Of a stretch of DNA of 64,000 nucleotides, positions 1 to 64,000 are shown in pieces (position 1 is the stretch's first letter; each line of letters begins with the position of its first letter). A program made the translations under genes and the position numbers. The DNA lies in assembly GCA_051362555.1 (NCBI GenBank), contig CM120649.1, positions 7,378,001 through 7,442,000 of the forward strand, read 5' to 3'. This DNA comes from Lingula anatina. Its lineage: Eukaryota; Animalia; Brachiopoda. Under the pieces are notes generated by a model. It was not told the DNA's origin. It made no database searches and saw nothing but the letters and a program-made list of their open reading frames with translations.

Positions 1-1122
1 CATAAAAGTGCAAACATAGTTCATACAACCATATTCGTATATAATTATTGAAATTAGGCAATGACCAACTGGCTTTAATTTATGAAAACATTTTTTGTCT
101 TTCTTCAGCAAGTTTACCATTGGTTATTCTAGAAAAAACGAGGTGCATTGGAGACTAATTTTCTCTCATTGTTTTAAAATGGGAGTCTTTCGTGCGAACG
201 GCCTCTTAGAATCCTTAATAGTCCGTAATAGCCAACATTAATTTTAAAAACTCTGTTAACGCCCAACTTTATTCTCCTCAACTAATTATTGTAGACAGTT
301 GTTCGCTAGCATTAGGCAACGTTACTAATGCCATTCAGCTGCCTGTGAACAATATAAATAGCAATGAATAATTGTAGATTGTTAACTAATAAAACTGATT
401 TTCTGGAAATTGTTCAGTAATCACCGTGCACGATCAGATGTTTCTAAATTTTTTGTTTTTTCAATTGGTTTTATATTTTTTTGTAGCAACTGTTTATTAT
501 CATCATCATTATCATTGCTCATGTTGTTGTTAATGAGGCTAGGGAATTGAAAAATCTATTGCCCACAATAGTGTGTCCCTTACTTAAAGCATCAATATTC
601 TATAAATAAGCAAGACTGAGTACTCCAGTAACATTTTTTTTGTTTTTTTTTTTTTCAATTTTGCAAAACTAAAATAACTCTGATGGAACAGTACACATCG
701 CATAGAATCAAGCAATCCAAAACGTTAAATTCCTCCATTAACCGTGTGTCACCGCGGCAAGATTAAGAGCTCATTTAAGAAATACCGACCCGCCTTAATT
801 AAGGCACGTAACGGGTCAACAACATTTGTCTTTTTTTTATAAATTATAAAGACAAAGAACGAAACATCGGGCACCAAGCTAGGTTCCACTGAAAAAGCAG
901 CACCATCTCTGTCTGTCTGATGACTTAATAGCTAAAAAGCAATTAATGAAATGATTTCATGCTTTCGTAAAAAGATCTTGTAATTTCAGAGTCCTTAGTT
1001 TCATTCTCATATCAACCAGCATACAGATGGCTTCTGATCTAAGGGAAACAGGTCCGAGTACATGGTTGTGAAGGACGAAAGGAGTATCCTTCAATACTAT
1101 AAAACACGGTGTGATAACAATT

Positions 1123-1298
1123 ATCCAGCTCTGCGGGGACTCTCGCTGAATGCAATCAGATTAACAAATTAACACGCCTCTTTAGTTTCTAACGTACTCT
1201 TATAATCACCAGTCTCCCTGTATTCTATTCCACTACAGCAGGAAACGTTTAAATCTGTTAATCCGATTGCATTCAGCAAGAGTCCCTTCGGAGTTGGA
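1123..1298. repeat. Inverted repeat (~55-bp arms, ~70-bp spacer), probable MITE
   Basis: tccagctctgcggggactctcgctgaatgcaatcagattaac (from ~1123) pairs with gttaatccgattgcattcagcaagagtcccttcggagttgga (to ~1298); related arm-like sequences at ~50200-50255 and ~53515-53575. Confidence 0.7.
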
Positions 1299-2443
1299 TT
1301 GATCTTCATCAGGGGATAGGTTCATTGCAAATGAGCTCTTATGCGCTGAAAGCTGAGAGTCACCATCTACCCGTTGAAACTCGGGGTGACAGCAAGTGTG
1401 TGCTACATGTATGCAGGTGAAAGTCACAATCATTTCCCTGAAATTTGGCAGTTTGAAATTAAGGGTGCCAGCAGCCGTTTGCCGCGCAGTGGTTTGGGAC
1501 CATCTTTGTAACTTTAAAGTTTGAACTTCGTAATTCGGGGTAACCGCAGTCGTTTTCTGACTAGATATGACTCATAGACAGCACTTTGAAATTCTGGGAA
1601 ATAACAGCTTTGTGTCGAGTACCGGTAGTTACGAGTCATCTTGCTTACTTTGAAATTCAGGGACGACCAAGAACCAAACAAAACTTTGAAACTCAGGGTT
1701 TCAGTATTCAGTCATCGTATTCGTTACTTCCGCTAATAAAGATGTTGGCTTGAGGGCAAGATATATCAAAGAAAATTCCTTCAGTTTTGGTGAAATTTCC
1801 AGGATAGTTAATTATTACGGAGGGAAAAAAGGGATTACGATTTCAACAGAATCTGTCCATTTTTAATATACATTTTGCTTCAGCGGAGGTCTCTCCTCTC
1901 AGAGAGCTTTCGAGATATTTTCAGCACACAGCAATAGATATCCGTGACATTGGCGTATAATGACGACGTTCCAGATGAACCCTCCGTCCTCTTGAATGAT
2001 GAATCTGCACTATTTAGAAAACAAATAAGAGCCTGACTGCATCCATCACTCCCATGCCATACCGTAAACAAATAACCTGCCAGGTGGATATGTCAGAAGA
2101 TTTCAGGTGAAAACATGCACGTGTGAAATTATATACTTGGATGTTTACACAGGAGACTTCTGTGTTTACGCATAGTATTGTACTTCAACTTGGCGTAACC
2201 AAGTCTGTTTCTCCAAAATCAGTTGTTGACTAAGTTGAAAAAACGGCTTGGATTATTGAACAAAGTTTGTGTCATGCAGTTAGAGGACCGGCAAAAACAC
2301 ACCCCTGCTTAAAATGTGCTGAAATTAATGTTTCAAGTATTTTGATCTTAAAAGCAACGTTTTGTTCAGGTTCCCATACGCAATATGGCGGATTCATCGA
2401 GCACATCAAAAACGTACACCCTGTCCCCACCCCTTATAACTTG

Positions 2444-2658
2444 CACCCCATTTCCATAGATTAGATCGACCTATTTTAGATCGACCTAACTCCCTGGGGG
2501 TTCACGCGAAATAGCTGTCAGCCGGGCGGACACGAAAGTTAATTATCCCCTTACAGCTTGTAGTAGGCGGGACGGACATTTAAGTCGGATTATCTGAAAG
2601 TAATCTAGTGAGACTCCCCGCGAGGATAGATCGATCTAAAATCTATGGGAATAGAGCC
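2444..2658 (+). mobile_element. MITE family A, copy 1 (PIF/Harbinger Tourist-like)
   Basis: ~215 bp, imperfect TIRs with internal tagatcga repeats, flanked by 3-bp TTG duplication; homologous to 15966-16178 and, inverted, 58524-58749. Confidence 0.8.
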
Positions 2659-5600
2659 TTGAAGGGTGCTCCCTTCTTCCCCTTCTCTCTCCTAAGCAAA
2701 TCCTGCAACCACCAATATTATGTGAAATGGTATCTAAGGACAGTTGTAATTTATGTGATAAATATGGATACTCATTTAGTGGACATGCATATAATTCATT
2801 TCATCATGTACGAAGAAAAATGGACTATCAAAAATGAATGTGATAACCATCACGTTTCTATAAATAACAGTGAATTTATTTACAACAATTTATGTGGTCC
2901 GCCCTTATATTTTGATGTTTTTGGACATGGACATGTATTAGTACTACGTGGCAATACCGCAATATGATAACGCTACACAAAATGGCAATGAGAAAACGAT
3001 GATGTTTATAAGATGTTATACTGGTACTTACAAATGTAATCCATTCGTGTACTGACTAAAATAACACAGGGAATGACAAAACTGTAAGGAAACTGCTGCG
3101 ACAATTACGAAGAAATAGGTGCTCTTTTTCCGAGTGACTTAGAAGAAGGGTGCGCTTTTAGAGACTGCAACACACGTGCAAATACACACACTCGCACTCG
3201 CGCGCACATGCAATCCTGCACGTCCTTGCATCATCTTCATTAGTGCCCGTATAGCAAGTGAGCAAGACAGTGCTGTACAAAACGCAATAACACATTAATT
3301 ACTCTCATCACTAACTGTGGTAGAACAGAGCCTCTCTATACCAGGACTCATATACTGAAGACATCTTCACAATAGAAGAAAAACTACCCACATTTCAGCT
3401 AGACAACACATTCGTCTTTCTTGTCCTTGGCGAGGTCGTGCATAAATTAAGAGATGTCAGCCTTTCTGTCAGTCTCATTTCCGGACAGTAAATCTGTGAT
3501 TTAAACATTCCAAGTTGCAGTTAAGCCAAGCTGTGTAATGTGCTCCGATAAAAAAATAATAGCTGCTACAAACAACAGCTGAGATTCGTAATCATAACTT
3601 CATTGTTTCAGTGTATTACAATTAAGACACATTCATTAAGAGATAAGGCTCTGGGTGTACTTCACGTAATAGCTACGGCCTCGGGGAGACATATTGTTAC
3701 TACCCTCTGATATATCAGGGGCTCCTAAAATACTGTACAAAATCTCACTCCAATTCAATATGTCAGACTACTAACAGACTACTAGCGCACCCTGCAGTCA
3801 GGTTATATGCTGTCGCCACCTCTCCCTCCCTCTATATTAAAAACATTCCTCAGATAGAAGAAAATCATGACATATAATACATTTTCACGTTGACCACTGA
3901 ATACAAAGGCGCGTGGCGTATTCTTTCCCTTCCCGAAATGTAAAGTGGAGAAATAGACTTATATGAGGCACATCAAATACAGAGTACCGCAAATTTCACG
4001 AAATTACACTCTCTGTTCCAGAACAACCGAGAAAGACAAAAATGAATCGCCCTCCTTTCTTGGTATCCACGAGTGAAATGTAATATCTAACCGAAGATAA
4101 CCTTAACAATCGCAGTGAGAATTGGCTCTTGATAGAATCTACAGTGTTTATTCGACTTGCGTACAGATTTATAATACTGAATGACGAAAACTAACTGCTC
4201 AAAGAAGTAAATTCACATAGTCAAAATTGTACATTAATTCTCGTCAAAATATTGCGAAAAAGCCCATCAATTAATTTGTAATATTGAGGGAAGAAAAAAG
4301 AAAATTTCACATAGACAAAATCGTCTTCTTCTCGTCAAGATGTTGAAAAAAATCCCGTCAAGTAACTTTGAGTGCCCCTCTTTAAGGGACATTTATCACT
4401 TAGGAGCATATATAGGTGCAATTTTTAAGGTAAAAATTGTCTTGTAAAAGGTTATTTTTAAGTGCTCTACCTATCTAAAAAGAAACAATCATATCTTTAA
4501 CTTATCTAGCCAATAAATCTAGTTTGAATTTCCTCAACCCTTACCCTTTGATTTGCAATTTTAACACATGTAAGGGTTAATGATCTTAATGCGAATAGGA
4601 TGTGAAAAGGATGTGTAAAGTATATGAAAAGACATAATATTTGAATATCAAAAGACCTAATAAACCGAACTAACTTTTTTCCTTGCAACGGGGTCCAAAT
4701 GTTTCAAGAACGTGTTGATTTTAATTCAAAGTGATACGGAAACGAGCTCGCCAAAAGACCATAGCGCCGGGGAACTCGATGGGTCGCTGAAGTCGTCTGC
4801 TTTTTTCATCACGATCGTTTGGTCTGTAGGTTATTTGGTGAGATGTTTGGTTGGAACATGTGCTCGGATGTATTTTTTACTACATAAAAGGACGATTTCA
4901 TCCCACGCTGATGAAATTGTGGTCACATTCTTGTGAGGACGTAATATGACTGAGTGGGCCTATTTTTAGGTGTTGGTGTACTTTTTTAAGCTACGTGTAA
5001 AATGGAACGAACCTAAATGAAAGCAAATGTGATGTCGGATTGCAAGTTGCAAGAATCCAAAAATGTATGTGCTCGGAGAAACGTACTCAGAAATAAAAAA
5101 TGAAATAGAGTACGGGTGGTATGAGCCCCAGCGTTTCGCATAAATCCCATAGACTTTCTCGGGGAACTGAACTAATTGTCACCGTTGTCTTTCCTTGTCT
5201 TGTCTTATCAGGGGATTTTGACAAAGCGCCAGAGCGTATACTATCTGGACGTTAATGCCCAGAAAGGTTATTATTATTATTATTATTATTTCTTCTTCAC
5301 GATCTTTTTCACAGTTCAAAACAACGTATTCAAAACAAGTCCACAGCCAATTTTCAGGGCTTCTTTAACCCCATTTGATATCCATCGTGGTTTCTCTTAA
5401 GACCATTCAAGCGTGATCTTGAATTCCGATATTTTTGTACACCAAATACAGTGTCGCTGTTTTTCACACAAACATGTTCATGTATGTCTTAAATGCCAGT
5501 CAGTCACACAATCCGATTTATTTCGATTTCTAGTATCTGTTTCCGCCCCCAAGCAATTCTTTCAAGCTAACATATTCTGTCTTGGCTCTATCCCATATTT

Positions 5601-7940
5601 TAAAAGCAAGGCGTGCGGCGTGGGAGGTAATAACACAATTTCTTGTCAATTTGACCAAAAATTCTGGCACGGTTAATTTGCCTCACACAAAAGTAAGACT
5701 CATTTTAACATACACATTGTACGCCGCAAGCGATTTTATTATATTTTTTCATTTTTTCTTTCTCACCACCGCTTTATGAGTAGCACCCTAATTCGGTCAT
5801 AATCAATGTGTAACCCTCATCATAGTGATACATAGCACCCTTGAATAGCACAAGGAAGCTGGGGCACTTTCTCTTGTCACGTCCACTAATATCATCATAT
5901 TTAAAAATCCTCCAACTGTCTTGTAGACAGAAATACTTGACATTTAACTGTGAAAGAACACTGCTACAAACGACCAATGAAAATAGAACAAAGAAGACCG
6001 TGTATTTTTTCTTTCAAGCAAGACGCATTGCTGTGAGTGGTTGCACTTAAGTTAGCAATATCAGCGTATTTAGGTGGTAAGGGGAATGCATTTTGCCTCA
6101 GTAAATTTAAACTAAATCTGCTGTGAGAGAAAAAAAAAACGCAAAAGACTTGATCGTGAGAAAGATAGGGTTGGGGGAGTGGTTGCCATACCGGGAGAGT
6201 CACCTTGATGGTGTAAAAATTGCGTGTTGTGCTTTGTGTGTGACATTGGTTCTTGCAAAGTACTTCTATATGAAGATATCTGTCTGGTTGAGATTCGTTC
6301 TGTCACGTTCATTCCGTTATTTTATTCAATCTGTCGCGTCAATACAGATATTGTTTGAGCATTAAATTCAGAATTTTTTACACATATTATATATGTATAC
6401 AGATTGCACTTGCAAATGGAGTCTGTTCAATCCAACGTTTTATAAATAGGGTGGTAACCTACAGAAAAGATTAGTGATGCACGGTGGGGGGGGGGGGGGG
6501 GGGGGGGGGGAGGTCATCTTAGCCAACCCCCCCCCCCCCCGCGCTACTTCCTGCGCTTATGATCATAATTGACGTGGTTGAAAAAGTAGGAAAAAATGAA
6601 GGTGCGGTACTGAACCTTCCTCCATCTTTTTAGAGTAAAGAAAGTTTTGAAAATATAACAAATATTGATGAAAGTTAATGTGTTGTGGTATAATCAATTA
6701 CAAGACATGTCACCAAAGTTCATCTGACATCACTCGCTTCACCTTCGTAGATATTTTCTACCATGGCCCATGAGAGCCCACCAGCGTAATTTTACGCGAG
6801 GATGCAATGCGAAATTGGCACAGTGCTAGTACATGTATATGCTTGACCCTAAGTAGCGCTGATCAAGTATGGATAAAACATGGGAGTGTAACAGGGCAAG
6901 AAAAACCTCAATCAACGACCCAGATAGTAAGCAGCCAGCAGGTCAACGTTGGGGTTGACGTTTTTCTCTAGGATGAATTCCCTCACAACCCAAAACTGGA
7001 ACTCCTTATGGCATGTCATCTTTCTGGGACCACAGTCAACATTGAGCCAACGTCAATAATAACTGTTTTGGTCTTCATTCATTGATAGGCCAACAATAAA
7101 ATATTTTTGGCAATGTTGGCCTACTGTTATTATGAACTCCGTAGATGGGAAGTATAACTGTTAGATCAATGAATTCTGCTTGTGCAATTCTGCCTAATGT
7201 ATAAAAGATTGTCAGTAAAATGTAACAGGAGACAAGTAAGATTGTTTGAAATAACGGTAGAAAATGATGTTGGACCGATATTAGGCCACTACAGACAAGT
7301 TAGATGTGGTACCCAGACGTTGGGTCGACCTTGGTCTCGACACGGCAAACAGTTGCTGGTGTCGGCGCAACCACTGTATTCTGGAGAATCCATAATTTTA
7401 GAAATTAGATTTCATATTTTGTAGTTGAAGTAAGTTGAAATATATACAGAAACGCTGGATATAATATTTATTCTGCATGTGAAACGCAGCGATAAACCCT
7501 CGAAGGCTCCTTTGGGTCATATTAATACTTACGCCCAAAAACACCTTATCTCTTGCGGTGGTTTTGTTATATATCCCGTGTTTATTAAAAGATAGACGTC
7601 TACGTTACCGATGCATACATGACGTAGATCTAGACTACGTTATCAAATTGCGTGTAGATCATTTTTTCATTGCTTGTTGTCTGCTGACTCAACTCTATGG
7701 GCGACGACGTACATGCACACTCACGTGTTTTTACGTGGCATATTTGTTACGTTGTCATGCAGACTTGCATTTCTTTCGATACATACGTTACCTATATTTT
7801 AAATATCTTTTAGCTTTTTACAACATCTGATGAGCCAACGTCTAATTTTTACTGTATTACGTTACAATAAAAGAAAACGAGACAAAAAAGAATAGTCATC
7901 TGCAAACGGCATATGGTACATACGTTACCAAACAAGACTA

Positions 7941-7941
<1 letters not shown>

Positions 7942-7997
<56 letters not shown>

Positions 7998-8031
7998 GTT
8001 GTTGTTGTTGTTGTTGTTGTTCTTGTTGTTA
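7942..8031. repeat. Compound (TAT)n(TGT)n microsatellite
   Basis: Direct reading of the sequence. Confidence 0.95.
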
Positions 8032-8174
8032 TTTTAAGACATCGAATTATATCTGCTAAACGGCCCTTAAAGATCATTCATGTATATATACAAAATATTC
8101 TTTACATCTAACTTATAAGGTAAAATTCTGATTAAAACAGGGATTTTCAATATTTCTGATGTAACTAAATTACT

Positions 8175-8640
8175 TTAAATGGCCTATATTATCCATTTTT
8201 CTCTAGGGTTATATATAATAATAATTTATTGAGCACAAAGAAATGGTTTACATTTACAGGCTCTCTAACTAATACAAATATTAAAAGGAATAATTTAAGT
8301 AATAAACTATGCTCATCCACGCAGGGATACACGCTTTTGAATTGCACTGTTAACAAATTTACATATGGCAATCACACTCTGCGCAGAGAGTGGATTGAGC
8401 AAAATAGATAGTTTATTGTCTATATATAATTATGAATTGAATGAATACCTAAAATGTAAGACAATTTTTGCTACCTTGGCTGTCGCCTGGTGATTGGCTG
8501 TGCTTTAAATGGCCCAAATTATCCATTTTTCTCTTGTGTAATATACATGTATAACTATGAATTGAATGAATGCCTAAAATGTAAGTTATAGGACAATTTT
8601 TGCTCCCTTGGCTGTCGCCTGGTGAATGGCTAGGTGCTTG
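8175..8640. repeat. Local short duplications
   Basis: ctttaaatggcc...attatccatttttctct at ~8173 and ~8503; atgaattgaatgaat.cctaaaatgtaag...ttggctgtcgcctggtga at ~8432 and ~8557. Confidence 0.75.
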
Positions 8641-9759
8641 ACTTGTATTGTCATTTCGTGTCAAGATGGGATATTTCAGCAATGGTACATGTTTTACTCA
8701 TACTCCTTAAAAAAAGACGGAACATATCTCTGAGATATTGATACTTGCTAACTACGAAGTCGCAGGACTTGAAACAACAAAAAACACTTTGAGGTCTCTT
8801 TCAGTCAAATTTCGTGACGAATCTTATATCTATATGGTATAAGACATATCCTTCCTAATATCTTTTAGCGGTTTACATTTAAAGACATAAGGCATTAACC
8901 TTTTGAAATAACGGCATTATGAAACAACGACTGCGATAATTCCTAGAATGCCATCATGTTGTTCATGATTTCTTTGAAAGATAACTTGTAAAGTACAACT
9001 CTGGGGCGCCGAAAGGGGTGTTAATAACTCTTATATGATCTAAATTCAATTGTTTATTAAATAAATTTCGAATTTAGGTCTATTTCCAGAGGTATTTGTC
9101 TACTTATGACGACTATAATGTCACAGGTTTATAGCGAGAGACTTTAAAAGTCAATATCCTATTAAAAGCTGGGACGATGTTTTGTAATGGAAGAGATGTT
9201 GTCTTTTCTTTGTAAAAATAATTCATATTGTGGTTTTGACTTTGTGGTTGAAGCTATTTTGTCATCAGCACCACAGTGAATGATTCAATGACTGACGACA
9301 TTCCTCCACACCTGTCACTTGCGTGTACCTACTATATACAATCCTAATTGAACGCCATGTTCTGTAACACCGCAAAAATTAACCGCAGTCCTCCTGTCTT
9401 ACTCGCGTCGTTTTAGGGGTCGGTTTAAAAATATTGGTGAAAAAGCTTAGATCATTTCGTTCAAAATCCCTTTTGGGAATCAATTTTTTTAACAATTCGA
9501 GCGTAAATCTTTACCTGCTGAGCTCCTGAGGTGCTTTATTCACCCCTCTTAAGATAAAAATCATCGGCAATACTGGGTACTGCAAGGGCATGGTTTGGAA
9601 TCACATATGAAAAAGAATGGGTGTATTTTTGAGTAATACATTTTTATACACTTATCCTGTTATACCGGGATACATGTTTGTCGTGATCACATACATGTAA
9701 TTTCAAGTGGAGAAGATATATTACCGGGAATAAGAGGGGGCGTACGTGGATGGGGGCTG

Positions 9760-9845
9760 GGAGGGAAGAGTGAGAGAGAGAGGGGGAAAATGACAGAGCG
9801 AGAAAGAGTGAGGAAGGATGGAAGGAAGGAAGGAAGGAAGAGAAG

Positions 9846-9887
<42 letters not shown>

Positions 9888-9935
9888 GGAGTAGAGAGGA
9901 GGATGAGTAAGATGAGAAAAGGAAGAAGACGAGAA
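9760..9935. repeat. Polypurine (GA)n/(GGAA)n tract
   Basis: Direct reading of the sequence. Confidence 0.9.
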
Positions 9936-11924
9936 CAAAAAGTACACCATCTAGTACACCTTCTTTCAGCCCAAGTCGCACCACACTAGCTGGAGACCGC
10001 AAGCCATCCATTAATTATAAGTTTCACCTGCACAGCGGTCGTTATTCACAGTCACCCCTGCGCGTGCCCATTAATGCCATCACGTGATTAAGTGGGGATT
10101 GTCATCGTCTGCTTTGACCCCTACCAAACATTCTTTCGGCCACCCCGATGTTCTGAGACACGTTTTATACTACAGTTCTCTTTGATACATATGACAGTGA
10201 TACCCATATACATAGGACACTATAAACTTCACACTCTGTCCCAGCACAATACTTGTAATTTAAAACTTGAAGATGAGGCGTCAAAGCAAATGGAAAAGTA
10301 GACGCACCGGAGATCAGTGGTACATTGCACCCCTTATCATTTCCTATTTGAGCATGTTTACACGCATTAAATCGATCAATACGTCTTTTTAGAAAGGACC
10401 ACCCACGTTAAAATAAAACCACATGATGAACTGGGGGGGGGGGGGGGGGGGGGGAGGTCGCACCAACCGTAAAGTGAAACCACTGCGGGTTAATCAGCGA
10501 ACACGCAACATTACGAAAATCACTACTGAAGTATTGTGCGTCTCCGTGAGAATGAAAATTGTTATAACAGAAGCATAATCGAATGTTTCTTATGTGGATG
10601 CAAGTAGAAAATATATTATCTTTCTCGACTTCAAGGGACTTTGCCTCTTTGTCCACGCGAACCTATCTACAGAATTAAGGAGGAACTTTGCTGGATTCGA
10701 CACACGTAAAAGCACCCCTGTGTCTCGTTTATATCTAAACCGCCTTCCCATCTTTGCAGCAAAATTTATGTCATTAAAAACAGCGTGTACGTTCACCATC
10801 GTACATACGGTGAAAACAGATCAAGGCGATTTGTCATCACTCCCCTTCCCCGAACAAGCGCGCGTACATACACGCATTCACACTCAAGAAAACGCATGCA
10901 CAAATACTCAATTCCTGGCCGTAGAATCTTGATCATGTATACGTTCCTCCATTAAGAATGAAAGATATAGTTTTAGCATTTCGATATCGTTGTCACCATC
11001 CATGTTTAACCTTGTTGAATATTAACTGACCTAGACAGTGAGGTTTATAAACTATTAAGAAGAGGATTTTCTCCACTCTTTTATTTATTTATGAGTTTAT
11101 TTATAAAACTGGTATAAAACTGGTAATATTATAACAAGTTAAAAAAGCACGTCACGGAGATTAAATTGCAGTAGGTGCACTGCATGGAGTTCAACCTATC
11201 CAAATGCAGTAGTTGAGACAATGCATTTCATTTTGAAATGGTCCTTGTGATTAATGAAAGATTAAATATATACTATCTATCTATCTATCTATCTATCTAT
11301 ATAGTGGTTGCGAGTCTTTTCACATGAATTGAAGGATTTTAAACAATAGGGGCCTACTAGTTATTTTCCTTAAAAAGGGGGAGTCTACAACATGAACGTT
11401 ATTAAGCAAATGCCTTAAATGGGAATCCATCTTACTGAAAATCTATTGTAAGTTGAAAACTATGAATGTTAGTTTAACAAAAGTAAAGCTGTTTCAGTTT
11501 AGAAATTGCATAAAGTGCACATGATTCTTGCTATTTTACGAAGAATGTAGAACATTCAAGTAGGAATGTGTTGACCACACTTCCAAATATCACATATCTA
11601 TTTTCAAGTGGTTGCAATTGAACACAAGTGGTCCGCTGAAAGTATAATGATGGTTAACTTGCAATAAAATCAATATTTGATATATTAAAATTTGTATACA
11701 TGCCCTTATAGATTCGCTTAAAATTCCATATTCTACAAATGTGCCACTGCTTGTAGGTAAAAATGAACTATTCAGCCTTTTTCTTCTGCAAAAATTACCC
11801 TCACCCTATACATTTCCTACACAATGAGCTATATATCTTCATTACATGCGGTTTTTACCTATGTGAATAATTTAAATCTCTTGTGGGCGCTATTAATTTT
11901 ATACAGTGTGTGCGTATTAATAAA

Positions 11925-11992
11925 GTCTGCATCATAAGTTTTAGACATATTTGATTCTCTGTGTTGGCGGATTGACCCGTGTTGTTACGTGG
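11925..11992 (+). other. Probable non-coding 5' UTR exon of sulfotransferase copy A
   Basis: Block nearly identical to ~20053-20120 amid diverged flanks, ending at a G|GTAAGT donor (11993); a matching acceptor lies just before the ATG. The 5' boundary is approximate. Confidence 0.5.
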
Positions 11993-12719
11993 GTAAGTAA
12001 GCAATTATTAACGCTCCTCGTCTACCTGGCGGGGGCATCACTCTGAACAAGGCTGCAGTGACAGCTAAAGCTTACTTTTTATGAAGCACATGTTTAGAGA
12101 AATTAATGAGATTATAAGACGGCTAAAAATGTAGAAGAAAGTTTAAAATTATGCCTGCGATGAGTGCATGTACGCTGTTTCTAAAAATGTCTAACATACA
12201 CTAAAAAATGTGTGTTTTATGTTAAAGTTTTTTTTAACTCTACGCGTGTTGGTATCTTGGTTTCTTTCTTCCACACAGTAATGTTGGTATCGTGTCTTCT
12301 TTCTTCCATACAGTAATGTTCATCTGCCATTATCTAGATCAAATACGGGCCCAAGGCAGCTCCAAAGTAAAGTGGTCACATGTTCAGTGTGTTGGTAGTA
12401 GTGAAGAAGTTGCAGCTATATATAAATGAAAATGCAGTAGTATCGAGGTAGCATTATAGCATTATATATAGTGGCGCAGTGGGACATGTTTGTTGTAAAG
12501 ATGCAATATTTATAACACACATATGGCTGTACAGAGAGTACATGTAGCATTTATGCAGTAGATTAGCAGCATGATAGGAACATGTTTCGAATATGCTAAT
12601 TAGCTTCCATATCTACCCAGTTAATTAAGGTAGAGAAAAAGCATTAATTGTGCTTCTGCTGCACTGCGCTGGCGCACATTGGAAGCATCACCAATATTAC
12701 AATGATAAAGTGTAATACT

Positions 12720-12910
12720 TCAACTGTACACCACAGAGGCAGTTTTGACGTATTTCAGAAAAATAGGAATGCACAAGCACTGCTCCACAGAGGCAGTTCT
12801 GAGGTATATCAGAAAACTGGAATACTTCAACAGTACAACATAGAGGCAGTATTGAGGTATGTCAGAAAAAATAGATGGTCGCTCACTGCTCCACAGAGGT
12901 AGTTTTGGGG
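12720..12910. repeat. ~57-bp degenerate minisatellite, about 4 units
   Basis: ccacagaggcagtt.tga.gtat.tcagaaaa recurs; about 2 units in the paralogous region near 20800-20900. Confidence 0.7.
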
Positions 12911-13035
12911 TACAGGGGGTATATCATAAAAAGGAATGCTCCCTAAATATTTGCTATAAAGGTGGAGTTTTTGCTTTGATATAAAATAGTCTGTCGGAAT
13001 AGAGATCTGTTCTCCACTAAACTGTAACTGTAGAC

Positions 13036-13760
13036 ATGCCAGATCTATTGACATTAGTACTAGGAGCCAGGTTGCATTGAATTCAGCGGGCAACAGCAAA
13101 ACCGACATTGCCAGACAGCTTGGTATTTCACGTGAAAGTGTTCTTAGAGTACTCCAGAGCAGAGCTACAACCGGCAGTGTTTACGTTGATTCAGCTGTCA
13201 TACCCACAGTTCGAACCCATGCCACTAACGCCAGTTCCGATCACACTGTTATAAACATTTCCAGAAAGATCCGCCATTGCCATTGATACAGAATTGCAGT
13301 TCCATCATTTGCTTCTTTTCTCCCGGTTTGGTTTATGACTTGGCATCTCGATTTTATATACATGTATATATTTTTTATAAATATGAAACCACTATCTTGT
13401 AGAAGCGGTTAATATATATATTACTGGGAATTGGGAAATATAACAAGCTTTGCATAAAATGTGTGACCTTTCCAAACATGTGCAGAACCTTGAAAAAGTC
13501 TAATTTAAACCGCGTGGACAGGATGCACGATACAATACACGTAACAAACTTAACAGTAGCGCACTGTAACCGTGTGGTGTTTGCATATAATTCCAGGTTC
13601 TTTCTCTGTCCATGTGATGGCCGCCTGTCTGTGTTACAAAAAATGTGCAAGACATCGAATTCGCCTGATGGTGTCAGTTAACTGGTTCATTTTGAATTAA
13701 ACGTCAATTCCGCCGTAGTCAGTTCGGGAGGCTTGAATGCGGTAACGGTATAGAGTCAGC
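13036..13760 (+). mobile_element. Decayed Tc1/mariner transposase fragment
   Basis: AGNSKTDIARQLGISRESVLRVLQSRATTGSV resembles a Tc1 N-terminal HTH; NRVVFAYNSRFFLCPCDGRLSV resembles the Tc1 W..V.FSDESRF.L...DGR..V motif; frames broken; partial paralogue at ~22195-22445. Confidence 0.65.
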
Positions 13761-14694
13761 CAAGATAATTTATTAAGAACCAGAGTTTACTCTGTAAGTT
13801 GACGTGGCAGAAACGAGAAATGAATGTCTAATTAATACTTTACAAATAAATAAAATGAACCTAATGTAGAACTGAACTAACATAGAAAAATTTACGCGAA
13901 CAACATTCATGAACTAAAGATATTTGTTTCTATGATTAAACTAAACTTCTAAACAAGATGAAAAGAAATGACAAGCACTGAAAATATCAAACAAAATAAC
14001 TTTAAAAAATACAATACAAAAACAAATACAAAATCTTGACAAAAAGAAGATGAAAAGCAAACCAATCAATTCTATCTCACCTGTAAGTTGACGTGGCAGA
14101 AACGAGACACGAATGTGCCGCGTAAGAAAGAGGGGCGTGTTATATAAAGAAACGGAGACGCACGAACACAAACGAAAAGGCACGAACACACTACTCTACA
14201 CTAACACAACCACAATCATACATACGCAACCTCATATATATATCTACTGTGTATACACCAAATATACAATGGAATTGCCAGTATTGTAGAGCATTCTACG
14301 CTATTTTACGCGGTTTTTGTTTCACAGAACGGCGGCTACACATGAAAATCAAAACGACAGTCTCTGCAATATAATCCATATCTTTAAATGACATATACCG
14401 GAAAATTCATTCCGTCCTATCAACGATCAGTTTCATCTACCTCTATCCACCTCATTCACCTCTTTGGGTTGAACTCCCAAGATAAAATTACGTTGAGTTA
14501 ACTAATAATATTATCAACATCCTTTCGTATCCCTCTTCACTACTTGGCGATATTCCTGATGCAAAAGTGACTAATTGATACAAATTAACGAGGGTAGTGA
14601 ACTTTGTTTGAATGTCAGATTGTATTACTATCCAGTTCTCTTATCTTTTTAAAGCGATAATGTTCTATATTTTACATGTCTAGCAAGCAACACC

Positions 14695-15946
14695 ATGGCC
14701 ATTTACGGTTTCCACATCATGGCGATGTCGGCACTTGGTGTTCTGCTGCTGTTAGTGTATATGAAGTACATGGAGTCTGGAGATGTAGCAATCCGCAAAA
14801 CGCCACGGCGAGTGTCCATACAGAGAGGACAGGGGTTTCACAGAAACTGTGGTCACTCCTTCCACTCAAACTCCACCCAGTGCAGCTATACCGGACGCAA
14901 AAAGAACGTCAAAGGTGACCAATGTCCTGTTTCTCAAGACACACAAAACTGCTGGCAGCACGGTGCTCAACATTTTAATGCGCTTTGGTGAAATGCGAAA
15001 CTTGACATTCGCTCTAGGAGCCTCGCCCGTCCTGTACAGGCTAGGCTACCCAGAGAAGTTTCTCCCCGGTTATGCTCTCCCCCTGGCCACTGGGCGTTAC
15101 GACATGCTGTGCCACCACGCCCGTTACAGCAGCGCCATGATGGACGTGGTACCAATAGGGACAGTGTTCATTACTATTTTACGGCATCCAGTAAAACTGG
15201 TCGAATCTTGGTTTGCCTTTTTTAAAATTGCTCAGAGACTGCACGTAGATATGGATACTTTCCTAGAGGCTCCTCACAAATATTATTCCAAATACGGAAT
15301 CGTCAGAGGATTAAACACGGTGTTTACGAATCCAATGTTGTTCGACCTAGGGATGGATCCAATAGATTCGTTGAATCAGACCAAAGTTTATAATAAAATT
15401 CTGGAGATAGACGAAGTATTCTCTTTAGTTATGATAGCAGAATATTTTGATGAGTCACTGATATTACTGAAAGATTTGCTTAACTGGTCCTTTCATGATA
15501 TAGTATACTTTCGACAAAACGCGCGCAAGAAGACCGGCGACAAAACAGAGATAATAAGTTTGAACAGAACAAGGAACATTCAAATAACACACGGTGGCGA
15601 CATGAAACTCTATGACCACTTTAATAAAACATTCTGGAGAAGAGTCCACACGTTTGGTGTAGACAGGATGCAGAGAGAATTGAAACAGTTTGACCTTGAA
15701 AAACAATATTGGGAGAAACGGTGTATCAGTAAACTTGCATCTTACGGGAATATAACAAATGAAGAATTCAGGCCCTATGGAACCATGGTGCTTGGGTACG
15801 AGCTCACCCCAGAGATGACCAGCGACGTCAACTGTGTCCTTATGGCAACGACCCAACTCCCCTTCACAAGAAAAATTTACAGACGCATGTTGAATATGAA
15901 CCAACTTAAAAATAATGTCTTTAACGCCAAGCTGATTCGCGGCTGA
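14695..15946 (+). pseudogene. Galactose-3-O-sulfotransferase (GAL3ST family) copy A, frameshifted
   Basis: Highly similar to 23057-24346, but with a 2-nt deletion near 14809 (ggcgagtgtcc vs ggccagcgtgtcc) separating the N-terminal TM anchor (ORF 14695-14991) from the catalytic ORF (14849-15946, FLKTHKTAGST), and a net 17-nt deletion near 15930 altering the C-terminus. Confidence 0.8.
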
Positions 15947-15965
15947 CACCCACGTGAAGACCTAA

Positions 15966-16178
15966 GACCCTATTCCCAGAGATTAGATCGATCCAAACTA
16001 GATCGACCTAACTCCCTGGGGTTCACGCTAAATAGCTGTCAGCCGAGCGGGCACGAAAGTTAATTACCCCCTTACAGCTTGTAATAGGCGGGACAGACGC
16101 TTAAGCCGGCCAATCTGACAGTAATCTTGTGAGACTCCCCACGGGGATAGATCGATCTAAATGTCTGGGAATACGCCC
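15966..16178 (+). mobile_element. MITE family A, copy 2, TAA target-site duplication
   Basis: taa|GACCCTATTCCCAGA...TCTGGGAATACGCCC|taa; the paralogous empty site is gaagacctaaggcatggtg at ~24337-24355. Confidence 0.9.
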
Positions 16179-18929
16179 TAAGGTGTGGTGAATAGATGAA
16201 TAACGACTGTATAAATTTAAAGCCTCCTTAACACTGGACGACGTCCTCTCTGCGTCCCTTAGTATGGCCCCTTTTGAGAGTAAAAATGATAATAATAATT
16301 TACGTGCCAACAACTGGACGATCATGTGCATTCACTTTCAACCAAAACAATGCTTGTGTCTCCTTTCTACGACCACAGCGATGACAATTTCATGGTCGCA
16401 CAAAGGACGTAAAAAAGGGCGCCGTTCTGTGTTAAAGGGGGTTTAAGGGATTAAGGGATAACAACTGTTCGCTTTGGCCCAAAAAACAAACAAAAAAAGG
16501 AATGTCCAGAGATAAATGACGATTTGCCCATGCTTACCAATGGTAAAGTAATCCCTCCCGACATTCAAAGTTAGTCCGTTAGTTTCTTTCGTAATAATCT
16601 CTTCAGAGATAATTACGGAGGTACAGCCATTATGAAGATCCACGTGGTCTGATGGTAAGCACATATTCCAGAATAATCGAGATAACCGCTGTTTTGGTGG
16701 TAAAATTGATATACAATATTTCTATGAGTTGTTTTCAATGTTTTTTTGTTTTTGTTTTTTTTTTGTTTTTTTTTATGTGAAATATGAAACCCATGACAAC
16801 CTACTTGCGATTGAGGTTGCCTAAAGGAGGCAAAAAGGTAGCTAGCGTAGTGTGACCCAGGCTTAGGTCATATCAGACTGAACAATGCCAGAGCCTATTT
16901 ACAGAATTTAGGTAGATCTTTGCTGGATTCGACACACAATTGCCTCGTCAAATTTCGTAAAAAATTAATAATTTACATCTAAATCGTCTTCCCAGCAAAA
17001 TTTGTCACTAAAACAGCGTATAGGTTCTCCATCGTACATAGAGTGAAAAACATGATCGAGGCAATTTGCCATCACTTACCCCCCCCCCCCCCCCCAACAA
17101 GGGAACGTACACACACAGAGTTTCAATTTCAAGCAAATGCATGCACTAATACCCGATTCCATGCCAAAGAGTCTTGATCGTGTTCCTCTATCAAAAATGA
17201 AAGATATAATTTTACCGTTTCTCTATCGTTGTCACCATCTATATTTAACCTTATAAAGTATTAACAGACCCCGACAGAGAGCTTTATAAACAATCAAGAA
17301 AAGCATTTTTCCCTCTTTTATTTACGTATGTGTTTGTTTATCTATTTGTAAATTTGGATATACAAGAAGCAAAGCAGGGGGATTGGATTGCAGTCGGTTC
17401 GCTTCGTGGTGTTCAACCTATCCAAATGCAGCAATTGAGACAATGCATTTCTCCCAGTGCCTAAGCCATAGCAGACTAAGCAATACCAGACAGCAATGTG
17501 TTGTTAATTACAAAAACGCTTGAAGCCCTAAGGTCTGACACGTCGCGTGCCCTGCAGAGGATGTAATCATATACACAACTCTCTGTCTTCTCGTCTTGTG
17601 ACGAAATCTGAAACCGGAAATCTTACTGGGAAGGTGTAACATTTATAACTGCTCGCTCTTACTAATTGTGTATTATTATGAGTTTCAGTTAACTGATGAT
17701 ATTCTTTATAGATGTAAACAGAATAGTAACAAGGCTCGACATAGCATGAACAACTGAACATGAGTAATGTGTCATTGTTTTAAAATGGCCTTTGTGATTA
17801 ATGATGGATTAAATAATATATCACTGGGCCTTATCTGTATTTGCAAAATTTAAGAAAAGCGATTTTTTACGTAATTGTAAACACCTTATTTTTTTTACGA
17901 AATATTGCACCATTAATCGATACCTTATGGAAATTCTATCAATTGAGTTATGCTTTTGATATGGAGATTCTTTAAATTAATGTTATGAACTTTATACATT
18001 TTTAGTATGAAGTCCTTGCAATCAATTGAAATAAACTACAGTTGTACTAAAAAGGTGCTTTACTACGTCTACTTGTTCAGTAGTGGTCAGTGTTATGGTC
18101 CCCGTGGGTGTAACCAATACACCCCATGTATAACTTGTGTGGGGTGCGTCCTGTCGATCAGGGCAGAAAATTGTGAAGATACTTCTTCTCCAAACCCTTA
18201 CACGTTCATAAACTCTGTCAGCGTTTCACCTGCTTTCAACTGCTTTCAGTATCAATGCTATTATTGGCTGGTGTCCATTCCTGAGTTCCAGTATACCATC
18301 TGGCTCGACGTTGACAGTTCCTGGCAGTGATCACTGGTCTTCTAACATAGACCCTACCAAAATAACGGAGATTGTGCAGCAGTCTTCTGACTGTAAACTC
18401 GGAAACATGGTGTGCCCTATTCTTGTGAAAATGTCATGAAAAGTTTTCTTCGCGAAAGGCGTATTAACATTCTAAATTCTCTGGATGAGGTTTCCTTAGT
18501 TCGGCCTTACCAAGGCAATTTTGCCCATGTGCTAGTTTGGTTATGATGTTGTCTATGCCCCTGAGTAGCTCTCATGTAACAACCCAACCTTCCGGCAATT
18601 CTGAGGGTGAAAAATCCCTCCTATATAGTCAGCCTCTTGGTAAAAACGGACCCCTCTCACTCAGGAGCCAGATATAAAAAATAATTGGTGTTGGAGTATG
18701 TAAATCTTTATACGCTAGTAAATGTTGTATACTCACACCCCCAATTAACATGATGATCAGTTGCCTAGTTATTACGCAATAGTAAAATTAATACTATGGG
18801 TACCCTTGTAGCAATGTACAAAATTGTAGTAGGGGTGACACGTTCTTGCTTGGGGATTATATAACATTTGTCCGCAATATTTATCATAATGCATTGTACT
18901 CAATATGATAAATATACTCAATATGATAT

Positions 18930-19560
18930 CTTAAGAGTACATGCTAAGTACAGGCTTAATTTACAAAGGGTATTTTGGGGGCCACATATGAGTTTTCACG
19001 AATGTCCCTACAGGCAAATTTGCTGAAAATTCCACCCCCACATATGTGCCAAATTTTATGCTTGTAAAGGTAAGAGTTAAGGTAAGGGTAAATTATAATT
19101 TGATCGAGTTGATTGCCACTTTACTATTGGGGGCCAATTTGGGATTTTAATATAACTAAAGAAACAGTTAATAACACAGTGCAGTTTTCTCATCTTTAGA
19201 TGGTGTGCTATGCCATTCAAAGAGCATGTACTTAAGGCTTAATCTTAAGACGGTATTTTTGGTGGCCATAGAGGAATTTTCAGACATGTCCTTTTATTCA
19301 GAATTGTTTAGAATCCCATTCTCTACAAGTGTGTCAAATTACATGCTTGTAGGTTAAGGGTTAAGGTTAGAGGTTTTATCTTGAAGGGTATTTTTGGAGA
19401 CCATATTGGAATTTTCAGACATGCCCCTTTATTCAAAATCGTTTAGAATCCCATCCTCTACCACTAAAACATTCTGCATGCTTGTTGGTTAAGGGATAAG
19501 GGTTGGGTTATAGGTTTTGGCGGCCATATTGGAATTTTCAGACAAACCCTAATATCCAAA
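18930..19560. repeat. Degenerate tandem units of ~130-290 bp (ggtattttgg.ggccatattggaattttcagac), possibly a transposon-internal array
   Basis: Motif recurs near 18968, 19252, 19387 and 19513; only a remnant is present in unit A near 11700. Confidence 0.6.
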
Positions 19561-20052
19561 ATACCCGGTAGCTCATGAGAAATGGTAATTTATAAAATTA
19601 ATCGTAAGTTAGAACAGCAACAGCAGCAGTTTTATATTGTGAGGCACCCCTGATCTAGCTGGAAGAATTTAACCAATATACTTATAATTGTTTTACCAGA
19701 TATTTTTTATCATTACCACTTTAATGTCAAGTTATTTCGGTGCTCATTTCACGGGATTTGACGAATTTAAACAAAATTTTTTACTTTCCTTAGAAAGGGG
19801 GAGTCTACAACATAAACGCCATTATAGTGAATACCTTAATTGGGAATCCATCTGACTCAAAATTTACTGTAAAACCCCATCCCCATACTAAGTGGTCTAC
19901 TGAAAGTAAAAATTATATGTATGATGGTAAAATTGCATAAACGATGAACTATATTGTAATAATTTGCGTTTTTTTTTAACCTGTGTGAATAATTTAATTA
20001 TCCTGTGGGCGCTTTGGTTATTAATCTTATACAGTCTGTGCGTATTAGTCAG

Positions 20053-20120
20053 GTCTGCATCATAAGTTTTAGACATATTTGATTCTCTGTGTTGGCGGAT
20101 TGACCCGTGTTGTTACGTGG
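20053..20120 (+). other. Probable non-coding 5' UTR exon of sulfotransferase copy B
   Basis: Conserved block ending at G|GTAAGT (20121); acceptor ttttccag at ~23045, 11 nt before the ATG. The 5' boundary is approximate. Confidence 0.5.
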
Positions 20121-21714
20121 GTAAGTAAGCAATTATTACCGCTCCTCGTCTACCTGGCGGGGGCATCAATTTGAACAAGGCTGCAGTGTCAGCTAATTCT
20201 GGTGCACATATTTAGAAAAATTGATGGTAAAGAAAGAAAAGAAAAGGTTAAGAGATATATAAAAATATAGATGATAGAATAAAATGATGCCTGCGATAAG
20301 TGCATGTACCCTGTTGCTAAAAATGTCTATCACACACTCGAGAATGTGTGTTTTATGCTAAAGATGTTTCAACTATTTACGTATGTTGGTATCGTGGCTT
20401 CTTTCTTCCATACAGTAATCCATGCCCATTTGACATTATCAACGTCAAATATGAGCCCAAAGCAGCTCCAAAGTAAAGTCGTCATTGTTCAGGGTGTTGG
20501 GAATAGTAAAGAAGTTGTAGCTATATATACGTGTATATATATGAATCAAAACTCAGAATTATCGAAGTAGCTTTTTAGCATTAGTGGCGCAGTGGTGTGG
20601 CCATGTTAACTGTATAGATGCAGTATACCGGTAGCATACTGCACACACACACAAAAAAAAAACATGAATGTACAGAGAATAGCATAATGCAGTAGATTAG
20701 CAGAATGATAGAAACGTTTCAAATATGTTTATTAGTATTGTGCTTCTGCTGCACTGCGCTGACGCAGCAATATTACATGTGCGAAAATGGAATACTTCAT
20801 CTGTACACCACAGATGCAGTTTTGACGTATTTCAGAAAAAAAGGGAATGCTTGCGCACTGCTCCAAAGAGGAAGTTTTGAGGTATATCAGAAAAATGGAA
20901 TACGAATTAAATTAATCTTTCCGATTTTCCAGTCTCTGCGGAATGACGTCAGAACAGTGCAAGCTGGGCTTTACAAAGCACGACGGAACAACGTTTTTCC
21001 GCGGGGGTACCCCTTTGTCTTTTACATGGCCTTTCAACAACCGTAATCCCATACGTCTTTCTTCGCGAATGAACAACCTTTTTTTCCACAGGGTCCCGCC
21101 TTGCTATTTTGTGACCTTTTGCAACGGTCGTTATACAATTGCCTCCAACAATACAGCACAGTGAAGTGCCCGGGTGTAACTGTTATCGACTGGCAAATGC
21201 TATTTTAAAATGGCACAGTTTGCTTAGATGCGATATCAAGGCCTATACTCAAAGCATGGCCGTTATTTCCATAGAGTTATATGATTGAATTAAACCTAGG
21301 TCGAAAGCCATGCTGTTTTTAAATTAATTAAAATTATTAAAAGTTTGGTGGTGGCTTTGAATAATGCATCTCTGGTTACAGCTACAGGTATGCAAAGCAG
21401 ACAGAACGTAGTAAATTTAAAATTAGCCGACTTACATGAAGAATCTCAAGACCAGCTTCGATAGTCATCTAGCTAAAAGACGCTGACAAAAAAATTTAAT
21501 ATCAATGTTGACTGGAGATGCATTAAAACATTTTTTATTTGATGGATAAGCATTGCCCTGCAACTGATAGTAATACATCCCGGGCCATGTCTTGAACCAT
21601 TATTTCTAAACACGCTGTCATTATATAAAAACTTGATTAAAATGAATTACAAATAAGGCTATTGTTATTTTTCAAGGTGCACCAGCGATGAATGTGTTGA
21701 TGTATAGCAAACAT

Positions 21715-21755
21715 CATCACCTTTCTCTATCTGAATCAGATAGAGAAAGGTGATG
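21715..21755. repeat. Perfect 20-bp-arm palindrome with 1-nt centre
   Basis: catcacctttctctatctga-a-tcagatagagaaaggtgatg. Confidence 0.95.
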
Positions 21756-23056
21756 GTTTAACCACGTAAGCGAAGTATCATTACACATTAAACGTGCATC
21801 ATGTGTCACTTTTACACGGTTTCTGCTAATGGAAAAGTATACTAATTTCTTCATAGACATAAATTTGCCACATGGATAAAAAATTGATGCAATAAAGATG
21901 AAGCACAGTTTTGATCAAAATAAGTAAATCGCGCCAAGTCAGAAACGGCGAATTTGTTTATAGCCCTGGCTTTGGACAGAGAAGGACAGGCCTTCTTTAG
22001 ATGACAGCCTGATTCGATTTTCTTTGTTTGGGGATTGCTACCAGTAATTAACACAGTTTTCATATAAAGTACCATTGAAACACGAAGGTTGAGAGATGAC
22101 TCACGAGTTAAAGTCAGTAGGCCTATAACAAGAAGCATAACGGCCAATTAGCTAATTAACCTTTTACGTTATCTCCAACCGTGACGATGAAGGCTTAACA
22201 GTAGCGCACTGTAACCGTGTGGTGCTCGAATATACTGTAATCCCAGGTTTCTTCTTTATCCATGTGCCTGTTTTTGTTATAAAAAATGTGCAAGAAATCC
22301 AATTCGCCTGATCTGTACTTGTACGTGGTGCATTTTGTACCATTGGTGTCAGTCAACTGGCTCATTTGGAAGTAAACGTCAACTCCGCCGTGGTCAGCTC
22401 GGGAGGCTTGAATGGACGGTACGGTAACGGTATAGAGTCAGCCAAGATAATTATAAAAACATTCATGTATTATACTGAAGCATATACATGTATATATGTC
22501 ACTACTGCTTTACCTATACGTATGGGATAAAATGGCATCTACTGTGTATACCAAATATACAATGGAATTGCAGGTATTGTAGAGCATTCTACGCTATCTA
22601 CTTAAGGCCGTTTTTGTTTCACAGAACGGCAGTTACATATGAAGATTATAACAATGTTGTGCAGTCTCAGCAACATTATTGATATCTTTTAATGACAAAT
22701 ACCTGGAAATTCACTTCGTCCTCTCAACGCTCAGGTTCATCCACCTCTTTCCACATCATTCACCATTTGGGGTTGATCTCCGAGAACTATATTACGTTGA
22801 GTTCAGTGATGACCCTGACATTTCGCAATTTTCACACAAGTTCACTTAAAATAATATGTGAACTTCATACCTCGACTTTTTTCATCCCAAATATGCCCGT
22901 GAAATATTGCAGAGATGCTCAGGCTTACTTACCGGTACACAAATTGTTAACGAGTCTAGTAAATTTTGTCTGAAAGTGAGATAGGATTACTATCCAGTTT
23001 TCTTATCTTTATACAGCGATAATGTACTACATTTTACTTTTCCAGCAAGCAACACC

Positions 23057-24346
23057 ATGGCCATTTACGGTTTCCACATAATGGCGATGTCGGCACTCGG
23101 TGTTCTGCTGCTGTTAGTGTATATGAAGTACATGGAGTCTGAAGATGTATCAATCCGCAATACGCCACGGCCAGCGTGTCCACACAGAGAGGACAGGGGT
23201 TTCACAGAAACTGTGGTCACTTCTGACACTCAAACTCCACCCAGTGCAGCTATACCGGACGCAAAAAGAACGTCAAAGGTGACCAATGTCCTGTTTCTCA
23301 AGACACACAAAACTGCTAGCAGCACGGTACTCAACATTTTAATGCGCTTTGGTGAAATGCGGAACTTGACATTCGCTCTAGGAGCCTTGGACGACCTGTA
23401 CAGGCTCGGCTTCCCCGAGAAGTTCCTCCCCGGTTATGCTCTCCCCCTGGCCACTGGGCGTTACGACATGCTGTGCCACCACGCCCGTTACAGCAGCGCC
23501 ATGATGGACGTGGTACCAATAGGGACAGTGTTCATTACTATTTTACGACACCCAGTAAAGCTGATTGAATCTTGGTTTGCCTTTTTTAAAATTGCACAGA
23601 GACTACACGTAGATATGGATACTTTCTTAGAGGCTCCTCAGAAATACTATTCCAAATACGGATTCGCCAGAGGAGTAAACACAGCATTTACGAATCCAAT
23701 GTTGTTCGACCTAGGGCTTGATCCAATAGACTCGTTGAATCAGACCAAAGTTTATAATAAAATTCTGGAGATAGACGAAGTATTCTCTTTAGTTATGATA
23801 GCAGAATATTTTGATGAGTCACTGATATTACTGAAAGATTTGCTTAACTGGTCCTTTCATGACATAGTATACTTCCGACAAAACGCGCGCAAGAAGACCG
23901 GCGACAAAACAGAGATAATAAGTTTGAACAGAACAAGGAACATTCAAATAACACACGGTGGCGACATAAAACTCTATGACCACTTTAATAAAACATTCTG
24001 GAGAAGAGTCCACACGTTTGGTGTAGACAGGATGCAGAGAGAACTGAAACAGTTTGACATTGAAAAACAATATTGGGAGAAACGGTGTATCAGTAAACTT
24101 GCATCTTACGGGAATATTACAAATAAAGAATTTAGGCCCTATGAGACCATGGTTCTTGGGTACGAGCTGACCCCAGAGATGGCCAGCGACGTCAACTGTG
24201 TCCTTATGGCAACGACCCAACTCCCCTTCACAAGAAAAATCTACAGACGCATGTTGAATATGAACCAATTAAAAAGTAATGTCTTTAACGCCAGGCTGGT
24301 ACAAGAAGGCAAGCCTTTTGCCGCTGACACACACGTGAAGACCTAA
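23057..24346 (+). CDS. Galactose-3-O-sulfotransferase (GAL3ST family) copy B, intact 429-aa type II Golgi membrane enzyme
   Basis: Single-exon CDS, Kozak-like caccATGG, N-terminal TM, PAPS-binding motifs FLKTHKTASST and ITILRHP, family-typical LVMIAEYFDESLILLK and LYDHFNKTFW. Confidence 0.95.
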   Translation: MAIYGFHIMAMSALGVLLLLVYMKYMESEDVSIRNTPRPACPHREDRGFTETVVTSDTQTPPSAAIPDAKRTSKVTNVLFLKTHKTASSTVLNILMRFGEMRNLTFALGALDDLYRLGFPEKFLPGYALPLATGRYDMLCHHARYSSAMMDVVPIGTVFITILRHPVKLIESWFAFFKIAQRLHVDMDTFLEAPQKYYSKYGFARGVNTAFTNPMLFDLGLDPIDSLNQTKVYNKILEIDEVFSLVMIAEYFDESLILLKDLLNWSFHDIVYFRQNARKKTGDKTEIISLNRTRNIQITHGGDIKLYDHFNKTFWRRVHTFGVDRMQRELKQFDIEKQYWEKRCISKLASYGNITNKEFRPYETMVLGYELTPEMASDVNCVLMATTQLPFTRKIYRRMLNMNQLKSNVFNARLVQEGKPFAADTHVKT

Positions 24347-25004
24347 GGCATGGTGAATAGATGAATAACATTCAAATTGATGCGCACGCTGGCTGTATAT
24401 ACTTTAGCCCACTTTACACTGGACGGCGTCCTCTCTGCGTCCGAAAGTGCGGCCCCGTTTGAGATTAAAAATTAGATAGAATTTACGTGCCGACAACTGA
24501 CCGATCACTGAGCATCCATTTTGCGACCAAAGCGACGATGCTTGTGTCTCTTCTCTACGGCCACAGTGATGACAGTTTCATGGTTGCACAAAGGACGCAG
24601 AAATGACGCCGTTCAGTGTAAAAGGGGTTTCAGAGATAACATCTGTTCGTTTTGGAAAAAGAAAAAACGGATTTCCCTGTGCTTACCAATGGTTAATGAA
24701 TCCATCTGTTAGCCCGCGGGTCAACAGGTTGTGAATGAGGCCTAAGTGACTTTTAAATGTCATTCAAAGGAATAAACGAATAAATATCTAGGAGAGGTGA
24801 TGAAATACCCCCAGCTCCATCCCGCGGACATCGACTTTGGCTGCTATATGTATATCTAACTTATAAGATAATACTTTATTGTCATATTCATACAAGCATA
24901 AAATGAAAATTAACGTGATCTGTCGATTAAATAAGACAATGCAATGAAAGTAATTGTGCGTATAAAAATACATGTTGCTGTTGTATAAAAAATGATTTTG
25001 TAAA

Positions 25005-25286
25005 GGTGGCAGATTTAGAGGGGGGGACGTCATGGGGTGCTGCCTCCCCCTCTTCGGTTTCTGAAAAATATATCACACTATAGTCCCTTCTTAAACATTT
25101 TTTTAAATAGCTCAACCATTTTAAGTCGTACCAAAGGGCACTGTTTGCACTCCAAATCACCAAACAAATTTCTGGGCCCTTGAACAGGCCCCGAAAACCA
25201 CACTTAAGGGGCGATGGTCAGCTTGGCATCGGAGGCCCGTCGTTCGGGACCCTACCCCCTTCAAATAATCCTGGATCCGCCACTGT
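25005..25286. mobile_element. Non-autonomous DNA element with CAGTGGCGGATC-type ends (hAT-like MITE)
   Basis: ggtggcagattta at the left end and tggatccgccactg at the right end; TSD not clear. Confidence 0.5.
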
Positions 25287-25966
25287 ACCCCCCCCCAACC
25301 CACCCCCAACCCCCCAAAAAAGGGGAAAAAATTGAAAGATCTCAAATAGACCAAAACACGTGCTTCTTTAGACCAAGTAACATTCTGATAAGACAAGTGT
25401 CATTATTTTGTTCGTTTTCCAGTACGCGATTTGCATTAAGTGAAGCTACGTGTACGTGTAAAAAAATAAGCTTATTCACAATATCGACATTCGTTCTAAA
25501 AACACTTTGTTACTATTATTATTTGTTCATCCTTCATTCGACTACTACGTGCATATTGCGATGATGCTTAGCGTAAATTATTACGGAGATTTCAAAAATT
25601 TATTTTTGGTTTGTTGTAACTTTTATTTTTGATAATGGAAGTCGCTGGATTTTCTGACTAATTATTTTCCCTTTTTTAATTTATTCATTTTCTATAAATA
25701 CGACATGCATAAAATGTACAACAATTCTTTTTGACATAAAAAGAGACAGGGTGAATTATTGACCATGCTCAAACAAATAATATTTTGTTCAATTGTTGAC
25801 CGAGTGAAATAGCAGCTGACACAGATTTAACCAACAGCCAGCTGCTGATACAAAAGGACAGTTCGCCACGTGATACAGGTTGTTTACTCAAGTACTCGAT
25901 AGGGGCGCGCCATCCCAGTCCACTGGGGGATTAGGCCAGTCACCATATTCCACATACAATCGTTCT

Positions 25967-28171
25967 GCTACCTTGTTATTATCACACTCGTCTATTGTAT
26001 TTTTAACACTCAATTTAGCGTGTAACCTTCAACTGGTGCACGGAATAAATATACACATAATTATGACCGATACGGTATACAATAGGATTCTATCTAGAGT
26101 TTAAATAACTATGAATATTCTTATTTTTATCGTTAATAACTTTATTTGGCTATTCCATTATGTCTATGTACTTATACAACTCTTCAAGGGTTGCAGAATC
26201 ATTTAATAAAAATCATGATTATTTCTTAGATGTTTAGATATTATATAAAGGGATTTTAAGCGTTCGGTCTTTTCCTTATTATTCTTGTTATGAACAATTT
26301 TCTTTCCTTTTTCGCAGAAAACACCACATTTGTCAAAACCTAATGTCTAATAGAATCACCATGTTCAACAGGTTGTCAGCTTGTTATCGGCCTGTCAAGT
26401 AGCGGCGGAAAAATTGCGCACGGTACCCGTGGGCGACGTGCTTTGAAATCATTAATGATATACTTATCTGTATATAGTGACAACAAGTTTTCTGAGAAGA
26501 AAAATGTCAGGAATATCTCAAACTTTTGACTCGTATTAACCTCCAGGCTGCAGTTACATATGAAAAGAAGTTTTCCTGAAGTTTCGAAAATAAGAATGAT
26601 GGCAATGATGCCATTCTTTAAATCTGCAAAATTTTATTCTAAGTCAGCAGCATTTAGAATAAAATCAGTTGTTATTATGATTGTTATCGGTTTGGATTTT
26701 CGATCTGACAATATTCACGAAGTATTGACCGCTGTCCCCTCCATCAATTACTGAATACACACAAAACCTAAGAAAAACTCTCTAAGGTCTCTTATTATGA
26801 AAAATCTCCCAATTTAAATACATACTATCAAAAACTTACAAATGTATCTTAATTAATTTGATAAATTCAAATAAATCATCAATCTAATCTACAGATTAGG
26901 GCATGTGACATGTTTAGTTGTATGTGGTTCATTCCGTGAGTTCTGGAAATATCTTTTTATTTATCAAAGAGATGCAGTTCAGCGACGATTTGGGTGAGTA
27001 GGCACAATGCGACTTCCACATTACATAATGAATTTGCTCACAAAACAAAATCACTGAAAATTAATTTTATAAATTATAATCGAATTGAAATGGAAGTATT
27101 GATAACGTTATTACAGCCGATTCTATTGACGTTATGGTGTTTTATGGTATTTGATCACGACTGTTTTTTTCTTTTGTGCCATCTTTGGTCTGAAAATAAT
27201 AATAATAATAAAAATAATAATAATAATAATTATTATTATTATTATTATCATTTATAAGTAATAATGTTTTTAAATTCTCGGTCTTTTCTTCTATAATAGT
27301 GTTACAGTTAACAAATCCCTGTCGTTTTCAAAGAAATCACCGTACATGACAAAACATATTGCCCTTCATCACCAATGTCTTCGTGACTTAGGTGTTATTT
27401 CCTGAAAGGCTGTCAAAGGTTTCCAAAGGGTTGTCCTAGTAGCAATCAGAGTGGTCTCATCCTCAATATACTGGTAATTATCTTCCAAGAATACTGATAG
27501 TTCCTTTGGGTTAGATTTTGCTGAAAGTTGTGACGTTAAAATGTTATGAAAATTTAGCTGGCTGGCTATTTTAAGCTGGACGCCCATGTAGATGTAAGCT
27601 GAGGCGTGTGAGCGAAGAACAAGTGGATTTTCAAAAGGCATGGTAAGATAAGATTTTTTTTCTTTTGGTGTATTGATATACTATTAGAAATACGGGGTAT
27701 ATAATATGAGGGCGCGTCGACTTTGCTTGAATGTATAAAGTTACGCTTAGTATCAGTCAACTTGTTTTTAAGTAAGTTGCTGCATCGATCGACAGCGTGA
27801 AAAAGTACGTCACGGAAAACAGTTTCTTGCAAGGCTGTACAAAACGTTGTCACTTGCATTTTTCGAATATAAACGATCTTATATGCCCATATCTTGGGGC
27901 CCAGTATCTCTATGTCAAATCCTAGCTCTTATTGCGAACCTTGTAACATACACTGTAAGCTATGGCATGGAGTCTACTAGTTTTTAAATTCATAATTCTA
28001 TTTTAGAAGCTGCAACTACCGAAATTTCACACTTTGACAAACTGAAATCTCATTTTTTTCTTCAAATTGTGATTCGCAATCTCTTGAGGAAAGAATTACT
28101 TCAGCCGGTACATATATTTTTAATTGATATACAGGTATTAAAAGCTACGTTTTTAGTATTTATGTTTTGCC
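25967..28171 (+). repeat. Non-coding duplication 2, copy A
   Basis: Closely similar to 31152-33343; more diverged fragments at ~33830-34280, ~44865-45030 and ~45450-45980. Confidence 0.9.
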
Positions 28172-28764
28172 TGGGTGAAAGCACTATAAAAGGATACCTG
28201 GTAATTGGATTTAACTATTTCCTTTTGATTTGATCGTCTTTTACGTTAAATTACCCCCTATTTCAATAGGTTATTCATTTCAAAAGACGATAACTTTCAA
28301 ACAAACAATTTCCTACAAAATCCCTGATATCCATCTGTGGTCCTAATTCCCAACAACAATACGTGCAATTTTCGTAACGATTGGTTGCTCAGATAGTGAG
28401 ATATACTTGAACCCGATTCACTTATCTAGTCAATCTAGAAAGCTGTTAAAACAGCCAAAATGTTCACAGGTTAGTTAATAGAGCTTATTAGTCAAATGCT
28501 AAGCTAAGAAATTTACCTGTTATTGGTTATAGGATCAGATGGGACCATTGCTCATTGTCATCTAGAAATATTTTGTTTGGGTGCTTTGAAATGCCAGGAA
28601 ATCGTGTTTTTGTAACATTATTCGATCACGCGTTAGATTTGTAAGCGTGCCGCCATTTTGATTGACAGCTCTGGACAGGGCCCTAGCTTAGTGATGCCGA
28701 GTAGGCTGTCAAGGATATGTAGTAGGAAGCGCTGACAAAGGCGATTGCATTTAACCGCTATTAA

Positions 28765-30990
28765 AGGACAATAATCATATAAAAATCCATTTCTCGAATT
28801 CTGAAGATCCAGCACTTAATCTATACACTACAGTTATGTTTTAATCGATCCCCGTCATTTAAAAATTATAAAAACAATCTATTAGTAGACAAAAAGCGTT
28901 TTAGTAAACCTCACCTCCGAAGCAACAGATCTAGGTCACGTGGTACTGTGACGACAATCACGATAAAGGTCTATGAGACTCAACTGAGCTGCATGGTGCA
29001 TACTGTACAGACGGAGAAGTTAAGGAAAGTTGTGTTGAACGGAGTTGAGGAATTTTCGTTATGCCTCGGTGTGTTGCCGTGGGATTCACCAAAATTGCAG
29101 CTCTCTTTGACAATCTTTCTTTGTCTGTGACGGTCTTCCGTGACTTACTAACTTCGGTGACAATACATGTAGTTGCGATGCTCTAGATCATGGTCACCTC
29201 AGGTGGTTTAGATCATATCAAGAGCTGGTAGTCTTTCAGATTAACTGTCATCAGTTGGCAAACTTACTGATTGCTGATGCATTTTAAATGCATTGTAGTT
29301 GACCAAAAGCTCGTTTACAACAAACCTGTTAATTATGCACCGCTGCACTTCCCAACCCAGGTAATAACAGGTATCAAAATCGTCTTGGTGGGCTTTCATA
29401 TTTTTCAAAATATCTCATTTATTTCATGGGGTGATTTTATTGGTATTTGTAAATGACGTTTAATATCAATATTTAAACAATTGAGTTCAAACACCGTCGC
29501 GAACATTAATAAAAGTAATTGCTCTCAGGGTAACTTGAAACATGCGTATGCCCAGGCATTACTTCCGTGGAAGAAAACGTGTTGAAGAACAAACAGAAAA
29601 AAGAGCGGTATATTAAAGAAAAAAATAGGAACTTATGTACTAAAATGGTTCGTAATCCTAATTCGTTTATGCTTTGAGGATTTGTTTCTGAATGTTATTT
29701 CATCTGAAGTATAAAATAATTTGAAAGATTTATCATTTTATACCTTGAAATACAAGTTCTGCGTCTGTACACAAAACTTTTTGCAAATTTGTATGCTTTG
29801 TCAAACCCAAAAACATGTAGCAGATCAAGGTAAAAGAGCATTGTTTGCTATAAGTAGCATGGGAAAAATCATTACTTGAATGTTTACTAAATGTGCAGTT
29901 TTACATACGTGAGTATAAAAAAATAAAAAAATTCCAAGCACGTACAGCAAAATGTAGACTAACGCAAAACATCAAGAACAGCGTAGTCCCAGCAAATGTG
30001 CCCCATATAGTAGCTTAATTTCCATTAATAATAAAATCATCATTTAAGTCAAACATTTTCTGTCGATTTAATAAATGTTCTAATTTATCCAGAACGGTAT
30101 ATTTATTTAAGAGGAGGCTAACTGAAATATAGTTTTATTATTTGTTTATTTTGTATTTGAAAATTGCCCATGTCACCCTGTTAATTAGAAGGTCTAAGCT
30201 GGATCAAGTCCGTGCTAAAATTCCTATGAAGCTGTGCAGGAAAAATTCTTCCTTTGTTTCTCTAGCTCCTCAATAAACCCGGTGTTCAGATTTTATCTAG
30301 TACCCCCAGGTCGTCGGGAGCTGCTCTTTGAAACTAAAGCACAGGTAGATTTTTACCTGAGATAAATATCGCCAGCCATTTAACCCTCTAATTAAGAGGT
30401 AAAGGAAGTTCCAGTTAGATGGATGATTAAGATGGGACTTGTAAAGGTAACGGGCATCGTTTACCTCAGTTTAAGAAAAGTATCCAAGACGGAGTGTCAG
30501 CGGTTTAATAAAATTAATTGAATTTCACAAATAACATGGCCCTCATATGCAATAATCCACAGTACCCTTTACTCATTCAAATGCAGTGTTTTATACAACT
30601 TGGGATAACCATAATTAAATGCTCGTTAAAGAATTGACTAGACGGGAATGGTTTTACACAGCTTCATGAGGATTTAGATCCCTCGGGTAAGAGATTTGAA
30701 TGAGTATTAACTTTTATCAGAAGCCAGAGAAGTCATCTTACAGGTAGACAATGCAGCTCAGTTTGACAGCTAAGCACGCTCTGTTCTCCAGTGGCTCGAT
30801 TGTCGTCATCGGACCACGTGACCACGTAGCTCATTAACTCCCAGGCCGAGCAAATAGGACGTTTTGTAAAGCCAAAAATTTACAAAATGAGCTTTTAATT
30901 TGTGTATTTGGATAAAGATATCGTTAGTTGGGCATGTTTTCTGAAGAATATGTTCCGTTGAGGCCATTCTGACGGTATGAAGCAAATCCT
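28765..30990 (+). mobile_element. Decayed Kolobok-like DNA transposon
   Basis: ttaa|AGGA...TCCT|ttaa ends; subterminal inverted blocks (ggtcacgtggt..gacgacaatc and aactgagctgcat at ~28934-28996 vs ~30750-30824); THAP-like start MPRCVAVG at 29061. Confidence 0.55.
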
Positions 30991-31151
30991 TTAAGAGGTG
31001 TGAAGTTGCATTTGAACGTTTCTATGGGCCTTCATCGGCAATCGAGCAAATTTACCTAGGAGCTTCCTCCTCTCTTATCGGCAAAGTGTTCAGATGAAAT
31101 TGTTTGTATCTGTCGAGAGAAAGTGGCCGTCACTTGTGTAAATACCGTTCA

Positions 31152-32351
31152 GCTACCCTGTTATTATCGCACTCGTCAATTGTATTTTAAACACTAAATT
31201 AAGTGTGTAACCTTCAACTGGTACTTGGAATAAATATACACATATGAGCGCTATGTACATGTATATAATAGGATTCTATCTAGAGTTTAAATAACTATGA
31301 ATATTCTTTTTTTTATCGTTAGTATATGGCTATTCCATAATGTCTATGTATACTTATCCAACTCTTCAAGGGTTGCCAAATCATTTAATTAAAATCATAA
31401 TTATTCCTTAGAATTTTAGAAATTATATAAAAGGATTTTTTTGTGTTCAATCTTTTCCTTATTATTCTTGTTATGACCAATTTTCTTTCCTTTTCGCACA
31501 AAACACCGCAATTGTCAAAACCTAATGTCTAATAGGATCACCATGTTCAACAGGTTGTCAGCTTGTTATCGGGCTGTCAAGTAGCTGACTGGCGGAAAAA
31601 TTGCGCACGGTAACCGTGGGCGACTTGCTTTGAAATCATTAATGATATACTTATATAGTGACAACAAGTTTTCTGAGAAGAAAAATGTCGGGAATATCTC
31701 AAATTTTTGACTCGTGTTAACCATCAGCTTGTACTCAGTACTTACCTACGAAAAAGACGTTTTCTTGAAGTTTCGAAAATGGGAATGATGACAATGATGC
31801 CATTCTTTAAATCTGCAAAATTTTATTCTAAGTCAGCAGCATTTAGAATAAAATCAGTTGTTATTATGATTGTTATCGGTTTGGATTTTCGATCTGACAA
31901 TATTCACGCAGTATTGACCGCTGACCCCTCCATCAATTACTGAATATACACAAAACCTAGGAAAGTCCTCTATAAGGTCTCTCATTATGAAAAATCTCCC
32001 AATTGAAATGTATTATATCAAAACAAATGTATCTTAATTAATTTGATAGATTCAAATTAATCATCAACCTTATCTAAGATAAGGGCCTGTGACATGTTTA
32101 GTCGTATGTGGGTCATTCCGTGGGTTCTGGAAATAGTTTTTTTTTACTTATCAACAAAATGCAGTTCAGCGACGATTTGGCTGAGTATTTTGTGGCATTA
32201 TGCTCACAAAACAAAATCAATGAAAATTGATTTTATAAATCGAATCAAAATGGAAATATTGATAACATGTTATTACCGCCGATTCTATTGACGTTATGGT
32301 GTTTTATGGTATTTGATCACGACTGTTTTTATCTTTTGTGCCATCTTTGGT

Positions 32352-32445
<94 letters not shown>

Positions 32446-33343
32446 TATCAGTAATAAAGTTCTTAAAGTCTCGGTCTTTTCTTCTATAATAGTGTTACAT
32501 TTAACAAATCCCTGTCGTTTTCAAAGAAATCACCGTACATGACAAAACATATTGCCCTTCATCACCAATGTCTTCGTGACTTAGGTGTTATTTCCTGAAA
32601 GGTTGTCAAAGGTTTCCAAAGGGTTGTCCTAGTAGCAATCAGAGTGGTCTCATCCTCGATATACTGGTAATTATCTTCCATGAAACCTAATATTTCGTTT
32701 GTGTTAGATTTTGCTAGAAGTTGTGACATTAAAATGTTATGAAAATTCAGCTGGCTGGCCATTTTAAGCTGGACGTACATGTAGATGTAGGCTGAGGCGT
32801 GTGAGCGAAGAACAAGTGGATTTTCAATAGACATGGTAAGATAAGATTTTTTTTCTTTTGGTGTATTGATATACTATTAGAAATACGGGGTATATAATAT
32901 GAGGGCGCGTCGACTTTGCTTGAATGTATAAAGTTACGCTTAGTATCAGTCAACTTGTTTTTAAGTAAGTTGCTGCATCGATCGACAGCGTGAAAAAGTA
33001 CGTCACGGAAAACAGTTTCTTGCGTTGTCACTAACATTTTTCGAATATAAACGATCATATATTCCCATATCTTGGGGCCCAGTATCTCTATGTCCAATCC
33101 TAGCTCTTATTGCGAACCTTATAACATACACTGTAAGCTATGGCATGGAGTCTACTAGATTTTAAATTCATAATTTTAATTTTTAATAGCTGCATCTACC
33201 GAAATTTCACACTGAAATCTCGTTTTTTTTTTCTTCAAATTGTGATTCCCAATCTCTTGAGGAAAGAATTACTTCAGCCGGTACATAATTTTAAATTGAT
33301 AAACAGGTATTAAAAGCTATGTTTTTAGTATTTATGTTTTGCC
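31152..33343 (+). repeat. Non-coding duplication 2, copy B
   Basis: Closely similar to 25967-28171. Confidence 0.9.
32355..32443. repeat. (AAT)n-(ATT)n self-complementary microsatellite
   Basis: Direct reading; shorter version at ~27194-27249. Confidence 0.9.
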
Positions 33344-34499
33344 ATCTTAACCATTTTTAAAATTTTGGTGACATTCGAAGTGTCAGGCTATTACTATTTC
33401 CATAATATGATAAATGTAAGAGGGGGCGGTGGAGAGAGAAGTTGTGTTTTCTGGTCACTCTTTTATTGCAACCTCTCGTAAATTATGCCAGGTGTCCCAC
33501 TCGCAGAACAAGGCCAAAGCCTGTTTTGCTGTCATGTTCTTTGCGTACATGTACATGTACTGGTGCCGGTGTTTAATGATATTGAAACTGACTGCAAGAT
33601 CAGGCTCGAAGCTGGGGGAGGGGGGGTGGTTATGAACGAACCGACCTTTTTGCCGGGAAAATTCAAATCAATCATCAAATTTATAGTATTGGAACAACAT
33701 ACATGTATAAAATTTAAAATGTCCAGAATTAAAAAAGTCCATGCCAGGTCGCATATATACATGTAGTCTCCGCCTCACGCCAATGACCCTTAACCTAAGC
33801 CATGTGACTTATTACAGCACATCTCTCCTTTTTAAAGAAATCACTGAAGTAGATGACAAAACATATTGCCATTCATCACCAGCGATCAAAGTGGTCTAAT
33901 CTTCGAAATGTTGGTAATCATCTTCAATGAATCCTGATATTTCCTTTATTGTGTAAGATTGTGCTGAAAGTTGCTACGTTTAAATGTTATGAAAGTTCAG
34001 TTGGCTGCCCATTTTAAGCAGGACGTACCTGTACGTGTACACCGTAGACGTACGCGTAAGCTGGGAAGCGTGAACGAAGAACAAGTGAATTTTCAAAAGG
34101 TATGGTAAGATGAGAATTGTTTCTTTTGGTGTATTGAAATATTAGTAGAAATACGGGGTATATAACAGAGGGCGCGTAGACTTCGCTTGAATGTGAAATA
34201 AGTTGCTGCATCGATCGCGAAAAAGTACTTCACGGAAAACGGTTTCCTGCAAGGCTGTGCAAAACTTTGTCACTAACAATTATCGAAACAATCTTATGCG
34301 CCAATATCTAGTTATTTTTGCCGTGTCATGGTATGTCCTTCAACCATTACGATGTTGAAAATTCTTAGTTTTTAGATGATTTAACGTCAAATAGACCTAA
34401 GTTACACATAATATCAAACTAGTAGACCTACTGCGTCCTAATTTAAAAAATTTTTAAAAACTTTAAAGATCCTATCGAAAAATGTGATCTTAAACAAGT

Positions 34500-34770
34500 C
34501 TGTAATTACAAGCTATTGGGTGCTGAATGAACATTTGACTTACCTGAAGTGATAACATCATGCAAGTTTTGAAAAAAGCTAGGCAGCGAATGTACTTTTT
34601 AAGGAAATTAAACGCTTTTACCAGAAATGTGTCCATTTTAACAAACTTTTATAGGTGTTTGTGTTATAAAAAAAGTATTTTAACTTCTGCATTAGTCGTA
34701 TGGCAAGGGCGTGCAACTGTAGAGAAAAAAAAGCTGGAAGATTTGGTTAAAACAGCAGGAGACAGATCTC
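34500..34770 (+). mobile_element. Decayed 3' fragment of a LINE ORF2 (CR1/L2/Rex-Babar group)
   Basis: KKARQRMYFLRKL...LTNFYR...SILTSALVVWQG resembles the conserved region following the reverse transcriptase. Confidence 0.7.
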
Positions 34771-35608
34771 ACCTCACGTTTTTTTTTATTCAAATTGTGA
34801 ATCTCTTATTTGAGCAGCGAATTACCTTGAGTACATTATTTTAAAGTGAAATAGTATAGTATTTATCTATTAACGTGACATGTCATGTGATATAGATATT
34901 CCAATCACCCTGCCTCATGGGCCTACAAGTCACTGCGAACTTTGTACATGTATCAGAAACAAAAATATTAAAATCTACGTTTTCGGTGTTAATGTTTTAC
35001 CATCTTAAACAATAACCTTTTTTTAATTTTTAGACACATGAACTTTTCTTGGGTAAAAGATCAATTTTTGAAATTGCAGGTTATAGGACTGTGCATTTTC
35101 ACTAAATGCAGCATTGTCTAGAGGTCCTTCAAATCTCTAGATGGTCCCTCTTTCGCTTTCGTGTTAAAAAGAGATTGCGCAGGTATGTTAAAATGATACG
35201 TCTACGACACTTGTTCACCCTCATTCTTCAGCGTTCAAGACATGGATAAAGTGACCAAAAGGAGGCCTAAATTCTCTCTACCGGGGTGACAGGTTAATTT
35301 TTCTCCAGGAATACAACTGTAGCCGTATGAATGTATTTTCTTCACTCGTGTTCGTCTTTTGTTTTGTCACGTGGGCGTCATCTTACTCTCTCATTCCCAT
35401 TGGTCATCTTTCCCGCCTTTCGTCGCTTATAAATATCGTCGCCGCCCTTTTTCTGTGATTGTTCTTTGCTCATCGCTCTTTATATATTTACAGATGGTAT
35501 GGAATAAATAAGAACAAAGAGAAATAGACTTTGTTGTGAACCGTTGCACAACGAAATATGTTTGCATCTGTTTTTTTCTTGACATTTTTTTCTCGTGTCC
35601 AGCAAATA

Positions 35609-35917
35609 TTTACCTCCGCCAAGGGGTTATGTTTTCACCCCTGTTTGTTTGTTTGTTTGTTTGTTTACCTGTTTGTCATCAACATAACTCAAAAAGTTAT
35701 GGATGAATTTCAATGGAATTTTCAGGGTAGGTCAGAAATGGGTTAACTTAGAAGTGATTTGGTTTTGGTGGTGATCCGGATAATAATCAATCAATAATCA
35801 ATAATCAAAAGTAAAAAAACTAAATCATTATAGAATGAAATTTTAGGGGTGAAACGGCATTGGGTAGAGACTTTTCTACCTGGGCGGAGGTCTGCGCTCT
35901 CGGAGTGCTTTTCTAGT
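35609..35917 (+). mobile_element. Non-autonomous Helentron-associated element (HINE/DINE-1-like)
   Basis: Subterminal IR acctccgcc / ggcggaggt, (GTTT)n near the 5' end, 3' hairpin gcgctct-cg-gagtgc, CTAG followed by a T-run; a degenerate relative at ~51503-51630. Confidence 0.8.
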
Positions 35918-36577
35918 TTTACTTGGAATTATTTTTGCACCACTCAGCTGTCCTCAGGTACCGTGTATAGAGTACGCTCTAAACATATGTATGAGTAGAT
36001 TCTACGACAATTCCCCCCCCCCCCCCCGGACAATTCCCCCCAGGACAATCCCCCCCCCGGACGATTCCCCCCCAAGAAATATATATTTATATACAAATAT
36101 AAAGTAGAAAGTGTAAAGTTTAAACCATTTCATCCATTTTATTAATATTTTTAGTGTGATAATATAACTTCATCATGAAACAAATTATTTTATAACAAAT
36201 TCCCTTTTCATTGAGTACAAGTACAGGAAGATTTATTAAGTATGTATTCGAAGTATAACCACCTATCATTCAGGTAAAAGTGGGGTAAACAGATGAACAG
36301 ATAAACAGATATTTTATAAATATTTTTAGTGTGGTGGGTGGTGGTCAAGCAATTAAAAGTGACAAATAGTCACAGGGATACCTGGATAAGCGAGAAAATC
36401 TGTTCACCCCACCTCTCCCTAGAGATGAACCTTGATTCAAGACTTACTGAATCAAGGGGTGGGGGGGAAAATAAAGCAATTAAAATTAACAGTTACTTCA
36501 TCAAAAGGCTACCTGGATGAGTGAGATCATCTGTTTACCACTCCTTTACCTGGAGATATACAGTGGTAGTAATAATT

Positions 36578-36812
36578 TTGTTTCCGTTGTACACCGGTTT
36601 AACAAAGTTCGAAATGTTTTAATCCCTATCTGGTGAATAGAAGGGGGCGGACAAACAATGGAGGGCCGTATAAATCCCTTCAAAATTCGAACGCACAAAC
36701 ACAATATCTTAGGTGGAATAACACGAGCGCGACAATCCGTTGTAACTACATGTAGGTGTAATTAACAGCAGGATACATCAACCAGAAGGTCCCCATTGTT
36801 TGTTGCGGCGAT
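36578..36812 (+). repeat. Direct repeat R, copy 1
   Basis: gtttccgttgtacac...aggatacatcaaccagaa...gtttgttgcggcg also present at 41725-41997. Confidence 0.9.
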
Positions 36813-36816
36813 AGGA

Positions 36817-37305
36817 TGTTCCCGGTGGCCACTTGTCCCTGGTGTCCCCCCTGTGCCCGGTGTTCCACTCGTTGCTGGTGGGCCACTTGTACCTGGTGGT
36901 CCTCCTGTTCCTGTTGGCCCTGTTTTGCCTGGTGGCCCTACTGTTCCAGGTGGACCCCCTGTTCCCGATGGGCCCCTCTGTTCCTAGTGTCCCGGAAGTT
37001 CCTGGCGGTCCTGCTGTTGCTGGTGGTCCTCCTGTTGCTGACGGTCCTCCTGTTCCTGGTGGTCCTCCTGTAGCGTGTGTCCCTCTGGTTTCTGGTGGGC
37101 CTCCTGTGCCCTCTGGACCACCTGTGCCAGAAGGACCTGCAGTACCTGGTTGTCCACTTGTGCCTAATGCCCCCTTTGTCCCTGGTGGTCCTCCTGTTCC
37201 TGGCGGATCTCCCGTTCCATATGGACCCCCTGTACCTTGTGGACCACCTGTCCCTGGTGGACCCCCTATAACCGGTGGACCACTGGTTGTATGTGCTTAG
37301 GACCT
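36817..37305 (-). pseudogene. Decayed copy of the GPP-repeat exon
   Basis: Shares diagnostic variants with 39424-40347 ([20 protein letters not shown]), has a frameshift near 36970 and no clear acceptor; lies beyond a minus-strand AATAAA at 37554-37559. Confidence 0.7.
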
Positions 37306-37760
37306 CTTGCACATGTGACTCTTTGCTGTTCTACAAATGTATTCTGTATGTACAATAACAATAATAACACAGTATAATGTATTGCCTGTGTTTAATAATG
37401 TTCTGACAAGCGCATGACATGTTTGGCACATATGATTCATTTATGTCTAAAAAAAAAGGCTCATTTCAAGAACGTTTTTGTGATCAGAAACCATAAAATA
37501 ATTCAGCACAACCGACGGACTATTTTTGTAATCACAGTTTTAACTAAAGAGTTTTTATTGTATACCAAACCTCAAAATTACTTTGACCTCACCCATCAAA
37601 ACTTACTTTGTTAAAACAGTCCCTATAATATAATTACATCGATCTTGTATCTCCTTGGAAAGTGAGTTTTTAAATCCAGTTACAAGCTAAGCTTAAATAA
37701 GTACATGGTAATTAATTCCCCGCGATTGCAGTAAATGGTTGGAGACCTTCTCAGGTTTAA

Positions 37761-40646
37761 CTAACATAAAAGTTTTTGTCGCAATTTAGCGATGGCGGCT
37801 TTCTCTCTGCGTCGCGCCCGGAAGTAAACAATGTATATGGCAATGGTTCCAATGAGCACCGTCCCTATTATGCAGCCTAGGGTGATTTGGTGTTTTATAG
37901 CCGCATCCAGCTTTGCCTTAAGGTCTGTGGATGAAACATTAAAATCGGTGTAGACAGATATCAAAGTGATTGTAAAACAGAACAGATTAGGAAAAGTTCA
38001 AATAATGATTTACTTTGTAAGTTTCTGATTGAAGTGAACCTGAGTAATATTGTCAATCATGTTTTGGAAATTTTAAATTTTTCACTTAATCCCAATTCAA
38101 ACTGAAAGTGTGCCTGTGAAAGCTTTCACCTCAACACTTGGGAATCCATCAGCCATACGGAAGTTATGAGACAGTGTATAGTGAACAGTTTAGTGAGAAC
38201 TGATCACTATTAAACTGTCCCAGAGCTGGAAAACTTTGTGCCACCCCTCACCGTCTCACCCCAGTTCTTTTTAAGTGAGGTCCCCGGCCCTGATTGAATG
38301 ATCGTGTGCCTCTGTGGAAGTGAAAAGTTTAAAATTTTCTCAGCACGGCTTAAGTTTGTTTCATTGTCTTCAAGTGATTCATTTAATAGACACTAGATAC
38401 TTACTCGTCATAGACTTATTTAAAATTAATTTAATATTTTTGCTTTACTCCCTGTAAAGAGAGACAATTTACGAAAATTCGCCCGTTGCCACTCCTATAT
38501 ACATTATTATATATGCTCTATATGCACAACAGGAGTAGTAAAACGTGAACAGAGACAGAGAATGAGCGAGAGAGGTTGACAAAATGCCCCACAAACCTGG
38601 GCTTATATCTTCTGCATCTATTAATTTTCCGTGAGGCCCGTCAACTGGTACGTGTTGCATCCCAGCAGTAACAGCAGAACTCGTGACCACTGAAGGGGTA
38701 CCCGGTGGACTCAGCTGTCTTCCAGGACGCATTTGCACCATTGTCATGGTATCACCCTTCTGTCCTTTCTGTCCAATGGCACTCATCCCCTTCATTCCTT
38801 TTATCCCCTTCATTCCTTTCATGCCCATTTCTCCTGTCGCACCAAAATTCCCTACATTTCCCCCCATTCCCCTCTGACCTTTTTGACCCTTTATGTCACC
38901 AGGCGGTCCGACCATACCTTTCAAACCTGTAATATTGACATCCTTAATGTGTCAATACATTATTCACAATAAGTGAAATCCAGCTCATATAATACTAGTT
39001 CTCGGCGATTTCATAAAATGTGATTGTTATTAATTGTTCTTTCTAGAAATCCATTTTATGCCAGTTAGACTTTACCAGGTGTACTAATGGACATCCTGGG
39101 AAATGTTTAATTTTATCCCCAGGGTGCAATCATTACCCACGCCCTTTTCCATACATTATTTAACTACAATATCTTCTATATTTCCCTGTCATCAAGTCGG
39201 TTAACTAGGCATAAGGGGTGGTAGTTTGAGTGTGTAAACAATATTGTTGAATCTGGAGAATTTTTACCTGGAAAAATATTGATTTCATGCTTCCCTCCCT
39301 TAATCAAATTTAGGCAGCTTTCAGGTATGACCGACTGAATAACCATACTGCGGATGAAGTTGAAGAAAAGTTGTCTATATAACAAAGGTAATGTTCAGTT
39401 TGATTTATTTCCTTTGGTCTTACCTTTGGGTCCTTCTGTACCTGGGTGTCCACCAGTACTTATTCCTTGTGGACCTCCGGTTCCTGGGGGACCGCCTGTT
39501 CCTGTTGGTCCTCCTGCACCTGGTGGCCCTCCAGTTCCAGGTGGTCCTCCAGTTGCCTGTGATCCTCCTGTCCCTGGTGGTCCTCCTGTCCCAGGTGGCC
39601 CTCCAGTTGCCGGTGGTCCTCCTGTCCCTGGTGGCCCTCCAGTTCCAGGTGGCCCTCCAGTCGCTGGTGGTCCTCCTGTCCCAGGTGGCCCTCCTGTTGC
39701 CGGTGGGCCACTTGTCCCTGGTGTCCCCCCTGTGCCCGGTGGTCCACTCGTTGCTGGTGGGCCACTTGTACCTGGTGGTCCTCCTGTTCCTGTTGGCCCT
39801 GTTGCTCCAGGTGGACCTCCTGTTCCCGGTGGTCCCTCTGTTCCTGGTGGCCCCTCTGTTCCCGGTGGTCCCTCTGTTCCCGGTGGCCCTTCGGTTCCTT
39901 GAGGGGCTCCTGTACCTGGTGGTCCTCCTGTCGCTGATGGTCCTCCTGTTCCGGGGGGTCCTCCTGTACCTGGTGGACCACTTGTTCCAGGAGGTCCCTG
40001 TGTACCTGGTGGTCCACTTGTTCCTAATGCCCCCTTTGTCCCTGGTGGTCCTCCTGTTCCTGGCGGCCCAGCTGTGCCTGGAGGCCCTCTTGTTCCAGAT
40101 GAACCTCCTGTGCCAGGAGGCCCTCCTGTACCTGGTGGACCACCTGTACCTGGAGGGCCATCTGCACCTGTTGGGCCTCTTGATGTTCCTGGCGGGCCGC
40201 CTGTTCCTGGTGGTCCTCTTATACCTGGTGGGCCCCCTGTTCCTGGTGGGCCCCCTGTTCCTGGCGGCCCAGCTGTGCCTGGAGGCCCTCCTGTTCCTGG
40301 TGGACCACATGTCCCTGGAGGCCCTTCTGTTACCGAAAAACCCACAGCTGAAAATCATCGTAAAAAGACAGTAGAGTTGGGCGTTAAATTGATCTACGAC
40401 TGAAAAATTTAATTAACTAATAAAATTAAATATATAAATGCTATAACAACTGCTTTTTTATCTTTTACAAATTTTATTTTATTTCAATTTAATTACTAAA
40501 TAGTAAAATTGCTTACATGCGGTCTCAGGTAGTTCTAATATGGCCGGGTCGCAAGAGGAAATGCCTGTAGAGTAATAGGAAATACACGTGTAGAATTTAT
40601 CAAATTATCAGATACGCTGTCATACGTTTTCTCCTCCTGTATAAAA

Positions 40647-40693
<47 letters not shown>

Positions 40694-40761
40694 TATTTCT
40701 TACCTGATACGTCACGAACCAAAGCACACAGGATTACAATTTTAAGCCAGTGTAGCTGCAT
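37761..40761 (-). CDS. Type I transmembrane collagen-like protein, ~507 aa; exons 40704-40761, 40517-40564, 39424-40347, 38597-38926, 37761-37924
   Basis: All four introns are GT-AG and phase 1, and the joined frame is open (1524 nt): signal peptide [20 protein letters not shown], ~300 aa of (GPPGT[G/E/S])n, a GMK/GQK-rich Gly-X-Y tract, [24 protein letters not shown], basic tail RARRREK. Confidence 0.85.
40647..40692. repeat. (GATA)n microsatellite in intron
   Basis: Direct reading of the sequence. Confidence 0.95.
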
Positions 40762-41166
40762 CCTTCTTTCTATCTGCTCTGAGTCTGATTAATTATGTTT
40801 TTAACAAGGAGGTGTCTCTTTCAGCTGTTGGACAAAAGAAGAGTGCAATATATTTAGCTCAAACATAGAAAAACAAAGCAGTATCAAAGCCAAAGAGTAT
40901 TTTAGCGCACGATTATTCGTTTGTTTTTACACATTTAAGTGTAGCTATTTTCAGCAACATAGACCTTTATCTTAATTTGTTTACTTATATGAAGCTCCCA
41001 TCTAAGTTAAAATTGAATTTATTTGTGAAATAAATAATTGGAAAACGGTTAGCTTTGAATTGACGAAAGATGAAAACATAAGACACTGGTGTTAAAATGT
41101 CAGTTCAAGTGCATTTAATTACATACTGGGTATATAGATATATATACAGTTTGTTATTTACCTTAC

Positions 41167-41270
41167 CGTTTCTTACAGCTACTTCTGTGCGTCTATTCTG
41201 TTTGGTGGTGCGGAATATTCACTCCGTCTGAACAATGACGCCTCTAGTTAATCTGTTTCACGTTTATAGT
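41167..41270 (-). promoter_or_regulatory. Possible TATA-like box and non-coding first exon of the collagen-like gene
   Basis: Minus-strand ctataaa near 41263-41269, donor G|GTAAGG at 41166, acceptor ttttgtccaacag near 40826 upstream of the ATG. Confidence 0.4.
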
Positions 41271-41724
41271 TTATGACACAGGACATAATACTTTTCAATT
41301 TTACTATAACCTTAGGTCAAATGTTGCTCATCCCTCGTCACATGCCGTGGGCAGTATTGTGTATAGAGTACACAAAAATTTTGCAACACTTTGCCTTTCA
41401 TCTGTATTGATATATATTTTGATTGATTTTCTATTGCTATTTATTTCGATTGTGTATTTGTCTAAAGTCTTCAAATATGTGCATGTTACATCGTTATCTC
41501 AGTGATTTCATTTGAAGAATATTTCACAATCCTGGTGTGCCAGTCCCTTTTATCAACCCTGTAACACGCAAATGCGTTTTTATATATCTAGGTGTGTCGT
41601 TAAACGCTTTGAATAAAATAATAACAGTGAACAACGGGACACAATGCACAAGAGGAGCATATTAAAACTGAATGTGCGGAATGAGTTAGCAATCCTGCTT
41701 AATTACAATGGAAGTAACATTTAT

Positions 41725-41997
41725 GTTTCCGTTGTACACTGGTTTAACAACGTTTTAAATGTTTTAATCCCTGTACTGTGAATAAAAGGGGGCGGGCAAA
41801 CAATGGAGAGACGTATTAATCCCTTCAAAATTCAAACGCACAAACACAATAGCTTAGGTGGAATAACACAATACTTAAGACGAGTGAACCCCTTAACGCC
41901 GGTTTCTGTGGTCAAGGGCGACAATCAACTGTACCTAGGTGTAATTAACAGCAGGATACATCAACCAGAAAGTCCCTATTGTTTGTTGCGGCGGTAG
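41725..41997 (+). repeat. Direct repeat R, copy 2
   Basis: Similar to 36578-36812, with ~40 extra bp. Confidence 0.9.
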
Positions 41998-42127
41998 GAT
42001 TATAGCTTTAAGAGGCTATACCGCGTGCTACCGCGTGCCACTAAACCGTCTCCCGTAGCGAACTGTCCTTTTGTTCACTAGCTTGGCACGCGCAGCTGAT
42101 CATATTTTAAGTGTTGCTAGCCAAGAA

Positions 42128-42295
42128 CAGGCCCGTAACCAGCAATTTCAAAAGGGTGGTTCTTTTTCTGAAAAAGTGGACCTTTTCCCATAAAAACCTC
42201 TTGTACCTAAATCAAATTTTACCCAGAGTGGACCTTTTCCCAGCAAAAGGGGCGATTCTTTCGAACCCCCAGAACCCCCCCTGGCTACGGGCCTG
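42128..42295. mobile_element. hAT-like MITE with 6-bp TSD
   Basis: caagaa|CAGGCCCGTAACCAG...CTGGCTACGGGCCTG|caagaa. Confidence 0.8.
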
Positions 42296-42769
42296 CAAGA
42301 AGATATAACTTCCTGTACTAGCAAACTGCTAGTTAAATTTGGTATCAGTTATTTAATTCAATATGAAGTGTTCCGTAGTCAAAAACTGAATTTGATTAAC
42401 ATGCATAAGCATCAGCATTGTGCATCAGCATGATCAACAATTCACCCTGTTTCAAAATTCTTATTGCAGATAGTATTTATAAATTATGAATGATGATGGC
42501 CAAAAATTTTGAAGATTAAAGATGCTCCGTATATAAATTTCCATCCTCGCGACCTGTGTAAAAAATAAAGATTAAAAGTAACAAAGAAAGCAACATTTTT
42601 TTTAATATTTACAGAACAAGCTGAAATGTAGCCTCAATTACTAAAAAAATTTATTTGATATGGACAATTGGCTTGTACCAGTCTTATTTTATTAACATTC
42701 TCCATCGTCACCGTTGAATTAACATTATTATTTTACAGCACTAACCTTATTTAACAATCTAATTGTTTA

Positions 42770-44200
42770 GGCCTGGTTTAAGTTTGTTTAAGAAATGATA
42801 GCTGTCGTGTTTAACAATAGACTGCCAGCTATAGTAAGATCCCCCTCCTCTTTTAACCGATGTCATTCATTGTTAATTGCCCGTAATTTATATAGTGTGA
42901 TCACACTGTCAGTCTTCCCCCTGTTACACGCTGGAGTTAAATTGTCCTTGGGCCACTGCTCGATATTTTTTCCTATTCTGTTGTTTATATAAACTTTTTC
43001 ACTTCTTTTCAAATATTTTCATCTCATTTTCCATTGTGCGCTCCGAGAAACGGATTATTATTTCCCACAACAGAATAAGTTTTAAAGCAATTTGTCAGCT
43101 CATAACTATGACATGGCGCCCTTTTTTCTGGTTGCTGTTTAAAAATGGACATTAGTTTGTCGAGGTTTAATGCTTACCCTAACGAAAAAGTCCTATAGGA
43201 TCCTTTAGGGCTTTTTCGTAAGGGTAGCTCTTATAACGTTATATTTATGTGCATCTAAACGATAAGATGTCAGTTTTATACTTGACTGTTATTGCCCGGT
43301 GTCGCACGTATGCTTTCTTACAACAGTGATCTAAAACAGGTCGCTAGTGGATTTAAATATAGCAAATCTGTTCGACAGGACGTTTCTCCACAGCGGCCGA
43401 ACACACAGTGATTGTACAGGCCTTGGTTTTAGCTTGTTTGAAATGATAACAATCACGTTTAACAACAGAGTGTGAGCTATAGTAAGACCCCCCTCTTCTT
43501 TAACCGATGTCATACATTGTTAATTGGCCGTACTTTATATCGTGTGATCACACTGTCAGTCTTCACATGTTACACGCTGGAGTAAAATTGTCCTTGCGAC
43601 ACTGCTCGATATTTTCTCCTATTCTGCTGTTTATATTAACCTTCTCATTTATTGTTGTATAATATCATCTCATTAACCATTGTTCGCTCTTAGAAACGGG
43701 GGATTTAGCCATTTTTCTCATAACTATGACAGGGCACCCTTTTTTCTCGTTGTTGTTTAAAATTGGACGTTAGTTTGTCGAGGTTTATTGCTTAGCTCTT
43801 ATCGCGTTATATTTGTGTGCATCTAAACGATAAGATGTCAATTTTTCACTTCACTGTTATTGCCCGGTGTCGCACGTATGCTTTCTTACTACAGTGATAT
43901 AAACAGGTCGCTAGTGGATTTAAATATAGCAAATTGAAAAAATCTGTTCGACAGGACGTTTCTCCACAGCAGCCGGACACACAGCAATTGTGAAAGCGTG
44001 ATTTTAGCTTGCTTGAGATTGATAACAATCGCGTTTAACAATAGATTGCGAGCTATAGTAAGAACCTCCCCCTCCTCTTTAAGCGACGTCACAATTAACA
44101 GTACTATAATGTAAAGGCGACAAGTTATTAGATTGTCAGCCTTTTCCCTTGTTGCACATTGGTCTTCGATTATCATTTCCCTACTGCTACATATTAGCTT
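42770..44200 (+). repeat. Tandem array of ~600-650-bp units (about 2.3 copies)
   Basis: gtttaacaa.aga....gctatagtaaga..cccctc recurs near 42809, 43457 and 44033; ttattgcccggtgtcgcacgtatgctttctta near 43289 and 43857. Confidence 0.85.
43177..43224. mobile_element. 48-bp palindromic mini-insertion with TA duplication
   Basis: ta|ccctaacgaaaaagtcctataggatcctttagggctttttcgtaaggg|ta; the next tandem unit has the empty site gcttagctctt (~43790). Confidence 0.85.
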
Positions 44201-47089
44201 TTATTGGCATTTTTTTTAAAAAAATCGTATTTATTTTCAATACTTTTACTACATTAGTCTTAGTGTGTTATGAGAAACGGGGGGATTTTTAACACAGCAA
44301 AAGAAATGGGAGTGGGGGGTTCAAGATCAAAAGGATTTTTTTAAGGAATTGTCTAATAGGTTGCTGTGTTATTTAAACCAAAACGATTTCCTGAAAATCA
44401 AATTAAAAATTAATGTCTATTCCAAAAAAGTGTACATTAATACATCAATGAGTTTGCATTTAATGTACTTCCTCCTTAAGGGTTATGTGCTGAATATAAT
44501 GGCACACCTTGATGCGAAACAGTCTATTGTTTCTTCCACCTTGGGTCCCTTATATTTAAGTACTATGTTGTATTACTCATATTATCCATTCCATTTGACA
44601 CTCTCTCTGTTTTTCTCCCTTCCACTCTCTCTTGTAAGGAGGGGAAATAATAAAGCACCAAAATTTTGCATCGATCTTCAGAAAAGAAATGAGTCAATGA
44701 ACCAGTGGGCTGGTCCACAACGTCCGATATAGCAAAATTAAATCAAATGACAGCTGGCACAATTTTAACTGCAGTTAGCTAGTGTCGCTAAAGATATAAT
44801 CCGCGCTTGAAGCTGTTGAACAAAAGGATGGTTCGCTACCGTTTGTTTACATAAGTTCTCTAAGGGGGCGTACCTACCCAGGCGAACAGGGGATTAGGCT
44901 AGTCACTATAAGCCGTCAACAATCGTTTAGCGACCCTATCATTATACACTCCCTCTATTGTATTTTCCACCGCAATAATCACAGTGTAATCTTCAAATGG
45001 TCCACGGGGTAAATATACTAGAACGGTATATACTTTGTTCAGATTTTTAATAAAATGTTCTGTACTTCTATCTCGAAAACTTTATGTACTTGTACTCCAT
45101 GAAAATAAATTGTTTGATAAAATTATTATCTATCCTTGATTTGCATCATCACACTAAGAAATATTCAGAAAATGGATGAAAAGATTTGAATTTTGTACTC
45201 TTAACTTTATATTTGTATATAAATATATATATTCTTCGGGGGTAATCGTCCGGGGGGGGGGGGGGGGGATTGTCCTGGGGGGGATATTGTCCGGGGGGAA
45301 TAGTCCGGGGGGGGGGGGGGATTGTCCTGATACCGTATGAGTAAAATATCGCAAGGGCAATGTACATGTAGAAGCCAATCAGAGGTTTAAGCTAGATACA
45401 ACACCTGTTCGGTATTTTGTCATATCATGCTTATTTTCGAGCATGATACCGTGCCTAACAAAACATATTGCCGTTCATCACCAATACCTGAGTGACTTAG
45501 GTGTGATTTCCTGCAAGGCTGTCAATAGTTCCCAAATTGGGTTGTTCAAGTAGCGATCAAAGTGGTCTCCTCCTCGACATGCTCGTGATTATCTTGTTAT
45601 GACCCAAACAATCAACGGTTAATAGGCTTCTTAACAGCATGTCAGCTTGTTATCGACCCGTCAAAAGGTACTGTAGCTGACAGACGTCATAACTGCTTTG
45701 TTGTGAAGTTATAAGTGACATATCTGAGACGGAATATGTCGGAAGTATCGCAAAATTTAAATCATGTTTACCATGTTGTGCGGTAGTCGTGTATGTCTTT
45801 ATAGGTACAGTACCTATACAAGCTGTACGACTTAAGTTTTGATTGGAAAAGTGCCAATGCCGATCAATCAGTTTACTATCCTCGACATCTGCAAAAAGGT
45901 ACTCTTAGTCAGAAGCATTTGAAAAAGTCATCAGTTGTTATCATGATGGTTATTTGACTTTTGATCTGACAAATTAATGTTCCATCTGAAAAACGACTTA
46001 CCAAAACCAAACCAAAGTGTACCTCACTGAATAAAAGCACTCTTTCTTTAAAGGCTAGCAATCATATTAAGATACAAATGTTAAATTGTTCATTAGTATG
46101 GGATTTGGTTGGTCTTCTTGACATTCATGAGATATACATGTACCAGTGTACCGCCTTGTGGTCAGTCCCCTTGAATTTGTAAAATTTTGTTTCAACTTTG
46201 AAATTTTGTATGAAAATACCGTAAAATGCGCTATTTTGTATCTAATAGTCGTTTGCTATTATTTTTTCATTTAATGTTTCGACATTTCTTGATTTTTAAA
46301 TAGGCGCGTTTCTTTTCTTTATTGGCTTATCTTCTGAAAACATTACTTGTCATTCAGTTGTTTTGTAAAAATATATACCGGGTATATTGTGATCAGTAGT
46401 GAACTGCACTACATGTAAAACGTCCAATGTTACTCGAAGGTGAAACTCATATCGGAATTTCGTTTTTTTACGAGTTTCAATCGATCACATCAGGGAATAT
46501 AAACTAATATATATATAGTCGTAAGTCTAATGTGTCAAAGGCAATATCATAAAGTTATAATGAATAAAATTTAATTGAATTACCATGGACAGTTGCGGAT
46601 TTAAAGTTTACAGTTCGGGACATCTTTTTCTTTTTTAATCCACCAAATATATATTCTTACTAGTCCAATCATTTTGCACATTTAATTTCATGAGTCCAAT
46701 AATTTGTTGATATTCATCTTAAGTAAAGGAAAAACCATGTGTTATGGTAGATAATCTTGGTACATACCAGTACTTGTCGTTAAAGAGAGTCGTATTCTAA
46801 TCAATAGGATGTGGCTATCTCCAGTGATTCAACAATTAGTTAGATGAGATCCACCATTGATGATCATTTTCCCCTTGTGAAAAACCTAAAAAAAATTCCA
46901 GTAACGGTAATTTCCACAATAACAAGACCCAAGACGCCTTTTCTCTTTCTTATTTACAGGTCGAATTGTATGTTACTCAAGAGTACCAACGAAGGACTGA
47001 ACACTGCTGAGGAGTTATAGTAAGCGATATTAAAGATATTAACTCACGCTCTGTTCTGCGCCACCTGTAAGCGCTACTGCTGCACGAAA

Positions 47090-50000
47090 ATGTTTTTCTT
47101 GAGAAAGATAGAGATTATCCGTTTGATTTTATGTGGGCTGATATTTCTTCATCCGACGCTAGAAAAAGGTCAATCCACTAATTTCACACAAAAGTCAACC
47201 AATCTGGGGATATGGACGCTTGAGAGATTTCGGAGGGACTCATCATTTGCTTGGGGTGCAACACCAGAAGAAACAGACAAAAAATTGCCAGCTACAGAAG
47301 ACGGGATACTCGATGAAGTCACACAAGAGTCACCTACTACTGAGGGTGGAATGAATGTGGACGTCACACAAGAGTCCCCTACTACTGAGGGTGGAATGAA
47401 CGCGGAAGTCACTCAAGTGTCGCCCACTACTGACGGTGGTATGAACGTGGAAGTCACACAAGAGTCCCCTACTACTGAGGGTGGAATGAACGTGGAAGTC
47501 ACACAAGAGTCCCCTACTATTGAGGGTGGAATGAACGTGGAAGTCACACAAGAGTCCCCTACTACTGAGGGTGGAATGAACGTGGACGTTACAAAAGAGC
47601 CGTCCACTACTGAGGGTGGAGTGAACGTGGACGTCACACATGAGCCGTCCACTACTGAGGGTGGAATGGACTTGGACGTCACACAGGAGTCGCCCACTAC
47701 TGAGGGTGGAATGAACGTGGACGTCACACAAGAGTCGCCCACTACTGAGGGTGGAATGAACGCGGAAGTCACACAGGTGTCGCCCACTACTGAGGGTTTT
47801 ATGAACGTGGAAGTCACACAAGAGTCTCCCACTACTGAGGGTGGAATGAACGCGGAAGTCACACAGGTGTCGCCCACTACTGAGGGTGGAATGAACGCGG
47901 AAGTCACACAAGAGTCGCCCACTACTGAGGGTGGAATGAACGTGGACGTCACACAAGAGCCGTCCACTACTGAGGGTGGAATGAACGTGGACGTCACACA
48001 AGAGTCCCCCACTACTGAGGGTGGTATGCACGTGAACGTCACACAAGAGTCGCCTACTACTGAGGGTGGAATGCCCGTGGACGTCACACAAGAGTCGCCC
48101 ACTACTGAGGGTGGAATGAACGTGGAAGTCACACAAGAGCCGTCCACTACTGAGGGTGGAGTGAACGTGGACGTCACACAAGAGTCGCCTACTACTGAGG
48201 GTGGAATGCCCGTGGATGTCACACAAAGGTCCACCACTGTTGAGGGTGGTATGGACGCGGACGTCACACAAGGTTCGCCTACTACTGAGGGTGGAATGCA
48301 CGTGGACGTCACACAAGATTCGCCCAATACTGAGGGGGGAATGCACGTGGACGTCACGCAGGAGTCACCCAGTCAAGAGGATACATTGCATGAAAAACCG
48401 GACAACAGGAGGGAAACCTCTTCTATCCCAGAAGTGACTCTCATGCCGTACAGATGGCTCTGTGCGAGTGAAGGTAAATACAGCATCCAGGTTCACTGCA
48501 ACTGCGACCCTCTGTGTGTTCTCTATGATGACTGCTGTTATGGTATGACAGAAAATGCAACTGTGTGCGCTGCCTCTGTCAGATTAACAAGGACACACGA
48601 CACAATGCAATCTATTCCTGAAACTAACGAAACAGAAACTCAAAGTGACAGCACCACCTCGATTGCATTCCGTAATAAAACAGCTTCTTTGATACGGGGG
48701 AAAGAAGAAGTCGACCCTGTGTCTATTTTGCTGGCACATAAAAGCTCCTGTAGAAGAAGTCCCACTTTAAGTCAACAAAACCGACAAACCACATTACCCT
48801 ATGTGGATAATTTTGGACTGAGTTTCTGGATGGTTGACCAGTGCCCGTCGTCTTGGCTAGAAGAAGAAAGCGTTGACAAATGTACTTATATCTCAAATAC
48901 TAGCCTCACAGAAGACGTGGTATTGTACCAGCCAGTCACCGACTCAGATTCAATGATCACCTTCAGAAACAAGTACTGTGCAACTTGTCATGGTATTAAA
49001 AACGGCGGGGAACCATGGGAACTCGCCGTCTATTCCACTACATACGTACCAGTTGACTCCATTGCAAATTGCAGCTCCTCGGATTGCGTGTTAAGAAAAC
49101 TCAAAGAAAGCGGAAGTAATTTAATTTTCGAGCCAAAACCGGAGTGGCATTTAAGAACATGCTTCAGGGAAGCCGAGGACGATGACTTCGGTCCTTGCAA
49201 GTTCGGTTTTATCAATGGAAGCCTACTCCGTGTACCTCGTCCACTCCCCCTGCACTCAGCTTTAAGAGATGCATGTATGGCGTACAACAATCCCGTTGTC
49301 GTCGGCGGTTTTGATAAAAGTTACAAGAACTTCCACTGCATGATCTGTTATAGAGGTGATTCTACATTCTGCGAAGGTGAGTGGTGCGTTTAAATATGAG
49401 AAACCCCATGTGTAAAAATATCAAAACCGTGCATCATTGGCGTGAATAATTTTCATTAAGCTTACTTGCCTCCCTCGATTTCGCCAATAGTAGGTATCAA
49501 AACGAAAATGGCTAAATGTAATTGATATTGACTTTGTGATGTGCGATATCTTTTGATTCTGTTTATGTTTGTGAAAATTACATGCATAAATGCAGGTTTG
49601 TGAAATTGCAGTTCAAATTAGTTTTCATTTCTAATCCGGAAAAAGCAACAACTGATTGTGTATTGACGGGAAAACTGAAATGAGCTACTGAGAAAATCGC
49701 GCCTTTTTCGAGATATGATGTAAGTCATTATCATTCCGATATAAGGTATAATTATTACCTTTTGCATCTTGGGATTGAGAGTCACTTTAATGTAGTACGC
49801 TTGTTTCATTATGTTTTATATATAAAAAGCCATTGTTCAGATCGAGGATCAAATAAGTAGCAGGTAAAAATCGTGAATCCAAGGAAGCGAATCTAAAACA
49901 CTTCACATTTTCTCATAAGACAAATATAAAGTCGACTTACCAAGGAATAAACCGAACCAGTTGCTTGATGTCCTTTGGTATCTCTATTGGTTACACTTTT

Positions 50001-51314
50001 TGATACCTTATGGTGGCGTTTGGTCGGGTTTTGTGGCAGCTTTAAATTCGGCTGTAAATGGAAGCACGTAGCACGTATTAGGTCACCACAAATGGCAGTT
50101 TCATTTTTTAATAGGCTTAAACGTCTCACACGCTCCCTCGAGTTGCTAGGGAGTAATTAACTAATTAAATAGCTACTCAAGGAGGCGTGTCACACAGTTA
50201 AGCTGATTACACTGAATACATTTTAGCGAGAATACCCTGCAGGGTTGGTTCAATTCAGCTGGTACGATATTTGAATCTTAACGCGGTCCTAAGTCAAAAT
50301 ATAATTCTAGTTGTTCAAACTACACCTACACGATCATGTTTGTCAAGCTTAAATGTCCACTAATTAATTCACAAATGTTATATTCAGATCACTATTCCAC
50401 ACCGCCACTAGAAAGATTCTTCGGTCTTTCTCTCCGCGCTCTACTGTATGTGGGAGATCAAGACAAGAAACAGAGTGATGACGTCATGACTAGGGTGAGA
50501 AGAACGGACTGCAATAATCATAAATGATGAGGATGATAATGAAAATTGCATTTAGATATAAATAGATTGATTGATAGATTGATAGATAGATTGTAAATAA
50601 CTACTTTATCAATTCATGTTAATATTCTAATATGATTGTCAGAAGTTTCTTCCCGATTTTATTGATGTTAACTGCTGCTCGGACCGTGAGTAGTAAAACT
50701 ATGCATGCACAATATACATCTGCACACGTGCCTTTTTCCAGCCTGTAGATCAGCAGATAGTGTGCCCCCCTGGTTTTATTCCTGATGCCCAGGGCTGCCG
50801 CCCCCTTATGTACAATTTCACGGTGGTGCGGTCGCCCGTTCTCTTACATTTTGAGCCGTGTGGCTGGGTTCCAACACCAAGAGAGGGCTGTAGAGATATC
50901 AAAAGTGATGGTCGATTGATAGCTGCACTGAGAGCGGTGCGGGCACTTTTTCTTGCCTGTAGTCAGACACCCAGCGCGGATAACACGTCTATCGCCTTTG
51001 TCCTCAAAACAATAGTCACTCTTCGCGTAAGACTAGCCCACTACGAAGAAGTTCGCAATGTTTTTGACCAAGTACAAGCATGGATGGAAAATGCTCTGCA
51101 AAACGTGCAGTTGAAGATATCCGGAGGGCCAGTGGGTATACGTTCAGGATCGTCCTCTGCCTGCATGAAGAACGTCACGAACCACAACTCCGTGACGCCA
51201 TTTAATGGAGCGACCACGCTCTCAACCCCGAAGCAGAGCCGCGGAAACATACCTGTCGGTAACGTTACACTTTTAATGTTAATGGCGCTGGTGGCAGCGG
51301 CGTGGGATTTCTAG
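47090..51314 (+). CDS. Secreted, probably GPI-anchored mucin-repeat protein with somatomedin-B-like Cys-rich domains, ~988 aa; exons 47090-49376, 50388-50494, 50742-51314
   Basis: Hydrophobic N-terminus, RFRR site, 23 x 15-aa repeats, CNCDPLCVLYDDCC motif, FRNKYCATCH and YKNFHCMIC modules; donors G|GTGAGT and AGG|GTGAGA with phase-consistent acceptors; hydrophobic C-terminal LLMLMALVAAAWDF without a cytoplasmic tail; 5' UTR acceptor at 46959. Confidence 0.85.
47318..48370 (+). repeat. Coding 45-bp minisatellite (VTQESPTTEGGMNVD), 23 full units plus a partial one
   Basis: Counted from the translation. Confidence 0.95.
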
Positions 51315-54300
51315 CTATGGGTAAAACCATTTAAAGAAAGATATAGGATTGGACACTACTTTGGCTATAACTAATCCTAACATGTATATCTAAGTTTTTT
51401 CATTGTTGTTTTGTAGTTTGATGTTTTTAATTATAACCAAGTTTTAAAAACAGTTACAGTTTTACTATTAAAAATTCACCTCAAATATGTGTGTAGACGC
51501 TATGACCTCTGCCAGCAAGTTTCCGTTTTTGGCGTTGGTTTGTTTGTTAGATAACAAAAATTATGAACGCATTTTGATAAACTCTTCAGGATAAGTCAGA
51601 AATGGACCAACTTAGAAATAATAAAATTTTGTTCTTTATTTGATTAATTAATCATGATAATGAGCCGTCTTTTTTTTTTAAATCAAGACGCTTTATTCTG
51701 TATAGAATAATCCGTACATGCAGCAGACTAGAGCTATATATATATACAAGAGGCCATACCAAAGGCCCTACATAACGTCTTGCTGGACAGTTCAGTAAAA
51801 AGCATATACACTGTTTTTACAGTGTAGAATTAGCCAGAGACATATCTGTGAATTTCTATTGAAAATCAATCTGTGGTCCTGGTAGAGGGAAGAAGATTAG
51901 ATTTGTTTTACTATTTGATTCATTTGATTCACTGTTTAAACAGCAACAATGTCTTGTGGTGCAGTGCATGTCTGGTAACATACATGTAGTAAATTGATCA
52001 TTGAGAGAACATTACTTGTACACGTAACAAGCATTTTCATGATCGAAGTGATATTATTATCAATTTGACAAACAAAAAGTAGACGTATTGGTGCAAAGGT
52101 CGACAATTTGCAAAAGGGAAAGTTGCGTGTTATACAATATTCCAGAAACTGGCCAATTTACTTGAATAATTTAATTCATAGTACATTGAGCATTGAACTA
52201 CATGTACGAATTATGGATTACATTTGGTGTAAAGTAAATTTCAAGTTATGTAGCTAATTTCAGGATTTTAACTAAATTCGGCGCTAGCTTAAATAACTAC
52301 ATGTATAGTAGTAGGATAAAACATGATATGATTGCACACAATTTATGTTTTAAAGGATTTATTGTTTGTCGATAATAAAACCTAGATTACATTTGCAAAG
52401 ACACAGTATGATTAAATCGTATACGATTTTCGTTTTTTTTTTTTTTTTTTTTTATCGTGCGTGGCTACTGGCTTCGGTGAATATGTTTACATTACGTGCG
52501 GACGCCAGTGCTATTTCTCCCACATGACCTCCAGGTCAAGTAAAAAAAAACGGTTTTTCGAAAAAGAAAAGTAACCTTTCAGTCTCAGTGCATTTGCCGT
52601 AAGCGGCTTCCTTGTAGATCAATGCATTGTCGGCGCAGCACACATGTGGTCAGAAAAGGGAAACATTCTGCATGTGATTAACACTAAGTTTTCTAAAATA
52701 TCTTTACCATTGTTATTCCCCCTTAACCCACCAAAGCTGGAAAGGAAAAAAGTCCAACAACAGGTTTAACCATTTTTTACGATCACGGCAAGTCACCGAA
52801 CAATGCCCGGACGGGAGCTGTAAAATGCCAACTTCGATATATTGTTACGGTCGACGGGCTTGTTATTTTCAAAAATTATCATAATTGTGTTAACTTCACA
52901 AAACCAAAGAGCCTACGGTGGCCGTGAATCCGCACGATTTTACACGGCCACCGTCTGCCTCCGCTCAGAGGCCATACGAAAAGGGAAGAAAAAGGAATGT
53001 ACGGACATCGAATGGCAAATGCAATCTAGGTTTAAAATTAGTACTTCACGCAATATTAAATGTCATTTTTTATACGGTAAATAGTTCTAGAATTTGAAAA
53101 CTTTTTTAAATGTTGTGAGTGACTTTAGTTGTTAATGTATCATGTTGTAGAGCAAAAGGTTACAATTACCCTTTCATTAATCGCAAAGACAGCAATTTTT
53201 AATTCAATCTTAATTAAGTACAGTTTGGACAGTTATGAATGCAGGTATCATTTTGTTAGGGAGTAAATTCAATGCCTAAGTGCGGAATTGTGTTCTGTAT
53301 AAGACAACTTAAAATTATGAACAACACAAGGGATTTAGTTAATTCAATGATTTCACAATCCAAAAGTATATTTTATGACGTTGAAAACAGCTGTGCACTA
53401 GCTGGGTGACTATAATTTGGAATTTATGGTCATGTAATTCAAATAAAATCTGTAAACCTTTCGTGTGCGTTCGGCTTAATTACTTCTTAGCAGCTCGAGG
53501 AGGCGAGTCAGACAATTAAGCCGATTCCACTGATTGCACTGTAGCGAGAATCCCCTGTAGAACAGGACTCAATTTTAATTGAATTTTATTAAACCATTGA
53601 GCCCTACAACTCATCAGAATAAAATACAGTAAAATATTAAGTCACAACAACAACAACAACAATACTACTACTACTTCTACTACCACTAATAATAATAACT
53701 CATCAGATTGATGCTAAATTTAATTTCTGTGCATATTTTAGGTACTTTCCTTAGTTGTTTAACTGTGAAACATTGTTAACTGATAACAATTTACTTGGTT
53801 TGAAAACGCTTGGTTTCCATAATTTTTTATGTATTTCTGCCTAATCGCACTGCAGCAAGAACATTTAAGAATAAAATAAAATTCATCCTCAATATCATTG
53901 AAATTGTATAAATTCTAAGTTCTTAATTTTTATTTGCATTTGTATACCTTCCAGTTTATACAGCTAGATTACGTGACGAATGTCTAAATTTACCAATAAA
54001 TACCTTGTATTTCTGTGATATTGGCTTATTCAACTAGAATTGCACTGCAAAACTGTCAACAAGATGTTGGTAAAATAACCCTTAAACCCTGTGGATATTT
54101 CCCCAGTCAATGTTTGTCCAAAATTATCTTTCAAAATTCTTCTATCAAAGACAGTATAAAATTATCTGAAATATTTTCGTAAAAAATAAATGACAAGCCA
54201 ATTGTTTCCAGTTCATTCCGTAAACACCAAATCCAATCAAAATTTTTGTTAATATCTTCATAGCAGAATTTTATAATACAGTTTTTCGAGGTGCGGATTT

Positions 54301-54546
54301 CCAACCAATGTTTTAAAATTCTTAAATCTACATGTACCAATCAAGTCCTTCTAGGGCTACAGTTAATGGCAATAAAAAATCAACCAATAAATACTACATG
54401 GAATGATAATTTACAGCTCAATTAACATATACCAGTAAACTGTCTAGTGTTAAATAATAGTTCCAAATACATAAAAAAACAGTATAATAAAAAGAGCAGA
54501 CATGATTTTCTTTCTTCAAACTCTCCATTTTGTAGCCTGTCTAATG

Positions 54547-56734
54547 TTAAATAATAGTTCCAAATATAGAAAACAGTATAATAAAAAGAGCAGCCATCAT
54601 GAGCTCCTCTCTATAGAAGAGTTCCCGGACAGTGCGGTGTTTGGAGCGTGCCCAAGTGTTCAGCTCCCAGACAGGGACGGCCACATGGACTATATCCGGC
54701 AGCATCAGCCCCACATCCCGCAAACTCTGGAAGGCAAACCCCTTAGAGAAAACCACGTGCTCTATGAACTGGTCTATGCCACTGATGAGGATGTGGGCCA
54801 GATTGATACTGAAGACCACCAGTAGCTTCCACGTCTTCACCCTGTGGCCGGAGTCACACAGGTTCAGAACAACAGCCGTGGACACCAACTCTGTGACAGC
54901 AAACAGCATGTGGTGTGCCCAATGCTGGTAGAAGTCCTCGTTCCAGTAGTTGAAGTAGGACCACCAGGAGTAGTAGTGAGGGTACACGGATACTAGGAGG
55001 GTAAACAGCCATCTCCTACGACATGTTCCACGCCGCAGGACCCCGACCAAATACCTTGACAAAGGACAGAAAACCACATATTACCATGGTATGGAATGAA
55101 CACCACAATAAAAAAAAATATATTACGGGTATGTATTACGTATTTTAATATTAAAATATTATTCAAAAATATGAAAAAAATCACCTTTTTCTTATGACTT
55201 CATTTAGTCATACACGTGTGCGCATGATATAGCCAGCAACAAAAGTGAACAGTTATAACATGACTGAAATATTTCATCAACTGGATATCGCTGTTATCTG
55301 CAAGTGACCCTGGAGATAATTACAAAGGATAAGAATCAGGTGTTTGCTTACTTGATGGCATCATAGGTCAGGAACAGCACCAGCACAGTCAGCGTCCAGA
55401 TATAGAAGGTGTTACTCGTAGCATTAAAATAGACATGTTTATATGAGCTGACAGGGTATTCATAGCGCCCTAGAAATAGAAATGTTTATGAGCTGACAGA
55501 CAATACTGACTAGACACATAGGCCTGTGTTATATTCAATATTCCATATTGAAGAAATATTTTCTAGAAATGTTATATTTTATATAATATATTAAAGGAAT
55601 GTGTCTAGTTATATGTAATATTTGATACTGCTTAGAACTACCAGTATATGTGTACCCCATGTATGAAAAATTCAAGACTATTTGTACCACAAACAATTGG
55701 GCCTTTACCTTAATAAGAGGTCAACAGGAAAGCTTTCTACAGGTGCCTAGAGCTACTTGTATACAGTTTTATGTATAAAACGGTAATTATTTGATCTTTT
55801 CAATGGGGCAGGGGCAATTCCGCATTTCACAGATTCTGCATCTTTTTAAGTTGAAATTAGAACATTTCTTTTGAATGGTAGCAAGAAAATATCAAAGCAG
55901 GTATCCTTGTTATTCTGTTCTTTGTGGTAAAAGCACCACAAATGCTACAGAAACATATTTTTAATGATACTTTAAGTTAATCTACAAAAGATAGATAATT
56001 TTCCCCATTGAAAAAGTCAATTCATTACCTATATACAACTTAAATAGTTCATACAATGTTGTTATATCTCAATATAGTAAATCTGTTTTGCCTCACCTCT
56101 GAATATTGTGTCAAAACAACTGCAGTCACAGGCATATCTGTCAATGATCTTCTTTTTGTCAGGAACCCAGATATGCTTGTAAAATACACCTGAAAAATGT
56201 ATGTGTTTATGTGTATTACAAATATGCTTGTAAAATACACCTGAAAAATGTATGTGTTAATGTGTATTACAAATATGCTAGTAGAATACACCTGGGAAAT
56301 GTACGTTTTATGTGTATTACATATTTGCTTGTAAAATACACCTGGAAAATGAACATATACTCTTGTACATACACCTGGAAAATGTTTGTTTGTATGTGTG
56401 TTGCATATATGCTACAAAAATACACCTGGAAAATACATACTGTGTGTTAAAGAAGGGTAAAAAATATATAACTTTACAATTACTACTAGTAATCATGGAC
56501 GCATAGTTTCTTTCCTCAACCTACAAAAAAAATTACTTCATAACTCACCCAGTAAGTACTGTATGTTTGTGTTTTAGGTATATGTACTAGTAAGATAAAA
56601 TTACCTATATGCAACAAAGGCAGAAGACATACAAATCCTACTGCAGAGACAAAACCTATCGCCTTTTCCTTGAAGTTGGTTCTGCTCCCAGTATCATGTG
56701 CTGTGGTCAGTTTCTTCTCCAGGTACTCCTGCAT
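54547..56734 (-). CDS. Uncharacterised multi-pass membrane protein, ~282 aa; exons 56605-56734, 56097-56189, 55352-55469, 54547-55054
   Basis: Kozak ccaccATG at 56734; GT-AG introns of phase 1, 1 and 2 give an open 849-nt frame: TM, CDCSCFDTIFRGRYE, YKHVYFNAT, HYYSWWSYFNYWNEDFYQHWAHH, further TMs. Confidence 0.85.
56171..56440 (-). repeat. ~51-bp tandem repeat of an intron/exon junction (six acceptor copies)
   Basis: Y-tract-CAG|GTGTAT occurs with exon starts at 56189, 56240, 56291, 56341, 56374 and 56425. Confidence 0.9.
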
Positions 56735-56799
56735 GGTGGAAGATACAGTGGCTGCAGGGAGTGTTCTTGGGGGTGACACAAGAAGTGGTCAACTGAGTG

Positions 56800-57270
56800 C
56801 TGAGGGAGAGGCAGGGGGAGTGGTCTAGGGAGTGGCCAAGGCAGATGCAAAGTAGTAGTCTACGGAGTGGCTAGGGGATTGGTCAAGGAAGGGAAGGGGG
56901 AGTTGTCTATATAATGTCAAGGGAGTAGCTGGGGGAGTGGTCTTGGGAGTGGCAAAGGGAGTAGCAAGGGAAGTGAACCAGGGAGTGACAGTGGGAGTGG
57001 TCTAGGTAGTGGCTGGGGGAGTGGCCAAGAGAGTGGAGGAGGAATGGTCTAGGGAGTGTCAAGCTTGAGGAATGGTCTAGGGAGTGGAAGGGGAGTGGTT
57101 TAGGGAGTGGCCTAGGGAGTGGAAGGGGAGTGGTTTAGGGAGTGGCCTAGGGAGTGGAAGGGGAGTGGTTTAGAGAGTGGCCTAGGGAGTGGAAGGGGAG
57201 TGGTTTAGGGAGTGGCCTAGGGAGTGGAAGGGGGTCTGGCCCAGGGAATGGCCAGGAGAGTAGTCTAAGG
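56800..57270. repeat. G-rich GGGAGTGG minisatellite with a 35-bp higher-order unit
   Basis: gggagtggaag-gggagtggttta-gggagtggccta repeated about 4.5 times (57080-57235) within degenerate 11-12-mers. Confidence 0.9.
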
Positions 57271-58523
57271 ATTTCCACTTAATTTACAATGGATATGCTG
57301 CTTCTCAATTACTGCATCAGGAAGTAAGCTGTGGTGACTCGTGACAAAGATCAGCTGGTCCTACCATATGGATAATGTTTTTTTCGTCACCTAGAAACAG
57401 TAAAAATAAAGTTTCACATCAAAATGTATGAAAGTGCTCAATAATTCAAGCCCAACTTTAAAACTGTTTCCACCTATAGAGGTCTTTGCAAAATTTTGAA
57501 TCAACAGTAAGTTGTGGCTAATTTATTCAACTCTTTGCCAATAGTATGCAAGTAAGGAAGTATGTGTCAACCCTCATGATAGAAGCACTCTGCATCACCT
57601 CCAAATGCTGTGTGATATATACATATCACTATCACAACCTGTAATATAATTTGGACATTATTGTTGCATTTTCCCCAAACCCCCTTATGTTCCCCATTCT
57701 GCCAACATTACTAGGTCATTTACTACTATGAATGCTTTAAAAAATACATTGTTTCAACTTTTATTTCTAATATTGCAAATGTTGGTTGTCCAATAATCTC
57801 TTTGCATACTTTAATGTTTTTTTTCTCTGCTTGGAACAACCTTGAAACCCTTTACTTATTGTGTAACAAACTCCAGATTTCTGTCTACATATGTAGAAAT
57901 GAAAATCATGTTGGGAAACTTGACTAATTTATGAGAAATACATTTGGCAAACATGAAGTCCCCAAGACATGTATATTAATTTTTCTTCCTAAGGACATAA
58001 CTTTTACAATTAAAATGCTTTATTCATACTCAGATACTAGACTAAGTATGTGACCATCACCACACCATATTTCAAATCCGAAGATGAAAAAAATCATGTG
58101 CAGAACCTTCATATTAAGCTTGGCATGGACTTGCAAGAAAATCCATGCATTATCACTCCTCTATCTACTACATGTACATACAGTCTCTAATATGCACTGG
58201 TAATGCTGTGCTAACATGTGAAAGATATTGGTGCCAGAAAGTGTATAATTATGGCCATCTTGCATATATCCAACAGGAGCTCTCAGATCTTAAGCTTACC
58301 TCTCATCTCCTCAACAATGTACAGCTACCAGTTTTCCCAGTGACTGGACTTTAAGTTGGAAAAGATTCATCTGCTTGTCTTACAGTTACCGGTAGGCCTC
58401 CTTGAAATTAAATTAAATGATATATAATAGAAATACTAACACATGAATTTCGTGAGGGTCATTGCTTCAGTTTTTGGGGCTTACATGCCATGTAGGTCAT
58501 AATGCCTCACAACCTGCATGTTA

Positions 58524-58749
58524 CACCCCATTTCCATAGATTTTTAGATTGATCTATCCCTGTGGGGAGTCCCACTAGATTACTGTCAGCTTGGCCAGCT
58601 TAAGTGTCTGTCCTGCCTACTAAAAGCTGAAAGGGGGTAATTAACTATGGTGTCCGCTCGGCTGACTGCAATTCAGCGTGAACCCCCAGGGAGTTAGGTC
58701 AATCTAAATCTTAATCTTTAGATCGATCTAAATCTCTGGGAAGGCACCC
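58524..58749 (-). mobile_element. MITE family A, copy 3 (inverted), TTA duplication
   Basis: tta|caccccatttccataga...tctctgggaaggcaccc|tta; interior is the reverse complement of copies 1 and 2. Confidence 0.85.
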
Positions 58750-59164
58750 TTAGAAACTCTCGAGGCCACAAATGAAAACAGTATGTAGCATAATTTAGAA
58801 ATGATGTGTGTAAGTAGAACATAGCTTAAATAAAAAGACCAAGGGCCTTTCAGAATGAGTTAGTGTGCATTAGCTTGAGCACACAATAACTCTATGGGGA
58901 CTCATGCTGAATGTAATCAGATTACCAGACAAGGGTGCATTCATAACAACAGACTAAAACAGATCCGCAGATCAAATATGGGGACACACTAAAAAGCTTA
59001 TCGCTTAATTTCCAATAAGACACTGAATAGATTCCCCATGGGGATTACGAAACAAGCATTCAAGTGGTTTGACTGTAATTGATCCGTGGATCAAATGGTT
59101 CAATGTTCAGAATGTGCTCTTATTCACAGGCGCTTATTCACCTCTTGGCACTGAGTAAAATAAA

Positions 59165-59632
59165 CGGTGTCACTAAAATGCGCAATACACCACAATACAG
59201 CGCAACACAGTGCAATACACTTCAAAAATCAAATCCAGTTGCAATTACACAAAAGAAATGACCATTCCCAGCAAAGCAGGGTGATATAAAAACAACCTAT
59301 ATAACTAGGTAAGTAATATCGTTGATATAACTTAACAAATCAGCAAGACTTTTATATTGTCCGGTTGGCAGCCATGTTGGCGAGTGGCTCTTCTTGGATA
59401 TATTACTGGCCAAGAAGAGCTACTCACCAACATGGCGACTGACCAAACAATGAAAAAATTGTCAAGTTGTATCAGCAATATTAATTACTATGTACTATAT
59501 TTTGCTTTTATATCACCCTATATTATTTGAGATTACCCTTTCCTGTGTTTACTTGCAACTGGACTTGTGTTATCAAGTGTATTGCGCTGTGTTGCACTGT
59601 ATTGCAGTGTATTGCGCATTTCAGTCACACCC
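59165..59632. mobile_element. Foldback/Mutator-like palindromic MITE with 9-bp TSD
   Basis: ~230-bp imperfect arms meeting at gctcttcttgg-atatattactgg-ccaagaagagc; flanked by TAAAATAAA (59156-59164 and 59633-59641). Confidence 0.85.
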
Positions 59633-60161
59633 TAAAATAAAGAGAGGCTGGTGATTATACAAGTACTTTGGAAACAATAGGATGTGTGTTAGTTTGTTAA
59701 TCTAGTTGCATTCAGCTACAGTCTCCGTAGAGTTAGTCCACACTGGCTAGATCAGCTTGACTCATTCTGAACAGACCAACAAATACGCTATCAAACTGTT
59801 GCGTGAACGGGTACAAGAGGGCTTTAAATGCCAAAAATATACCACAGGGTGCTCCTGAATACACACAGTTTCCCCAGGATGTGGATTAATTTTTTATCAA
59901 CTAGAGTTCCTAACACAATGTGTTACGAAGCCTCGTCATCCGCGTAGCATGTTAGGCCAAACGAGAGGCAAAAACCTCAACTGAGCCTTCCAACTCTTCC
60001 AGGGGCAACTGAAGCCTACCAAGGTCTTTCTGCTGGTCCTTAAAAATTTATAGCAAACAAGATTATTACCGCAAACATTGAGTACTACATCATGAACCTG
60101 CGTCATTGTTTAAGTGTGGAATTAAATGTAATAGACAATTCACTTCCTGAAACTCGCTTAC

Positions 60162-60325
60162 CGCCAACATATTTTGAAAGTAGGTCAACTTCAGCTATCT
60201 TTACAAGTCTTTTTTCACAGAAGAACTCCGCAAATTTTAACCAGGATAGGCATCTTTCGATAACAAACGATTTTTATTTTCAGTCAGAAACATGCTGCTT
60301 CAACCGATAGCCATTTTGAACAAAA
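60162..60325 (-). promoter_or_regulatory. Possible promoter and non-coding first exon of the membrane-protein gene
   Basis: Minus-strand CAAAATGGC (YY1-like) near 60311-60319, donor G|GTAAGC near 60161; a further candidate UTR exon at ~58300-58400. Confidence 0.35.
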
Positions 60326-60811
60326 TGTTGTAATCCCAATCATTACAGAGCACCATGAGTGAACTAAATATAATCTATGATCAGTCTATGTAGTCTGTCA
60401 TGGCGCCGAATTGCTACAGTTGTGACAGTTGTGCTTTACAGGACGCATTGCATTTTGTATTGATCTGCAATTAGTCAGAAAAAAATTCGCAATCGGGGGA
60501 TTTCTCTTAAAAGAATCAAAACTTGAATATTAAGCAAAAGGGATTTTTCTTACTCAGGAAGTTTTATTTTACTTTGAATTCAACTCAAACGAAACAATTT
60601 TTGTTGTTCATCTCTTTACACGTTTTCATTATTCCAAATTATGGGAATTTTGTGAATTTAGTTACGAAGAAAACGCATTAAATTTTAATGATCTATTTTA
60701 GCAACAGAACGATGGTTTAACGATATTGTCGGCAGTTCTACACATAGTCAAAGCAAACTAACACTTTTCAAGCTTTAAACAACAATCATCCATTTACACC
60801 ATTTATTTGTT

Positions 60812-60857
60812 CATTTCTCTTTCTTTCTCTCTCTCTCTCTTTCTCTCACAAACACAC

Positions 60858-60895
<38 letters not shown>
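60812..60895. repeat. (CT)n(CA)n microsatellite
   Basis: Direct reading of the sequence. Confidence 0.95.
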
Positions 60896-60897
<2 letters not shown>

Positions 60898-61273
60898 TTC
60901 TCGAATGATTACACTAAAACACGCTGAGATTTTTGTTGTAAAAAACAATTTATTACATCCACGAAATTATTCATTTCTTATAACCGCAGTCAAGTCAACT
61001 CCTGGCTTTGACTATTAGATTTCAAGCACCAATTCCAACGTGAAATGTCATTGTTGACTAGGTCAACTGATGAATTTACCAGTTTCATTTTTCATCAACA
61101 TGATATATAGGAACATGAGACGTTCCGATGTATTTAATGAAGAAACCTGCTAATGCGAAGTTATGGCGAGGCACGGACTGTTACATGTATATTAATGAGT
61201 GCACAGCGTTCATTCCTGCTTCAGTTTACTGTAAAGACACGTACATCGTACATAAAGCAACTGTCACTGCTGC

Positions 61274-61801
61274 TCAGTGTCCTTCTTTCTCAACTGCACT
61301 GGTATCGCTTTTCGCTTTCACTTCCTCTTGAGTCTTTTCATTCTTTTTCACTGAAAACAAAAGTGGAACGTGATGAGGTGTTTGTGTAGAAGTTAAAACC
61401 AAAACCTCACAGATACGAGTAAACTACTGACACTTGGGAAGCCCATTAACTATATGCGAGGCGGCTATTCATTAAGTTTGACAAACGAGGTACATTGTAG
61501 TTTTCCTTTCTCTCTGGGCTCGCTTGGAGATAAATTATGGTACAATTAAATCCTATTTAACATTCTGCTATAATTGTACACAGGTTTGTTACGTACTCTA
61601 TAAAAGGTAGCTTAGTTATGTTGAGTGGTTCTTACCTCTAGGGGGACCCCACTCCGCTTCCACCGCGTTCAGCTCCCTGGGACGCTGTTCCTGGAACTGG
61701 GCCACCATCATCTTGATGGCCTCCTGGGTGCCTTCGTCAGTGTTTGATACGCCGGGACTGACCTCCAGGCCCCGGGCTGCCTTCTTCTCCTCCTCCGACA
61801 T
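61274..61801 (-). CDS. Small charged protein (~80 aa if started at 61801) or 3' end of a longer gene; exons 61636-61801 (acceptor at 61824) and 61274-61350
   Basis: GC-rich exon with ttttttgcag acceptor and G|GTAAGA donor, joined in phase 1 to ttttgttttcag|TG...GH*; AATAAA at 60949-60954; product MSEEEKKAARGLEVSPG...EWGPPRVKKNEKTQEEVKAKSDTSAVEKEGH. Confidence 0.7.
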
Positions 61802-62479
61802 GCTGCCCGATACGATTGTTATCACTGCAAAAATAAAGAAATGCAATTTTAATAATTAAGGTTAATCAATGAACAAAATTAAGTCAATATTCACGGTACC
61901 ACAGTACTAAAAGTACAAGTTCACTTTTCCTTCACAGCGACTGTATACTTACATTCACGCATTGCTTGTTTTAAATTTTAGCTTAGATTATATGTCTGAT
62001 ATGCACAGTGTGCTTGTGCCTGTATAAGAAAATCCATATGGCGAGTGGGAAATAGGGACGCAAACGTTCACGTCTGAAAAATCCCCTGCGCCATGAATAT
62101 AATAATTAGTCGCTGGGGAAATAATGTAAAGTTAGTTTCATAAACGACAAAATTCCCATATCTTCTTTTAATACCATCCCTAATATAAATTCTCGTTTTA
62201 CGCATTCTTGTTCCTATAGACGTGGACGTGTTACTTTGTATTCTGATCATAGTGTGGGAACTGTTATCAGATGGTCGGTGACGTCTTTTAAATATGTAAG
62301 TACTCAACAACTGTATTTTCCCATAACAAGTGTATAAGCACTAATGATAATAAAAAGATTATTATTATTATTATATTTGTGTTAGGCAGACATAACTTGT
62401 CAAATCATTATACACACATGTTAGATATATAGCGGCAGCTCCACACCACTACATCATATGTACAAGCACATTTAAACAA

Positions 62480-63810
62480 ACTCTTTCTTAGGCAACCACG
62501 GCCTCTCTCACCTTCCAACATCTCTTTTCGCGTCACGTGGAGACCGTAATTGTAACTAAAACGCACCACAGGTACTCTGTTGCTAACCACTTTGAAATGA
62601 TTTACAGGCAAGCGCTGATTTCAAAAATATGTCTGACGATTTCGCAGTTTTAGTGACTAGAAAAGTTCCCCCACCAACAAAATTTCCAGCCAACATGACT
62701 CATCTGTTTTTTCGAAATTCTGGCGTATCGCTATTTCAGTGCATACATTATCTCTATTACTCATTTATTTATCGATTTACAGCCTCGCTGGCTATAAATC
62801 AATACAAATAATACACCTAATATTTGCCAGAATTGCATTAACCAAAGCATGACCTCTTATGTTCCACTCCAACGTGCCGGAGCAATAGAAATTAACCGTA
62901 CAAACAGAAACGCCCACAGTAAAATTGAATCTTTAGAATTTCATATTATTTGCCTTATAGGTTTTTGTTCTCACAGTGAAAAAGAAAATTTTAAAAACTC
63001 CGTCCCCTCGTAGATCACCCCTACATCACATTTCACCAGTAGTAATTGACATATAAATTCAGTATGCAACGCAAGATGGCGTAAAGGACCTTTGGCCACG
63101 ACACTTCAGTCGACACTAGGGAGGACTTGTGAAAGCCTGTGCCTTAATCTTTCATATAAACTTTATCGCCCTCCCCTCTTCACTGATAAGTACAACTTAA
63201 CAAGTACCTGTTCTGCCATTCTTTTAACATGATAAATACAAGTGTTAGATGTATTTTTGACTACCGTTTTATGCGTATGGTGAGGAAGATATGGATCATC
63301 TTTTCAATGTCAAACAATATGAAGATCGACCTTCAATGAAAACTCCTTTACATGTTGATATATAAAATACGACAAACTCATTATTTATGCCAGACATTCA
63401 ACACATGAACAACCTACTATGCACATACTTGTTGACAACACAGTGGTGTCCACGTGACCCCCGCATGATATCTACAGACTTACATTCATTAAGCAAAACA
63501 CATTTGCAGAGAACTTAAAACTCTCTGACCTTCCTATATATCTCTGTTCACATCACGTTTTAACTGTTCTTATTACCAAAACGCACCACAGACGCTGGAT
63601 TGTTAAACACTTAAAGGTGGTCTACACTTAAGCGTTGATTCCATAAAGTTGTCTTGCGATTTCGCAACTTAAGATTTTCAAATTTCCCATTACTAACAAA
63701 ACTGCACTAGGCAGCCGTTTTTCCCCCCAAATATTTTCATATCGCCATTTCAAACCATTTATTCAATTCATTTCACTATTTTAGGCTTCACTGAATATTA
63801 TAAATGGAGA
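62480..63810 (+). repeat. Diverged ~300-bp direct repeat pair (~62480-62810 and ~63515-63810)
   Basis: aaaacgcaccacag...aagcg.tgatt...gatttcgca shared by both. Confidence 0.6.
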
Positions 63811-64000
63811 ACACTTGAAGTGTTTGTCACACAGCTTTGTTTTCATCTAAGAATGGTCCTCACGACACCTTTTCTTTTCCACTTTGACATTCGGAAACAA
63901 TCGAAACCTGCTGCACAGTTGAGAAGCCGACGTAGGAATTGAAACCTTGGAAATTCCAAATATTTACCTTGCTGATCCTTTGTTCAGACAAACACAAAGA

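What the first reader, a model, noticed from the sequence alone, without database searches (positions are those of the whole stretch)
35989..45343. Candidate animal Pack-MULE carrying a complete intron-containing membrane collagen-like gene
Seen: inward-facing inverted repeats of ~240 bp (ggacaattccccc subrepeats, then gaa.tatatatttatatacaaatataaagt...tttcatccatttt...gagtacaagtaca). Both ends lie the same distance from the first GACAAT (GATTCTAC vs GGTATCAG) and are immediately flanked by the same 9-mer GTATGAGTA. Between them are no transposase ORF, a full five-exon gene with candidate promoter, a decayed copy of one of its exons, and nested repeats. Established: long G...C TIRs with 9-bp TSDs typify Mutator-like elements; gene-carrying Pack-MULEs are well known in plants and usually carry gene fragments. 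Inference: a non-autonomous MULE captured or mobilised a whole, apparently intact cell-surface gene. Caveats: the TIRs are visibly diverged, and sequence on both sides of the right TIR resembles the 26-28 kb repeat, so local rearrangement splitting a small MITE is an alternative.
Basis: partly seen in the sequence, partly recalled or inferred. Interest (0 to 1): 0.85.

Follow-up and report, generated by a model that had tools for sequence, protein, structure and literature searches.

The report
Whole gene packed inside brachiopod transposon
In a lamp shell (Lingula), one copy of a common 860-base transposon has been split open by 8.5 kb of DNA holding an intact reading frame for a predicted membrane-anchored collagen-like protein; the gene was likely copied in by DNA repair after the transposon had landed, and there is no evidence yet that the loaded element ever jumped.

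Summary
In detail: about 240-bp inverted repeats (79% alike), a perfect 9-bp duplication in the same register at both ends, no transposase, and five coding exons giving a 507-aa protein (signal peptide, Gly-X-Y repeats, one TM helix). The host is likely Lingula. New result: contigs of 4 of 4 DNA runs laid join position ~36555 directly to ~45028. So the TIRs belong to a repeated ~863-bp element, and this copy carries an 8,472-bp insertion bounded by a 6-bp direct repeat, with nothing of the element lost. Look-alike short elements of another animal have the same end layout and 9-10-bp duplications, which fits a Mutator/Foldback-type family; no transposase was found. The duplication therefore dates the short element's arrival, not a move of the gene. 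Most likely (0.55) the cargo was copied in by template-switch repair. Formed elsewhere and transposed here is the main rival (0.27). Diverged copies of the gene exist, and a relative is weakly transcribed; expression of this copy, the donor locus and an empty site were not seen. Animal Pack-TIRs and a fly Pack-MULE are published; this one is unusually large and complete.

The parts
35989..35997 (+). left copy of the 9-bp target-site duplication
35998..36234 (+). left TIR: 8-bp G-start terminus, four GAC(A/G)AT(T)Cn subrepeats, AT-rich core
36235..36561 (+). inner left part of the short element, ending in the 6-bp junction repeat at 36556-36561
   Evidence: high contig depth and joints to 45027/45028; junction; inner repeats
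36562..45027 (.). cargo, 8,466 bp between the two 6-bp repeats (8,472 with one repeat), absent from the short form
36559..36817 (+). interspersed repeat Y, copy 1, cut short and fused to the decayed exon; starts at the cargo's left edge
   Evidence: 90% to copy 2; depth 20,671 at 36672 in X1
36817..37285 (-). decayed, frameshifted copy of part of exon 3
37761..37924 (-). coding exon 5: predicted TM helix, basic stop-transfer stretch, short tail, stop
   Evidence: RNA reads of a diverged relative at about 37792-37995
38597..38926 (-). coding exon 4: Lys/Met-rich Gly-X-Y stretch and stalk
   Evidence: RNA reads of a diverged relative
39424..40347 (-). coding exon 3: (GPPGTG)n repeats
   Evidence: Pfam Collagen E 3.6e-12
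40517..40564 (-). coding exon 2
   Evidence: predicted
40704..40761 (-). coding exon 1: start codon and predicted signal peptide
   Evidence: predicted
41176..41268 (-). TATA-like match and donor-like site; possible non-coding first exon (untested)
   Evidence: no RNA read laid there
41704..42000 (+). repeat Y, copy 2
42128..42295 (.). very high-copy short element with short inverted ends, nested in the cargo
   Evidence: loose ends at both edges and skip joints; ends
42761..44305 (+). tandem triplication of a unit of about 600 bp (89% alike)
44741..45027 (+). high-copy repeat Z at the cargo's right edge, also found at the head of the 26-kb and 31-kb local units
45028..45075 (+). 6-bp junction repeat (45028-45033) and inner right part of the short element
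45076..45334 (-). right TIR
45335..45343 (+). right copy of the 9-bp target-site duplication
   Evidence: one X1 contig spans 45313-46895

Best explanation
A short (about 863 bp) non-coding transposon, likely of the Mutator/Foldback type, sits here with its 9-bp duplication and is split by 8.5 kb of DNA that holds an intact five-exon reading frame; the DNA was likely copied in afterwards by template-switch repair of a break inside the element, and the loaded unit has probably not moved since. Shown: the two arms, the duplication, the cargo-free short form elsewhere in the genome, the 6-bp repeat at both cargo edges with no loss of element sequence, and the open reading frame. Inferred: (1) a transposase encoded elsewhere inserted the short element; (2) a break at the inner ATATAC site was repaired from a donor, probably a tandem cluster of this gene family in the same neighbourhood, entering at repeat Y and leaving in repeat Z over a few matching bases; (3) the result is an extra gene copy between intact ends, which a matching transposase could move in principle. 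The protein would be a type I membrane protein with a Gly/Pro/Thr stalk, likely a trimeric, glycosylated cell-surface spacer or adhesion tether (inference from composition only).
For: Short form: 4 of the 15 joints shown (343 found) skip 8,468-8,500 bp from 36530-36558 to 45027-45031, in all 4 runs laid, at depths 48-865; the 36555-45028 joint has a 6-letter overlap. Nine RNA reads of X20 leave the window at 36562 and continue with letters that align better to the right arm (score 29) than to the cargo (16) (weak, other window places score up to 31). Junction repeat at 36556-36561 and 45028-45033, chance 4e-4. The break is internal, 301 bp from one end of 863. This fits the gap-filling pattern of Tan et al.: microhomology in 67.6%, median loss 4.6% of the element, 56.9% within 15 kb of the parent, 1.4% multicopy. 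Contigs that match the window's cargo with 0-1 differing letters (five in X1, 81-90) are no deeper than flank contigs (79, 88), so there is no sign of near-identical extra loaded copies. The cargo's right end and two inverted pieces at 42044-42588 match the 25.6-26.1 kb unit, and the right flank matches the same unit, which points to a local origin. At 11 of 309 positions of the left arm, 80% or more of RNA reads from other copies carry another base (counted by hand from the 40 of 103 rows shown), against 7 differences in 333 between this gene and its nearest other form: compatible with element first, cargo later.
Against: No donor copy of the gene lies in the window, 36 kb to the left or 18 kb to the right. 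Gene bins are about 2.3-4 times deeper than flank bins in X1 (282-507 against 109-132; one bin 106), so the other copies could be loaded elements rather than a donor (the tool warns that depth is no copy number). Repeat Z is high-copy (depth 30,000-60,000), which weakens the local-origin argument. The one well-studied animal Pack-MULE, Ssk-FB4, did not form in place. The cargo is about 38 times the published median of 224 bp. No listed contig spans either cargo junction (32 of 30,571 pieces shown). The divergence comparison mixes individuals and partly coding sequence.
Confidence: 0.55

Rival explanations
1. True mobile Pack-MULE: the cargo was captured at another locus (fork stalling and template switching) and the loaded 9.3-kb element was then transposed here, making this 9-bp duplication; the extra gene copies are sister insertions.
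For: Perfect duplication and both ends intact. No donor in the window. Gene region deeper than the flanks, with a 2%-diverged form of 38772-39104 at twice the depth of the window-identical contigs. Precedent Ssk-FB4, a Foldback/MULE-type element with 9-10-bp duplications.
Against: The duplication is equally explained by the short form. Window-identical cargo contigs sit at single-locus depth. The cargo shares sequence with its neighbourhood. Only 4 Pack-TIRs (1.4%) were multicopy in the published survey; a review states that transposition efficiency drops above 6 kb of cargo. No empty-site joint among the 15 of 343 joints shown, which is weak.
Confidence: 0.27
2. Local block move: the gene is native to this neighbourhood, and an adjacent segment was moved, not copied, into the resident short element (circular intermediate, or duplication followed by deletion).
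For: Blocks inside and outside the right arm are partly colinear with the 26-kb unit (44811-45018, then 45887-45975). The region is full of local duplications.
Against: The left flank (35700-35997) and the first 104 bp of the right flank show no similarity to that unit, and one block (45448-45595) is out of order. Other, 2%-diverged forms of the gene exist, as copying predicts.
Confidence: 0.1
3. The cargo is a second mobile element nested in the short one, and the 6-bp repeat is its own target duplication.
For: Exact 6-bp repeat with no loss. The cargo begins exactly at the shared start of repeat Y.
Against: The cargo ends are neither inverted nor direct repeats (scores 26 and 22). No partner for either end in the window. 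Other copies of repeat Z run on past the junction (6 contigs). No coding remnant.
Confidence: 0.05
4. Assembly artefact: an 8.5-kb contig was joined into a repeat copy by mistake.
For: Both junctions lie in high-copy repeats; no listed contig spans them.
Against: It needs two wrong joins at the same 6-bp site that keep the matching duplication. One X1 contig does join the right end, the duplication and the flank.
Confidence: 0.03

Closest known systems
Single-copy animal Pack-TIRs made by gap filling (Tan et al. 2021, PMC8277862; abstract and sections 7-10, 12, 14 read)
   Same: Host DNA inside a short non-autonomous TIR element; internal breakpoint; short matching bases at the junctions; little or no loss of element sequence.
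   Different: Whole multi-exon reading frame. Probable MULE-type ends, of which that survey found none in reference genomes. Donor not located here.
Drosophila Ssk-FB4 Pack-MULE (same paper)
   Same: Foldback/MULE-type ends with 9-10-bp duplication around a nearly whole intron-containing membrane-protein gene.
   Different: Ssk-FB4 is shown at three loci with different duplications, is expressed and has a known parent; none of that is shown here. The cargo here appears to include the 3' end and upstream DNA as well.
Aedes aegypti Muta1 and its non-autonomous derivatives, type 2 Foldback MULEs (PMC5499845, PMC5225508; passages read)
   Same: TIR over 100 bp made of a short terminal motif plus tandem subterminal repeats; 8-9-bp duplication; derivatives with varied inner DNA including host gene fragments.
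   Different: I did not compare sequences with Muta1. The arms here are only 79-84% alike and the 8-bp termini differ, against 97% in Muta1. No autonomous partner found.
Plant Pack-MULEs (as summarised in PMC6431247, passages)
   Same: Gene DNA between long TIRs with a 9-bp duplication, no transposase.
   Different: Mostly 1-2 kb with gene fragments; whole genes are called exceptionally rare.

Membership tests
MULE (Mutator-like) non-autonomous element | TIR longer than 100 bp | tested here: met
   about 240-260 bp, 79%; definition
MULE (Mutator-like) non-autonomous element | 8-10-bp target-site duplication | tested here: met
   perfect 9-mer here; look-alikes L006 and L009 have 9 and 10 bp with one mismatch in the same register, 2 of 3 inward-facing pairs among 24 loci. 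Only one duplication seen for the Lingula family itself.
MULE (Mutator-like) non-autonomous element | Autonomous partner with a MULE DDE transposase sharing the ends | not testable with these tools
   no genome held; no transposase frame in the element; the long frames of the 24 look-alike loci were listed but not scanned
Type 2 Foldback element | TIR built of tandem subterminal repeats | tested here: met
   four to five GACAAT-Cn units per end, shared with the 24 loci, which were found by that motif
Pack-TIR / Pack-MULE | Non-element host DNA between the two ends of one element family | tested here: met
   short form without cargo in 4 of 4 runs; gene in the cargo
Pack-TIR / Pack-MULE | Identifiable parental copy without TIRs | tested here: inconclusive
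   diverged forms of the gene exist in contigs and RNA, but their location and flanks are unknown; none in the window
Mobilised (multicopy) Pack-MULE | Loaded unit at two or more loci with different duplications, or an empty site in other haplotypes | tested here: inconclusive
   no empty-site joint among 15 of 343 shown; window-identical cargo contigs at single-locus depth; gene bins deeper than flanks
Type I membrane collagen-like protein | Signal peptide, Gly-X-Y repeats, single C-terminal TM helix in one reading frame | tested here: met
   predicted from sequence; longest unbroken Gly-X-Y run 27 triplets
Type I membrane collagen-like protein | Spliced, expressed mRNA from this copy; triple helix | tested here: inconclusive
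   no splice joint; 2 of 256 laid reads were 99% or more alike; helix not tested

The most novel reading that the evidence does not exclude
A 9.3-kb Mutator-type element in a brachiopod carries a complete, working gene with its promoter and has spread it by transposition, so that a Lingula-specific family of membrane-anchored collagen-like proteins was amplified as transposon cargo; it would be the largest whole-gene animal Pack-MULE that I found described, and the first in a lophophorate.
Probability: 0.2. Interest if true: 0.68.

Novelty: new member of a known kind. Interest (0 to 1): 0.38.

Why it matters
Published animal Pack-TIRs are mostly fragments of a few hundred bases, and the survey that found them stopped at 5 kb (10 kb tried in humans only) and at genomes hosted by UCSC. 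This case shows a whole multi-exon reading frame with flanks, 8.5 kb, inside a short, abundant element with both ends and the duplication intact. Because the cargo-free form is common and the species is heterozygous (1.6%, PMC4595640), the order of events can be read from haplotypes: empty site, short element, loaded element. That directly tests gap filling against capture followed by transposition. If the unit never moved it is one large local duplication, of modest interest.

Tried and rejected
Whole-genome search: no genome held, so no genome-wide pairing of TIRs. First gene model: I read exon 4 through to a stop at 38469, got a weak hydrophobic tail (1.13) and doubted the membrane anchor; RNA reads at 37.8 kb led to the real exon 5, and the doubt is withdrawn. 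Protein searches for the gene: none at E 1e-20 with exon 3, none at E 0.01 among longer proteins with exon 4 read-through; the profile search gave 150 hits of at most 54% identity, mostly over the Gly-X-Y stretch; the Atlas gave no usable hit for exon 5 and generic low-recognition hits for exon 4. Low complexity makes these blanks weak. No RNA holder was listed for the stretch. Exons 1-2 and the upstream region had no RNA cover; the four runs were read in part (6-30%) and tissues are unknown. An exact TIR pattern found nothing in metagenomes; the relaxed one found nothing in viral contigs. Rfam: nothing. Simple tandem duplication with a break in the element: rejected, because the cargo neither begins with the right arm nor ends with flank plus left arm. 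Two unrelated half elements: rejected by the matching 9-mer. A Tc1-like or Polinton-like reading of the cargo ends (motifs recalled from memory): no inverted partner. Copy numbers from depth: the single-haplotype depth could be about 60 or about 85 in X1, so I did not call the cargo hemizygous. X1-X3 share many contig ends and may not be independent; X8 is clearly diverged. Paper searches listed no report of this element or of a Lingula Pack-MULE; supplements were not read, and the repeat annotation of PMC13121700 could already hold the short family.
Full report
Host. No genome is held for this window. A sulfotransferase elsewhere in the window has as best hit a Lingula anatina protein at 93%, the next species at 41% or less; that protein matches the two window copies at 97% and 93%. 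The host is therefore likely Lingula. Earlier notes on this genome say the same; none concerns this element.

The observation. The arms 36022-36234 and 45298-45076 align at 78.9%, far above any other place in the window (260 against 53). The 9-mer lies 8 bp outside the outermost subrepeat at both ends and nowhere else on that strand; the chance is about 1.6e-5 for one register. Five exons on the minus strand, joined at GT-AG introns of phase 1, give 507 aa: signal peptide, about 300 aa of GPPGTG repeats, a Lys/Met-rich Gly-X-Y stretch, a stalk, a TM helix and a short tail (Pfam Collagen). My first model missed exon 5 and wrongly doubted the anchor. No other frame has a Pfam hit at cut-off.

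The family is short. Contigs of four DNA runs were laid on 34000-47000. Of 343 joints 15 were shown; four of them skip 8,468-8,500 bp from 36530-36558 to 45027-45031, and every run has at least one, at depths of 48 to 865. The left and right parts are far deeper than the flanks (about 12,000 and 16,000 against 110-130 in X1; the right bin includes another repeat). Joined at the 6-bp repeat ATATAC, which stands at both cargo edges, the two parts make 863 bp. So this is one copy of an abundant short element with an 8,472-bp insertion and no loss at the insertion point. Three of the four joint rows are marked 'between: not known', and I cannot tell whether one of them is the other allele of this site.

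What kind of element. A motif scan of metagenomes returned 24 loci with the same subrepeats. Nearly all have an 8-bp, mostly G-start terminus before the first unit, and the two ends of one element differ, as here. Of 3 inward-facing pairs, 2 (L006, L009; 442 and 530 bp between outer units) have duplications of 9 and 10 bp with one mismatch in the same register. Long TIRs, subterminal tandem repeats and 8-10-bp duplications are the stated marks of Foldback-type MULEs (PMC5499845 and PMC5225508, passages). Without a transposase the assignment stays structural.

How the cargo came in. Both edges lie in other repeats. Repeat Y begins at 36559 and shares TAC with the junction repeat; other copies of repeat Z run on past 45018 and carry a similar TATAC a few bases later. 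The cargo ends are not repeats of each other. An internal break, short matches and no loss are what Tan et al. describe for gap filling without transposition. Inside, the order repeat Y, decayed exon 3, whole gene, repeat Y suggests a donor that was a tandem array with deletions (inference). Pieces of the cargo and the right flank match the same local 26-kb unit, which suggests a nearby donor, but repeat Z is high-copy and the left flank does not match. No donor is in the window.

Has it moved? Not shown. In X1, five contigs match the cargo with 1 differing letter in 1,806 (and 3 gaps) at depth 81-90; two flank contigs have 79 and 88. A form of 38772-39104 with 7 differences has 171, and most gene bins are about 2.3-4 times the flank bins. 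So there are other, about 2%-diverged copies, but no near-identical extra ones. Whether those are the donor or sister insertions cannot be read from these tables. No empty-site joint was among those shown. One X1 contig, with 22 differences and 9 gaps from the window, carries the right end, the duplication and the flank, so the end is present at this site on a diverged haplotype. The diverged run X8 holds gene sequence at about 90-96% identity, with unknown flanks. Depth is no copy number by the tool's own warning, and X1-X3 may not be independent.

Expression. Four RNA runs, read in part, gave 46, 32, 92 and 86 reads on 36250-42050, most on the element's arm. X18 and X20 have a few reads on exons 3, 4 and 5, none on exons 1-2, and no splice joint. 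The exon-4 reads differ at several fixed places and 14 of them run into a paralogue-like sequence at 38716. A relative of the gene is thus transcribed at a low level; this copy is not shown to be. Protein searches found no close relative. Lingula is known for tandem-duplicated, lineage-specific collagens (PMC4595640, passages), but those described carry EGF or COLFI domains, which this protein lacks.

Comparison and verdict. Animal Pack-TIRs are known: 370 in 100 genomes, median cargo 224 bp, 1.4% multicopy, none of MULE type in reference genomes, plus the fly Ssk-FB4 family with a nearly whole gene (PMC8277862). Mosquito MULE derivatives also carry gene fragments. This locus works like a single-copy Pack-TIR and meets the structural tests for a Pack-MULE; the parental copy and mobility tests are inconclusive. 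Its size and completeness are unusual. My paper searches listed no report of it; supplements were not read. I put capture in place at 0.55, capture then transposition at 0.27, local move at 0.10, nested element at 0.05 and misassembly at 0.03. Novelty: new member of a known kind. Interest 0.38.

Noticed in passing
window 14653-15943 and 22985-24343: Two tandem galactose-3-O-sulfotransferase copies (93% alike); the first is split over two reading frames near 14800. They match the L. anatina protein P0001 at 97% and 93%.
   Followed up: partly
window 47024-49390 and 50697-51311: Long frame with about 23 copies of a 15-aa acidic Thr/Glu repeat followed by Cys-rich parts; looks like a mucin-like secreted or anchored protein.
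   Followed up: no
window 25603-28171, 31146-33343, 33823-35039, 45448-45975: Non-coding unit present in four partial local copies (94% between the first two), headed by a high-copy repeat.
   Followed up: partly
window 35603-35920: Very high-copy repeat ending in a hairpin and CTAGT, like non-autonomous Helitron-type elements (label recalled from memory).
   Followed up: partly
L001-L024: Short elements with the same GACAAT-Cn subrepeats, an 8-bp G-start terminus and unequal ends in host DNA of several metagenomes; the group seems widespread in invertebrates.
   Followed up: partly
window 38863: All contigs counted at this place in 4 of 4 runs carry another base than the window; a private change or an assembly error in exon 4.
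   Followed up: no
window 59166-59631: Self-complementary stretch of about 470 bp (73%), possibly another foldback element.
   Followed up: no
L008: Frames that resemble an ATPase and an integrase of a Polinton-like element (judged by eye from motifs) beside a look-alike TIR.
   Followed up: no
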